A DNA stretch of 52,080 bases from a virus (Duplodnaviria > Caudoviricetes), in the IMG/VR virus record IMGVR_UViG_3300042363_000655, positions 1 through 52,080 of that record. One strand, written 5' to 3'. Position 1 is the stretch's first letter; each line of letters begins with the position of its first letter. The notes under the pieces were generated by a model. That model was not told the DNA's origin, made no database searches, and saw only the letters and a program-made list of their open reading frames with translations. Both the position numbers and the translations under genes were made by a program. This document shows positions 1 through 52,080 of the stretch, piece after piece.

Positions 1-2
1 TA

Positions 3-2039
3 AAAGGTAAGAAGTTAGTAATGCATAACGCTTCTTTCGATACCCGTTTCGTAAAAAACTATTACGGTATTGATTTGCTAGAAGATCTTTGGGTAGATAC
101 TGGCTTACTTGTTCATACAGTTCAAGAAGAAGGTGCATTTGGATTTGGTAATCCTTTTGGTTTGAAATCTATTGCTATTATGAACCAGAAAGCATTAGGT
201 TTAGATATTGAAGAAGCAGCCAATAAGGAGCAATTAGAACTTAAAGAATCTATTAAAGCTAATGGAGGCTCAGTTACGAAAGATAACTATGAGATCTATA
301 AAGCCGATATGGAAGTTTTATCTAAGTATGCTGCTGCCGATACCGACTTAACTTTGCGTATATGTAATTTGTACTTAGAGAAGCTAAAAGAAGAGAACCT
401 AGAAGCATTCTTCTTTGAAGAAGAGGTTATGCCTATCTACCGAGAAGTAACTGTTCCTATGGAAGAGTACGGAGTAGACTTAGATATGGATTTACTTAAG
501 CAGACTCATGCAGAGATTATGAAAGATCTTGCAGAGAATAAGAAGATCGTTATGAAGAGCTTACTAGATACAGATGACGGTAAGAATTGGGTAATGGATA
601 CTGCTTTTAGTAACTACCCACCTACCAACAAAGGTAACTGGGCTCAAGAGTTCTGTAAACGATATTCACTTCCTTTACCTAGATCTGAAAAGACCGGTAA
701 GTATTCTATTACAGCTAAAACGGTTAGTGAATTAGAGGACTCTATCTACAAAGAGTTTCTACTAACTGGAGAAGTCTCTCTACTAGATCCTTTAGAAGTA
801 GCTCGTATTTCGATGGCTATGTGGAAAGAGACTAATGACGGTGAGTATATCAATATTCAGTCTAAGAAGCACTTAGGTGAAATCGTATTTAAGTATATGG
901 GTATTAAAGCTAAGTCTAAGACTACTAAAGGAACCGATCAGTTTGATATGGAGATGTTAGAGGACTTATCTAAAGAGTATACCTGGGCAGAAAACTTACG
1001 TATCTATAATAAGTTGCTTAAGATTAAATCTACTTATATTGACCGCTTTATTGACGGTTCAGAAGATGGCCGTTACTATTTCTACTTTAAGCAGAATGGT
1101 ACTGTATCCGGACGCTATGGTTCAGATGCTCAACAATTACCTAAACCTAAAGAAGAAGGAGAAGATGCTCCTATTATCGTTAAGTATACTAATATTGTTC
1201 GTGCATTCTTAATTGCAGGAGAAGGACGTAAGGTAATTGATGCCGATTATGAGTCTCTTGAACCTCACTGTTTTGCTTCTGTAGCAGGTGATATTAAGCT
1301 TCAAGAGATCTTTAATAACGGCTGGGACTTCTACTCTACTGTAGCTATTCAGACTGAGAAGCTAGAAGGTGTATCTCCGGATAAGAAAGCTCCTAACTAT
1401 CTTAAGAAACTAGACCCGGTTAAACGTAACCAAGCTAAGGCCTATTCATTAGGTATTGCCTATGGTATGGAAGCTTATGCATTGGGTATGACGCTAGGTA
1501 TCCCTCAGAAAGAAGCAGAGAAGCTTGTTCAAGGTTATCTAGATGGCTTCCCTGAATTAAAGTCTTGGAGAGAAAACTCTCGTAAGCAGATTAAAGAGCA
1601 TGGCTTTATTACTAACTACGTAGGACGTATTCGTCACTTACCTAAAGTAAAACGAATCTATGATAGATACGGAGAGCGTATCATGGACTGGAAGTTTAGA
1701 AACGAACTAGCAGCTCAATACGGTAAAGATGATGTTATGGCTCTTTATAGAGATTACCGTAACGGATTGAATAACTGTTTGAACTTCCAACTACAGTCAT
1801 TAGCAGCAGCGGTAGTGAATAGAGCAGCTGTTAAGATTAACCGTAAAGCAAAAGAACTAGGCATTGATGCTAGAGTACAAGCTCAAGTACATGACCAGTT
1901 AATTATAAACGTATCAGAAAAAGACGCAGAGATGTTTGCGCCTATAGTACGAAACATCATGGAAACTACAACAGTTCTTCCGGGTGTAACCCTAAAAGCA
2001 CCACCAGAGATTTCTAATAACTGGAGAGATGGGCACTAA
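3..2039 (+). CDS. polA: DNA polymerase family A with 3'-5' exonuclease domain, 5'-truncated by window edge
   Basis: ExoII HNASFD and ExoIII YAAAD; motif A DADYESLEPH, motif B RNQAKAYSLGIAYG, motif C QVHDQL; frame is open upstream of the ATG at 21. Confidence 0.95.
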   Translation, partial: KGKKLVMHNASFDTRFVKNYYGIDLLEDLWVDTGLLVHTVQEEGAFGFGNPFGLKSIAIMNQKALGLDIEEAANKEQLELKESIKANGGSVTKDNYEIYKADMEVLSKYAAADTDLTLRICNLYLEKLKEENLEAFFFEEEVMPIYREVTVPMEEYGVDLDMDLLKQTHAEIMKDLAENKKIVMKSLLDTDDGKNWVMDTAFSNYPPTNKGNWAQEFCKRYSLPLPRSEKTGKYSITAKTVSELEDSIYKEFLLTGEVSLLDPLEVARISMAMWKETNDGEYINIQSKKHLGEIVFKYMGIKAKSKTTKGTDQFDMEMLEDLSKEYTWAENLRIYNKLLKIKSTYIDRFIDGSEDGRYYFYFKQNGTVSGRYGSDAQQLPKPKEEGEDAPIIVKYTNIVRAFLIAGEGRKVIDADYESLEPHCFASVAGDIKLQEIFNNGWDFYSTVAIQTEKLEGVSPDKKAPNYLKKLDPVKRNQAKAYSLGIAYGMEAYALGMTLGIPQKEAEKLVQGYLDGFPELKSWRENSRKQIKEHGFITNYVGRIRHLPKVKRIYDRYGERIMDWKFRNELAAQYGKDDVMALYRDYRNGLNNCLNFQLQSLAAAVVNRAAVKINRKAKELGIDARVQAQVHDQLIINVSEKDAEMFAPIVRNIMETTTVLPGVTLKAPPEISNNWRDGH

Positions 2040-2391
2040 AATTATTATGTATAAATTAATACTAGAAGGAGCATTGTATGGAACGTTGGCTCAAATCATA
2101 ACGTTCCTACAACTCCAAGGAAATATAAAATGGAACTGGTACGCAAAATACCCGGTCCTAGTCTTGATAGCATCTATACCTATCTCTATACTGTTTATCA
2201 AATCAGTAGAGAAGTTTGTAGCTGCTTTTAATGGAGAGATTTGGCCGAGTAGGTTGATTGGATTTGGTATAGGTATTATAGTTTTCTATATTATGAGCTA
2301 TACTCTCTTTAACGAACCAGTAACAACAAAAACCTTTGTATGCTTAGTATTAGCTTGTGCTATAATAGGTGTGCAGGTTTTTTGGACTTAG
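2029..2391 (+). CDS. small multi-pass membrane protein (DMT/SMR-like topology)
   Basis: About four hydrophobic helices in 120 aa; LFNEPVT motif near the C-terminus. Confidence 0.55.
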   Translation: MGTKIIMYKLILEGALYGTLAQIITFLQLQGNIKWNWYAKYPVLVLIASIPISILFIKSVEKFVAAFNGEIWPSRLIGFGIGIIVFYIMSYTLFNEPVTTKTFVCLVLACAIIGVQVFWT

Positions 2392-2393
2392 CA

Positions 2394-2401
2394 TATTTAT
2401 A
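2394..2401 (+). promoter_or_regulatory. TATTTATA motif, putative late promoter (also 5517, 6117, 10176, 21912, 32649, 41809)
   Basis: Same 8-mer in seven intergenic gaps shortly upstream of start codons. Confidence 0.45.
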
Positions 2402-2403
2402 TT

Positions 2404-2423
2404 AAATCGACTCTAGGGCGAGT
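2404..2423. repeat. left arm of inverted repeat bracketing hsp20
   Basis: aaatcgACTCTAGGGCgagt is complementary to 2893-2914 actctGCCCTAGAGTttgattt. Confidence 0.7.
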
Positions 2424-2481
2424 AGTTATATTAAACAAATGTTAAACCGAGGATCTAAGGACCTCACAAACTGTAAATCAA

Positions 2482-2889
2482 ATGAGTACAAATTTCAATG
2501 AATTCGACATTCTATTTCACAATTTTTTCCACCCAACAAGTGGATTTCTCTCGGCCGCAACGGCAAAACAACCACACCCCTTAAACATTTTCTACACCGA
2601 GGACAAACTTCATTTCGAAGTCGCTTGTACCGGACTTACAAAGGAAGATGTAAAAGTGAATATCGAAGAAGATATTCTAAAAATTAGTTATAAGAAACCA
2701 GAAGATGATGACACACTTCATCCTGGAACTATCCATAGAGGTCTAGCAAGACGATCATTCGATTTAGGATACAAAATTTCAGCAAAGTATGATTTGAGCA
2801 AAGCAGAAGCTAAGCTTGAAAATGGTTTGTTAGAAATCGCTATTCCTATTTCGGAAAAAGCTAAACCAAAAACTTTAAAAATTAAATAA
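2482..2889 (+). CDS. hsp20: small heat shock protein, Hsp20/alpha-crystallin family
   Basis: HRGLARRSF and AKLENGLLEIAIP motifs. Confidence 0.95.
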   Translation: MSTNFNEFDILFHNFFHPTSGFLSAATAKQPHPLNIFYTEDKLHFEVACTGLTKEDVKVNIEEDILKISYKKPEDDDTLHPGTIHRGLARRSFDLGYKISAKYDLSKAEAKLENGLLEIAIPISEKAKPKTLKIK

Positions 2890-2892
2890 AAA

Positions 2893-2914
2893 ACTCTGCC
2901 CTAGAGTTTGATTT
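2893..2914. repeat. right arm of inverted repeat bracketing hsp20
   Basis: Perfect 10-bp core GCCCTAGAGT plus flanking pairing with 2404-2423. Confidence 0.7.
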
Positions 2915-2962
2915 TAGAGTATTAGTTCGTATATTAAATTTATTAAACAAGTTATAACAATC

Positions 2963-3265
2963 ATGAAAGTATTAGAACCTCAAAATGACCGTGTGCTTAT
3001 TCAACCTATCGAGGAAGATGAGCAAATGTATGGTAATATTGTAATCCCGGATATGGGTAAAGAGCGTCCTGAAATGGGCAAGGTAATTGCTGTAGGACCT
3101 GGACGTCAATCAGAATTCGGACATTATATTCGAGTAAACGCTAAAGTAGGAGACATTGTATTAGTCCCTAAGATCGGAACAATTCGTATTGAGTTCGAAG
3201 GAGATGAATACTACATCACACAAGACAGAGAAATTTTAGCAACAGTAAAAGAATCACAAGCATAA
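2963..3265 (+). CDS. groES: co-chaperonin GroES
   Basis: LEPQNDRVLI, GNIVIPD, GKVIAVGPG, VGDIVL motifs. Confidence 0.97.
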   Translation: MKVLEPQNDRVLIQPIEEDEQMYGNIVIPDMGKERPEMGKVIAVGPGRQSEFGHYIRVNAKVGDIVLVPKIGTIRIEFEGDEYYITQDREILATVKESQA

Positions 3266-4884
3266 TGGAAAAGAAAGTAACGTATTCAAAAGAAGCTCGT
3301 GAAGAGTTATTATCAGGAGTTAAACAATTAGCAGACGCAGTTGTAGCAACATTAGGACCTTCAGGCCGAAATGTAATCATCGAACAAGAGATGGGAAGCC
3401 CTATTTCTACTAAAGATGGTGTTACAGTAGCAAAAGCTATTGAACTAGAAGATAAAGTACAAAATATCGGAGCACAGTTAGTAAAGCAAGCATCAATTAA
3501 AACAGCTGATGAAGCAGGTGATGGTACGACCACATCTACGTTGTTAGCATATTCGATTGCTAATTCACCAATTGATGATACCGATAACGTAGTAGAAATT
3601 AAAAGAGGAGTAGATAAAGCAGTAGCTACAATCGTAGATTACTTAGCAGAGCACTCTCAAGAGATAACGGATGAAGAGCAGTTAAAGCAGGTAGCTACCA
3701 TCTCAGCTAATAACGACACCGAAGTAGGTGAGTTGATTTCCACTGCCATGGACAAAGTTGGTAGAGATGGAGTTGTTACAATCGAGGAATCACGTACCGG
3801 AGAAACCTATCTGGAAACAGTAGAAGGTATGCAATTCGGCAGAGGTTATAAGTCCCCGTACTTTGTAACGGACAACAGCACTATGCAAACTGTTCTTCAG
3901 AATCCGTTGATCTTAATTACAGACAAGCGATTAAATTCTGTTAAAGAGTTGCTCCCTGTATTAGAAGCATGTTCTTCTCAGAACAAGTCATTGTTAATCA
4001 TTGCAGATGATATTGATGGAGAAGCGTTATCTACATTAGTAGTTAATAAGATGAGAGGTATTCTAGCTTGTGTAGCTGTTAAAGCACCTGAGTTTGGAGA
4101 CCGTAAGAAAGCTATCTTAGAAGATATTGCAGTATTGACAGGAGGTCAAGTAATCTCTACAGAGAAAGGAATGAAGTTAGAGAAGTTCAATCCAGACTGG
4201 TTAGGTAAAGCTAAGAAAGTAACAGTAGGAAAAGACACTACTACGATTATTGATGCAGCAGGAGAAGACGCAGCAATTACCGGCCGAGTAGAGGAGTTAA
4301 AGACTCAAATTGAAGAAGCTAAGTCTCCATTCGAGAAAGAGAACTTACAGGATCGTTTAGCTAAGTTTATTGGCGGAGTAGCGATTGTATATGTGGGTGG
4401 TCATACCGAAGTAGAGATGAAAGAAAAGAAAGACCGAGTAGATGATGCTCTACATGCAACCAGAGCAGCTCTAGAAGAAGGTATTCTACCTGGTGGAGGT
4501 ATTGCATTACTAAATGCATCTAAGTACCTAGATACAAACCCAGTAGAGACAGATAATGAATCTCAAGCATTAGGAGTTCAGTTTGTTAAATTAGCTTGCC
4601 GTAAGCCATTTATTAAGATCTTACAGAATGCAGGATATACAAACGAACAGATTGCAGACATTCTTAATTCATTAGAATCAGAAGACGGATGGGTAGGTTA
4701 CAATCCACGTACAAAGCAAATTGTAAATATGTTCAAAGAGGGTATTATTGATCCTGCTAAGGTTACTCGTTTAGCGTTAGAAAATGCAGCATCAGTAGCA
4801 GGTACAATCTTATTAACCGAAGCAGTTGTCTCTAATATCAAGAAAGAGAAAGAAGAGAAGAACGACTTTGGCGGTATGATGTAA
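3265..4884 (+). CDS. groEL: chaperonin GroEL
   Basis: TLGPSGRNV, TKDGVTVA, GDGTTT, KAPEFGDR, GIIDPAKV motifs; ends FGGMM. Confidence 0.98.
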   Translation: MEKKVTYSKEAREELLSGVKQLADAVVATLGPSGRNVIIEQEMGSPISTKDGVTVAKAIELEDKVQNIGAQLVKQASIKTADEAGDGTTTSTLLAYSIANSPIDDTDNVVEIKRGVDKAVATIVDYLAEHSQEITDEEQLKQVATISANNDTEVGELISTAMDKVGRDGVVTIEESRTGETYLETVEGMQFGRGYKSPYFVTDNSTMQTVLQNPLILITDKRLNSVKELLPVLEACSSQNKSLLIIADDIDGEALSTLVVNKMRGILACVAVKAPEFGDRKKAILEDIAVLTGGQVISTEKGMKLEKFNPDWLGKAKKVTVGKDTTTIIDAAGEDAAITGRVEELKTQIEEAKSPFEKENLQDRLAKFIGGVAIVYVGGHTEVEMKEKKDRVDDALHATRAALEEGILPGGGIALLNASKYLDTNPVETDNESQALGVQFVKLACRKPFIKILQNAGYTNEQIADILNSLESEDGWVGYNPRTKQIVNMFKEGIIDPAKVTRLALENAASVAGTILLTEAVVSNIKKEKEEKNDFGGMM

Positions 4885-4886
4885 AA

Positions 4887-4946
4887 CCGGAGGGGGAAGC
4901 AGGGGGGCGTCTGTCCCTCTCTTCACCGAAGGTGTCCCGCGCGAAT
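4887..4946 (+). repeat. GC-rich dispersed repeat copy 1 with CACC-GAA-GGTG hairpin
   Basis: Homologous to 51071-51130 and 51875-51926; ends in CGCGCGAAT. Confidence 0.8.
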
Positions 4947-4972
4947 ATGGAAGTAGTTCCGGAAATTTTGTA

Positions 4973-5004
4973 GTAGGATCTTAAAATAAATTTTCGTATC
5001 TTTA
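4973..5004 (+). promoter_or_regulatory. putative phage promoter GTAGG-N16-TCGTATCTTTA
   Basis: Member of repeated motif family with fixed 16-nt spacer. Confidence 0.6.
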
Positions 5005-5008
5005 TTAT

Positions 5009-5506
5009 ATGAAAGAGCAAATGTATACCCCGACTCACACCCGTGAGCAGCTCCTTGGTACTAAGCTTAAAGGACTACGAAAATTGAATTATAACCCGTT
5101 TACGTGGTGGAGGATGTATGAATCTACCAATAAGCCCTTATCTTCGAGAGCCCATATCTCGGATAAGATTAAGAACGGAGACTATGATTACCCTCATTGG
5201 AAGTATCAAGCAGAGTTATGCGAGCATGACCTAAATGATATGTGGCAGAAGATGTCACCCGATTATGCAAAGTGGGTAGAGGAGTCGTCCTTGATGAGAG
5301 CGAGAAGGAAGAGATTGATTGAGGATCATGAAAAGGAAGAGAATAAAAAATTAGAGGAGTTGGTGAGAGAGTTCACAAGATACTATCGCGTGACTAAAGA
5401 GCAGGTATTAGATTTGATGTTAGAATGGGAAGGAGACTTATATGGATTCTACCAATTTATGGATGATCGATACCGCATCAAACCAGCGCCAATACCTAAA
5501 TTTTAA
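5009..5506 (+). CDS. hypothetical phage protein
   Basis: 165-aa ORF directly after promoter motif. Confidence 0.75.
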   Translation: MKEQMYTPTHTREQLLGTKLKGLRKLNYNPFTWWRMYESTNKPLSSRAHISDKIKNGDYDYPHWKYQAELCEHDLNDMWQKMSPDYAKWVEESSLMRARRKRLIEDHEKEENKKLEELVREFTRYYRVTKEQVLDLMLEWEGDLYGFYQFMDDRYRIKPAPIPKF

Positions 5507-5545
5507 TACAATTAACTATTTATATAAACAATCAATTAAAAAACC

Positions 5546-5797
5546 ATGACAATTATTGTAATTATTGCAGCAATCGCCCTAGTTGGAGGATTCATTTACT
5601 TAAAGAAATCGGAGAACAACACTGCCGAAACCGTTGCTAACATCGTAGAAGAGGCTAAAGCCATTCACGAAGAAGCAAAAGCAGAAGTAGCTAAGGAAGA
5701 AAAGCCTAAGAAAAAATCTGCGCCGCGTAAGAAGAAGGAAACTGCTTCTTCAACAGAAGGTCCTATTAAAGGAGAATATTATAAACAAACACGCTAA
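5546..5797 (+). CDS. small membrane-anchored protein with Lys/Glu-rich tail
   Basis: N-terminal TM helix, charged tail. Confidence 0.7.
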   Translation: MTIIVIIAAIALVGGFIYLKKSENNTAETVANIVEEAKAIHEEAKAEVAKEEKPKKKSAPRKKKETASSTEGPIKGEYYKQTR

Positions 5798-5799
5798 TA

Positions 5800-6024
5800 A
5801 TGGAAGCAAAATTGAATATCGGTATCGATCAAACAAGCCCGGTTTTATGCGATGAATGCGGGGGCCACTTTTTTGAACAGGTCCTACATCTCAGAAAAGC
5901 ATCTGGGTTATTAACAGGAACTGGAGTACCATCTTATGTACCGATTCCGGTTTTTGCTTGCTCGGCTTGCGGACACGTAAATGTTGAGTTCCTACCTCAA
6001 GAAGTACAAGAGTTGAGTAAATAA
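5800..6024 (+). CDS. zinc-ribbon protein
   Basis: CDECG and CSACGH pairs. Confidence 0.75.
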   Translation: MEAKLNIGIDQTSPVLCDECGGHFFEQVLHLRKASGLLTGTGVPSYVPIPVFACSACGHVNVEFLPQEVQELSK

Positions 6025-6078
6025 AATTAAAGAAAACGGCCGGGTGGAGGGTAGGAGCAAGACCCGGTCATATAGAGA

Positions 6079-6112
6079 GGAGTACGATTAATTTCGTGCT
6101 CCTTTTCTTTTT
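6079..6112 (+). terminator. intrinsic terminator
   Basis: GGAGTACGA/TCGTGCTCC stem followed by T-tract. Confidence 0.75.
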
Positions 6113-6192
6113 GGCCTATTTATAACAAAGAGTTGCGTAAAAGCATATAGTGCACGGTTGTAGCTTAACTTAAACTTAAAAAATTAAAAGCT

Positions 6193-6438
6193 ATGGCATT
6201 TAAAGACATTTTCAAAGACAGTAATGATTACAACGAAAAATCAATCGTTGGATTTGCATCATTCGCAGTAATGGTAGTATTCGCTTGTGCGGATATCGTA
6301 ACAGGTTTCTTAGGTAACCCATTAGTAATTGAGCCTATCATCTTCAATTCATTCGTTTACATCACATTAGGTGCATTCGGTATTGCTGAAGTAGGTAAAA
6401 TCTTTGGTAAAAAATCAGAAAATCAAGATCAAGAATAA
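6193..6438 (+). CDS. putative holin
   Basis: 81 aa, two TM helices, charged C-terminus, directly upstream of endolysin. Confidence 0.6.
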   Translation: MAFKDIFKDSNDYNEKSIVGFASFAVMVVFACADIVTGFLGNPLVIEPIIFNSFVYITLGAFGIAEVGKIFGKKSENQDQE

Positions 6439-6453
6439 TAAATTTTACTAACA

Positions 6454-7068
6454 ATGAGTTTAAAAGCACTACAAACAAAATTAGGCATTACAGCTGATGG
6501 CGCTTTCGGTCCAGGTACTATGAAAGCTGCTATGAAATTTTACAACCTTACTCCAGAAAGAGCAGCACACTTCTTTGCTCAAACAGGACATGAGACAGGA
6601 GACTTCAAAGTATACAACGAAAACTTGAACTACTCAGCTCAAGGCTTACAAGGTATCTTTGGAAAATACTTCCCAGGTAACTTAGAAGAATCTTATGCAC
6701 GTCAACCAGAGAAAATCGCTAACCGCGTTTATGCTTCTAGAATGGGTAACGGAGATGAGAAATCAGGAGATGGTTGGAAATTCCGTGGTCGTGGAGCAAT
6801 CCAATTGACTGGAAAAGATAACTACACTCAATTCTCTAAGCACATTAATAAGCCTGAGATCTTAACAAATCCAGATTTAGTAGCAACTGAGTATTCTTTT
6901 GAATCAGCATTATTCTTCTTCGATAAGAATAAATTATGGTCTATTTGTGATCAAGGTGTAAACGATGCTGCTATTTTAGCTCTTACAAAAAGAGTAAACG
7001 GTGGTACTCATGGATTAGCTGATAGACAAGCTAAGACGAAGAAATTTTACGAATACGTAAAAGGATAA
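6454..7068 (+). CDS. endolysin, GH19 family with short N-terminal peptidoglycan-binding motif
   Basis: LQ.KLGITADG.FGPGT; HFFAQTGHET, ENLNYS, DGWKFRGRGAIQLTGKDNY, VNGGTHG. Confidence 0.93.
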   Translation: MSLKALQTKLGITADGAFGPGTMKAAMKFYNLTPERAAHFFAQTGHETGDFKVYNENLNYSAQGLQGIFGKYFPGNLEESYARQPEKIANRVYASRMGNGDEKSGDGWKFRGRGAIQLTGKDNYTQFSKHINKPEILTNPDLVATEYSFESALFFFDKNKLWSICDQGVNDAAILALTKRVNGGTHGLADRQAKTKKFYEYVKG

Positions 7069-7074
7069 GAAAAA

Positions 7075-7106
7075 GTTGCTCCTATGAGCATTTTTTCGTA
7101 AATTAA
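7075..7106 (+). promoter_or_regulatory. putative phage promoter GTTGC-N16-TCGTA
   Basis: Repeated motif family. Confidence 0.6.
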
Positions 7107-7123
7107 TAAAAGGTTTAAAACCA

Positions 7124-7507
7124 ATGAAAAAAACAAATATTATCTTAATAGGGATTATAGCGGTCTTGGCCGCTTATATCCTGTTCTTTGTACAAGCACC
7201 TTTAAAGGTAGATGTTAAAGGATATGAGGTTAAGATCGACTCTCTTCAACATACAGTAGATTCTATATATGTTGAAAACGGCAAACTAGATAACCAAATT
7301 GCTGGATACGAAGCTGAAATTTTATTTCAAGACGATAAGATCCAGAGCTTAAAAGACAAATTAGTATTAATTAAACAAGAAACAAATGAAAAAGTTAAGT
7401 CTGTCGATTCTTATACTGATGACGAGCTTGAGCGTTTTTTCACAGAACGTTACAAAGGACTCATCAGCGATTCAACTGCGCAAGCCGATAGCACGTCTCG
7501 TAATTAA
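7124..7507 (+). CDS. N-terminally anchored coiled-coil protein, i-spanin-like
   Basis: TM helix then coiled coil; follows endolysin; overlaps next ORF. Confidence 0.55.
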   Translation: MKKTNIILIGIIAVLAAYILFFVQAPLKVDVKGYEVKIDSLQHTVDSIYVENGKLDNQIAGYEAEILFQDDKIQSLKDKLVLIKQETNEKVKSVDSYTDDELERFFTERYKGLISDSTAQADSTSRN

Positions 7508-7796
7508 GGATTTGATTAAAGGCGACGGAGCTCAAGTTGAACTCAATAACCTACATCAAACTTTAACAGCTACAGAACAAAAGGTGGCATTAAAAGATAG
7601 TATTATTGTTACACAAACTAGTAAGATTGTGAACCTTAATGAGATTATTCTCAAGAAGGATGAGCAGTTTAAATTACAACAACAGCTTTCTAAGGATTTA
7701 GAGAAAGCATTAAAGGCCGCTAATACGCGAGTATTTTTCTACAAGATAGGCTCTGGAGTAGCTATTGTGTCTACTCTACTGTTGTTGGTTAAATAA
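7386..7796 (+). CDS. secreted coiled-coil protein with C-terminal hydrophobic segment, spanin-partner-like
   Basis: Signal peptide ending VFS-Q, coiled coil, C-terminal hydrophobic stretch; 122-nt overlap with upstream ORF. Confidence 0.5.
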   Translation: MKKLSLSILILMTSLSVFSQNVTKDSSAIQLRKPIARLVIKDLIKGDGAQVELNNLHQTLTATEQKVALKDSIIVTQTSKIVNLNEIILKKDEQFKLQQQLSKDLEKALKAANTRVFFYKIGSGVAIVSTLLLLVK

Positions 7797-7804
7797 TAGA
7801 AAAA

Positions 7805-8998
7805 ATGGAAAAGTTACGTAAAGGTTTATTCCCCTTCATCATTGCCCTTTCAGCATTATCAGTTAGTTTATCCGCGGCCTTTTACTCAGTATCAGGCCTC
7901 GGTAAGCTATTTGCTGGTGCTTCTACTCAGGTTATTATAATGGCATCTTCTTTAGAGATTGCAAAATTAGTAATAGCCTCTCTTTTATACCAATACTGGG
8001 ATACTCTTAATAAAGTATTGAGAGCTTATTTAGCAATCGCTACAGTTGTATTGATGTTAATTACCTCAATGGGTATTTATGGCTTCTTATCTGGAGCTTA
8101 TCAAGAAACAGCTAATAGAGCTGGAACCGTAGATGCACAAGTTACTCTACTAGAAACTAAAAAAGCAAATCTTGTAGGTCAGAGAGACTTATTAACTAAA
8201 GAAAAAGAAGCTTTAGTAACAAGTATGTCAAACCTTCAATCTGGATTAGCTAATAACAAAACTAGTTACGTAGATAAAAAAGGTAACTTAATACAATCAA
8301 GCAGTTCAGCAAATAGAAAGTCTCTAGAGAAGCAATTAGAGTCTTCTACAACTAGACAGGATAATCTAAACATAAAATTAGATGATGTTAATAACAAAAT
8401 CTTTGAATTAGATAATCAGATTGTTGAAGTAAAAACAGGTAGTGATATCGCTGCAGAATTAGGCCCACTTAAGTACATTTCCGGACTTACAGGAACGCCG
8501 ATGGATCAGATTGTAAACTACCTACTCCTTATTATTATATTCGTATTTGACCCTCTAGCAATCTCATTAGTAATTGCAGCTAACTTTGCCTTTGCTCAGT
8601 TAAAACCAAAAGAGACTTTATACGAAGACAAGGCTTATCACGATGAAGTGAAGGAATGGGATGTGACTCTACAGGATGGGTTAGACGACGAAGACGATGA
8701 TTACCCTGAACCTAATGAAGCATTAAAAGAAGCTGCAGAAAGGTATAAAGAGCTAAAGAACCAGGGAGAGATACAAGAAGAACCTATCAGATTAGCAGAA
8801 GAAAGGATATTAGAAGAAGATTGGAAGATAGTAGACGAAGCCGGAAAGGAAATAAAAGATCAACCAGAGCAAGTAAAGATAGTTAAGATACTTCAAAAGA
8901 CTCCTTCCAGAATGAGAGTACAGTATTCAAATGGTAAAGAGGGTTGGGTATCTAAAAATACAAAGCCGGACGAGGATAATAGTATTAGGTATTTATAA
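7805..8998 (+). CDS. membrane protein with TM bundle, long coiled coil and acidic tail
   Basis: SAAFYSVSGL..LFAG, LEIAKLV, ELGPLKY and FVFDPLA segments. Confidence 0.75.
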   Translation: MEKLRKGLFPFIIALSALSVSLSAAFYSVSGLGKLFAGASTQVIIMASSLEIAKLVIASLLYQYWDTLNKVLRAYLAIATVVLMLITSMGIYGFLSGAYQETANRAGTVDAQVTLLETKKANLVGQRDLLTKEKEALVTSMSNLQSGLANNKTSYVDKKGNLIQSSSSANRKSLEKQLESSTTRQDNLNIKLDDVNNKIFELDNQIVEVKTGSDIAAELGPLKYISGLTGTPMDQIVNYLLLIIIFVFDPLAISLVIAANFAFAQLKPKETLYEDKAYHDEVKEWDVTLQDGLDDEDDDYPEPNEALKEAAERYKELKNQGEIQEEPIRLAEERILEEDWKIVDEAGKEIKDQPEQVKIVKILQKTPSRMRVQYSNGKEGWVSKNTKPDEDNSIRYL

Positions 8999-9004
8999 AG
9001 TATA

Positions 9005-9036
9005 TTTGCTACTCTGCGTATTTTTTCGTATCTTTA
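9005..9036 (+). promoter_or_regulatory. putative phage promoter TTTGC-N16-TCGTATCTTTA
   Basis: Repeated motif family, CTGCGT in spacer. Confidence 0.65.
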
Positions 9037-9058
9037 AAGAATAAATAAAAGTTTTATC

Positions 9059-9277
9059 ATGAGTAAAATAGAAGAGGCTATTGCCAAGAGGTTATTAGAG
9101 AGGGCTGATGTAGGCTTCCGGAAGTACGGTGTAACTATGGAGAGAGATGATCTCAACTTTTTAGACTGGTTAACACATTTACAGGAAGAATTATTAGACG
9201 CTGCGGTTTACGTAGAAAAATTAAAAGGTTATGCCCAAGAAAATACCACAACTAGTCAAGCTAGTACAGGAGAGTAA
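9059..9277 (+). CDS. small all-alpha phage protein (KYG...QEELLDA; possibly MazG-like)
   Basis: EExxD acidic motif. Confidence 0.55.
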   Translation: MSKIEEAIAKRLLERADVGFRKYGVTMERDDLNFLDWLTHLQEELLDAAVYVEKLKGYAQENTTTSQASTGE

Positions 9278-10163
9278 GATTAAGCAAACAAAAGCTAACA
9301 AACATATTTCATATAGCCAGTTATCTAGTTTTGAAAATTGTCCTAAGCAGTGGTACTTAACTTACGTAAGAAATTTAGCTCCTTATAAACCATCCATACA
9401 TGCTGTATTCGGTACAGCTATGCATGAGACTATACAGTCCTGGTTAGACGTTCTTTATAACGGTACAATAAAGAAAGCTAACGAAATGGATTTACATAAG
9501 CTTTTACAAGAGAATATGGTGAAAGCCTATAAAGCTCAAAAAGCAATGTATAGCCATGAGCATTTTTCTGATCAAAATGAGATGAATCTATTCTACTTAG
9601 ACGGTATTCATATTCTCGATTTTATAAAGAAGAAGAGAGTCTTATATTTTTCTAGTAAAAATACTTACCTAGCTGGTATAGAAACTTTACTCTATCAAGA
9701 ACTAAGACCTGGAGTATTTTTTAAAGGATTAATTGATATAGTACTTTACAACGAAACAGTAGATAAGTGGTATATTATAGATTTAAAAACTTCTACATCA
9801 GGATGGTCTGACTACGTAAAGAAAGACGATACTAAAATAGCTCAGGTACTTTTATATAAAGAGTTTTTTGCTAAGCAGTTCAATATTGATATCGATAAGA
9901 TAGAAGTAGTATATTACATCTTAAAGAGAAAAGTGCCTATGGAAGCTGAATTTGCTTCTATGCAAAGACGAGTACAGGAATTCAAACCACCTTCCGGTAA
10001 GATAAAGACCGGTAAAGCAGTCGCAATGATGAATAGGTTTGTACAAGAGACTTTAGATGAAGCTGGAAACTTTTTTGATAAAGATTTTCAAGCTACACCA
10101 TCTGAAAGTAGTTGTAGATTCTGCGTTTTCAGAAATAATCCTATCTGCCCACAAGGTGTTTAG
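9231..10163 (+). CDS. PD-(D/E)XK nuclease, Cas4/RecB/AddB-like with Fe-S cysteines
   Basis: ISYSQL...CP, FGTAMH, GLID, IIDLKTS, QVLLY, C-terminal CRFC...C. Confidence 0.9.
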   Translation: MPKKIPQLVKLVQESKIKQTKANKHISYSQLSSFENCPKQWYLTYVRNLAPYKPSIHAVFGTAMHETIQSWLDVLYNGTIKKANEMDLHKLLQENMVKAYKAQKAMYSHEHFSDQNEMNLFYLDGIHILDFIKKKRVLYFSSKNTYLAGIETLLYQELRPGVFFKGLIDIVLYNETVDKWYIIDLKTSTSGWSDYVKKDDTKIAQVLLYKEFFAKQFNIDIDKIEVVYYILKRKVPMEAEFASMQRRVQEFKPPSGKIKTGKAVAMMNRFVQETLDEAGNFFDKDFQATPSESSCRFCVFRNNPICPQGV

Positions 10164-10205
10164 GTATTTTCTATATATTTATATATGTATATAATATTAT
10201 AAGTT

Positions 10206-10394
10206 ATGAGTAATGGTTCAAAAAAACTAACAACAGTCCAGTTGGAAGAAGATCTACTTCAACAGTTTAAATTTACCTGTGTAAAATATAAATTTTCTTT
10301 TCAAAAACTTGCTTCACGAGCAATTTTTCTTTATATTACAGATAAGGAGTTTAGAGATTTAATTCACCAACAGACAGACACAAAAGTTAAATAA
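10206..10394 (+). CDS. small ribbon-helix-helix-like DNA-binding protein
   Basis: Beta-strand KLTTVQL followed by two helices, 62 aa. Confidence 0.5.
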   Translation: MSNGSKKLTTVQLEEDLLQQFKFTCVKYKFSFQKLASRAIFLYITDKEFRDLIHQQTDTKVK

Positions 10395-10399
10395 GTTTC

Positions 10400-11854
10400 A
10401 TGCAAGAAAAAATTGGTTACTTAAAAAAAGAAGAGCGTAAAAAGATCTTACTTTTATGCGACGACATTCGAGTACATTCAGGAGTCGGAACAATGGCTAA
10501 GGAGATTGTCCTAGCAACAGCACACCGTTACAATTGGGTTAATTTAGGAGCTGCAGTAGTACATAAAGAGGAAGGTACTGTTATAGACTTATCCGAAGAC
10601 ACTGCTAAAGAGACAGGGATAGAAGATCCATCTGTTAAGATTTACCCTTGCACAGGATACGGTGATCCTTTTAAACTTAGAAAGCTTTTAAAAGACGAAA
10701 AGCCTGACGCTATCTTCATCTTTACAGATCCAAGATATTGGGTTTGGTTGTTTGATATGGAAAGAGAGATTAGATCTAAAATTCCTATCCTCTATCTTAA
10801 CATATGGGATAACTTTCCAGCACCTATGTACAACAAGCCTTATTATGAATCTGTAGATTTATTAATGGCTATCTCTAAACAGACTAAGTTAATTAATGAA
10901 CTTGTATTAGGAGACGTAGCTGAAGAAAAAGTTATTAAATACGTACCTCACGGAGTAAATGAAAAGTACTTCTTTCCAATTGACGAAAACTACGAAGATT
11001 GGGATAAGTTTGTAGACTTTAAAAAAGAAGTATTCAAAGGAAAAGATATCCAATACGTTGTATTCTTTAACTCACGAAATATTCATAGAAAGAAAGTTGA
11101 AGATTTGATTTTAGCTTATAGATTCTTCTGTGATAATATAGGACAGGAAGCAGCTAAGAAATGTGCATTAGTTATGCATACTCAAGTAGTAGATCAAAAC
11201 GGTACAGACTTAGCGGCAGTTAAAGAAGCTTTATGTGATCCTTCTTATGTGAATGTATTCTTCTCAGCAGAGAAGTTAAACACAGCACAGATGAATCTAC
11301 TTTATAACTTAGCAGATGTTACTGTACTTCCTTCTGCAAACGAAGGATGGGGATTATCTTTGACTGAGTCTATGATGGCAGGTACAATGATTATTGCAAA
11401 TGTAACAGGAGGTATGCAAGATCAAATGAGATTCTCTAAAGACGGTAAATGGGTTGAATTAAACAAAGACTTCCCATCTAACCATAGAGGTACTATTAAA
11501 GAGTGTGGTGAGTGGGCAGTACCTGTATTCCCTTCTAACCTATCGATAGTTGGATCACCTCAGACACCTTATATCTTTGATGATAGATGCTCTCCAGAAG
11601 ATCTAGCTCTAGCAATAGAAAAAGTCTATAGTATGACACCAGAAGAGCGAGAGAATAAAGGAGCTGAAGGACGCAAGTGGGTATTATCTGATGAAGCAAT
11701 GATGACAGCTACTAATATGGGTAAGAACGTTATTGCTGCTATCGATGAAACTTTTGAGAAGTTTAATCCTAGAGGTAAGTACGACCTTATCAAGGTAGGT
11801 ACTTTAGATACAAATTACATTCAACATAAATTAAGCAAATATAGTTATGAGTAA
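10400..11854 (+). CDS. glycosyltransferase family 4 (GT-B)
   Basis: YVPHGV, RNIHRK, LYNLADV..LPSANEGWGLSLTESMMAG. Confidence 0.92.
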   Translation: MQEKIGYLKKEERKKILLLCDDIRVHSGVGTMAKEIVLATAHRYNWVNLGAAVVHKEEGTVIDLSEDTAKETGIEDPSVKIYPCTGYGDPFKLRKLLKDEKPDAIFIFTDPRYWVWLFDMEREIRSKIPILYLNIWDNFPAPMYNKPYYESVDLLMAISKQTKLINELVLGDVAEEKVIKYVPHGVNEKYFFPIDENYEDWDKFVDFKKEVFKGKDIQYVVFFNSRNIHRKKVEDLILAYRFFCDNIGQEAAKKCALVMHTQVVDQNGTDLAAVKEALCDPSYVNVFFSAEKLNTAQMNLLYNLADVTVLPSANEGWGLSLTESMMAGTMIIANVTGGMQDQMRFSKDGKWVELNKDFPSNHRGTIKECGEWAVPVFPSNLSIVGSPQTPYIFDDRCSPEDLALAIEKVYSMTPEERENKGAEGRKWVLSDEAMMTATNMGKNVIAAIDETFEKFNPRGKYDLIKVGTLDTNYIQHKLSKYSYE

Positions 11855-13121
11855 AACAAAGGTCGTAGTAAGTTGTCCAATAGATACCTACTCTGGGTAT
11901 GGAGCAAGAGCAAGAGACTTTGTACAAGCTCTTTTAGAGTTAAATAAATACGATGTACGAATTTTATCACAACGATGGGGTAATACTAGACAAGGTTATT
12001 TAGAAGATCATAAAAGAGATGACTTATCTAGTCTAATTATACCTCAGTTAACATATGAACCAGATGTATGGATTCAGATTACAGTTCCTAATGAATTCCA
12101 GAGAGTAGGAAAATATAATATTGGAGTAACAGCTGGTATTGAAACTACCTTAGCATCTCCACAATGGGTGATGGGCTGTAATGTTATGGATTTAGTGATT
12201 ACATCTTCAAAGCATTCTAAAGTGGTCTTTGAAGAGAGTAAGTACGATATGATCGATCAAGCAAAAGGTATTAGAGAAAAGATTGAATTAAAAAAACCTA
12301 TAGAGATTCTTTTCGAAGGAGCAGATACAAACAAGTACACTCCTTTAGCATTACCTACAAAATTCCAGTTAAAAGATATACCAGAGAACTTCTGCTTCTT
12401 GACTGTAGGTCACTGGCTACCAGGTTCATTAGGACATGATAGAAAGAATATTGGCTTACTTGTTCGATTGTTCTTAGAGACATATAAGAATAAACCAAAC
12501 CCACCAGCTCTTATTTTAAAGACAAGTATGGCTACTTCTTCTATTATGGATCGAAATAGGATTCTAAATAATATTGAGAAGATTAAAAATGAGGTTAAAG
12601 GTACTTTGCCGAACATCTACCTACTTCATGGAGATCTATCAGACGAAGAGATGAACGAACTGTATAATAACTCTAAAGTAAAAGCTATGATTAGCTTAAC
12701 TAAAGGAGAAGGATTTGGAAGACCTCTATTAGAATTCAGTTTAGTAAATAAACCAATCATCGCTTCAGCTTGGTCTGGACAGGTAGACTTCTTAGATAAA
12801 GAATTATCTATATTAGTAGGAGGAGAGTTAAAACCACTTCATAAAAGTTCTATACAGAATGAAGTACTTGTAGAGGGTAGTAGCTGGTTCTTCCCTTATG
12901 ATAATCATGCTATGGCAGCTATGAAAGAGGTGCAGAAGAATTATGATAAGTATAGAGTTAATGCTAAGAAATTAGGATACAAAAATAGAACTAATTTTAG
13001 CTTCGAAAAAATGAAAGAAGCTTTGGATGAGATTTTAACAAACTACGTACCGATCTTCCCTAAACAAATAGAGCTGATGCTCCCTAAATTAAATTTACCA
13101 AAACTAGAAAAAATAGACTAA
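11847..13121 (+). CDS. glycosyltransferase family 4 (GT-B)
   Basis: SGYG, RKNIG, TKGEGFGRPLLEF. Confidence 0.9.
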   Translation: MSKTKVVVSCPIDTYSGYGARARDFVQALLELNKYDVRILSQRWGNTRQGYLEDHKRDDLSSLIIPQLTYEPDVWIQITVPNEFQRVGKYNIGVTAGIETTLASPQWVMGCNVMDLVITSSKHSKVVFEESKYDMIDQAKGIREKIELKKPIEILFEGADTNKYTPLALPTKFQLKDIPENFCFLTVGHWLPGSLGHDRKNIGLLVRLFLETYKNKPNPPALILKTSMATSSIMDRNRILNNIEKIKNEVKGTLPNIYLLHGDLSDEEMNELYNNSKVKAMISLTKGEGFGRPLLEFSLVNKPIIASAWSGQVDFLDKELSILVGGELKPLHKSSIQNEVLVEGSSWFFPYDNHAMAAMKEVQKNYDKYRVNAKKLGYKNRTNFSFEKMKEALDEILTNYVPIFPKQIELMLPKLNLPKLEKID

Positions 13122-13122
13122 T

Positions 13123-13572
13123 ATGGATACTTTAACAATCTGTAAAAGATGTGGTGGAAATGCTTGCTACGAGCAGCATATAGACGAAGCTACAAAGACA
13201 TGGTTATGTATGGCTTGTGGTTTTACTACCTCAACAGTAATGCAAGATAATGGAGCAGTTGTAAAAACAGCTGTAGAGTCCTCACCAGAGTTATACAAAG
13301 ATTTAAAATTTGTAGATGATAAGAACCTTGCATGGTTACCTGCTACTATTACTATACCTGAAAAAGGAATGGTATTCTTAGACGGTACAACTGCTAAGGA
13401 CTGGGTATGGGCTGGAGTACGAGCAATCAAATTAACACAAGAAGAAATTGATAGCAAGAAGTATCCAGAAGGACATAACTTTAAAATGGATATGCAAAAC
13501 TTAAAGCAATTCGGACAGAGAGATTTTATGGATGCTTTAGAGTATATCGGATTCTTTCAAGTAGAAATGTAA
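13123..13572 (+). CDS. zinc-ribbon protein
   Basis: CKRCG and CMACG. Confidence 0.7.
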   Translation: MDTLTICKRCGGNACYEQHIDEATKTWLCMACGFTTSTVMQDNGAVVKTAVESSPELYKDLKFVDDKNLAWLPATITIPEKGMVFLDGTTAKDWVWAGVRAIKLTQEEIDSKKYPEGHNFKMDMQNLKQFGQRDFMDALEYIGFFQVEM

Positions 13573-13573
13573 T

Positions 13574-14200
13574 ATGAAAATTAGTTACGCTATAACCGTT
13601 TGTAATGAGTACGAAGAGATTCAAAAATTAGTAGAGTTTCTTCGTACTAAGAAACGTATACATGATGAAGTAGTAGTTTTATACGATCAAAAAAACGGAG
13701 ATGAGCGGATAGCTAAATGGTTAACTAAGCAGAATATTTATCCAAATATTCAATTCTGGAGAGGTTTAGGCTTCGACGGTCATTTTGCTGATTGGAAAAA
13801 TAAACTAACTGAGTACTGTACTGGAGATTATATCTTTCAGATTGATGCAGATGAGATGCCATCTGAAAGTTTAATTAACATCATACCTCATGTTATTGAT
13901 ATGAATCCTGATAACGATGTTTACCTAGTTCCTAGAATTAACACAGTAGAAGGACTAACTCAAGAACATATTAAAAGATGGGGATGGAAAGTAGACGGAA
14001 GCGGCTGGGTAAATTTTCCTGATTACCAATGGCGAATTTGGAAAAATAAACCTGAGATAAAATGGGTTAATAAAGTACATGAACGTTTAGATGGATTTAA
14101 AACCTACTCAGCATTGCCTGCAGAATCAAGCTTTTGTTTATACCACCCTAAAGATATTGCTCGACAAGAAAGACAAAACAGTTATTACGAAACTTTATAG
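13574..14200 (+). CDS. glycosyltransferase family 2
   Basis: ISYAITVCNE, YIFQIDADE, PDYQWR, KVHE. Confidence 0.9.
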   Translation: MKISYAITVCNEYEEIQKLVEFLRTKKRIHDEVVVLYDQKNGDERIAKWLTKQNIYPNIQFWRGLGFDGHFADWKNKLTEYCTGDYIFQIDADEMPSESLINIIPHVIDMNPDNDVYLVPRINTVEGLTQEHIKRWGWKVDGSGWVNFPDYQWRIWKNKPEIKWVNKVHERLDGFKTYSALPAESSFCLYHPKDIARQERQNSYYETL

Positions 14201-14202
14201 TT

Positions 14203-14505
14203 ATGAATATATACGTAGACATAGATGAAACGATTTGCTATTACGAAGGAGAAAGAGAATATGAATACGCAATCGGCATTCCAGAAAATATAGAGAAGAT
14301 AAATAAACTTTACGAAGAAGGAAATACAATTACATACTGGACTGCAAGAGGGACTGTACATAGAGATAGAATCCCTGAATACGAAGACCTAACCTTATAT
14401 CAATTAAATGCATGGGGTGCAAAATTCCATCAACTAATTGTAGGAGAAAAACCTGCTTATGATTTAATTATCTGTGATAAAAGTAGGAGAATTGAAGAAA
14501 TTTAA
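14203..14505 (+). CDS. capless HAD-superfamily phosphatase
   Basis: DIDET motif I, WTAR motif II, KP..D...D motifs III/IV. Confidence 0.85.
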   Translation: MNIYVDIDETICYYEGEREYEYAIGIPENIEKINKLYEEGNTITYWTARGTVHRDRIPEYEDLTLYQLNAWGAKFHQLIVGEKPAYDLIICDKSRRIEEI

Positions 14506-14517
14506 TTATATTAAAAT

Positions 14518-15369
14518 ATGAAAAAGACTTACATTATCGCCGAGATCGGAATCAACCATAATGGTGATCTCAAAAACGCACTTAGACTTATCGATATTGC
14601 TGCCGCTGCAGGATGTGACGCTGTTAAGTTTCAGAAAAGAAACCCAGATGTATGCGTACCAGAGCATCAGAAGAATATTATGAGAGATACTCCATGGGGT
14701 CAAATGACTTACTTAGACTATAAGTATAAGGTAGAGTTCGAAGCACCGGAGTATAACGCTATTGCTGCTCATTGTGAAGCACATGGTATAGAGTGGTCTG
14801 CATCTCCTTGGGATATGGATTCTTTAGAATTCTTAAAGCAGTACGACGTACCGTTCTTAAAAGTTCCATCAGCTATGTTGACTAACGATGAGTTGTTAGA
14901 AGGATGTGTAGCTTCTGGAAAGCGAGTTATCTTCTCAACAGGAATGTCTACTAAAGAAGAAATTGATCATGCAGTAATGGTGTTACGTAAAGCTAAGCTT
15001 GTACATAACAATCCTCATAAGATCGGACTACTACATTGCAACTCTACATACCCAGCACCTATTAATGAATTAAACCTATCAGGTATCCAGACCCTACAGG
15101 CAGAGTATCCTGATTTTGAGATTGGATATTCAGGTCATGAGTTTAGATTAGGCACTACCGTTGCAGCAGTCTACTTAGGAGCATCTATCATTGAACGTCA
15201 TATTACATTAGATAGACAAATGTGGGGTTCTGATCATTTAGCATCGGTAGAGCCACAAGGTCTTTTCAAACTTGTAAGTGGTATTAGAGAATTAGAACAA
15301 GCCTATGGCGACGGTATAATACAGGTAACAGAATCAGAGAAACCAGTACGAGCAAAATTGAGAGGATAG
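14518..15369 (+). CDS. neuB: nonulosonic acid (N-acetylneuraminate/KDN) synthase, NeuB family
   Basis: IIAEIGINHNG, DAVKFQKR, STGM, LHCNSTYP, GYSGHE, IERHITLD, GSDH. Confidence 0.95.
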   Translation: MKKTYIIAEIGINHNGDLKNALRLIDIAAAAGCDAVKFQKRNPDVCVPEHQKNIMRDTPWGQMTYLDYKYKVEFEAPEYNAIAAHCEAHGIEWSASPWDMDSLEFLKQYDVPFLKVPSAMLTNDELLEGCVASGKRVIFSTGMSTKEEIDHAVMVLRKAKLVHNNPHKIGLLHCNSTYPAPINELNLSGIQTLQAEYPDFEIGYSGHEFRLGTTVAAVYLGASIIERHITLDRQMWGSDHLASVEPQGLFKLVSGIRELEQAYGDGIIQVTESEKPVRAKLRG

Positions 15370-16085
15370 TGTATAAATTAACAACAGACTTTCCAGTAGC
15401 AGTAGATTCCCCGGACCATGTATATCCTCAAGGTACTAAAAATATTTTAGGAGGTCCTTATTATACATGGTCTGATGGGCATAATCCTTTTGTAGACGAA
15501 GTTGTAGATTATTTTAAAAAACCTACTCTTAGAGTATTAGACTTAGGAGCAGCCAGCGGATATCTTGTATCAGATTTTTTAAGTAGAGGATGTCAAACAG
15601 TAGGGTTAGAAGGAAGCAACTGGCCTATTGTAAATAATGTAAGTAATTGGGAGAAGCTTGAAAATAAGAACCTATTCACATGCGATATTAGCAAACCTTT
15701 TCAGTTATTTGAATCAGATAAAGAAGCTAAGTTTGACTTAATAAATGCATGGGAAGTTATTGAACATATAGCTCCGAAAGATTTATCTACATTTGCGGAT
15801 AATGTATACAATCATTTAGCAGATGACGGAATTTTTGTATTCAGTTTATCTCCTTGGTTTGAACCTTCTAAGATAGATTCTAAAATAAACCTACACCTTT
15901 CCTATGAGATAAATAAGAAAGCTCAATGGAAAGAGATTTTTAATAAGTTTGAGTTCGTTGGACCATTATCAGAACAATATGATAGCGGCTACCATTATAT
16001 TTTTAACTATAGATACAGAGGAAAAGTGAGAGAAGCAGAAGGTGGGACTCATACTTTTTGGAGTACGCTACAAAAGAAGAAGTAA
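15369..16085 (+). CDS. class I SAM-dependent methyltransferase
   Basis: VLDLGAASG, FDLINAWEVIEHI; GTG start. Confidence 0.85.
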   Translation: MYKLTTDFPVAVDSPDHVYPQGTKNILGGPYYTWSDGHNPFVDEVVDYFKKPTLRVLDLGAASGYLVSDFLSRGCQTVGLEGSNWPIVNNVSNWEKLENKNLFTCDISKPFQLFESDKEAKFDLINAWEVIEHIAPKDLSTFADNVYNHLADDGIFVFSLSPWFEPSKIDSKINLHLSYEINKKAQWKEIFNKFEFVGPLSEQYDSGYHYIFNYRYRGKVREAEGGTHTFWSTLQKKK

Positions 16086-16774
16086 TGCTTGCAAAATACA
16101 AAGATAAAAAAATACTAATACTAGGAGGAGGTCAATCTACTTTAGACACTAAGTGGGAAAACCTCCCTTATGATTATGTATGGACCTGTAATGACTTTTA
16201 TTTAGAACCTCGAGTACTAAATCAAGAGATAGACCTATACGTACTTGCGTACACAACTCCTCTTAAAGAAGAAAAATTGGTTAGTAAATTAACTAACAGT
16301 AACACTACAGTTATTTACGAAACATCTCATTACAGAGGTAAAGAACGAACACCAGGTTTTAAAGCTTTTAAAGAAGCTATTAACATACCGATTCACGAAA
16401 CAGAATTACAATTCTTCAAAGATAATCAACGACCGGCATATAAATCCGGAGCAGCTTTTAGGTTAATACAGCTTGCCTTATCTACAGAAGCTAAGACAAT
16501 TTACTTTGCAGGCTTTGATGGATTCAATAAAGACTTTAGTAACATCCACGCCTTTACAAAACATAAAGGACTCAAAGATACAGATACAAGAAGAGATTAC
16601 GAAGGACATCCAATGTCCTATTTAAGTATTTTTACAGATGCTTTTAACGTTTTAAAAGGAGTCAGAGGTCATGAGACCTTACAAAACCTAGGAGAAGGAT
16701 TTGATTACAATATAGGAACTCCAATAAGTAGAGAATTCTTTCCATTAACAGAAGAAACAAAAAACCTAATATGA
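16085..16774 (+). CDS. Maf/sialyltransferase-like Rossmann protein
   Basis: ILILGGGQS, VWTCN, SG, IYFAGFDG motifs; likely start at ATG 16085. Confidence 0.6.
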   Translation: MLAKYKDKKILILGGGQSTLDTKWENLPYDYVWTCNDFYLEPRVLNQEIDLYVLAYTTPLKEEKLVSKLTNSNTTVIYETSHYRGKERTPGFKAFKEAINIPIHETELQFFKDNQRPAYKSGAAFRLIQLALSTEAKTIYFAGFDGFNKDFSNIHAFTKHKGLKDTDTRRDYEGHPMSYLSIFTDAFNVLKGVRGHETLQNLGEGFDYNIGTPISREFFPLTEETKNLI

Positions 16775-17478
16775 AAGATATAGCAGAAGTTGCTTTTGTA
16801 GTACAAGCAAGACTTAACAGCCAAAGAGTACCTCGTAAGATGATTAAGCCTTTCGCTGATACAAACCTATTTGAGTTAGTATTAGATAAGTTATTAGCTT
16901 CTAATATAATCCCACGCAACAACATTGTAGCTTCAGTACACGAAGAAGAGTTATCAAATATAGCAGCTCAGAAAGGAGTTTACGTATTTGGAAGAAGCTA
17001 CGAATCAGCAAATAACGACAATAGCTTACAGAAGATATATGAATGGCATGATAAGTTACCTCCGTGGTACAAATATGTAGTTTTAATTTCCGGATGTAAT
17101 CCTATATTAACAACCCATACTATAGATTCATTTGTAAGACAGTTCTTAGTACAAGAAGAAGAAAACTTATTTGCAGTTATAGAAAAGAAACAATACTACT
17201 GGAATAAAGAAGGTGCGTTAGTAACTCCTTGGCCAGAAGATCAGACTATAATGAATACAAAAGCAGTAGAACCTACTTATGAAGCAGCTCACGTATTGTA
17301 TGCTTCGAGATTAGATTTGATTGCACAAGATAGGTTTATGGGAGATTTTCAAGCACCCGGAGGAATCAAATTATTCACTATGCCAGAATTAGAAGCATTC
17401 GATATCGACTATGACTGGCAGTTTAAAGTAGGAGAGGTTTTATATAATGAATTCTGCAACACCAAGCGTATTAGCTAA
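16771..17478 (+). CDS. neuA: acylneuraminate cytidylyltransferase (CMP-nonulosonate synthetase)
   Basis: VVQARLNSQRVPRKMIKPF, C-terminal DIDY. Confidence 0.88.
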   Translation: MKDIAEVAFVVQARLNSQRVPRKMIKPFADTNLFELVLDKLLASNIIPRNNIVASVHEEELSNIAAQKGVYVFGRSYESANNDNSLQKIYEWHDKLPPWYKYVVLISGCNPILTTHTIDSFVRQFLVQEEENLFAVIEKKQYYWNKEGALVTPWPEDQTIMNTKAVEPTYEAAHVLYASRLDLIAQDRFMGDFQAPGGIKLFTMPELEAFDIDYDWQFKVGEVLYNEFCNTKRIS

Positions 17479-18247
17479 AATACATACATCAGGAGATTCT
17501 TTTGATAGAATACAAGCATTAAAAGACGCGTACAAAGGACAGACTGCTTATTTAGTTACCTGTGGACCTTCTCTATTGACACACGATAGAGATGCTCTAA
17601 TAGAGAAACTAGAAGGTAAGTTAGTTATTGCATGTAAACAGTCTTATGAATATATTAAAGAGGTAGTAGATTTTCATTTACTATCTGTCTACAATTACCA
17701 ACCTTACGAATACTTCTCTGAGAATACAATCAGGCATTGGCAATTAACTGCTATGAATATTCAAGGAGAGTTAGATAGAATACAGCAATGGAATCAACGA
17801 ATTGATTTAGCTATTCCAGTCTACTCTACTCCCTGGGTTACTAAAGACCAGACTACTGCTTATACTAGAAATTTTGATAACTGGAAATTATACGGTGAAG
17901 GTAAAATAGTATGGGGACCTGGTATAATGTATGAATCAGGATTTCCTCTAGCATTGCATTTAGGATGTACAGACATTGTAACTATTGGATGGGATATTGG
18001 AGACTTAAGTAAGTACCCTTCTAAGAACCTAATGTCAGTAGATGAGAATTGGATAGACCAGCATGCTAAAGAACTCTACAAAGTAGACGTAGGAGGAGGG
18101 CCTGAGTACGAAGAGCTTTTACATACGATAGAATGTACGGATAAAATGTACGATTGGTTCTTGGAAAATGAAATAAAAGTTCGTATCTTATCAGAATCAA
18201 ATCCTGCTGATGAAAGGTTTGAACGTATTACTTTAGAACAGTTATGA
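17447..18247 (+). CDS. Maf/DUF115-like glycosyltransferase-type protein
   Basis: YKGQTAYLVTCGPSL, LALHLGC..IVTIGWD. Confidence 0.7.
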   Translation: MNSATPSVLAKIHTSGDSFDRIQALKDAYKGQTAYLVTCGPSLLTHDRDALIEKLEGKLVIACKQSYEYIKEVVDFHLLSVYNYQPYEYFSENTIRHWQLTAMNIQGELDRIQQWNQRIDLAIPVYSTPWVTKDQTTAYTRNFDNWKLYGEGKIVWGPGIMYESGFPLALHLGCTDIVTIGWDIGDLSKYPSKNLMSVDENWIDQHAKELYKVDVGGGPEYEELLHTIECTDKMYDWFLENEIKVRILSESNPADERFERITLEQL

Positions 18248-19137
18248 TATTATTCCAAATGCACATAATGTGGTATGAAGCCGAGATGGTTAATGAAACT
18301 CTCGATTCAATACAGGCTGCTTTAGAACAAGCACCTGACCTAGATGTACGTTTAAAATTCTGTATTAACAAGCAGACATACTTAGAGAAACCAGAAGTAG
18401 GAACAGTAGATGAGATGGTAGATAAATTTATAAACCATCCATTAATGAGTAGAGTTGAAATCTGGGAGAAAGATGATAGGTCTGAATTTTATAATATAGC
18501 TGACTGGAGACGAGAGATATATAACCCAAAAGCTAAATATGTAGTTTGGGGTGAGACAGATACATTACTACCGGTAGACTTCTTCTATATTCTTCAGCAT
18601 ACTGAAATAAAAACACCACACCTACTTACCTTTGCTTCTAGACCAATGTGGGATAATAGCTGGGATATTGTTACGCATAAAAATCTACAGGGTTACAGTA
18701 AGCCATGTAAATGCGGAGATAACCATAGAGAGGATTGTATAGAGCTTTTAGAAGCTCCTTTTAAGTATAAGGATGTAATAACACAAGAGCAGTTAGATAG
18801 CTTTAATCAAGAAAGCGATATAGAGATGCAACAAGTACCGTTAAAGATTGACGGGTCTCTTTTATGTATCTCTTCCGGAGTACCTTATCCTTGGATACCT
18901 GCTGATATGCATTTTGTACGAGAAGATACTTGTGCAGAGAATTTCTTTAAAGCTAAGTTAATACCTCAAGTATGTATAACAACTAGACTAAAAGGACATA
19001 ACTACTGGCATCCAAAGAAGAGAGTGAATACATCAGCTACTCGAAATGATGAGTTGTTTAAAGTATACGCAAAGAAGAGTGAAGACGCAATGATAAAATT
19101 TCTAAGAGAAGTATATGAATCTAGTAACAATATATAG
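18244..19137 (+). CDS. GT-A-like protein
   Basis: VVWGETD motif; lies in the glycosylation cluster. Confidence 0.5.
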   Translation: MILFQMHIMWYEAEMVNETLDSIQAALEQAPDLDVRLKFCINKQTYLEKPEVGTVDEMVDKFINHPLMSRVEIWEKDDRSEFYNIADWRREIYNPKAKYVVWGETDTLLPVDFFYILQHTEIKTPHLLTFASRPMWDNSWDIVTHKNLQGYSKPCKCGDNHREDCIELLEAPFKYKDVITQEQLDSFNQESDIEMQQVPLKIDGSLLCISSGVPYPWIPADMHFVREDTCAENFFKAKLIPQVCITTRLKGHNYWHPKKRVNTSATRNDELFKVYAKKSEDAMIKFLREVYESSNNI

Positions 19138-19894
19138 GATAAGCGATTATAGCAATCCAGAGAAGGTTAAACCTGATTACGCGAGTAAAGAAGATTGCTT
19201 GAGAGTATATGTAAGAGAATTCACAAATAAAAACCTGATAGTTTTATGTGATAATGTTACAAAAGAAACTCATGAAATGGTTAAGAAGTATGCAGAAGAA
19301 GAAAACATATATCTTACTAAGAACGGTAATACAGGATCTTTTCTAGCTAGCTTACAACTAGCATATAATATAATTAAAGAAGGATTAGCACCTGAAGATA
19401 CCGTTTTCTATTTTCTAGAAGATGATTACCTACATAGGAGAGGAGCTTACTTTATCTTAATGGAAGCTTTTAGAGAACTAAACGCTGACTACGTAACACT
19501 TTATGATCATCCAGATAAATACCAGAACTTTAAAGACCCTAGATACGAATGGGGACATGGATTAGTAGACATAGAAGAAGATGGAATTAGAAAACCAGGA
19601 GTAATCTACAATGTAGGTAAGCAAGATACTATCTACATAAGTAAATCAACTCACTGGCGAACAGTAGACAGTACAACAATGACATGGGCTACTACAGCTA
19701 AGAATATTAAAGAGGATTATGAAGACCTTTATAATTTACACGAAGGACAGCCTTTACCAATGGGTGGGACTACCTTTAAGTTATTAGCCGAAAAAGGTAA
19801 AAAGCTTCTTAGTCCAATTACTGCATATTCAACTCATGCAGAAGAAAAATGGATGGCTTATTTTATTGACTGGAAAAAAGAATCATTATGCTAA
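19115..19894 (+). CDS. GT-A-like glycosyltransferase
   Basis: VLCDN, YFLEDDYLH, VTLYDHPDKY, STH. Confidence 0.7.
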   Translation: MNLVTIYRISDYSNPEKVKPDYASKEDCLRVYVREFTNKNLIVLCDNVTKETHEMVKKYAEEENIYLTKNGNTGSFLASLQLAYNIIKEGLAPEDTVFYFLEDDYLHRRGAYFILMEAFRELNADYVTLYDHPDKYQNFKDPRYEWGHGLVDIEEDGIRKPGVIYNVGKQDTIYISKSTHWRTVDSTTMTWATTAKNIKEDYEDLYNLHEGQPLPMGGTTFKLLAEKGKKLLSPITAYSTHAEEKWMAYFIDWKKESLC

Positions 19895-20718
19895 CACATT
19901 GTATTAGTACGTACAATAATCTACCGTACTTAAAACTAGCAGTAGAGTCTGTTAGAAAGAATAGCTACTTTAAAGATGCTCCATTTATTGTTCATGCAGA
20001 GAATTGCACAGACGGAACCTACCAATGGTTAGCTGATAATGGAGTAAAATACGACCTAACGATCTATATTAAAGACTTAGAACCTTCTGGATTAGGGCAA
20101 GGTATGAATTTTGTAGCTGAAAAATGCGAAACAGAATACATTAACTTCCTACATTCAGATTTCTACGTTACAGAGAATTGGGACCTAGAGCTACTTAAAG
20201 TACATGAAGCTAATCCTGATAAGAAGTTATGGGTTAACTCTTTTAGAATAGAACCTAATATGTTTAACTCTCCAACTCGTCATGGAACTTTACTAGTAGA
20301 GCCATCAGACTTTGGCAGTTATGCAAATGACTTTGATAAAGAAAGATTAGAAGAGTACGCTAAAGAGTTTGCTCTTCTAAATGACTTTCAGATACCAAAA
20401 GGAGAAGGAGTTTCTGGCTTAGTAAAGAAATCTGTTTGGGATGAAGTTGGAGGAAATGATCCTCTATTTGCTCCTACTAGTTGGGATGATATGGATTTGT
20501 TTTTGAGAATGAAAGAAGCAGGTGTTGAGTTTGTAATGCCGTCTAAATCTGTAGTATGGCATTTCGGAGCTAGAGGTAGTCACCGACTAGAAGAGAATGG
20601 AGGACAATCCTCAGAAAGACAGAAGAGAGCAGAGGCTGAGAATGTAAGAAAATTTTATAGTAAGTGGAATGGTCTACCAACCTTTGATGCTTACGGAATG
20701 ATAAATGGAATTAGATAA
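19888..20718 (+). CDS. glycosyltransferase family 2
   Basis: ISTYN, FLHSD, VGGND, DDMDLFLR, VWHFG. Confidence 0.88.
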   Translation: MLTHCISTYNNLPYLKLAVESVRKNSYFKDAPFIVHAENCTDGTYQWLADNGVKYDLTIYIKDLEPSGLGQGMNFVAEKCETEYINFLHSDFYVTENWDLELLKVHEANPDKKLWVNSFRIEPNMFNSPTRHGTLLVEPSDFGSYANDFDKERLEEYAKEFALLNDFQIPKGEGVSGLVKKSVWDEVGGNDPLFAPTSWDDMDLFLRMKEAGVEFVMPSKSVVWHFGARGSHRLEENGGQSSERQKRAEAENVRKFYSKWNGLPTFDAYGMINGIR

Positions 20719-21905
20719 TGGAAAAAATAACATTTTGTATTCCTAGTAAGAATAATCTAAGGTATTTAAAGACCTGTATTAAATCTATTAGAGAGAATGC
20801 ATTTAGACCAGATCATGATATAATCGTATTTGTAGATTCAGATAACGACGGCACAGTTGAATGGTTGCGTGAGAATAAAGATAAATACGAAGTAACTTAC
20901 TTTGTTAATCCTAAGCTAGGTAAAGAGCTTTACGGTATAGGAAAAGCATATGATTACTGTGTCGACAAAAGTACTACATCTGCTTTTATGATCTTCCATG
21001 CAGATATGATATTAGGTAAGAACGCAGACTTAAATGCATGGAATCAACTACAGAAGAAGATAGTAGTCTGCTCTACTCGAATAGAACCTCCTTTGCATCC
21101 AAATGCAGGAGAAAAGATATTAATGGACTTTGGAGTATGGCCGGAAGAATTTAAAGAAGAAGCTTTTAATGAGTTTGTATCTAGAGAGAATAACTCAAGT
21201 CAGGTAACAGAAGGAATCTTTGCACCATGGATGATGTATAAAGAAGACTACTCAACCCTAGGCGGACATGATCCTATTCTGAAATCAGCTAGAGAAGATT
21301 CAGATATCTTTAATAGAATGCTTTTAGCTGGGTTTAGCTTTATACAACCGTGGGCGAGTTTAGTATACCATTTTACAGGAAGAGGAGGACAATTCCAACA
21401 TGGAAGCGTAGGAGAGAAGAAAGATGAAGAATGGCAGCAGCTTATGAATAACTCTACTAGAGAGTTTATACGTAAATGGGGTTCTAACGTGAAACACACG
21501 TCGCTAATGAAGCCAATTGTAAGCCCTAAGTACAATATAGGTTTTGCAGTTAAATACTGTAATTTACAGTTATTAGACACATTAGAACCTTGGTGTGATA
21601 GAATCTATATAGATGATGAGATGGGAGTTCTATTTGCATCTTATTACGAATATGAACATAAAAGAACTAGTTACGACCTAAAGAAAAGAGTACTTACATT
21701 AGGATATCAGAATCCACATGAATACGACGATGTTGTTGTAGAGATTGATAGAAATACATTTAATAATCAAGACTTTCAGATATTGCAACAGCTTCCAGAT
21801 ATCTTACAGGAACAGGGACATCCGGGTAAGTTTAAGCTAGGTAATATGGTGATAATAGTTCATCAACTAGAAGAGCATCAAAATTCTCTAATACAAATAT
21901 CCTAA
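20718..21905 (+). CDS. glycosyltransferase family 2
   Basis: FCIPSKN, DSDNDGT, FHADM, LGGHD, EDSDIFNR, YHF. Confidence 0.88.
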   Translation: MEKITFCIPSKNNLRYLKTCIKSIRENAFRPDHDIIVFVDSDNDGTVEWLRENKDKYEVTYFVNPKLGKELYGIGKAYDYCVDKSTTSAFMIFHADMILGKNADLNAWNQLQKKIVVCSTRIEPPLHPNAGEKILMDFGVWPEEFKEEAFNEFVSRENNSSQVTEGIFAPWMMYKEDYSTLGGHDPILKSAREDSDIFNRMLLAGFSFIQPWASLVYHFTGRGGQFQHGSVGEKKDEEWQQLMNNSTREFIRKWGSNVKHTSLMKPIVSPKYNIGFAVKYCNLQLLDTLEPWCDRIYIDDEMGVLFASYYEYEHKRTSYDLKKRVLTLGYQNPHEYDDVVVEIDRNTFNNQDFQILQQLPDILQEQGHPGKFKLGNMVIIVHQLEEHQNSLIQIS

Positions 21906-21942
21906 GCTATTTATTTATATAATTGAAAACATTTCAAACACT

Positions 21943-22326
21943 ATGGACTATATAAAAGAAATTAAACAAATAATAGGTGAAGCAGCGAAAGTAAACTTTG
22001 CTGGACATTCATTTATCTTAAAGGTAGATGTAAACGAAGATCCTCAAAAGAAAGGTATCAAGGTACAATTCTTACCTACTCAGTTTGGAGCAATCACTCC
22101 TACAGAACAGAACGACATTGCTATTGAATTAGAAGAAAGACTTGAAAAAGGTCTAGCAGAGTTCGGAATGAGAGTAGAAAGAGACCGTAACCTGAAGGAT
22201 AAGACAATTGTAGGATTTTTCATCTACATTGAATATATAGATAAGATTGTACGTCAAGCATTAGCAGGACAGAACCCAGGTGCTGCTGCTCCAGAAGAAG
22301 CTCCAGAAGATAAGTTAACAGCTTAG
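21943..22326 (+). CDS. hypothetical protein
   Basis: ORF following TATTTATA motif. Confidence 0.7.
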   Translation: MDYIKEIKQIIGEAAKVNFAGHSFILKVDVNEDPQKKGIKVQFLPTQFGAITPTEQNDIAIELEERLEKGLAEFGMRVERDRNLKDKTIVGFFIYIEYIDKIVRQALAGQNPGAAAPEEAPEDKLTA

Positions 22327-22362
22327 AAATTATAATAACAGGTTACTTTAAATTGATTAGAT

Positions 22363-22776
22363 ATGAATGAGAAAACTGCTATAAGATCAATTGTAAAGAA
22401 CTACTTAAAGGTTGGTTTTAAACTAAAGCTTAAAGAACAAGATAGAACTCTTATGAATAAGAAGCTGTTTATAGAGACCTTGACTATTTTAAGAGAAATA
22501 GAAGATAGGAGAGATTTTATGGAAGAGGAGATTGGACTTGACCCTACAGTGTATGAAGAGAAATTCATACAGGTTATCGAAAATCTCTTCAAGATGATAT
22601 TTAATAAGCAACAAATGACGTTGATTAATCTCTATCTCTTCGACCTAGTTCACGATCAAGAGTGGGACGGAAAACTGAAATTAGACTTAAAAGTAGGTAG
22701 CGGGGAAGTACAACAACAAGTCTTTAACTTCAGAACTCCAGCAGAGGTTTGGGACGTTATAGAGTTACTTAAATAA
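22363..22776 (+). CDS. hypothetical protein
   Basis: 137-aa ORF in gene run. Confidence 0.7.
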   Translation: MNEKTAIRSIVKNYLKVGFKLKLKEQDRTLMNKKLFIETLTILREIEDRRDFMEEEIGLDPTVYEEKFIQVIENLFKMIFNKQQMTLINLYLFDLVHDQEWDGKLKLDLKVGSGEVQQQVFNFRTPAEVWDVIELLK

Positions 22777-22782
22777 TGTAAA

Positions 22783-22974
22783 ATGATTTTAATAGATTTA
22801 AAAAAATACAAATCCTTAGATCAAGCTTTAAAAGCTTATAAGCAAAAACATAACAAATTAGGTATAGTAAAAGAGCTAAGAGACCGTCAGGAATTTGTTA
22901 AACCTTCAGTTAAGAAGAGAGCTCAAAACTTAAAAGCACAATACGTGCAAAAGAAATTCGGACCTAAGGATTAG
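22783..22974 (+). CDS. rpsU: 30S ribosomal protein bS21, phage-encoded
   Basis: SLDQALKAYKQK..K.GIVKELRDRQEFVKPSVKKR fits the Bacteroidota-type bS21 pattern. Confidence 0.88.
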   Translation: MILIDLKKYKSLDQALKAYKQKHNKLGIVKELRDRQEFVKPSVKKRAQNLKAQYVQKKFGPKD

Positions 22975-22995
22975 GGAAATTCTTTTTTAAAAGTA

Positions 22996-23027
22996 GTGGC
23001 TTTAGAACTATATATTTCATATCTTTA
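22996..23027 (+). promoter_or_regulatory. putative phage promoter GTGGC-N16-TCATATCTTTA
   Basis: Repeated motif family. Confidence 0.6.
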
Positions 23028-23055
23028 TGAACTATAAATTTAAAACGGTTATAAT

Positions 23056-23472
23056 ATGCAATTAGAAATGATTAACTGCACAAAGTGCAACTCCTTGATG
23101 CCTAAGTTGAGAAAAGAGAAATACGGATATTCTTTCTGTATTAATTGCTCAACAGAGAAACCTTTAATGGCTAGAACAGTTACATTTGGCACTGGAGATG
23201 ATATCTGGACTGATACGGAAATTATAACGCAAGATCAAGCTCAAAGAATTCTAGAATTAGAAGCTAATGCTCTAGGCAGAAAAGTAGTAGGTGAGATTGA
23301 AGCGTTAGACTTCGATACAGAAGAAGGACCAGTATCACAATCTGTAACTCCAATTATAAAACGTCTAATCGACGAAGATGAGATGGATGATCAATCAGCT
23401 TTTGTCTACGATGCAGATTATGATTCTGTAGAGGAAGAAGAAGATGATAAAGACGATATCTCAGACGATTAA
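23056..23472 (+). CDS. DksA/TraR-type C4 zinc-finger protein with very acidic tail
   Basis: CTKC...MPKLR......CINC; C-terminal D/E tract. Confidence 0.55.
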   Translation: MQLEMINCTKCNSLMPKLRKEKYGYSFCINCSTEKPLMARTVTFGTGDDIWTDTEIITQDQAQRILELEANALGRKVVGEIEALDFDTEEGPVSQSVTPIIKRLIDEDEMDDQSAFVYDADYDSVEEEEDDKDDISDD

Positions 23473-23474
23473 TA

Positions 23475-24113
23475 ATGGCTAGACCTTCAAAAATATTATC
23501 TAAAGAAGATGTACTACGTGCAATAAAGATGACTCGCTCCAATCGAGCAGCAGCTAGGTACCTTCATGTTTCGTACAACCATTATAAAAAGTATGCTAAG
23601 CTTTATAAAGATGAAGATAGCGGATTGACTTTACTTGAGACACATCTTAACCAGTCCGGTAAAGGTATTCCTAAGTTCTTAAGTAATGGAGGTAAGGAAC
23701 CACCTTTGATGGATTTGATAGAAGGAAGGATACCTGTAGAGCATTTTGATGCAAAGAAGATCAAGCAGAGAATTATATTTGAAGCTCTAATTGAAGAGAA
23801 ATGTAACAAATGTGACTTTAGTGAAAGAAGGGTAGTAGATAATAAAATACCTTTAATCTTGAATCACAAAGACGGTAACCAACGTAATTACCATTTAGAT
23901 AACTTAGAATTTTTATGCTACAACTGCTCATTCTTATATGCTGCATCTCCAATTACAGATGCTCAAGTAGACGGAATGGAAGACTATGTACCATCTAAAG
24001 AAGAGTTTACTTGGGAGTTAGATGAGTACCATCTTGAGCATTTAAAATCTCTAGGATTATATAAAGAGGAAGAAGAAAAACCAATCGGCCACGAATATAT
24101 AACACGCCAGTAA
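23475..24113 (+). CDS. HNH-like endonuclease with N-terminal HTH
   Basis: SNRAAARYLHVSY helix-turn-helix; CNKC...HKDGNQRNYHLDNLEFLCYNC. Confidence 0.75.
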   Translation: MARPSKILSKEDVLRAIKMTRSNRAAARYLHVSYNHYKKYAKLYKDEDSGLTLLETHLNQSGKGIPKFLSNGGKEPPLMDLIEGRIPVEHFDAKKIKQRIIFEALIEEKCNKCDFSERRVVDNKIPLILNHKDGNQRNYHLDNLEFLCYNCSFLYAASPITDAQVDGMEDYVPSKEEFTWELDEYHLEHLKSLGLYKEEEEKPIGHEYITRQ

Positions 24114-24124
24114 TATTTATGTAC

Positions 24125-24280
24125 ATGGAAGATAAATCAAAAAAAGGAAAACCTAAATTAAAAGGTAAGAGACCCAAGCCTCTAGAAAGAAAGGTAGCAG
24201 ATGATTTAATCAAGTTACATGAACGTAATGAGAAGTTACGAGAGAAGAATATTAAGACGGACTTTTTTAAGCTATTCTAG
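24125..24280 (+). CDS. small basic protein (51 aa, not in ORF track)
   Basis: MEDKSKKGKPKLKGKRPKPLERKVADDL...FFKLF*, fills the intergenic gap. Confidence 0.55.
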   Translation: MEDKSKKGKPKLKGKRPKPLERKVADDLIKLHERNEKLREKNIKTDFFKLF

Positions 24281-24311
24281 TTGGAACTCAGCAGAAAAGT
24301 TCGTACATTTA
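24280..24311 (+). promoter_or_regulatory. putative phage promoter GTTGG-N16-TCGTACATTTA
   Basis: Repeated motif family. Confidence 0.55.
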
Positions 24312-24330
24312 TTAACTAAAAGAAGTAATT

Positions 24331-24882
24331 ATGATATACAAGTTTAATAAGAATTCTTTAAATTTTGAAAAGACAAGTAGATTCAAATTATTGATACGCC
24401 CTATACTTGCAACAGCTATAATCACAGGTGTATTTGGATATACAGCAAAACAAGAAGCAAGCATTCCAGAAGAACAAAAACTAATTGTACTAAAAGAGAT
24501 TAATCAATTCTCAGAAGATAGATTAGTTGAGAAGATTGCAGGATTGAATTTTAGATTTCCTCATATTGTTTTAGCACAGGCTAAGTTAGAGTCAAATAAC
24601 TTCCGTTCTTACTTATTCAAAGAGAATAATAATATGTTTGGTATGAAGTTAGCAAGCTCTAGATTGACCTTAGCAAAAGGATCAGAGCATGGATATGCTT
24701 CCTATGAGAGCTGGAATGAATCGCTAATGGACTATGCTTTATACTACTCTAGCTACTTGAAGAATATTAGAACAGAGAGAGAATACTATCAGTTCTTATC
24801 TAAGTTTTATGCAGAGGATGTTGCTTATGTAGAAAAAGTACAAAATTTAATTATAAAAGAAAAACTCAAATCTAAATTTTAA
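24331..24882 (+). CDS. membrane-anchored glucosaminidase-type peptidoglycan hydrolase (GH73/FlgJ-like)
   Basis: IVLAQAKLES, NNMFGMK, YASYESW, YAED..Y. Confidence 0.85.
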   Translation: MIYKFNKNSLNFEKTSRFKLLIRPILATAIITGVFGYTAKQEASIPEEQKLIVLKEINQFSEDRLVEKIAGLNFRFPHIVLAQAKLESNNFRSYLFKENNNMFGMKLASSRLTLAKGSEHGYASYESWNESLMDYALYYSSYLKNIRTEREYYQFLSKFYAEDVAYVEKVQNLIIKEKLKSKF

Positions 24883-24896
24883 AACAAGAACAGGTT

Positions 24897-25268
24897 ATGA
24901 TTAGTATTCTAGAAAAAATCGAAAACTATTTTAGACGTAAACCAAAGTACAACGACAAAGAAGTAAAGCTTCTAGAAGTAGTTACTAAGATGGTTACAAG
25001 CCCCGACGTTGACTTAGTATGCAATCCAATGAATGGTGTATATTATATCTCAAATGAGAAGATTCACTATTATATGAAAGTTACTGAGTTTGAGATTACT
25101 ATTACTAATACAAAGTTTGCTTACAATCATGTCTATACAAGTGGCTTTGGCAACGAAATATTAAACTTAGTAAGAGAAGCTGTTAATCAGCAAGTTGAAG
25201 AGTTTGATAGAAAGGTTTTTATTAACGAAGTAAACCTTTTAACAAACATAGAAAAAGCCATCCGATAA
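24897..25268 (+). CDS. hypothetical protein
   Basis: ORF with GGTT-ATG start context. Confidence 0.7.
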   Translation: MISILEKIENYFRRKPKYNDKEVKLLEVVTKMVTSPDVDLVCNPMNGVYYISNEKIHYYMKVTEFEITITNTKFAYNHVYTSGFGNEILNLVREAVNQQVEEFDRKVFINEVNLLTNIEKAIR

Positions 25269-25269
25269 T

Positions 25270-25602
25270 ATGATAGAAATAAGTGTAAAGAACTATGATG
25301 AATTAGATGAAATATTCAATCCTGAAAATGAAATCTTAATCGAAGGAATGTATAAAGCAGTTAACCAGGCTTTTAAGGAAGGTAAATCAACTGCTGAAGT
25401 ATTTAGAATAACAGTAGGTGAAGCTGATTACAGCTACGAAGTAAGTGTTCCTAGAGAGGAATGGAGTAACGTATTGGAGACAGTCTTAAACTTCTTCCAT
25501 AAAGAAGAACGAACTGATGAATGCATTGATGTATGGCAACTTCAGGAGGGAATTAAATCTGGAAAAGTTAATAAGAAAAAAGTTGCAGATAAGAAGCAAT
25601 AA
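25270..25602 (+). CDS. hypothetical protein
   Basis: 110-aa ORF in gene run. Confidence 0.7.
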   Translation: MIEISVKNYDELDEIFNPENEILIEGMYKAVNQAFKEGKSTAEVFRITVGEADYSYEVSVPREEWSNVLETVLNFFHKEERTDECIDVWQLQEGIKSGKVNKKKVADKKQ

Positions 25603-25613
25603 TCGTATATTAA
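25582..25613 (+). promoter_or_regulatory. putative phage promoter GTTGC-N16-TCGTATATTAA
   Basis: Repeated motif family. Confidence 0.6.
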
Positions 25614-25640
25614 ATATATAAACAATTAAACAGTTATAAG

Positions 25641-25892
25641 ATGAATTACACACAGAAGATCTCAAAGATCGCAAGCAAGCGCCGTAACGGTGACGTTCCA
25701 CGTATTAGTGAAGTATTAGAGAACAACTACAGTACTTCTCACATTACAAATGTATTAAATGGAGTTCGTTTCAACGATCGTATCGTTAACGCTGCTTACC
25801 GCTTGTTGTATCGCAGAGAAAGCAATGCTACAAAGATTAGCAAATTGACAACAAAATTGACAGAAACTAAGTCAATGGTTGTTGCTAAGTAA
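25641..25892 (+). CDS. small basic HTH-like DNA-binding protein
   Basis: ISEVL...YSTSHITNVLNG; has its own promoter and terminator. Confidence 0.55.
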   Translation: MNYTQKISKIASKRRNGDVPRISEVLENNYSTSHITNVLNGVRFNDRIVNAAYRLLYRRESNATKISKLTTKLTETKSMVVAK

Positions 25893-25908
25893 GCAATGTA
25901 GAATGTAG

Positions 25909-25939
25909 AAAGAGGCCTCCTTTTAGGGGGTCTTTTTTT
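25909..25939 (+). terminator. intrinsic terminator
   Basis: AAGAGGCCTCC/GGGGGTCTTTT stem followed by T-tract. Confidence 0.8.
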
Positions 25940-25980
25940 GTTCTTTCCGGAAAAAAAAGTGAAAAAAAAATTGTGAGTTA

Positions 25981-26017
25981 GTGGCTTTTCTGCGTTCTTT
26001 TTCGTAATTTAAGGTAT
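25981..26017 (+). promoter_or_regulatory. putative early promoter GTGGC-N16-TCGTAATTTAAGGTAT
   Basis: Repeated motif, CTGCGT/AAGGTAT subclass. Confidence 0.7.
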
Positions 26018-26061
26018 GTTAGAGAGATAGATACTTTAACAGTTACTTAAATATAAAGGTT

Positions 26062-26223
26062 ATGTCTAGAAATGAATTAAAATTCGAAATGCTACTAGCA
26101 CAGCTAGAGCAAGCCTCCATTCGCTTGGAGCAGTATAAGGCCAAAGGTTGGTCTTCTATGGTAGAGAGCACTACAGCTCTTATGGCTAAATTGGAAGCCA
26201 AAATCGACGCTTTAGAAGCGTAG
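26062..26223 (+). CDS. small coiled-coil protein (53 aa, not in ORF track)
   Basis: AAAGGTT-ATG start; MSRNELKFEMLLAQLEQ...KIDALEA*. Confidence 0.7.
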   Translation: MSRNELKFEMLLAQLEQASIRLEQYKAKGWSSMVESTTALMAKLEAKIDALEA

Positions 26224-26243
26224 AAAATAAAGTTCCGGAAATA

Positions 26244-26280
26244 GTTGCTAGTCTGCGTACTATTTCATATCTTAAGGTAT
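26244..26280 (+). promoter_or_regulatory. putative early promoter GTTGC-N16-TCATATCTTAAGGTAT
   Basis: Near-identical to copies at 44064 and 46019. Confidence 0.75.
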
Positions 26281-26298
26281 AATTAAAAAATAAAGGTT

Positions 26299-26529
26299 AT
26301 GATGAATAAATTAAGTAGTAAGAAAGTAGTAGAACTCGTAGCAGAGTTTGGTGAGTTTGAAATCGGTCAAGTAATGGGCGGAGCCAATGATGTTTATCTT
26401 CGCTTTGGGTACTGGAGACGTGTTAATGCAGCTAAGCTTCAGGAAATGTTAGGTTTCGGATTCAAGGTTGTTGAAGATGATATCGACGATGACGATTGTG
26501 GTACTTTATATTCTTACAAATTAAGATAA
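26299..26529 (+). CDS. hypothetical early protein
   Basis: AAAGGTT-ATG start behind promoter. Confidence 0.7.
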   Translation: MMNKLSSKKVVELVAEFGEFEIGQVMGGANDVYLRFGYWRRVNAAKLQEMLGFGFKVVEDDIDDDDCGTLYSYKLR

Positions 26530-26533
26530 GGTT

Positions 26534-26875
26534 ATGTCAGAGAAAAGAGGACTTACAGTCAAGATTGAATACCCATTCAATACAGCAGGAGTACTAGAGT
26601 GTTACTATCCAGATTCAGATGCCTGGTATAGAACGACAGCTTCTGAGTTTAGAGCATTTGACGGTAGACGTCGAATAACTCAGCCGGAATACGTATCCAG
26701 AGCTAATAGAGATATTCCTATGGTTACGGAAGAGTATTATGGACCAGTCTACAAGTTGTATACTAATACAATAGTTGAGAGCAAAGGCCTTAATATGATT
26801 ATAGGAGGCACTAAATGGACGGAGATATACAATCCTCCTTCCGGAAAAAAAGAGAAAAAAAAGAAGGTAAGTTAG
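26534..26875 (+). CDS. hypothetical protein
   Basis: AAGGTT-ATG start. Confidence 0.7.
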   Translation: MSEKRGLTVKIEYPFNTAGVLECYYPDSDAWYRTTASEFRAFDGRRRITQPEYVSRANRDIPMVTEEYYGPVYKLYTNTIVESKGLNMIIGGTKWTEIYNPPSGKKEKKKKVS

Positions 26876-26911
26876 TTGCTTTTTAGTAACTAAGTTCGTA
26901 TCTTAAGGTAT
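26875..26911 (+). promoter_or_regulatory. putative early promoter GTTGC-N16-TCGTATCTTAAGGTAT
   Basis: Consensus copy of repeated motif. Confidence 0.75.
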
Positions 26912-26945
26912 AATAATTAATCAATCACTTAAAAAAAAATAGGTT

Positions 26946-27782
26946 ATGTTACAAACATTCAACAAGTCACTCGACACATTCATGACAAAAGAAGACATCA
27001 ACAAAGTATGTCCATTAGCATTCGCTTCAGCTCCTACTAACCCTAAGGTAAGTGGGAAGTATTTGCACGTCAATACTGAGACAATTATTGACGACTTGGC
27101 TAAGTTAAACTGGTTCCCAGTTACAGCTTCTCAGAGAAAAGCTCGTAAGAGCGGATCAAATTCGATCTTCTCTAAGCATATGATCTCTTTCCAAAACCCT
27201 GATATTATGATCAAGGGTGCTGACGGAGACGATGCTTTCCCTCGCATTATCATGACTAACTCTCATGATGGTTTTAACTCATTCCAGTTTGCAGTCGGTA
27301 TCTTCCGATTAGTATGCTCTAATGGACTGGTTGTAGCAGATGAGCAATTTGCTGACTTCCGTATCCGTCACGCAGGGTATACTTTCGAAGAGCTTCGTGG
27401 AGTAGTATCCAAAGCAGTTAATGACTTACCTAATAAGGTAGAGGTTCTTAACAAAATGAAGCAACGCATCTTAACTGATGAAGAGAAGATGAAGTTAGCA
27501 TTAGATGCTATGACGCTTCGTTCTGGTAAGCTTCCAGAAGGTTCAGTAATCGGTTACGATGATGAGACTCTTCGTGATATGTTAACTCCTAAGCGTACTG
27601 CTGATCAAGGAGATGATCTTTGGAAAGTATTTAACGTAATCCAAGAGAAAGTAACTCAAGGAGGCTTTAGTGCAGCCCTTCGTGGAGCTAAAGTTCGTAA
27701 GGTTCGTAAGATCAAATCTTTCGAGAAGGACTTGAAAGTTAATAAAGAGTTGTTCAAACTAGCAACAGCATTGCTTAACTAG
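26946..27782 (+). CDS. DUF932/DUF945 family protein
   Basis: SKHMI, NSHDG, GIFRLVCSNGLV, DLWKVFNVIQE. Confidence 0.9.
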   Translation: MLQTFNKSLDTFMTKEDINKVCPLAFASAPTNPKVSGKYLHVNTETIIDDLAKLNWFPVTASQRKARKSGSNSIFSKHMISFQNPDIMIKGADGDDAFPRIIMTNSHDGFNSFQFAVGIFRLVCSNGLVVADEQFADFRIRHAGYTFEELRGVVSKAVNDLPNKVEVLNKMKQRILTDEEKMKLALDAMTLRSGKLPEGSVIGYDDETLRDMLTPKRTADQGDDLWKVFNVIQEKVTQGGFSAALRGAKVRKVRKIKSFEKDLKVNKELFKLATALLN

Positions 27783-27796
27783 TTAGTAAATATAAA

Positions 27797-27825
27797 GGAG
27801 CCGGACTCACCTCCGGCTCTCTTTT
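27797..27825 (+). terminator. intrinsic terminator
   Basis: GAGCCGGA/TCCGGCTC stem followed by T-rich tract. Confidence 0.8.
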
Positions 27826-27836
27826 AACTTTTGTTT

Positions 27837-28004
27837 ATGCACGAAATTTTACATATATTAGGATTATGCGGTGAAAAGCATTTAAGCTTTCTCGCTTTAT
27901 TTACAGACCCAACATTAACAACAGAGATATGGAAAATGAGATATTATTTTGGAAGGATGGCGACTACACTGCAAGGGGCGGCTTCTTTATTAGGAATAAC
28001 TTGA
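27837..28004 (+). CDS. possible small protein (55 aa, MHEILHILGLCGEKH...)
   Basis: Open frame after terminator, overlapping next ORF. Confidence 0.3.
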   Translation: MHEILHILGLCGEKHLSFLALFTDPTLTTEIWKMRYYFGRMATTLQGAASLLGIT

Positions 28005-28117
28005 AAGAGTTTATACAGACTTTAATCGATGCAGGTCATGAACCTGTAGGTATTAAGATAGACATGGATAGTCTAAATTTAGAAGTAATCGTAAAAGCAA
28101 CAGATGAAGATAATTAG
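27929..28117 (+). CDS. hypothetical protein
   Basis: 62-aa ORF overlapping the next start. Confidence 0.6.
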   Translation: MENEILFWKDGDYTARGGFFIRNNLKEFIQTLIDAGHEPVGIKIDMDSLNLEVIVKATDEDN

Positions 28118-28886
28118 AACCATATGGGGTAGGGAAGAACATCAGTTCTTTAACAATAATCTCAAGTTCTACCACGATGAAATAAGAAAAGCTAAAGCAG
28201 TAGACGATCAGTTTGATATAAAAGATCAGATGGTGATAGTATGGGATGAGCCTAATAGACTCCTTATGGAAGAGTTAGGCTACCCCTATCACTATATGGG
28301 AGAGAGTCGTTATAGTTTTCATACTAATTTTCTGTATAAGATATTAGCATTGAAAAAAGCTATGACAATGTACGATGAAATTCTATTCCTAGATTGGGAT
28401 TGCTTCCCTCAGAAACCTTTAGATTGGAAATTCTATGAGAAGTTGAGAGAAAAAGCTCCTGTACAGATGCCTTTATACTTCTACCCTAATGAGCTTTTAG
28501 AAAGCTATCAAACAATATCTCCTTTCGTTAATGAGGGGCTACATTACTTCAATATGTTCTACTATCAGATTTTGAGATTAGGTAGATGGACTTTTAGAGG
28601 AGGTTTAGTTATACCAAACGCAGGTTTTATCTACTGTAGAGATAAAGAGTTCTTCAATGCATTACATCAGATACAGATTGACAATGGAATCATTTCAAAT
28701 GTAGAGGAGGTATGCGCTCTTATCTACTTTAATACATTTGTACACAGCACTGAAGAATACTTACAGAAAATCGAACCTGTAGTATGTTTGGGTAAAGATG
28801 ATTTGGAGATGAGAGAAAAACAGATTATACTTAATAAGTATTCAATAGAAAAATTAAATAAAGACATTTACTTTATACATGAGTAA
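28104..28886 (+). CDS. GT-A-like (DxD) protein
   Basis: YKILAL......YDEILFLDWDCF, PNAGFIY. Confidence 0.6.
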   Translation: MKIIRTIWGREEHQFFNNNLKFYHDEIRKAKAVDDQFDIKDQMVIVWDEPNRLLMEELGYPYHYMGESRYSFHTNFLYKILALKKAMTMYDEILFLDWDCFPQKPLDWKFYEKLREKAPVQMPLYFYPNELLESYQTISPFVNEGLHYFNMFYYQILRLGRWTFRGGLVIPNAGFIYCRDKEFFNALHQIQIDNGIISNVEEVCALIYFNTFVHSTEEYLQKIEPVVCLGKDDLEMREKQIILNKYSIEKLNKDIYFIHE

Positions 28887-29835
28887 CTATAAAATTATAT
28901 ACGTCACCTGGACTAAGCCTTATTTTAATAAGAATAACTTTACCGGAATAAAGAGCTACTTAAAAGATGGTAGCGAAATCTCTCAAGAGTATAAGCTAGA
29001 AGATTATGAAAAGCTTATGCAGATCTATAGCTTTACATCAGCTAAAAGACATACAGGTGCTCGTATAAAGATGTACACAGATACAGCTGGTTACGAATAT
29101 TACCGTAAAGAAAATATGCTGCAATACTTTGATGAAGTAGATGTAGACTTCCTTAACTCAGTTAATGCAGATAGCAGTATCGATCCAGCTAAGTTCTGGA
29201 CAAGCGGTAAGATTTTAAGCATATGTAATGAAGAGCCTCCTTTCTTATTTTTAGATACAGACTTCTTTATTCTAGATAAGATACCGGATTGGGTATTCGA
29301 AAAGGATGTTACTCATGCTCATTGGGAGCTACTTAGAGCTTGGCTTTATGTTGCAGAAGGAAGAGTTAAAGATGAATTCAAACTAGACATTCCAGAATTC
29401 TCAGAGACGATGTTAATACCTAATACCTCTTTCCTATTTATGAAAGATAATGATCTAGTAAGATCTATTCAAAAGAGGTATAAAGAGTTGCATTTACAGA
29501 TTGTGACTAAGGATTATAATTACGTACCAGATGAGTTATGGCTGATGACAGATCAGAATATTTTAGGATATATCTTACGACATAAGAATGCAAATGTAGG
29601 ACATGCTATTAATAAAATCTACATTCAGTTTGCAGATAACTTAGGTAGTAAAGTTGTAGGTAATACTCCTAGATGGACTCATTTTGATAATATAGACAAA
29701 CTACTGCCAGAAGTGAAATACCATCACGTCTGGTTTGAGAAAACACACCTACATCAGAACCCAGTATATAAAGAGACTGTTACTAGAGACTGGCGTTTGC
29801 GTATTAGTGAAAATTTAAAAGCATTAAGTTTATGA
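28879..29835 (+). CDS. DUF6734-like GT-A fold protein
   Basis: MYTD..G, FW..GK, PFLFLDTDFF, PNTS. Confidence 0.6.
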   Translation: MSNYKIIYVTWTKPYFNKNNFTGIKSYLKDGSEISQEYKLEDYEKLMQIYSFTSAKRHTGARIKMYTDTAGYEYYRKENMLQYFDEVDVDFLNSVNADSSIDPAKFWTSGKILSICNEEPPFLFLDTDFFILDKIPDWVFEKDVTHAHWELLRAWLYVAEGRVKDEFKLDIPEFSETMLIPNTSFLFMKDNDLVRSIQKRYKELHLQIVTKDYNYVPDELWLMTDQNILGYILRHKNANVGHAINKIYIQFADNLGSKVVGNTPRWTHFDNIDKLLPEVKYHHVWFEKTHLHQNPVYKETVTRDWRLRISENLKALSL

Positions 29836-30275
29836 TTTACTGGTTTACCGGACAGCCTGGAGCTGGAAAGACGACCTTAGCGTACATGCTATCCACCCAT
29901 TTATATAAGGATGCAATCAACGTTGACGGAGATGATATTAGAGAGATTTTTGATAACAAAGACTATTCAGAAGCTGGAAGGAGAAAGAATATAGAACTAG
30001 CTCAGAATATGGCTCATTTCCTCCATCATAAAGGCTACAACGTTTTTGTATCGCTTGTAGCACCTTATAAAGATCAAAGAGAAAGCTTCAAAGAGAAGCT
30101 AGGAAACGGTATAGTAGAGCTTTATGTACATGCCTTTGAAGATAGAGGACGTACTCAATTTCATGTAGCTAACTACGAACCACCTACAGAGAATTTTATT
30201 GATGTAGATACAACAAACGATACCCCTTTTCAATCTTATATGAAAATTAAAGAAAAGTTGGAACTCGACAAATAA
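29832..30275 (+). CDS. cysC: adenylyl-sulfate (APS) kinase
   Basis: YWFTGQPGAGKTT, VDGDDIR, DYSEAGR..N, VSLVAPY, YEPP. Confidence 0.9.
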   Translation: MIYWFTGQPGAGKTTLAYMLSTHLYKDAINVDGDDIREIFDNKDYSEAGRRKNIELAQNMAHFLHHKGYNVFVSLVAPYKDQRESFKEKLGNGIVELYVHAFEDRGRTQFHVANYEPPTENFIDVDTTNDTPFQSYMKIKEKLELDK

Positions 30276-30288
30276 AATCGTATCTTAA
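30257..30288 (+). promoter_or_regulatory. putative phage promoter GTTGG-N16-TCGTATCTTAA
   Basis: Repeated motif family. Confidence 0.55.
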
Positions 30289-30291
30289 AGT

Positions 30292-30693
30292 ATGAGTCAG
30301 AAATATTTAGCTACCGCAGCATTTCAATCTTCCTCAAATGAGGTAAAGTATTCTATGTTTATCGGTAGATGGCAACCTTGGCATGCTGGGCACCGCTGGT
30401 TGATCGATCAGAGATTAAACGAAGGTAAGAAGGTTTTACTAGCTATTAGAGATGTAGAACCTGATGAAAGAAATCCTTGGACACCTCAAGAAGTATTACA
30501 GAATCTAACACACGAGTTATTAGATTTGATACAAGAAGGACGTCTTAAGATTATTATCATTCCGGATATTGAATCTGTTAATATCGGACGAGGAGTTGGT
30601 TACGATGTTATTGAGCATGTACCACCAGAAGAAGTTAGAGAGATATCTGCTACTGCTGTCCGTAATAAGATGAAAGAGGAGGGTAAGTTATGA
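30292..30693 (+). CDS. HxGH nucleotidyltransferase (cytidyltransferase-like; possible minimal sulfate adenylyltransferase)
   Basis: FIGRWQPWHAGH, NP, GRGVGY, ISATAVR. Confidence 0.8.
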   Translation: MSQKYLATAAFQSSSNEVKYSMFIGRWQPWHAGHRWLIDQRLNEGKKVLLAIRDVEPDERNPWTPQEVLQNLTHELLDLIQEGRLKIIIIPDIESVNIGRGVGYDVIEHVPPEEVREISATAVRNKMKEEGKL

Positions 30694-30905
30694 TAGTAGA
30701 AAAGAAAAGACACATCGCTAAAACGATTAGCTATAGAGTAGTCAGTACTGCTATTGGATTTGCTACGATGTGGGCAGTAACTGGTTCAGTTAAATTTGGA
30801 GCAGCATTTGGAGTAGCAGAACTACTTTGGAAACCAATTCAGTATTATATACATGAACGTGTCTGGTACAGATGGATTAAGTACGGATTAAAAAAAGATA
30901 AATGA
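30690..30905 (+). CDS. DUF2061 family membrane protein
   Basis: RHIAKTISYR ... YYIHERVW. Confidence 0.85.
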   Translation: MIVEKKRHIAKTISYRVVSTAIGFATMWAVTGSVKFGAAFGVAELLWKPIQYYIHERVWYRWIKYGLKKDK

Positions 30906-31237
30906 TATACCTACTAACCTTTATTCTATTTATAGGTGTGCTTTATTATACTATCGGCTGGAATAAGATTGTCGATAGGTATAAAATGTTCCTATTGAAA
31001 GATTACTGGACAGATTATAATGTAATTGAGTTTTGTGCCTGGATGGCCAAAGCTCTTATTATAGTACCAGGTTTAATATTTGGAATAGAGATATGGTGGC
31101 TTCATTTCTTAACCTTGATAACATCTTCAGCTTTGATATGGGCAAGTATGAGAAAGAGTCTCCCTACCCTGATTGCATTTAATACTATTTGGATTTGTAT
31201 CTCTTTAACGATAATACTGAGACATATACTTAACTAG
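30902..31237 (+). CDS. small multi-pass membrane protein
   Basis: Several hydrophobic helices. Confidence 0.7.
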   Translation: MIYLLTFILFIGVLYYTIGWNKIVDRYKMFLLKDYWTDYNVIEFCAWMAKALIIVPGLIFGIEIWWLHFLTLITSSALIWASMRKSLPTLIAFNTIWICISLTIILRHILN

Positions 31238-31239
31238 GT

Positions 31240-31521
31240 ATGGACTTAAAGGAGATTATCACATCATGGCTTATAAAGAATAATCCTACTGAAACTCAGC
31301 AACAATTAGCTGTAGAGAGGTATGCAATATGTGAGCAATGTCCTTCTAGAACTAGTATGCTACTCCAGAAAAAGTGGACTGAGTATTGTTCAGAATGTGG
31401 ATGCCCTTTGCAAGGTAAAATATTTACTCCAAAGTATAATGGATGTCCTCTAGATAAGTGGAAAGATATCGAAGAGAAATATGTACCTAATTATACAAAA
31501 AATAAAAAGACTGTTATATGA
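31240..31521 (+). CDS. Cys-rich metal-binding protein (CxxC...CxxCGC...CP..KW) with C-terminal KKTVI tail
   Basis: Six conserved Cys; paralog of 42653-42886. Confidence 0.75.
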   Translation: MDLKEIITSWLIKNNPTETQQQLAVERYAICEQCPSRTSMLLQKKWTEYCSECGCPLQGKIFTPKYNGCPLDKWKDIEEKYVPNYTKNKKTVI

Positions 31522-32048
31522 TAGATCAGCTTATTCAGATTGATAACTTCTTTAAAAAACCAGATCAAATTAGGGCAATGGCTCTAAAGATGAAGTATAC
31601 TGCTTCAGATGAAACAACCGGATGGAAGGGATATCGAGCATTAGAACAATCTTCTTATAATGATGAATTAGTTGAGTATATAAAATCTAAGATAGATGGT
31701 TCATTTTACAATACTAACTTCGATACATACTTCCATTATACTTTAGAAGAGACAAAAAAAGAAGTATCCTCTTTCAGTAAGAATAAAATACATAGAGACT
31801 CCGGAAGGGACTATGCAGGGGTTATATACCTTAACCCAAACCCTCAACCAAACTCAGGAACAGTCTTCTACGATGATGACTATAGAGTTATACATACAGT
31901 AGAGAATGTATATAACCGGTTTGTATTTTACCCATCTAGAATCTTACATGCAGTAGAAAATCCTTTTGGAGACTCTATAGAGAATGGAAGACTAACCTTT
32001 ACTATTTTTGTAGGACTGCCACAGAAGAAAACTAAATCTATTCTATGA
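31518..32048 (+). CDS. 2OG-Fe(II) oxygenase
   Basis: IDNFF..PD, HRD, AGVIYL, GT.FY, NRFVFY...LH, RLT. Confidence 0.85.
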   Translation: MIDQLIQIDNFFKKPDQIRAMALKMKYTASDETTGWKGYRALEQSSYNDELVEYIKSKIDGSFYNTNFDTYFHYTLEETKKEVSSFSKNKIHRDSGRDYAGVIYLNPNPQPNSGTVFYDDDYRVIHTVENVYNRFVFYPSRILHAVENPFGDSIENGRLTFTIFVGLPQKKTKSIL

Positions 32049-32638
32049 TAGTTCAAAAGCTTATATTAACAGATTCATTAGAAGTATACAAAGCAACTTA
32101 TGACTGGAGATACTCAAAAGAGAGTCTTATACATAGAATAAAACAGAACAACTTCTTACTAGGATTGACAGATGTTAATACTACTGAGATAAAACTTCAG
32201 TCACCAGAGTTAGATTATATAAAGAACCTTGGGTATACTATTGCAAAACAATTACCAGGGTTGCCAGAAAATTGGAACGGTAGCTGGGTAGGGAAGACTT
32301 GGAGTTATATTCAACGTCCTGATTCTATAGCTCCATCACAAAACTGGCATACACATAATGCAGCTATAAACTTTCCAGATAGTCCGATAAACGCTCCGGT
32401 ACTAACAGATTGGACTTATTGTCTATATGTACAAATACCTTCAGACTTGCAAGGAACCGAAGGAGCACTTTCTCTTATGGACTCTAATAATAAAGTTGTC
32501 AATATAGTTCCTCAAGAAGGAGATATTTTCTTCTTCAAAGGAGATGTTAGACATAAACCAAGACTGTCCCCTTCTTCTAAAGAAGATCGAATTGCTCTAT
32601 GTTCTAATATCAGTTTTAACATACCTAGCCTTATTTAG
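32045..32638 (+). CDS. 2OG-Fe(II) oxygenase-like (HxH type)
   Basis: WHTH, YVQIP, EGAL, PQEGDIFFF...VRH, RIA...N. Confidence 0.8.
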   Translation: MIVQKLILTDSLEVYKATYDWRYSKESLIHRIKQNNFLLGLTDVNTTEIKLQSPELDYIKNLGYTIAKQLPGLPENWNGSWVGKTWSYIQRPDSIAPSQNWHTHNAAINFPDSPINAPVLTDWTYCLYVQIPSDLQGTEGALSLMDSNNKVVNIVPQEGDIFFFKGDVRHKPRLSPSSKEDRIALCSNISFNIPSLI

Positions 32639-32683
32639 TTGCTACAACTATTTATAATAAACTCAATAAATTAAAATCACAAT

Positions 32684-34603
32684 ATGAAAGCTGTTTTAAT
32701 AGGAAGCGATTTTTTGTTAGATGATAACGGAAATGCAAAGATACTAGAGATGAATACAAATGCGAGCGTATACCAAAGTATGCTTCCTCATTTAGACTTC
32801 TCAGCCGTTACAGAATTAATAGAACAGAACTCAATCAATGAGGTTGTTTATATCTTCAGCAATGAACATATAGTAGTAGACCCTAATATGAGATTGAATA
32901 TAACACTGGGTAGTAGATTACAACAAATCTGCCAAACATTAGGTATAGCATACACACCGTATCAGGTAAATGTAAATGCTACGACAGTTCCTTATATTGA
33001 AGACGCTCCTAATAAATTAATCTTTAGACAAGCTTTCGATTCAACAGCTTTAATTGATGATGAATATTGTGCAGATAAATTAAACTTACAAGAACTTATT
33101 AAAGACGAATCATATACCGTAGGTACTTATGCTTCATCTACTTTACATAATATAGATACATTAAACAGCCTTACTCCTAAAGAACCTAATATTATAGTAA
33201 AGGCAAAGTATCCACATTATGACGGATTACTATTCCCAGAAGCACACTACCTTACATCTACTGAACAGTTAGATGAATTAAAAGGAGCTTACGGGACTGA
33301 CTATTATATTCAAGAATTTATCAATTCAGATAATAACCTAGTACAAGGAAAATATTCAATTATAAGATCTTTTGATTTAGTTTACGGAAGTACTTTAGAG
33401 GTGTTACACCTAGGATCTTATCATCAAAGCTCTCAAGTAACTACAGACATTTGGCCTAATGAATATGTGAGTGGATCTACTAAGATGACAACTAAGTCAA
33501 AATTAAAATGGATTACAAAACCTAGTCAGAATCAAAAAAGAACTTATCATTTAGATAATGATACAAAAGTAGTAGCAGCTAATGGAGAGTACTTATTACC
33601 GTCTCAACTATATCAAGGACTTCAAGTAAAGTCTGCAGCTTTTAGTAACTTCCCAACAGGGTCTATTGTTGATATCTTTGCACATACTTCCTCTTTCCAG
33701 GAAATGTCTGATAGCCTTGTAATAAACACAGCTGAAGTAATTGACCTATATAGTGCTAGTTTAGAAGGAGTTTATTTACATGTTACATTAGAAGACGGTA
33801 CAAACTGGGATGATTCAACTAAGTCAACTATATACGTAGAAGTAAGCGGAAGTACTAAGACACAGTTTAAAGCACTAGCGCAGGTTGATTTAGGAGATAA
33901 AATTATTGTAGTTAACCATAATACAAATGAGCTAGAAAAAAGAGAAGTTACAGAATTAGAACCTCTTTTTGATACAAAGGTAATTTACGAAGTAGATGTT
34001 GAAGACCAAGATATCTTCTTATCTGTACTAGATGAAGAAGAAGGTATTGCGTTAGTACAACACAATCCATGTTGGTGTAACGGATATAATTGTGGATGGT
34101 GGAGCTGTCAAAGTTATTGCACACAATGTAATAGCTGTTTTATAGGAGAAACACTTATTGAAACAGTACAAGGACAGAAGCAAATTAAAGATGTAGAGGT
34201 TGGAGATCTTATAGACTCATACGACATAATTACAAATACTATTGTTACCAAGAAAGTAACAGGTCTTTGGAAGTCTGAATACGATAATAACTTGGTAATT
34301 ATCAACGGTATTAAAACTCAAGCAACAGTCGGCCATCCTTTTGCAGTTAAAACTATAGAAGGAGATATCAGCTTTGCTGCTTACGATCCAGAAGCAGATA
34401 AAGGACATTTAGACCATGGAGTTGAAATAGAACAATTAGAAGTAAATGGAAAGTATGTCAATATAAAAGGAGAGTGGAAGCTTATTGAAAGTATAGAATT
34501 AGAACCATATAAGGGAATAGTATATAACTTAGCAGTAGAAGACACTCATACATTTATCGCAAACGATATAATAGTACACAATTTCGGAGAGAAAAAAGCA
34601 TAA
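32684..34603 (+). CDS. circularly permuted ATP-grasp ligase fused to Hint domain, Cys/Trp-rich peptide and second Hint domain
   Basis: N-terminal GSDFLLD..G...ILEMNTN, IIVK..YP, IQEFI; Hint-1 ends IYEVDVEDQDIF...VQHN; Hint-2 CFIGETLI...TVGHPF...VYNLAVEDTHTFIANDIIVHN. Confidence 0.85.
   Translation: MKAVLIGSDFLLDDNGNAKILEMNTNASVYQSMLPHLDFSAVTELIEQNSINEVVYIFSNEHIVVDPNMRLNITLGSRLQQICQTLGIAYTPYQVNVNATTVPYIEDAPNKLIFRQAFDSTALIDDEYCADKLNLQELIKDESYTVGTYASSTLHNIDTLNSLTPKEPNIIVKAKYPHYDGLLFPEAHYLTSTEQLDELKGAYGTDYYIQEFINSDNNLVQGKYSIIRSFDLVYGSTLEVLHLGSYHQSSQVTTDIWPNEYVSGSTKMTTKSKLKWITKPSQNQKRTYHLDNDTKVVAANGEYLLPSQLYQGLQVKSAAFSNFPTGSIVDIFAHTSSFQEMSDSLVINTAEVIDLYSASLEGVYLHVTLEDGTNWDDSTKSTIYVEVSGSTKTQFKALAQVDLGDKIIVVNHNTNELEKREVTELEPLFDTKVIYEVDVEDQDIFLSVLDEEEGIALVQHNPCWCNGYNCGWWSCQSYCTQCNSCFIGETLIETVQGQKQIKDVEVGDLIDSYDIITNTIVTKKVTGLWKSEYDNNLVIINGIKTQATVGHPFAVKTIEGDISFAAYDPEADKGHLDHGVEIEQLEVNGKYVNIKGEWKLIESIELEPYKGIVYNLAVEDTHTFIANDIIVHNFGEKKA
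33548..34066 (+). other. Hint domain 1 (His at the Cys1 position, intact terminal His-Asn)
   Basis: HLDNDTKVVAANG aligns with CFIGETLIETVQG; block F/G present; no TxxH block B seen. Confidence 0.7.
34067..34135 (+). other. inter-Hint peptide PCWCNGYNCGWWSCQSYCTQCNS
   Basis: 23 codons between the HN of Hint-1 and the Cys1 of Hint-2; 6 Cys, 3 Trp, 2 Tyr. Confidence 0.75.
34136..34582 (+). other. Hint domain 2 (Cys1, TxxH block B, terminal His-Asn, Phe at +1)
   Basis: CFIGETLI...I.DVEVGD; ATVGHPF; IIVHN followed by FGEKKA. Confidence 0.9.
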
Positions 34604-34620
34604 TAGTAAAAGATAAGAAT

Positions 34621-34734
34621 ATGTCAAATACAATAAGAACAGTAGTACAACCAACTACACCTGCAAACGATCAGAAAGTAAAAGAAGTTATTCAATCAAT
34701 CGTAACATTGATAAAGAATAAACATTTAAGCTAA
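34621..34734 (+). CDS. 37-aa peptide MSNTIRTVVQPTTPANDQKVKEVIQSIVTLIKNKHLS (not in ORF track)
   Basis: Fills the gap between the Hint gene and the sulfotransferase; amphipathic C-terminal helix. Confidence 0.6.
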   Translation: MSNTIRTVVQPTTPANDQKVKEVIQSIVTLIKNKHLS

Positions 34735-34749
34735 TATTAAAAAATAGTT

Positions 34750-35454
34750 ATGCTTGTTGGAAATAAGTTTTTGTTTTTAAAGATACCTAGAACTGCAACT
34801 ACAGCTTTTGAGCGTTCTTGCTTTCTTGCAAATATAGAAGTTAGGTACCCTACCGATGAAATACTCTCTCAGAAGAGAGCAGCAAACGGTCAGTCTTCTC
34901 TAAGGCATTCACATGAACCGGTTAGTAAAATCCGAGAAGTTTTCGGAGATAGCTATCCCATAATTGCAGTAAGAAGAGATGACCTAGAGAGATTTATCTC
35001 TGCCTGGAAATTTTTTATAAAAGAGCTTGAAAAGGTAGATGTAGAAGCTGCTTCTATTCTAAAAGAAGTAGACAATAATACCTTTATAAACACCTGGATA
35101 AAAGAGCTTGGTTATTCTGCTGAGTTAGTTGAAATAGAAAAACTAATGGCATTTACAACAAGCCTTGTTGGGTACCCAGTTAAGTATAGTGCAAACTTAT
35201 TTACAATAATGTCTGCCGCAATGTCAGGCCCTTCTCGATGGCATCAAAATGACCCAAGTATTATATACTTTGATTTTAAGAATTTAAGTGAGTTAGAAAG
35301 GTATGTAAGAGAAACTGTAGATCCTTCTTTTGAACTTATTATATCCAACCATACAAGATTCCAGACAACTAAGTTAACACCTACAGATGACTTAAAGGAA
35401 TTTTATTATAAATGGGTAGAACCTGTCTATAAAAAGAACGTTACTTTAATCTAA
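34750..35454 (+). CDS. sulfotransferase family 2-like protein
   Basis: FLKIPRTATTA (5'-PSB), VRRDDLERFISAW (3'-PB). Confidence 0.8.
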   Translation: MLVGNKFLFLKIPRTATTAFERSCFLANIEVRYPTDEILSQKRAANGQSSLRHSHEPVSKIREVFGDSYPIIAVRRDDLERFISAWKFFIKELEKVDVEAASILKEVDNNTFINTWIKELGYSAELVEIEKLMAFTTSLVGYPVKYSANLFTIMSAAMSGPSRWHQNDPSIIYFDFKNLSELERYVRETVDPSFELIISNHTRFQTTKLTPTDDLKEFYYKWVEPVYKKNVTLI

Positions 35455-35936
35455 TGAAAATATATAATCACTTTTTTAAAGAGGATTTATTTGTAGAGAT
35501 TTGTGAATTTGCTAAGAAAAGTATCTATACAAAAGTAACTGGTAAGATTTATAACTACAAAGGAAAACATATTCAAGGTGGTTTAAGAAGAAGGATAGAA
35601 AAAGCCTTTAAGGAATATAACTTAACAGGAACTGTAGATACTCTCAGAGTACAATGCTTGGATACTAGCATCCAAGTTACAGAAAACTACCATCATCATG
35701 GACAGATTTATAAAGAGAACTTAGTATGTTTTCTTAATGAAGATTTCACCGGAGGAGAATTTGAATACATAGGAGAAAATACTGAGATAGTATCACCCAG
35801 TACCAATACTGCTTTAATATTTGGACCTGAATTAGAGCACAAAGTACTACCAGTAACTGAAGGAGTAAGGTATACATTAGTTGCTTTTTTAGCAGAAAAT
35901 TCATATCTTATTAAACAAGACAAGTCTTTAATATGA
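35454..35936 (+). CDS. 2OG-Fe(II) oxygenase (prolyl-hydroxylase-like)
   Basis: FLNEDFTGGEF, LIF...EHKVLPVTEGVRYTLV. Confidence 0.85.
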   Translation: MKIYNHFFKEDLFVEICEFAKKSIYTKVTGKIYNYKGKHIQGGLRRRIEKAFKEYNLTGTVDTLRVQCLDTSIQVTENYHHHGQIYKENLVCFLNEDFTGGEFEYIGENTEIVSPSTNTALIFGPELEHKVLPVTEGVRYTLVAFLAENSYLIKQDKSLI

Positions 35937-37462
35937 AAAAAATAGTTATACTAGGAGGAGGTACTGCTGGATGGATGACAGCTTTACAGGTGAGAAAGTT
36001 ATTCGATAAAGCTGATATAACTTTAATAGAAAGTACCTCTATAGGTATATTAGGAGCTGGTGAAGGATCAGTACCTACCCTTCCGGCTTTTTTAAGAAGC
36101 CTTGATATAAACTTAGGAGAATTTAAACAAGAATGTGATGCTACTTTTAAGTTAGGAATTAATTTTGAAAATTGGAATGGAGATAATAAAAACTACCTAC
36201 ATCCTTTCCTACCCACACCAGGCGATTCTCTAGACTTTAAGCAACTAAACGAACAAAATATAAGTTCAAAAGAAGGTATTCCTAATACAAACAGCGCTTA
36301 CTATCTTCTAAATTTATTAGCAAACGAAGAAGATCTTGATGAAAAACTACCAGTAAACAATTTAATACGTAATAAGAAAAGTCCTTACTATAGAGAGAAT
36401 AATCAAATTAAAGGATCTACTGGATTTTCTTTTCACTTCAATGCAAGAAAGCTAGCAAAATACTTACGTACAAAAGGTGAAGAAAGAGGTATAAAGGTAG
36501 TAGATGGAGAATTTGATAAAGCATTTATAGACGAAAGAGAATACATCACAGGAATATCACTTAAGGATGGAAGCTATTTCGAAAGCGATTTTATTTTCGA
36601 CTGTAGTGGATTTAAAAGATTACTAATAGGTAGCACTTATAAAACAGAATGGGTCTCTTACGACAAACACCTTACTGTTAACTCAGCAATCCCTTTCTTC
36701 CTTCCACAAACAGAGAAAGTAATTAGACCAGAAACTAGAGCAATCGCAATGAAGTATGGTTGGATGTGGCAGATACCGGTAGCAGGTAGATGGGGATGTG
36801 GATATATCTACGACGATCATTTTATAGACCAAGCTCAAGCAAAACTAGAAGTAGAAGAGATGTTAGGACATTCTATAGACAGCGACAAAGTGTTTAAATT
36901 TAATGCAGGAAGGTATAAAGAAGCTTGGAAGAAGAATTGTATAGCAGTAGGACTATCCTCAGGCTTTACAGAACCATTAGAGGCTACTTCTCTTATGATA
37001 GCAATGAATCAGTTACTTGCCTTAGATCCTACCTCTATGTTTATAGATAATCAAATGAGTAGAGATTTGTATAATAAAGCTATAGAAGATCTAAACGAAG
37101 AGACTATGAATTTTCTATACTACCATTATATGACTAGAAGAACAGATACAGAGTTCTGGAGCACTTATACTACTCGAACAGAAATCCCTGAACGGCTACA
37201 AAAAGTATTGGAGTTGTGGAAAATTAGACTTCCAAAAAATACTGACCTATCATTAGTTGGACATACTGGCTCTTTTGATACTTACAGCTGGTATTTAGTA
37301 GGTGCCGGCATAGGTCACTTAAGTATGGATTTAATAAAACAAGAAAACAAAGCATTAGGTTTAGATCAAAAACTAAGTACATTTAAGCAGCAGCTGTTAT
37401 CTCGTTTAGATAATATACGTGAAAACTCTATAGATAATATACAAGTAGGTTATGGATCCTAA
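35933..37462 (+). CDS. flavin-dependent tryptophan halogenase family protein
   Basis: GGGTAGW, GAGEGS, FKLGI.F.NW, FIFDCSGF, GWMWQIP, GFTEPLEATS. Confidence 0.92.
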   Translation: MKKIVILGGGTAGWMTALQVRKLFDKADITLIESTSIGILGAGEGSVPTLPAFLRSLDINLGEFKQECDATFKLGINFENWNGDNKNYLHPFLPTPGDSLDFKQLNEQNISSKEGIPNTNSAYYLLNLLANEEDLDEKLPVNNLIRNKKSPYYRENNQIKGSTGFSFHFNARKLAKYLRTKGEERGIKVVDGEFDKAFIDEREYITGISLKDGSYFESDFIFDCSGFKRLLIGSTYKTEWVSYDKHLTVNSAIPFFLPQTEKVIRPETRAIAMKYGWMWQIPVAGRWGCGYIYDDHFIDQAQAKLEVEEMLGHSIDSDKVFKFNAGRYKEAWKKNCIAVGLSSGFTEPLEATSLMIAMNQLLALDPTSMFIDNQMSRDLYNKAIEDLNEETMNFLYYHYMTRRTDTEFWSTYTTRTEIPERLQKVLELWKIRLPKNTDLSLVGHTGSFDTYSWYLVGAGIGHLSMDLIKQENKALGLDQKLSTFKQQLLSRLDNIRENSIDNIQVGYGS

Positions 37463-37835
37463 TTTTACTTTACTAATAGTCCCAGACAAAGGTACTGGGG
37501 TTTTTGCAAACAAAGAATATACTGAGGGAGAATTATTGGGAGGTTTTTTACAAAACACTCCACCCAAGGTAGGACGTAAAGCTACAGATACATTATGGGA
37601 AACTGGAGTCTTAGGAAGATACTGTAATCATAGTGAAGTAGCTAATGCAACTATGGTTGAAATAGATGGAGGATTTGTCTTATATGCAAATAGGAATATC
37701 GATAGAGGAGACGAAGTAACTGTAAACTATTATGCTGTAGAGTTTAAATTAAACATACCCAGAGGCACACATGTAAATACTACCTTTGTGAGGAAGGATT
37801 ATAAAAATTACGGCAAGACTATATGCGAATATTAG
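37452..37835 (+). CDS. SET domain protein (methyltransferase)
   Basis: KGTGVFA, RYCNHSEVAN, ANRNIDRGDEVTVNY. Confidence 0.9.
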   Translation: MDPNFTLLIVPDKGTGVFANKEYTEGELLGGFLQNTPPKVGRKATDTLWETGVLGRYCNHSEVANATMVEIDGGFVLYANRNIDRGDEVTVNYYAVEFKLNIPRGTHVNTTFVRKDYKNYGKTICEY

Positions 37836-38386
37836 TATACGCTTTACCTAGAACAGGTTCAAATAACTTAACACATTACATTGCTAACTCTCTACATTAT
37901 AGAGAGATTATAGAACCGTATAACGAACATAGATTTTGGGATACAGATATAACTGAGTCTGATATTTGGAAGAAAGATAATGTAGTAGTTAAAATGATAA
38001 TCGGACAAGGTGATTATTGGTACGAAGATATAAAATCAAAATTCGATAAAGTAGTTGTACTCTATAGAGAGAATATTAAAGAACAAGCTGAGAGTTATGC
38101 TCATGCAGCTAAGTCTGTAGATTGGCATTTACCCTATGTTTACAATCCTGATAATATCTCTGAAGAAGAATACAATAAAGCTTATACAAAAATAGGAAGT
38201 AGAGTAGGTGAATTAAAAAGTATAGATGCCTTTCAAGTAACTTATGAGAACCTATACCTTTCCGGAACAGATAAAGATAGGTTAGATGAGTACATAGGTA
38301 TAACTAATAAGTCTTTTCGCTTTATGTTAGACAGTCGGAATAAGTATAGAAGAGATAGCACAGGAATAAAAAAGACTTTAATTTAG
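37823..38386 (+). CDS. sulfotransferase (Stf0-like P-loop fold)
   Basis: ALPRTGSN, EPYN, LYREN..EQAES, VTYENL. Confidence 0.75.
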   Translation: MRILVYALPRTGSNNLTHYIANSLHYREIIEPYNEHRFWDTDITESDIWKKDNVVVKMIIGQGDYWYEDIKSKFDKVVVLYRENIKEQAESYAHAAKSVDWHLPYVYNPDNISEEEYNKAYTKIGSRVGELKSIDAFQVTYENLYLSGTDKDRLDEYIGITNKSFRFMLDSRNKYRRDSTGIKKTLI

Positions 38387-38417
38387 TTGCTTTAGAACAT
38401 ATTTTTTCTTATCTTAA
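38386..38417 (+). promoter_or_regulatory. putative phage promoter GTTGC-N16-TCTTATCTTAA
   Basis: Repeated motif family. Confidence 0.6.
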
Positions 38418-38421
38418 GTGT

Positions 38422-38532
38422 ATGGAAAATCAAGGAAGAAGACCCGATCAAATTAAGTTTGCAGAAGATGCTACTTTTTGGGCAATAATCGGACTAGTAT
38501 TAACATTACTTTACACAGTAGTAAAATCGTAG
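38422..38532 (+). CDS. 36-aa membrane peptide (not in ORF track)
   Basis: MENQGRRPDQIKFAEDATFWAIIGLVLTLLYTVVKS* directly after promoter. Confidence 0.55.
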   Translation: MENQGRRPDQIKFAEDATFWAIIGLVLTLLYTVVKS

Positions 38533-38535
38533 ACT

Positions 38536-39087
38536 ATGGAAGTAAAATTTGCAGATAGTTTTTTTGATAGTTTAAGAACATTAAGAAGACATAACACCTG
38601 GTGGTATAAGACTTATAAGTTTATTAGATGGGATGTAAAAAACTTTCTAAAGAACGTATGGACCTTTCGTAAAGAGTTATGGGAACATAGATGGTGGGAT
38701 TATAGGTTTACTTTAAACTTATTTGAACGCTCTCTCGAGGTTCAAGAACTAGGTATGAGGATTGGTGGGCATGAAATATCAGAGACTAGAGACCCTAAGT
38801 TAAAAGCAATGCGTAGAGTATTAGAGTTGCTTAAGAATAATAGAGAAGATAATTACGTTGATAGAGCAGAAGAAGAACTAGGACAATTACAAAACTTAGG
38901 AGGCTTTTTAGAGGGTATCGATGATACTCCAGCTCAGGTAAGACATAATAGAAAGGTATTTGTTAGAGCTAGACAAATAGAACAAGAGGAGTGGAAAGAG
39001 CTTTGGGATATCTTAGAAGGAACAAAGCGTTCAAAAAAGCCTGGAGGCGAATATGATGGAAGTGATATAAGAGGATGGTGGGATTAA
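38536..39087 (+). CDS. hypothetical phage protein (Trp-rich, ends RGWWD)
   Basis: 183-aa ORF. Confidence 0.75.
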   Translation: MEVKFADSFFDSLRTLRRHNTWWYKTYKFIRWDVKNFLKNVWTFRKELWEHRWWDYRFTLNLFERSLEVQELGMRIGGHEISETRDPKLKAMRRVLELLKNNREDNYVDRAEEELGQLQNLGGFLEGIDDTPAQVRHNRKVFVRARQIEQEEWKELWDILEGTKRSKKPGGEYDGSDIRGWWD

Positions 39088-39097
39088 TTTAAAAAGA

Positions 39098-39577
39098 ATG
39101 AAACAGGTAATGATTATAGTAGCATTTATCTTACTAGGTGAGGTAAGTGTTGCACAGACGGCTGAAGTAACTACAAGTGGTACATATGTAAATAAGACAT
39201 TTAGTGCTTTAGATCAGTTTGTGTTTTATTGGGTAGGTAGACCTTACAAACTAGGAGGTTCAACAGAGAGTGGAATTGATTGCTCTCAGCTCACAAAGCG
39301 TTGTTATAAGGAAGTCTACGGTAAGGATTTGGCTAACGTTGCATATAAGCAATGGAACCAAACAGAGAGAATAAAGAGAGATAGCCTTGAAGTTGGTGAC
39401 TTAATCTTCTTTAAAAGTAAGCAATCACCAAGCGGTTGGCATTGTGGAATCTATATTGGTAATGAGATGTTCTTTCATGCAGCTAATCGCTATGAAGGAG
39501 TAAAGATAAGTAATTTAACGGAACCTAGATATAAGAATAATATAAGAGGATACGGAAGACTTAAAACAGATAAATAA
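39098..39577 (+). CDS. NlpC/P60 (C40) cell-wall peptidase with signal peptide
   Basis: GRPYKLGG, GIDCS, GDLIFF, HCGIYIG, FHA. Confidence 0.93.
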   Translation: MKQVMIIVAFILLGEVSVAQTAEVTTSGTYVNKTFSALDQFVFYWVGRPYKLGGSTESGIDCSQLTKRCYKEVYGKDLANVAYKQWNQTERIKRDSLEVGDLIFFKSKQSPSGWHCGIYIGNEMFFHAANRYEGVKISNLTEPRYKNNIRGYGRLKTDK

Positions 39578-39584
39578 TAATAAC

Positions 39585-39746
39585 ATGGAATATCTACCAG
39601 TATTTGTAATTATGTTTATAGTAGTAGCATTCATCTCTTGGAGATGGGTAGTAGGTATTGACTATATGCATAAGAATCATCCTGATTATAAAGGAGATGA
39701 TTTATTCGGACCTTTTGATGAAGATGATAAAGATCATGTTCTCTAG
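39585..39746 (+). CDS. 53-aa membrane peptide (not in ORF track)
   Basis: TM helix then GIDYMHKNHPDYKGDDLF. Confidence 0.6.
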   Translation: MEYLPVFVIMFIVVAFISWRWVVGIDYMHKNHPDYKGDDLFGPFDEDDKDHVL

Positions 39747-39758
39747 GGAAATAAAGTA

Positions 39759-39790
39759 GTTGCTTTATATCAGTTAAATTCGTATCTTTA
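39759..39790 (+). promoter_or_regulatory. putative phage promoter GTTGC-N16-TCGTATCTTTA
   Basis: Repeated motif family. Confidence 0.65.
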
Positions 39791-39804
39791 TTAAAAGTTA
39801 AAAT

Positions 39805-39945
39805 ATGGCAATAGCGATAGTGAGTTGGGTAGCTTTCTTAATATGGATAGCAATAGAATATTACACTGCACCAACTGTAAATCAGCAAGGTAAGACAGTT
39901 ATACCTGGACGAAAATTAAAAGATCTCTTTAAAAAGAAAAAATAA
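39805..39945 (+). CDS. 46-aa membrane peptide (not in ORF track)
   Basis: MAIAIVSWVAFLIWIAIEYYTAP...KKKK*. Confidence 0.55.
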   Translation: MAIAIVSWVAFLIWIAIEYYTAPTVNQQGKTVIPGRKLKDLFKKKK

Positions 39946-39947
39946 AT

Positions 39948-40202
39948 ATGAAAAGAAATACGTTACTATTAATCATCGGAGTAGTCATTCTACTTTTTTG
40001 GGCTATATCAACTAGGAATATGGCTGTAAATCATAAACAAAAAGCAGAGCAGTTACAAGCTCAAGTAGATAGCTTACAGAGTGAGAATTTTGTATTACAA
40101 ACACAGTTAGGAAGATACGAATTAACACTAGAGTATTTAGAGAAAGAAAACCCAGAAGCAGCTCTTCAGGCCAATAACTATATGAATCATGAGACTGAGT
40201 AA
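39948..40202 (+). CDS. membrane-anchored coiled-coil protein
   Basis: TM plus LQAQVDSLQ; similar to next ORF. Confidence 0.7.
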   Translation: MKRNTLLLIIGVVILLFWAISTRNMAVNHKQKAEQLQAQVDSLQSENFVLQTQLGRYELTLEYLEKENPEAALQANNYMNHETE

Positions 40203-40542
40203 TATCTTTAACGGAGTAGGTCTTGTTGCACTACTAGCCCTTGTAGTGTATACTTGTTCAAAAGAAACAATTGTAGAACCAGTTGTAAAGTCTAATACCG
40301 ATTCATTACAAGCTGTAGTAGATTCTCTACAAGCTGAGATTATATTTCAGAATGAAGGTTTCGATTCAAAAGAGAAGCGATACGAAGATGTTATCTCTGA
40401 ATATCAATTTGGTATAGAATATATAGAAAAGTATCATCCAGAAGCTTATAGAGACTTTCATAGAATTATAGGCTTTAAAGAACGATTCAGAAGATCAGAC
40501 GAAATAGAAAACAAAAAAAGGTTATCCATTGAAAAAGATTAA
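40189..40542 (+). CDS. membrane-anchored or lipoprotein coiled-coil protein
   Basis: Hydrophobic stretch ending YTC; LQAVVDSLQ. Confidence 0.7.
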   Translation: MRLSNIFNGVGLVALLALVVYTCSKETIVEPVVKSNTDSLQAVVDSLQAEIIFQNEGFDSKEKRYEDVISEYQFGIEYIEKYHPEAYRDFHRIIGFKERFRRSDEIENKKRLSIEKD

Positions 40543-40915
40543 ACCCATTCATAAGTTTAACGGAGGAAGAGGAGCTACTCTATGCCACAAATGTAATAGA
40601 ATCATAACAGAAGGTATGACAGAAGATTTATATTGTGAAGAGCATGGCGGTAAACCTTCTTATAAGTACAAGCTTGTTAGGTCTAGAGATAACATGACAG
40701 TAACAGGAACGAAAGTACTTTGGTTAGAGTGGAATGAGAATGGAACTTTTAAAAAAGAGCACGAACAACCTACAATAGGAGCTAGTGTAGTGGTAAACCC
40801 TCAGTACGGAACCTATACATGGTTAACAACTCCAATGTTATCTTATACAGAAGAGGATGGAGTTATAACTTTCAATACAGAGAATAGTACATATAAACTT
40901 TATAGCAATGCCTAA
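40529..40915 (+). CDS. hypothetical protein with Zn-binding motif
   Basis: HKFNGGRGATLCHKC...CEEH; TENSTYKL. Confidence 0.65.
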   Translation: MKKIKPIHKFNGGRGATLCHKCNRIITEGMTEDLYCEEHGGKPSYKYKLVRSRDNMTVTGTKVLWLEWNENGTFKKEHEQPTIGASVVVNPQYGTYTWLTTPMLSYTEEDGVITFNTENSTYKLYSNA

Positions 40916-41159
40916 AGCAACATTAGAATATAACCTAGACGACATCGATGATAGTGATGCTCATTTGAGAGCTATAAAATCTCTATCTTTAACATTAGCT
41001 CTTTGGGAGATGGATCAACATCTTAGGTCTGAATTAAAGTACGGAACTAGAGAAGGAGAGCTATCAGATGAAGCTTATACAGCAATAGAACGAACTAGAA
41101 CAAAACTACATGAAATTCTAGAAGAAAACGGAATAATATTAGATGAATTAATGCGATAA
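40908..41159 (+). CDS. hypothetical protein
   Basis: ORF in coupled run. Confidence 0.7.
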   Translation: MPKATLEYNLDDIDDSDAHLRAIKSLSLTLALWEMDQHLRSELKYGTREGELSDEAYTAIERTRTKLHEILEENGIILDELMR

Positions 41160-41162
41160 ATT

Positions 41163-41459
41163 ATGTCAACACAATTAGAATTAGATTTTGGCCCTGAGTT
41201 TGGTAAACCGGATATAGAAGCATATCTTAATCCAGATATAGAATCTATGCTTAAACTAGAGCCAATTAACCCAGGACATTATCTTGAGTTAATGGATAGA
41301 TTGCACGTAGTGCTTTGTACGGTTAATGACCATATATTCTACCATCCGATATCTTTACAAAATAAAGAAGTAGCTATCTTAGTAGAGAATGCTATAGAAA
41401 AGTTAGCAGAAGCTTATCAGCTTGTAGGATCTTTAGAAGAAAATAATACATCTAAATAA
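41163..41459 (+). CDS. hypothetical protein
   Basis: ORF in coupled run. Confidence 0.7.
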   Translation: MSTQLELDFGPEFGKPDIEAYLNPDIESMLKLEPINPGHYLELMDRLHVVLCTVNDHIFYHPISLQNKEVAILVENAIEKLAEAYQLVGSLEENNTSK

Positions 41460-41465
41460 ATCAAT

Positions 41466-41783
41466 ATGAAAAAGTTATTAGTAATTTTAAGTTTTTTTTT
41501 CGTAAGCAATGCTGTAGCTCAAACTCTAAGTTTCAAAGATAGAGTTGAAGAAATTGTCATAGGGCACGACAAGTATAAAATCGCAGTAAAATATACTCCT
41601 TCCGGACATCGAATCTATATTCCAATGAGGAAAGTATTTAATGGGAAAGTATTACGCGAATGGGTTTATAGTGACTTTGTTTTTACTACTAGAGCTAAAG
41701 CTTTGGAAGTAATTAGGGAGTGGAAAGAAGAAGAAGAGATGGATAGAAAGCTTAAGCGAGTGGAATACATCTATATCAAATAG
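41466..41783 (+). CDS. secreted hypothetical protein
   Basis: Signal peptide ending AVA-Q. Confidence 0.7.
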   Translation: MKKLLVILSFFFVSNAVAQTLSFKDRVEEIVIGHDKYKIAVKYTPSGHRIYIPMRKVFNGKVLREWVYSDFVFTTRAKALEVIREWKEEEEMDRKLKRVEYIYIK

Positions 41784-41835
41784 TTTGTATCAAGCCAGAA
41801 AAAGCATATATTTATAGATATAAAACGTCTATTTT

Positions 41836-42444
41836 ATGTTTTTCCGCAAAGATCCTAACGTTCGAGCTTTTTTAGAATTTGTTAAACAAGAGTGTAAAAA
41901 ACATAAAGTAAAGCTAGAGCTTAGGAAGGTTAGGTACCTGAAGCTAGATAAGACAATTAAGTGCGGAGGTTATTTTGATTCAGAAGAGAGAAGGCTTGTA
42001 GTAGCAACAAAAAATGAAGATACTTGGTTACCGTTATTAGTTCATGAGTTTGCTCACTTAACACAATGGGTAGATAATTGCGAACCATGGGCAAAAGGAG
42101 CAGATGGTCTTTTCTTTGTAGAAGAATGGTTATCAGGTAAGAAAGTTAGAAATATTAAGAAGTACTTAGGGCAGAGTAGAGATCTTGAATTAGACAATGA
42201 GAAACGCTCAGTAAAGCTAATAAAGAAGTGGGATCTACCTATTAACATAGAGGACTATATCAAGAGAGCTAATGCATATGTTCAGTTTTATAACTACATG
42301 TATTACTCTAGAAAATGGTGTAAACCAGGTAACTCTCCTTATAGAAACCAGGCAATTTACGAAGCAATGCCTAGTAGCTTTAGGATGAATTATAAAAAGA
42401 TGTCAGAGAAGTATGTAAAAATTTATAAAGAACAAAATATATAA
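41836..42444 (+). CDS. HExxH zincin-like protein
   Basis: CGGYF, LLVHEFAH, downstream ELDNE. Confidence 0.7.
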   Translation: MFFRKDPNVRAFLEFVKQECKKHKVKLELRKVRYLKLDKTIKCGGYFDSEERRLVVATKNEDTWLPLLVHEFAHLTQWVDNCEPWAKGADGLFFVEEWLSGKKVRNIKKYLGQSRDLELDNEKRSVKLIKKWDLPINIEDYIKRANAYVQFYNYMYYSRKWCKPGNSPYRNQAIYEAMPSSFRMNYKKMSEKYVKIYKEQNI

Positions 42445-42462
42445 ACCAAACCAATAAATGTT

Positions 42463-42651
42463 ATGACAAAAAGTTATTATGTAGCATCAACCAGAATTTC
42501 TCCTAAGATCGCAGATTTAGTAGAATATGGTCATCATATTGTAGTAGAAGATATTACATATGAGAGATTAAGATCAGCACCAAGAGGACGTTCTATTAAA
42601 AGACGCCTTCAAAACCCATCAACAGAAGAACAAATTGTAATCTTTAACTAA
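42463..42651 (+). CDS. hypothetical protein
   Basis: GTT-ATG start. Confidence 0.6.
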   Translation: MTKSYYVASTRISPKIADLVEYGHHIVVEDITYERLRSAPRGRSIKRRLQNPSTEEQIVIFN

Positions 42652-42652
42652 T

Positions 42653-42886
42653 ATGAATAAGATCTTTGAGATAGTAGAAGCCTGGTCGACAGCGATAAAT
42701 CCTTCACCTATTCGAAAAAGATTAGCAGAGATTAGATATAAGGTCTGTGATACTTGTGAATTTAGAGGAACTAATGCTGTTGGTATAGAAGTATGTAACG
42801 CATGTGGATGTCCACTAAAGGGTAAAGTATTTACTTCAGCAACTCCAGCACAAAACAACTGTCCAAAAGGTAAATGGCCAGCTTAA
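42653..42886 (+). CDS. Cys-rich metal-binding protein, paralog of 31240-31521
   Basis: RYKVCDTC...CNACGCPLKGKVFT...CPKGKW. Confidence 0.75.
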   Translation: MNKIFEIVEAWSTAINPSPIRKRLAEIRYKVCDTCEFRGTNAVGIEVCNACGCPLKGKVFTSATPAQNNCPKGKWPA

Positions 42887-42895
42887 TAAACAGAT

Positions 42896-43141
42896 ATGGC
42901 AGAATATAGCAAACAATGGGCTGAAATAAACGACCCAGACTTTCCTTGGGATTTTGATATCGAAGAGGAATTAGAGACTATACCTCATGGTTATTATAAG
43001 ACAATAATATGTGAGGGCTTTGGATTTCTAGCAATAGAAAGAACCACAGAAGGTAAAGTGCAGCTTCTGTTTCCTGCAAAGGATGATTTGATAGAGCGAG
43101 TAGATTATAAGAAATTCATAGAAAGTCAAAAAAGAAAATAA
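42896..43141 (+). CDS. hypothetical protein
   Basis: ORF in coupled run. Confidence 0.7.
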   Translation: MAEYSKQWAEINDPDFPWDFDIEEELETIPHGYYKTIICEGFGFLAIERTTEGKVQLLFPAKDDLIERVDYKKFIESQKRK

Positions 43142-43326
43142 TGGAACATTACTTAGTAGTTTACTACTTATGTTTAGGAATGGTATGGGGAGCTTGGTTA
43201 GAATGGTTCACAACTGCCAGACAGATAGGACCACCTTGGACCTTTTCAGATAGAATCCGAAATGTTGTATTCTGGCCTATAATTGTTTCTGTATTTCTCT
43301 ATTACTTTTTCAACGAAGACGAATAA
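43141..43326 (+). CDS. small membrane protein
   Basis: Two hydrophobic segments, FWP motif. Confidence 0.65.
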   Translation: MEHYLVVYYLCLGMVWGAWLEWFTTARQIGPPWTFSDRIRNVVFWPIIVSVFLYYFFNEDE

Positions 43327-43344
43327 TGCTTCCGGAAAAAAAGA

Positions 43345-43381
43345 GTTGCCTCTTAAGATTATTTTTCGTATCTTAAGGTAT
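43345..43381 (+). promoter_or_regulatory. putative early promoter GTTGC-N16-TCGTATCTTAAGGTAT
   Basis: Consensus copy; TTCCGGAA at 43330 just upstream. Confidence 0.75.
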
Positions 43382-43400
43382 ACTTAAAAAGATAAAGGTT

Positions 43401-43814
43401 ATGATCAAACAAACTTACGTTAATCGCTATCGCGATCAGATTGTCTTCGAACAAGAAGGAGATACTATTGCAATGTCTGGGTATAATCCAGAGTACTGCC
43501 GTTATGGCTTTCCAAATATTTATACAGGAGCTTATGAAGCTTATTGCGATGTAGTTTATGAAGTACCAGATGGTCAGCCGATGTCTTTAGAGAAGTTCAA
43601 AGAAGTAGTCCACGAGTGGAGAGATGGTAAGAATTGGATTATGAAATTATTTGGTCCACTAGTTACCTCTGATACAGAGACAGTTAATATGTTTGATCCT
43701 TCAGGAGGGCCTTACATTACTACTGGAATGGATATGTCTCATTTTGGATTAGAAGGTATCATAGATGCCATTAAGCTTGGAGACGGTAAAGTAACATTAA
43801 CAGTTAAAAAATAA
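43401..43814 (+). CDS. hypothetical early protein (NRY...DPSGGPYI)
   Basis: AAAGGTT-ATG start. Confidence 0.75.
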   Translation: MIKQTYVNRYRDQIVFEQEGDTIAMSGYNPEYCRYGFPNIYTGAYEAYCDVVYEVPDGQPMSLEKFKEVVHEWRDGKNWIMKLFGPLVTSDTETVNMFDPSGGPYITTGMDMSHFGLEGIIDAIKLGDGKVTLTVKK

Positions 43815-43819
43815 AGGTT

Positions 43820-44032
43820 ATGAATAACGAAAAGAAAACAGCCGCATTTATGAAAGTCTATAAGACTATTCAATCAGTAACTAACATTCTTCATTTCGAA
43901 GCTTGTGAGAAAATGATAGAAACTTATACAAGATTTGAAGTAAGTTTAGGTACAGATCCTACAATTGCTCTAGAGAAAAAGCAGATATTACAGCAGTTTT
44001 TCAATCAAAAACAAGCAGAATTTGCTGCATAA
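43820..44032 (+). CDS. hypothetical protein
   Basis: AAAGGTT-ATG start. Confidence 0.7.
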   Translation: MNNEKKTAAFMKVYKTIQSVTNILHFEACEKMIETYTRFEVSLGTDPTIALEKKQILQQFFNQKQAEFAA

Positions 44033-44048
44033 CTCATTGATTCTCAAT
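44030..44048. repeat. 19-bp repeat TAACTCATTGATTCTCAAT, copy 1 (IHF consensus on minus strand)
   Basis: Identical to copies within 45933-45978. Confidence 0.8.
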
Positions 44049-44063
44049 AAAAGTAAAAATAAA

Positions 44064-44100
44064 GTTGCTAGTCTGCGTACTAGTTACTATCTTAAGGTAT
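44064..44100 (+). promoter_or_regulatory. putative early promoter
   Basis: GTTGCTAGTCTGCGTAC...TATCTTAAGGTAT. Confidence 0.7.
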
Positions 44101-44115
44101 ATTAAAAATTATAGT

Positions 44116-44298
44116 ATGAAACAAAGAATTATTTATTTAGGTCTGTCTTTTATTTCTTTTACTGCAGCAGGATTGTTAATTACCGGTAATACTGGTTTAG
44201 AGATCCAACCACTTAACGAAGCAGCAACATTTTCAGTTTGTGGTATGTTAGGTTTCCTATCATTATTTGCAGCAGTTTCAAAAGATAAAAAAGACTAA
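44116..44298 (+). CDS. small membrane protein
   Basis: Likely start ATG 44116; two TM segments. Confidence 0.65.
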   Translation: MKQRIIYLGLSFISFTAAGLLITGNTGLEIQPLNEAATFSVCGMLGFLSLFAAVSKDKKD

Positions 44299-44299
44299 T

Positions 44300-44467
44300 A
44301 TGATAAAGCTCGTTACTTTACTTGTTATAGTATCAGTTGTTATTTTTATAGAGCTATGGCTTATACATTGGGCAGTAGGTCTATTCTATCCAATTACCTA
44401 TATGCAGGCATTTGGAATATCTATCCTATGTTCAATATTAGGAGCAGCTTTTAGAAGTAGAAAATAA
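44300..44467 (+). CDS. small membrane protein
   Basis: Likely start ATG 44300; PITYMQAFG. Confidence 0.65.
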   Translation: MIKLVTLLVIVSVVIFIELWLIHWAVGLFYPITYMQAFGISILCSILGAAFRSRK

Positions 44468-44484
44468 GATATAGATTAAGGGTT

Positions 44485-45153
44485 ATGAAAATTACATTAG
44501 AAAGAGATCAGAAGCTATTCTTTACTTCCGATACACATTACAATCATAAGAACATCTGTAGAGGAGTTACAGGTTGGAGAACTGCTGATGATCGAATACC
44601 AATCGATCAGACTAGAGACTTTCCGGACCTAGAAAAGATGAATGCTACTATCGTAGATAATATAAACGGAGTAGTAGGTCAAGATGATATCTTAATTCAC
44701 TTAGGTGACTGGTCTTTTGGAGGCTTTGAATCAATCAAAGAATTTAGAGATAGACTAATTTGTAAGAATATCTATCTTGCTTATGGTAACCATGATCACC
44801 ATATCCAGAATAACAGACAAGGCATTCAAGGAATCTTTACTAAGACCTTCCAATACGAAGTACTATCTGTTTACAGCCCTAAAGGAGTCCACTTGCATGA
44901 CTTTGTAATAGACCACTATCCTTTATGTAGCTGGCATGATATGAACAGAGGAAGGTTTCATTTATTTGGTCACGTTCATTTACCTTCTAATAAGAAGTTT
45001 ATGGGAGGTCGGTCAATGGATGTAGGAATGGATGGAAATAATATGACACCTTACTTAATGGAAGATGTAGTTAGAATGCTTTCTGGAAGACCAGTCCAAG
45101 CAAATAGACTACCTCAAGATCACCACGAAGAAAGACTAAAAGGAGAACAATAA
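44485..45153 (+). CDS. calcineurin-like metallophosphoesterase
   Basis: SDTHYNH, HLGDW, GNHD, HYP, GHVH, DVGMD. Confidence 0.93.
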   Translation: MKITLERDQKLFFTSDTHYNHKNICRGVTGWRTADDRIPIDQTRDFPDLEKMNATIVDNINGVVGQDDILIHLGDWSFGGFESIKEFRDRLICKNIYLAYGNHDHHIQNNRQGIQGIFTKTFQYEVLSVYSPKGVHLHDFVIDHYPLCSWHDMNRGRFHLFGHVHLPSNKKFMGGRSMDVGMDGNNMTPYLMEDVVRMLSGRPVQANRLPQDHHEERLKGEQ

Positions 45154-45617
45154 TGAAAAAGAATATATACTTAGACGACGTTAGAACGCCACTAGAAGGT
45201 ATTTGGACTGTTGCAAGAAGCTATGAGCAGTTTGTAGAAGTTGTATCAGAAATTGGCTTAGAAAATATAGAGACTATCTCCTTAGATCATGATTTAGGAG
45301 ACAGTGCTATGTTTGAGTACTACAACAACGTTAGAGATAACTATAAGTTAGAGTATGAGAATATTAATGAAAAGACAGGATATGATTGCTGTAAATATTT
45401 AGTAGATTTAAGCATTGATACAGAAATACCCCTGCCTGTTATATTTATTCATTCAGCGAATCCAATTGGGTCTGCTAATATGATGGGATACATTAACAAT
45501 TATTTGAAGAATTGCAAACTACCACAGACTTGTGTTAGAGTTGAAATACCTCATAAAATTGAAGAAGAGTTTATTCTATCACCCGAAGCAAGAGAAGCAA
45601 AATGGAGAAGAAAATGA
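45153..45617 (+). CDS. cyclic-phosphate-processing receiver-domain protein
   Basis: IYLDDVRTP, ISLDHDLG, KTGYD, HSANPIG. Confidence 0.8.
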   Translation: MKKNIYLDDVRTPLEGIWTVARSYEQFVEVVSEIGLENIETISLDHDLGDSAMFEYYNNVRDNYKLEYENINEKTGYDCCKYLVDLSIDTEIPLPVIFIHSANPIGSANMMGYINNYLKNCKLPQTCVRVEIPHKIEEEFILSPEAREAKWRRK

Positions 45618-45937
45618 TAAAACGTCCTACAATGAGAGTAAAAGTTAAAAAAATAGTAAAAGAGTATAGAGAAGCTTCTATTCTGGAAATCTGGGAAGCA
45701 GCAAGAGATAACTTTATCTTTGGCTTCTTAGGAGCTACTCTAGTAGTCTTTATTGCTACTAAAACAGACCTAGCAGTTCTAGGAGGTTATCTAGCTTATT
45801 ATTTCTTCATGGGTAGGATTGTAAACCGTCCAAAGTATGTAACAGACTTAGGTAAGTTAATTATGTTTCCTCTACCTTCTGCCTTAGGAGCATTTGCAGG
45901 ATACAAGCTTTCCTACATATTATTAGAGCTTTTATAA
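45602..45937 (+). CDS. small membrane protein
   Basis: Hydrophobic helices; NRPKY motif. Confidence 0.7.
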   Translation: MEKKMIKRPTMRVKVKKIVKEYREASILEIWEAARDNFIFGFLGATLVVFIATKTDLAVLGGYLAYYFFMGRIVNRPKYVTDLGKLIMFPLPSALGAFAGYKLSYILLELL

Positions 45938-45978
45938 CTCATTGATTCTCAATAGCCTATAACTCATTGATTCTCAAT
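45933..45978. repeat. tandem pair of TATAACTCATTGATTCTCAAT (25-bp period)
   Basis: Copies at 45933-45953 and 45958-45978. Confidence 0.85.
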
Positions 45979-46018
45979 CAAAAATCTTTGTGTTTTCCGT
46001 GACTTTTTATGTAAAATA

Positions 46019-46055
46019 GTTGCTAGTCTGCGTATGTCTTCGTATCTTAAGGTAT
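46019..46055 (+). promoter_or_regulatory. putative early promoter
   Basis: GTTGC-N16-TCGTATCTTAAGGTAT. Confidence 0.75.
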
Positions 46056-46119
46056 GTTAGAGAGATAGATACTACGACGGCTCCGGACCTAAATATTCCG
46101 GAAAATAACTTAAAAAAAA

Positions 46120-46156
46120 GTTGCTCGTCTGCGTTTTATTTCGTAATTTAAGGTAT
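46120..46156 (+). promoter_or_regulatory. putative early promoter (tandem with 46019)
   Basis: GTTGC-N16-TCGTAATTTAAGGTAT. Confidence 0.75.
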
Positions 46157-46184
46157 ATTAGAAAAACATATAAAAATAAAGGTT

Positions 46185-46982
46185 ATGAAAAAGTTAGAAA
46201 TCATCAATTCAGCAATTGCCGCTTTAGAGGCAGAGTTAGTAACAGTAGAAAACACAATCTCAGTATTGAACGAAGAGTATAGAACTCAGATAGTAGAGAT
46301 GTGGAAATCCAAGTTAGCAGGTTTGCTAAACGAAGGAGATGTGCTTGTAAATGATTACAGCACAGGTGTTAGAGTTAATCGTATTCAGGTTAGAACTAAG
46401 AGAGACGGAGAGCAGTATAACTATGCTCAAGAGATCTTATCTATCTCTAGAAGTGAGTATGGTGAGGAAATGACAGGCTTTAACATGAATACTTATTCAA
46501 CTACTGTCGATAATAACTTCGAATTTGACCGTCTTATTACGGTAGGTAAAGTAGCTGCTTTCATCAAAGAAAATAGAGAGTCTTTAAGAACAGAGTTTCC
46601 AAAGAATACTGTTTATGATTCAGAAGTTAATCAAGAGAGATATAGAATTCAGAACGAAATTCGTACTCTACAGAACGAAAAATGGAGTACAGAAAGACAG
46701 CTAGCTCTAGATAAGTTAGAAGACGGAGGTGTAGAGTTTACTGCCGAAAGAGACTACGACTTACCAAGCTTAGAAGTTCGCTTCAACTGGACTATCTCTA
46801 GAATCTCTAAAATCAAGATTACTAAGAAGACAGCTTCTGGTAAGTCAGCAGACTTAGAAATTACTACTCGTTATAAGAACTACGAAGGAGAGATTACTGA
46901 GAATGTTACTACAGTAGATAAGGTTAGAATGGATAAGATTCAAGATGCCGTTCTTTACTGCAAAGATAAGATAGTTGCTTAA
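46185..46982 (+). CDS. hypothetical early protein with coiled coils
   Basis: AAAGGTT-ATG start behind tandem promoters. Confidence 0.8.
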   Translation: MKKLEIINSAIAALEAELVTVENTISVLNEEYRTQIVEMWKSKLAGLLNEGDVLVNDYSTGVRVNRIQVRTKRDGEQYNYAQEILSISRSEYGEEMTGFNMNTYSTTVDNNFEFDRLITVGKVAAFIKENRESLRTEFPKNTVYDSEVNQERYRIQNEIRTLQNEKWSTERQLALDKLEDGGVEFTAERDYDLPSLEVRFNWTISRISKIKITKKTASGKSADLEITTRYKNYEGEITENVTTVDKVRMDKIQDAVLYCKDKIVA

Positions 46983-47012
46983 TTAAATTATAAACATATA
47001 AAATAAAAGGTT

Positions 47013-47231
47013 ATGAACAGTTACATTAAATTTAAAATCGAAAAAGAAGTAAAATGGGATTCTAGTACCATGGGTATGGTAACCAAATACTTCGTATGGG
47101 CCGGTAATCAGTGTCTTGCATTAAAGCATACTGAAGAGGAAGCCTTAGAAGCTTATGAGTCTATCAAAGCTAATTACATTACAGGTGGTACTACCATCAT
47201 CAAAGAAGAGGAGGTAGACTATGAGTCATAA
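47013..47231 (+). CDS. hypothetical protein
   Basis: AAAGGTT-ATG start. Confidence 0.7.
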   Translation: MNSYIKFKIEKEVKWDSSTMGMVTKYFVWAGNQCLALKHTEEEALEAYESIKANYITGGTTIIKEEEVDYES

Positions 47232-47340
47232 TGCCAACCAAGTATTTTTAGAACATTATTATGAAGTCGGCCTAGCAATGGGCCTATCAGAAGAAGAAGC
47301 TATTGAATATGCAAATGAAAAATTCGACGAGTGTAGATAG
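47221..47340 (+). CDS. 39-aa acidic peptide (not in ORF track)
   Basis: MSHNANQVFLEHYYEVGLAMGLSEEEAIEYANEKFDECR*. Confidence 0.55.
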   Translation: MSHNANQVFLEHYYEVGLAMGLSEEEAIEYANEKFDECR

Positions 47341-47587
47341 TAGAAAGTTCCAGCATGAGTTTAAAGACTCAGACGGAACGATTTCAATCTGGAAGTATAA
47401 CTTAGATAAGTTTACCAGAGGTCCTATAGAGGTAGAGATAATTTACCCTAAAGACTATTTATCACCAGAGCAAGAGCTTAAGAAAGCTAATAAGAAACTA
47501 CCAAAGTATAAACAGCAATTCTTAAATCCTGCTAATGGTAAAATGGTAGGTTATTATAGAGCTAAGACTCTAGGACTTGTAAAATAA
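47303..47587 (+). CDS. hypothetical protein
   Basis: ORF; exact start uncertain. Confidence 0.65.
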   Translation: MNMQMKNSTSVDSRKFQHEFKDSDGTISIWKYNLDKFTRGPIEVEIIYPKDYLSPEQELKKANKKLPKYKQQFLNPANGKMVGYYRAKTLGLVK

Positions 47588-47592
47588 ACTAT

Positions 47593-48105
47593 ATGAGAAA
47601 AGAATTGTACATCGACCTGAACAGAGAGATTAAGTGTATCGGAACAGTAGCAGAAGCTCTAAAGAAGGCCGGATACAATGCAAGTAATAGTATTATTGTT
47701 ACAGTATCGACAGACTACTCATCTATTGCCGGACAGATTATCAGACATGAGCTTACTTTTGAAGGAGAGATTGCTGATGGCTTTGGAGTAGATGTTCCTT
47801 ATCCAGACCAGGAATGGGATACTAGGTTTGTTAATGAGGCTTGTTCGATGTTCTTATTGCATAAAGAAGCAATAGGAGTTAAGGATGTTATCTTAGTTGA
47901 AGCAGGAGTAATTAGAGGTTCTAACTATAAGAGCTTAATTAACCTAATGCAAAGAGCTCTGGAAATGGACAACCCTATTGTAACTACCTCTCTATTTGAG
48001 AATAAACATTCAGCCTTCAAGTGCGACTTTGTAGCAGAGTTCTACGATGACGAGATAGAAGATTTAACCTTCTGGTGGGAGAAGGAAAACAACCACTGGA
48101 AGTAG
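47593..48105 (+). CDS. phosphoribosyltransferase-fold protein (divergent)
   Basis: VILVEAGVIRGSN resembles the PRPP-binding loop; C-terminal FWWE. Confidence 0.6.
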   Translation: MRKELYIDLNREIKCIGTVAEALKKAGYNASNSIIVTVSTDYSSIAGQIIRHELTFEGEIADGFGVDVPYPDQEWDTRFVNEACSMFLLHKEAIGVKDVILVEAGVIRGSNYKSLINLMQRALEMDNPIVTTSLFENKHSAFKCDFVAEFYDDEIEDLTFWWEKENNHWK

Positions 48106-48136
48106 TAGCAGATTAGCGTATTTTTTCTTATATTTA
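48105..48136 (+). promoter_or_regulatory. putative phage promoter GTAGC-N16-TCTTATATTTA
   Basis: Repeated motif family. Confidence 0.55.
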
Positions 48137-48159
48137 ATAAACAAAAACAAATAAAGGTT

Positions 48160-48447
48160 ATGAAGACATTCAACGATTTACAATTTACTCCACACCCGGT
48201 TGATAGCCGAGGTATAATGAGCCGTATTATGTTTGATAACGGATGGGGAGCATCTGTAGTACGTCATGATTATTCTTATGGCGGTAAAGACGGTAAGTAT
48301 GAATTAGCAGTCTTAGACTCTAATGGGGACTTACATTACGATAACGAAGTAGCCAATGGAGATGTACAAGGGTACTTAGACGAAGAAGAAGTAACTTACT
48401 TATTAGCAGCAATTCAAGAATATGAGCGATTCAATCAAGAAGTATAA
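48160..48447 (+). CDS. phage hypothetical protein (FDNGWGASVV...SYGG...YELAVL)
   Basis: AAAGGTT-ATG start. Confidence 0.8.
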   Translation: MKTFNDLQFTPHPVDSRGIMSRIMFDNGWGASVVRHDYSYGGKDGKYELAVLDSNGDLHYDNEVANGDVQGYLDEEEVTYLLAAIQEYERFNQEV

Positions 48448-48625
48448 GGAGATGGTAGAGGATGGTCTGATAGTAGATGAAATATTAAAACCTTCATTTG
48501 CATCTAAAGACTATAAGGAGTGGTGGGAAGAGAATCAAGAGCGTATTCTAGCTAATGATCAACTCAACCATGAGATGAATTATAAATTCGCATTAGCAAA
48601 ACATATAAAAAATAATAAGTTATGA
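48422..48625 (+). CDS. hypothetical protein
   Basis: ORF in coupled run. Confidence 0.6.
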   Translation: MSDSIKKYKEMVEDGLIVDEILKPSFASKDYKEWWEENQERILANDQLNHEMNYKFALAKHIKNNKL

Positions 48626-48879
48626 ATAGAGATATGCAACACGAGAAGTGTTTAAAAGCAGCCGCAGAGTTTTTAAAAGGTTGGGATGTAGAAGATGATA
48701 CAGCCACCAGAATGGTAGCTAGCATTATGATGCATAGAGACGGAAACTGGCGAGCTGGTAGCTTTGTAGAAGCTGTTTGTGAGAATGATTTGTATTCTGC
48801 TATTACAAGAGCAGATAATACATCGTTAAAGTATCTAAAGCTATATACATTAGCTGCTAAAAACTGCTACACTCGATAG
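48622..48879 (+). CDS. hypothetical protein (GSFVEAV..NDL..A..RAD)
   Basis: ORF in coupled run. Confidence 0.7.
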   Translation: MNRDMQHEKCLKAAAEFLKGWDVEDDTATRMVASIMMHRDGNWRAGSFVEAVCENDLYSAITRADNTSLKYLKLYTLAAKNCYTR

Positions 48880-48882
48880 TCT

Positions 48883-50055
48883 ATGAAGATAGTCCATAGT
48901 TATATCCCAACAGCTTTCGGAGATAAACCAGCTCCAGATCTAATCTGGAAAGAGTTGATGTATGGTCAGATGTTAAGCGTATTGCTAGCTCAAAGAGAGT
49001 TTGGCAATATTAGCTTATATACAAACGAACATATTGCTCGTCAGATAAAAGATGTAGGACTACCTTATACAGATATTGATACAACTGTACTTGAAGGAGT
49101 AGATACTAAAAGCTATACATACCCTAAGATGAGAGTATTTAGAGAGATAGGAGAACCTTATCTTCATATCGATACGGATACTTACATCTTTAAGAAGCTA
49201 GACTTTAGTAAGAGTAAGAGCCCGATAGTATATGCTCATTCGGATCAAGCTGTAGAGTTTAGCGAGAAGGTTGACCCAGATGTATTGAGTCAGTATATAA
49301 ACAATATTTCAAAATGCTATACTAGTTTATTCTTTTTGCATGATGAGGAGTTTAAATCATTTAACCCTCCTAATGTAAATCTAATGAAGATACCTAACGG
49401 TAACTTAACTTATGTTAGAGACCCTAAGCTCTTTATAGAAGCAACTAATAAAGCATTAACGTATTACTATAAGCATAAGAGTATTATCGATAGAAATACT
49501 TATGGAGGAGTTTATGTAGAGCAGATGATTATACATTTGTATCTAATGGAATTAAGTCCGGAGTATAAAGAAGCAGCTGATGAAAATAATCATTTGATGT
49601 GTGATAATATTTTTATGCATATAGATTATGGCTCTAAGGATAAGACAGCGGACTATCTTAACTATAACTTTCCTTTTAAGTTTAAACTACATACATTAAA
49701 GGATGGTTATATATCAGAACTAGAAGAAGCTAAGAAAGTAGCTACTAACTTAGGGTTTAAGTTAGAGAAAGATGTTTACAAAGAGTATACAATAGAGAAG
49801 AAAGAAGATTTGGTTAAGTATTTTAATCATGACTTCTTAGGAGTATTACACCCTAGCTTTAATAAATGGGCTCCTCTATTTGAATGTCTTACAATAGGAA
49901 TTATAGCAGAGCAGTTTGGAGTAGAGTATATAAACCGAGTTCATAGTTACTACAAGAAGACTTATCCAGGCTATTACTTACCTCTAAAATCAAGAGGAGA
50001 GAAACTATACGAAGAGTTAACAGGCTTTGAATTCGGAGTAAAGAGCGTTATATAG
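48883..50055 (+). CDS. DUF6734-like GT-A fold protein ending KSVI
   Basis: MLSVLLA, LYTN, YPK, PYLHIDTD, IPN, VEQ; similar to 28879-29835. Confidence 0.65.
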   Translation: MKIVHSYIPTAFGDKPAPDLIWKELMYGQMLSVLLAQREFGNISLYTNEHIARQIKDVGLPYTDIDTTVLEGVDTKSYTYPKMRVFREIGEPYLHIDTDTYIFKKLDFSKSKSPIVYAHSDQAVEFSEKVDPDVLSQYINNISKCYTSLFFLHDEEFKSFNPPNVNLMKIPNGNLTYVRDPKLFIEATNKALTYYYKHKSIIDRNTYGGVYVEQMIIHLYLMELSPEYKEAADENNHLMCDNIFMHIDYGSKDKTADYLNYNFPFKFKLHTLKDGYISELEEAKKVATNLGFKLEKDVYKEYTIEKKEDLVKYFNHDFLGVLHPSFNKWAPLFECLTIGIIAEQFGVEYINRVHSYYKKTYPGYYLPLKSRGEKLYEELTGFEFGVKSVI

Positions 50056-50697
50056 ATGAAAGATAATACGGTTATATCTTTAGTAGGAGTTAATAGTTAC
50101 CATGTAAGTAACTGTGTAAATACTTATAGACAGCTACAATCAGAAGGTTATACAGTAAAGGTATTAACTAACCGTCCGGAGTTATTTGACTCAAAAGATG
50201 TTTATGTGTATAAGAGGAGTATATTTACCTACCTCGATAAGCTGCTCTTCTGCTTAGACTTAGTCGAAGAGTATGGCTGTAATGTCTTACATCTAGATGC
50301 TGATAAGTGGTATCAAGAGCATAGAATAAAAAGCTTTATAGATAGATCACAACATTATCAGATAACCTACCAAGGTAGTTGGCCGGAAGGTAACTTCGAT
50401 GCTTACAAAGATGTTAACCCATGCTTTAAGTATTTAAAAAGCTATTGCGAGTATAAGGGTATAGAATATAAGAACTGGAAGACGATATGGGAGTATGTGA
50501 TGTTCTTTAGAAAGGATATAGACTATCAAGGAATAAGATTTGAACTAGAAACTATAGCTCCAGTCTTTACTTATATGTCTCTAATGAATGACGATACTTA
50601 CATTAAGACTCCATTTGCATTAGGAGGAGCAGAAGGATTAGCATTAAGCATAGTATTAGATAGATTAGGAATTGAATCACAAGAAATTTTAATATAA
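50056..50697 (+). CDS. GT-A-like (DxD) protein
   Basis: VLTN, FTYLDKL, VLHLDAD. Confidence 0.55.
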   Translation: MKDNTVISLVGVNSYHVSNCVNTYRQLQSEGYTVKVLTNRPELFDSKDVYVYKRSIFTYLDKLLFCLDLVEEYGCNVLHLDADKWYQEHRIKSFIDRSQHYQITYQGSWPEGNFDAYKDVNPCFKYLKSYCEYKGIEYKNWKTIWEYVMFFRKDIDYQGIRFELETIAPVFTYMSLMNDDTYIKTPFALGGAEGLALSIVLDRLGIESQEILI

Positions 50698-50879
50698 TGG
50701 CAAGCCATAAATTACAACAACGATTAAAGAAGGCAGAAGAGGAAGTAAAGGAGTGGGAAGAGCGAGTGCCTGTAAACAATATGGGTAAATGGGCTAAATC
50801 TGTCTTTCTAAAAAGTAAACAGAAGACAGTTGATAAGCTAAAGAGAGATATAGAAAGAGCTAACAGACAAAAGCTATAA
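50697..50879 (+). CDS. small basic coiled-coil protein
   Basis: Translationally coupled ORF. Confidence 0.6.
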   Translation: MASHKLQQRLKKAEEEVKEWEERVPVNNMGKWAKSVFLKSKQKTVDKLKRDIERANRQKL

Positions 50880-50880
50880 T

Positions 50881-51081
50881 ATGGATAAGATACCACCATG
50901 TAGCGGACATGCATTCAGCAATACAATCAAATGCGAATGTTGTCAGAGTATAATAGACTTGGACGATACCGATTGGTGTGACAAATGTGATAGAAGTATC
51001 TTTGATGATAGTCCTTGTAAGGTATCAGAGAAGACAAGCGACTATATGTACAATTGGATAAGAGAGAAGTCCGGAAAGTAG
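50881..51081 (+). CDS. small Cys-rich protein
   Basis: CECC and CDKC. Confidence 0.6.
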   Translation: MDKIPPCSGHAFSNTIKCECCQSIIDLDDTDWCDKCDRSIFDDSPCKVSEKTSDYMYNWIREKSGK

Positions 51082-51130
51082 GCGAGGTGGGGGCGCCCTA
51101 TCCTCTCCGACGAAGTCGACCCGCGCGAAT
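51071..51130 (+). repeat. GC-rich dispersed repeat copy 2 with CGAC-GAA-GTCG hairpin
   Basis: Compensatory stem changes relative to copies 1 and 3; ends CGCGCGAAT. Confidence 0.75.
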
Positions 51131-51138
51131 TTAACAAT

Positions 51139-51873
51139 ATGATAGACAAGTATAAGATAGATCCAAAGATATATGAAGTAAAGACGTTCTATGGTAATGA
51201 ATCGGCTTACTTTAAGACTTATGAAGATTGCTTTGTAGGTAATGAAGTAAAGAAGGGTATGATATGGGAGCAGAATATACAAAATGTATTCGAAGAATGT
51301 ATTACAAAGGATATGGTAGTAATAGATGGAGGAGCTCATATAGGCATCCATACTATAAAGCTATCAAGACTAGCCGATAAGGTATATGCCTTTGAACCAT
51401 TAAGACCATCTTATGAGCTATTGAGAGAGAATATAAAGCTAAATGGATGTACAAACGTAAGACTTGACCATAGAGGCTTATCCAGTAATAGAGGAGTAAG
51501 TACATGGGATTGGATATCAGAAGGCAATATAGGATCATCAGGATTAAAAGATAATAGTATGGGACATCATTTTGATGAAGAATGGTATCCGAATATAGAA
51601 GAACAATATGAGGTAGAACTAATCTCTATAGATGAATTAAATCTTAATAAGGTAGACTTTATAAAGCTAGACATAGAAGGATATGAGAGGAAGGCCATAG
51701 ATGGATGTAAAGAGACTATAAAGAGATGTAGACCTACTATATTAATAGAATGTTGGAAAGACCATAAAGGAACAGTTGATACCTTCTTTACAATGGACTT
51801 ATATAGAGACTTATTAGAAGAGCATAGATACAATATAAAACAGGTAGGCATAGCCGATTATCTGTTCTACTAG
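51139..51873 (+). CDS. FkbM family SAM-dependent methyltransferase
   Basis: VIDGGAHIG.HT, VYAFEP, VDFIKLDIEGYE. Confidence 0.93.
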   Translation: MIDKYKIDPKIYEVKTFYGNESAYFKTYEDCFVGNEVKKGMIWEQNIQNVFEECITKDMVVIDGGAHIGIHTIKLSRLADKVYAFEPLRPSYELLRENIKLNGCTNVRLDHRGLSSNRGVSTWDWISEGNIGSSGLKDNSMGHHFDEEWYPNIEEQYEVELISIDELNLNKVDFIKLDIEGYERKAIDGCKETIKRCRPTILIECWKDHKGTVDTFFTMDLYRDLLEEHRYNIKQVGIADYLFY

Positions 51874-51874
51874 G

Positions 51875-51926
51875 CCGGAGGGGAGGGGGGCCTTTATCCC
51901 TCTCACCGAAGGTGTCACGCGCGAAT
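51875..51926 (+). repeat. GC-rich dispersed repeat copy 3 with CACC-GAA-GGTG hairpin
   Basis: Shares TCACCGAAGGTGTC.CGCGCGAAT with copy 1. Confidence 0.8.
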
Positions 51927-52080
51927 TGTCCGACCTTTCCTACCATAAGGATTCATATGGACGATCTTTGACATATTGGAGAATATAATACGCAATCTAA
52001 AGGATATCTGGATATAGATATAAATGGTAGCTGAGAGTGTATGACTTGGGTTACTACTTGGTATAAGGTTACAAGAGATA

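Follow-up and report, generated by a model that had tools for sequence, protein, structure and literature searches.

In graspetides, an ATP-grasp ligase works on a ribosomal peptide supplied as a separate leader-core precursor, and conserved Asp/Glu acceptors are engaged in omega-ester or omega-amide bonds. Borosins carry the modifying enzyme, a SAM-dependent N-methyltransferase, fused to its own core peptide, which is released by a protease. Permuted ATP-grasp ligases have an Arg-x-Asp motif, with Arg, and the engineered TWIN design places a C-cleaving intein before and a Cys1 intein after a short target. For the pTWIN vectors, the available part of the source specifies a target with an N-terminal Cys (PMC7784762). 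Type A bacterial intein-like (BIL) domains, which have no +1 nucleophile, can splice by aminolysis, although cleavage products dominate in the portion of the account available (PMC4031507), and the accessible text on Tetrahymena BIL2 describes isopeptide splicing through a Lys epsilon-amine (PMC8616854). YgiC, a permuted ATP-grasp enzyme, is a peptide-spermidine ligase (PMC11762307). In cyanophages, dioxygenase arrays and clusters of dioxygenase, halogenase, sulfotransferase and PAPS genes have been proposed, in the part of the source at hand, to modify peptides or fibre-like proteins (PMC2938197).

The window analysed here, a 52,080-nucleotide stretch of viral DNA (IMGVR_UViG_3300042363_000655), encodes one lake-water virus protein that combines a predicted ATP-driven ligase, two intein-like domains (Hint1 and Hint2) and a six-Cys peptide (Table 1). 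The initial annotation, made from the sequence alone, had described this anatomy, and the ORF, its length of 639 aa and the motifs were found where it placed them; it had missed the conservation of the lysine tail and the 37-aa gene downstream. Logan contigs show that the ORF did not arise by misassembly: one covers positions 32500-34943 with 1 difference from the window sequence, a second 32774-34943 with 0 differences, and no joints were found; the best holder of the sequence may be the source sample. A Hint2-less variant of the gene was not seen in 4 runs, in contigs of a kind that lose rare variants, and a single RNA run represented a related strain at low depth, with 9/30 bins covered.

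Table 1. Features of the ligase-Hint locus (positions in the window).
Feature	Position	Strand	Basis
APS kinase, cytidylyltransferase-like protein, DUF2061; untagged	29832..30905	+	
Small Cys-rich tagged protein	31240..31521	+	homologs in 74/80 loci
2OG-Fe(II) oxygenase / DUF6445, tagged	31518..32048	+	
2OG-Fe(II) oxygenase-like, tagged	32045..32638	+	PHROG E 4e-7; Pfam weak
639-aa ORF: ligase, two Hints, peptide and tail	32684-34603	+	motifs confirmed
Circularly permuted ATP-grasp, residues 1-287	32684..33544	+	AF2, Foldseek, VIA, conservation
Hint1, residues 288-461, predicted C-terminal-only cutter	33545..34066	+	model, structure match, conservation
Cargo peptide, residues 462-484, six Cys, three Trp	34067..34135	+	sequence
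Hint2, residues 485-633, type A BIL-like, optional	34136..34582	+	profile match, motifs
Six-residue tail with Lys637, Lys638, then stop	34583..34603	+	sequence, family counts
Unannotated 37-aa ORF, amphipathic helix, invariant His35	34621..34734	+	conservation, complex prediction
Sulfotransferase-like, tagged	34750..35454	+	Pfam E 1.2e-3, PHROG E 5e-5
2OG-Fe(II) oxygenase, tagged	35454..35936	+	
Tryptophan halogenase family protein, untagged in this copy	35933..37462	+	E 6e-109
SET-domain protein	37452..37835	+	
Tagged 187-aa protein	37823..38386	+	no significant family match

We favour, at a probability of roughly one half, a reading in which the ligase is fused to its own cargo, Hint1 frees that cargo and Hint2 splices the six-Cys peptide onto the lysine tail. 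All the chemistry in this reading is deduced from computed features, namely three folds and their motifs, an optional Hint2, lysine counts, even cysteine numbers, a partner gene and shared tags. The locus resembles graspetides in pairing an ATP-grasp with a ribosomal peptide, in which a Lys would be the probable nucleophile; in contrast to graspetides, residues 462-484 contain no Asp/Glu acceptor, the cargo is fused rather than separate, the small partner gene lacks a core, its product being modelled as a structural helix, the ligase is permuted rather than canonical, and release is predicted to be by a Hint. It also resembles borosins, where the modifying enzyme is fused to its core, but here the enzyme has an ATP-grasp fold instead of being an N-methyltransferase, and a Hint, not a protease, is predicted to bring about self-release.

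The ATP-grasp fold was modelled with AF2 at a pLDDT of 94 (residues 1-287), and the top Foldseek matches were yeast glutathione synthetase (E 4.5e-7), YjfC, YgiC and GspS; the VIA alignment with YgiC covered 200 residues at Z 9.4 and rmsd 4.2. The unpermuted RimK and ArgX aligned only from model residue ~50 onwards, which fits a circular permutation, and the Asp and Glu-x-Asn strands stand ahead of the pre-ATP-grasp domain as in the GSS/GspS/YgiC clade, so the annotated ATP-grasp with its N-terminal D..ExN motif and permuted order was upheld. D9, E22, N24, R115, D125, K173 and R228 are near-invariant; among 128 diverse members, E22 and N24 are present in all 128, D9, R115 and R228 in 127 and K173 in 126. 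The permuted fold, conserved Asp and Glu-x-Asn are common to YgiC/YjfC, glutathionylspermidine synthetase, eukaryotic glutathione synthetase and Cp1B, but identity to this clade is 10-16% with Z only 8-9, and the phage chain begins at the Asp-bearing strand, whereas the clade's targets align from residue 42-322 on. Further differences are the cargo of its own, a separate helix that is seemingly needed, and Gly in place of the Arg of Arg-x-Asp (Gly7 here, shared by at least 90% of 100 close relatives), for which the invariant Arg228 may stand in. Residues 1-288, Hint1 and the 37-aa ORF gave no significant family in Pfam, NCBIfam or PHROGs (the last searched with the whole protein and the ORF), and in a PDB sequence search with the protein only Hint2 was matched. 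In the ESM Atlas, unnamed clusters came first and ATP-grasp families from rank 7, which we treat as a lead only.

The 37-aa gene lies after the ligase gene in 202/204 loci. Its product and the ligase reached a predicted complex score of 0.82, against 0.27 for the best of 3 controls, at a mark attained by 116/157 solved pairs and 2/215 mismatched pairs; a split-off helix may, however, pass this test through likeness to solved ATP-grasp structures. The complex runs share at least 89% of contacts, with a partner pLDDT of 87. The 37-aa protein is thus predicted to be a subunit supplying the helix that the ATP-grasp chain lacks, and the next gene would likely complete the permuted ligase. The same helix is fused to a Hint-less ATP-grasp in P0224 (E 1.8e-5, best of 4426 targets), which is one sequence on one contig with Gln for Glu22; no locus was found for it. 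A role for the 37-aa peptide as a trans-acting leader or substrate was set aside: the helix lies against every second residue of the sheet (6, 8, 10, 12; odd positions in 225-233), and Asp9 and Arg228 lie outside the predicted interface. Shorter stand-alone forms were also sought, and the 7 proteins retrieved resemble fragments or frameshifts.

Residues 288-461 had no Pfam match. In the AF2 model of residues 1-484 (pLDDT 85), this region matched inteins (Foldseek E 6e-8), and VIA superposed model range 286-461 on NpuDnaB over 139 residues at Z 17.1 and rmsd 1.9, so the Hint assignment made earlier for residues 289-461 held. Structural position 1 is Tyr288 or His289, neither of which is a nucleophile; the His annotated there is found in 61/64 close relatives and varies in the wider family. 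The annotated terminal His-Asn (His460-Asn461) and absent block B His were confirmed; the block F His is replaced by Asp443, with Asp in 64/64 close relatives and His in only 19/128 diverse members. Hint1 has the fold and terminal His-Asn of class 1, 2 and 3 inteins but none of their distinguishing residues (Cys/Ser at position 1; a block B His paired with a +1 nucleophile; Cys at the fourth position of block F), the residues at these sites being Tyr288/His289, Ser381, Glu436 and Pro462. Of the 437 family members, 426 have His-Asn where Hint1 should end, and 11/437 lack it. With no nucleophile and a retained His-Asn, cleavage at the C-terminus only, as annotated, probably fits, and Hint1 would likely cut after Asn461 to free the cargo.

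The same lack of a position-1 nucleophile, block B His and block F His would also suit an inert Hint1 scaffold, with the Cys stretch as a linker that permanently binds metal or serves for docking and the protein as a hub for tagged enzymes that releases no peptide; the predicted partner helix contacts Hint1 too, and the tags of the neighbouring enzymes persist in clades without the Cys peptide. We regard this alternative as very unlikely, because His-Asn is kept while the rest of Hint1 drifts, in 243 members the peptide ends the chain instead of linking two parts of it, its AF2 model has no confident fold (pLDDT about 42), and even counts of 6, 8, 10 and 12 Cys suit disulfides better than four-ligand metal sites. 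The number of cysteines is even in 267/270 single-Hint cargoes, and the Cys-rich two-Hint forms contain six in 61/65 and eight in 4/65. In agreement with the expectation set out in the initial annotation, the inter-Hint peptide varies in sequence at fixed Cys spacing while the His-Asn ends of both Hints are kept. At most one Cys occurs in 64/393 cargoes, and hence the Cys peptide is not the constant of the family. The 23-residue cargo begins with Pro and contains no Lys, Asp or Glu; any Asp/Glu is present in the cargo of 41/65 two-Hint and 187/243 one-Hint forms.

The constant is instead a lysine, found in all 393 cleanly parsed cargoes (366/366 with a normal end and 27/27 S74 forms), counts that omit 11 members lacking His-Asn, 20 placed in an open-Hint bin and 13 that were long or could not be parsed. 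All 270 single-Hint cargoes contain Lys, where composition predicts 80 without it. One-Hint forms with a terminal Lys have exactly one Lys after the last Cys in 156/160 cases, and S74 forms have one between the last Cys and the chaperone in 25/27. In Cys-rich forms with an extra Hint, the inter-Hint peptide contains Lys in 0/70 and the tail at least two in 70/70. A Lys close to the C-terminus is, however, common in this setting: among 3098 unrelated ORFs, the last six residues contained at least one Lys in 2371 and at least two in 951. We noticed this lysine-count rule first and then tested it on the same data: in a tree test that took in 88/217 representatives, the second Lys went with the extra Hint in the same direction in 6/6 independent pairs (two-sided sign test, median p 0.031, range 0.031-0.063). 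Cys-poor extra-Hint forms have a single tail Lys in 60/64, and therefore the two-Lys rule is not family-wide. Vint-type Hint ends without His-Asn had a spacer Lys in 3/20 only, a bin that includes about 7 parsing failures. As a control for Lys after His-Asn, a search for Hint2 relatives outside the family yielded 1 locus, itself a family member, and the locus ORFs held only two stand-alone Hints.

Hint2 matched Intein_splicing (residues 485-633, E 3.2e-10) and carries the features of type A BILs, namely Cys485 as Cys1, Thr548-x-x-His551, His632-Asn633 and Phe634 in place of a +1 nucleophile, bearing out the Cys1 Hint with TVGH that had been annotated. C485, T548, H632 and N633 are kept in 64/64 close relatives, H551 in the 23 two-Hint rows examined, and Cys/Ser/Thr occurs at +1 in 0/65 Cys-rich two-Hint forms. 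The C. thermocellum type A BIL (PDB 2lwy) matched by profile at E 5e-9, and the best PDB sequence match was BIL2 of the Tetrahymena BUBL1 locus (PDB 6tmm, 6y75; E 5e-11). Unlike type A BILs, Hint2 is embedded in a short cargo downstream of a ligase and another, one-sided Hint, and up to three such domains occur in tandem with spacers mostly <12 residues. BIL2 has ubiquitin-like flanks and no need for ATP, in contrast to the Cys peptide, six-residue Lys tail and fused ATP-grasp here. Hint2 is optional and was repeatedly gained or lost: 270/426 members have no extra Hint, most relatives lack Hint2 or have an S74 chaperone instead, and the extra-Hint state changes 16 times on a tree of the N-terminal part against a shuffled mean of 66 (S74 changes 8 times).

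Given the lysine-count pattern, Hint2 likely excises itself and reconnects the six-Cys peptide with the lysine tail, possibly via one of the lysines; one free Lys would then remain for the ligase, and the rejoined two-Hint product would match the cargo of one-Hint relatives. Since the two-Hint forms have an additional Lys, we slightly favour an isopeptide bond with either tail lysine, as in Tetrahymena BIL2, over the type A BIL route through the alpha-amine of Phe634. The earlier claim that a Cys1 Hint lacking a +1 nucleophile is unable to splice normally was too strong in view of type A BIL aminolysis, as reported in the accessible portion of PMC4031507. The same text, in which BILs chiefly cleave, would suit a Hint2 that merely cleaves or stays as a passenger, so that the ligase would act solely on the lysine tail, with the Cys peptide either freed separately or kept attached through folded Hint2; in many relatives the cargo is indeed a Lys or a few residues (64/393 are Cys-poor, as noted above; a single Lys makes up the tail in 45/64). 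This is unlikely, since every Cys-rich two-Hint form retains the Cys pattern and the second Lys tracks Hint2, which cleavage alone leaves unexplained.

The initial annotation had proposed a TWIN-like precursor, in which Hint1 frees an N-terminus and Hint2 forms a thioester, so that the 23-mer cyclises head to tail, polymerises or passes to an outside amine. The arrangement does resemble TWIN, with a C-cleaving Hint upstream and a Cys1 Hint downstream of a short target, and a thioester is plausible given Cys485, Thr548 (64/64) and His551 and a mostly small residue before Cys485 (Gly 23, Ser 13, Ala 9 of 65); the available text on BIL2 also describes transfer of its N-extein to other proteins (PMC8616854). 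We nevertheless consider this reading improbable. The freed cargo starts with Pro, and intein-mediated ligation requires an N-terminal Cys according to the part of PMC7784762 at hand; Cys follows Hint1 in 1/426 members, plus 17 in which it is Cys1 of a directly adjoining further Hint. The second Hint, unlike that of TWIN, keeps its Asn, and His632-Asn633 conserved in 64/64 means that its C-terminus is not blocked. Moreover, the Lys kept by all other parsed cargoes would be lost from the 23-mer, since it is located downstream of Hint2 and the inter-Hint peptide has none in 70/70, and most relatives lack Hint2 with no conserved change replacing it.

In the favoured reading, the single lysine left free on the rejoined cargo is the likely site at which the ATP-grasp would attach a carboxylate. 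Alternatively, the ligase could use the alpha-amine that C-terminal-only cleavage by Hint1 leaves free beside it, or activate the C-terminus of the cargo to give a lariat or chain, the Lys then serving for recognition or tailoring, by SET or 2OG enzymes for instance. A SET gene is in the cluster, and in 151/243 single-Hint cargoes the final Lys is at the terminal or penultimate position; however, the +1 residue after Hint1 is of all 20 types, with Pro commonest (110/426), a poor fit for a conserved nucleophile, the last cargo residue varies widely across the family, and one clade has its Lys in mid-peptide, all of which makes this alternative unlikely. As carboxylate donor, we tentatively put a virion surface protein first; the tagged C-termini of neighbouring enzymes are a weaker candidate, the cargo's own C-terminus is somewhat less likely than these, and a small molecule is the least likely.

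The surroundings support the RiPP-like setting proposed earlier, with oxygenases, a halogenase and sulfotransferase-like proteins as neighbours. One C-terminal tag is common to the oxygenases and sulfotransferase-like proteins, and the tagged 187-aa protein has what we take to be a sulfotransferase-like N-terminal motif. These enzymes, together with the halogenase, probably tailor the cargo, and the APS kinase, cytidylyltransferase-like and DUF2061 genes probably supply PAPS. The cyanophage clusters contain the same kinds of tailoring gene, and the available part of that report names neither a ligase-Hint-peptide gene nor a shared C-terminal tag (PMC2938197). A broader and doubtful extension is that this is a widespread conjugation system of large aquatic phages, in which a two-chain ATP-grasp would fix a hypervariable, disulfide-rich, halogenated or sulfated mini-peptide to a target via one lysine and then cut itself away, while mobile Hints in the cargo would splice out via a spare lysine to give isopeptide-spliced peptides.

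If true, this would be an undescribed viral way to make and attach modified peptides, a ribosomal-peptide pathway with enzyme, protease and core in one chain, and would provide a substrate and a logic for the phage gene clusters with 2OG oxygenases, halogenases and sulfotransferases, which are common but unexplained. The system would also offer a natural one-sided Hint, tandem Hints a few residues apart and possibly lysine-dependent splicing, useful for protein ligation. A literature search by title and abstract start, with few subscription journals in its scope, found no description of a ligase-Hint-peptide system. A pattern-limited search of cultured phages found only a helicase intein, and a first GTDB scan, likewise limited by its pattern, contained 0 relatives among 18 matches. 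A second GTDB pattern scan returned 1 relative among 67 matches, on a probably viral 2.8-kb contig in a MAG.

The ligase gene of the window, an open reading frame recovered with zero or one difference and zero joints on independent contigs from lake-water metagenomes, carries the motifs listed in the initial annotation. Given that Pfam detected only the last Hint of the query protein (E 3.2e-10), the remainder was structurally modelled. The model of residues 1–287 (pLDDT 94) aligned from residue 1 with glutathione synthetases, YgiC/YjfC and GspS, whereas the unpermuted RimK and ArgX were alignable only from residue ~50 onward. In the model of residues 1–484 (pLDDT 85), residues 286–461 matched inteins (Foldseek E 6e-8; by VIA, Z 17.1, rmsd 1.9, 139 aligned). 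These model matches and the late alignment of the unpermuted enzymes confirm the layout originally claimed: a permuted ATP-grasp, Hint1, a 23-residue six-Cys peptide, Hint2 and a six-residue tail.

Coordinates of features in the window and at one related locus
Feature	Position	Remarks
ATP-grasp/Hint1/peptide/Hint2/tail gene	32684-34603	639 residues
37-aa ORF 3' of the ligase gene	34621-34734	
Seventh tagged ORF	48883-50055	390 aa, lying 14 kb off the cluster; without PHROG match
Glycosyltransferase-like and sialic-acid-type synthesis ORFs	10400-21905	long series, judged by eye
DNA polymerase, then Hsp20-, GroES- and GroEL-like genes	21-4884	polymerase PHROG E 5e-80; others by eye
Separate Cys1 Hint ORF	L101:12724-13224	166 aa; ends His-Asn-Lys-Asn-Leu; ~2 kb from a family gene

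Sequence searches yielded 437 distinct full-length relatives, and the family loci lie on viral contigs, the longest reaching 335 kb; GTDB contributed one relative-bearing MAG contig (2.8 kb), and the cultured phages searched contained zero relatives. The ATP-grasp and Hint1 are the family constant. D9, E22, N24, R115, D125, K173 and R228 are conserved in 126–128 of 128 diverse members, and Hint1 terminates with His-Asn in 426/437. The His reported at Hint1 position 1 holds for close relatives (61/64) and is not kept beyond them, neither Cys nor Ser being conserved there across the wider family; the block B His is missing and the block F His is mostly replaced by Asp. By established intein chemistry, a Hint lacking the N-terminal nucleophile is limited to, at most, C-terminal cutting via Asn cyclisation (accessible part of PMC4031507). 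From selection on His-Asn, we infer that Hint1 cuts at its own C-terminus. The penultimate His is replaced by Tyr, Ser, Ala, Gly or Asn in the relatives P0146, P0154, P0157, P0200 and P0202 and at loci L091, L093, L103 and L243, with the last position likewise varying (Ser or Asn) in P0146 and P0157; the penultimate-His variants are natural tests of the need for cleavage. An additional ~140–170-residue domain lies within Hint1 or the preceding linker in P0190, P0225, P0265 and L246–L252, with His-Asn retained. Two ATP-grasp paralogs without a Hint, P0148 and P0203 (291 and 283 aa; one sequence each), have hydrophobic C-terminal ends resembling the tag described below; in P0203 the catalytic Glu is Gly.

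Among the 426 members ending Hint1 in His-Asn, the cargo, namely whatever stands C-terminal of Hint1, is just a peptide in 243, a peptide plus an S74-like chaperone in 27 and includes one to three extra Cys1 Hints in 123; 20 were binned as having a terminal Hint without His-Asn (Vint-type), ~7 of these being parsing failures, and 13 have an unparsed C-terminal part. Seven S74-like forms compared with Pfam gave one match above the cut-off, two weak matches and four without a match. In a tree built from the N-terminal part (217 representatives), the extra-Hint state changed 16 times (shuffled mean 66) and the S74 state 8 times. Furthermore, P0065 and the query type are 47–61% identical in Hint2 compared with 34–43% in the N-terminal part, and four other members carry Hints at this position merely 29–38% identical to the query Hint2. 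Judged on these comparisons, Hint2 is an optional module that was inserted or lost, on several occasions, between the tail and the last Cys; by its own sequence it is an ordinary type A bacterial intein-like domain (BIL). Some members (P0215, P0238, P0245, P0249, P0261; L096, L100, L102, L104, L116, L138) have a Vint-type last Hint without His-Asn, whose conserved extension stops close to an Arg-Gln pair; the spacers preceding it are mostly without Lys. The L081–L160 clade has up to three tandem Cys1 Hints with spacers of 0–12 residues, +1 often Arg/Lys and an His-Asn-Lys end; it has no Cys peptide, yet retains tagged enzymes and the helix gene.

An even number of Cys is found in 267/270 single-Hint cargoes (258 of them with 6, 8, 10 or 12) and in all 65/65 inter-Hint peptides. 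This suggests disulfides, and the peptide would accordingly act in an oxidising, probably extracellular place; no more than one Cys is present in 64/393 cargoes. S74 chaperones typically belong to virion fibres, and in 25/27 S74 forms a single Lys lies between the last Cys and the chaperone. Graspetide-type cross-links are unlikely, Asp/Glu in the cargo being unconserved. Lys is present in all cleanly parsed cargoes (366/366 and 27/27), including 270/270 single-Hint cargoes, where composition predicts 80 without it; it is the last or second-last residue in 151 of 243 peptide-ending members and, in one clade, a mid-peptide residue. Past the last Cys, one-Hint forms whose Lys is terminal have exactly one Lys (156/160), and Cys-rich extra-Hint forms have none in the inter-Hint peptide (0/70) and two or three in the tail (70/70). 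This post hoc Lys-count rule agreed with 6/6 independent tree pairs (median p 0.031) in a test of 88/217 rows excluding Cys-poor, S74 and internal-Lys forms. Against the rule, Cys-poor multi-Hint forms have a single tail Lys in 60/64, and unrelated ORFs of these loci have at least one Lys near the end in 2371/3098 and at least two in 951/3098; Hint2-type domains from unrelated proteins, sought as a control, were not found. Read most simply, these counts call for a product in which a single free Lys is joined to the Cys core, in which case Hint2 would have to rejoin peptide and tail.

The two Hints flanking the 23-mer recall TWIN, an engineered two-intein design, and the initial annotation proposed that the peptide is likewise released, which would allow head-to-tail cyclisation, polymerisation or ligation to another molecule. 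Intein-mediated ligation requires an N-terminal Cys, with the downstream intein blocked via a change of its Asn (PMC7784762, accessible part). However, the residue that a Hint1 cut would free is Pro in the query, and +1 spans all 20 residue types family-wide; Hint2 retains its terminal His-Asn in 64/64 close relatives; and the 23-mer is without the conserved Lys. A TWIN-like route is thus improbable. As to rejoining by Hint2, type A BILs can rejoin through a freed alpha-amine, with cleavage dominant (accessible parts of PMC4031507 and PMC7664689). The best PDB match of Hint2 is Tetrahymena BIL2, which rejoins through a Lys epsilon-amine (PMC8616854, as far as accessible); such a route would explain the spare tail Lys.

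Immediately downstream, at most 70 bases past the stop, 202/204 distinct loci from four clades have a 24–60-aa ORF (one match doubtful); in the other two, genes are truncated and the ORF lies 87–100 bases downstream. His35 of the 37-aa protein is invariant (87 aligned). Its predicted complex with the ligase scored 0.82 (best of 3 controls, 0.27), with at least 89% contact agreement between runs and partner pLDDT 87; the score mark is reached by 116/157 solved and 2/215 mismatched pairs, and a split-off helix pair may pass through likeness to solved structures. The modelled helix crosses every second residue of the central sheet and seems to run antiparallel to the first strand; the N-terminal part pairs with residues 244–253 and contacts Hint1. 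The RimK and ArgX alignments end at residues 216/294 and 206/281, where in those enzymes a helix precedes the Asp strand; the 37-aa protein is therefore likely that ATP-grasp helix, split off and predicted to bind the ligase. The same helix forms the C-terminus of Hint-less P0224 (E 1.8e-5; single sequence, Gln for Glu22).

In the 80 closest loci, the ligase gene is accompanied by 2OG oxygenases (79 and 69), a small Cys protein (74), a sulfotransferase-like protein (73) and a Trp halogenase (63), with APS kinase and a cytidylyltransferase-like protein frequent. A C-terminal Ser/Thr-hydrophobic-hydrophobic tag ends 298/508 ORFs of the chosen core clusters versus 8/586 others, and 7/79 ORFs of the window, of which six fall within 31240-38386. 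A looser pattern is enriched near the gene in each of the four locus sets, also for the clade lacking Cys peptides: it was found in 272/468, 110/471, 180/518 and 85/332 ORFs within 3 kb and in 5/245, 11/123, 11/124 and 3/112 beyond 6 kb. The tag is absent from the ligase (0/57) and helix (0/43) genes, with APS kinase at 2/22. No virion genes were recognised within the window.

From the observed folds, motifs, counts and gene order, we propose that Hint2 would splice out, tagged enzymes would tailor the cargo, the ligase would join a carboxylate to the free cargo Lys and Hint1 would free the 52-kDa enzyme part; we give this whole chain a probability of roughly 0.5. The ligation would resemble that of YgiC, a peptide-spermidine ligase (accessible part of PMC11762307; further fold kin are named in that of PMC12568646). 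The protein falls outside TWIN, canonical inteins (for Hint1), graspetides and borosins. Literature searches on phage Hint plus ATP-grasp, phage RiPPs with these enzymes and phage tandem Hints, covering mostly non-subscription papers, found no description; the accessible part of PMC2938197 describes arrays of dioxygenases in phages, and clusters that combine them with halogenases, sulfotransferases and PAPS enzymes, without a ligase-Hint-peptide gene, and the word 'intein' is absent from PMC11118758. At L126, L139, L143, L149 and L150, ligase-Hint and helix genes have hardly any tagged enzymes, or none, in their vicinity; this gene pair may be the minimal unit.
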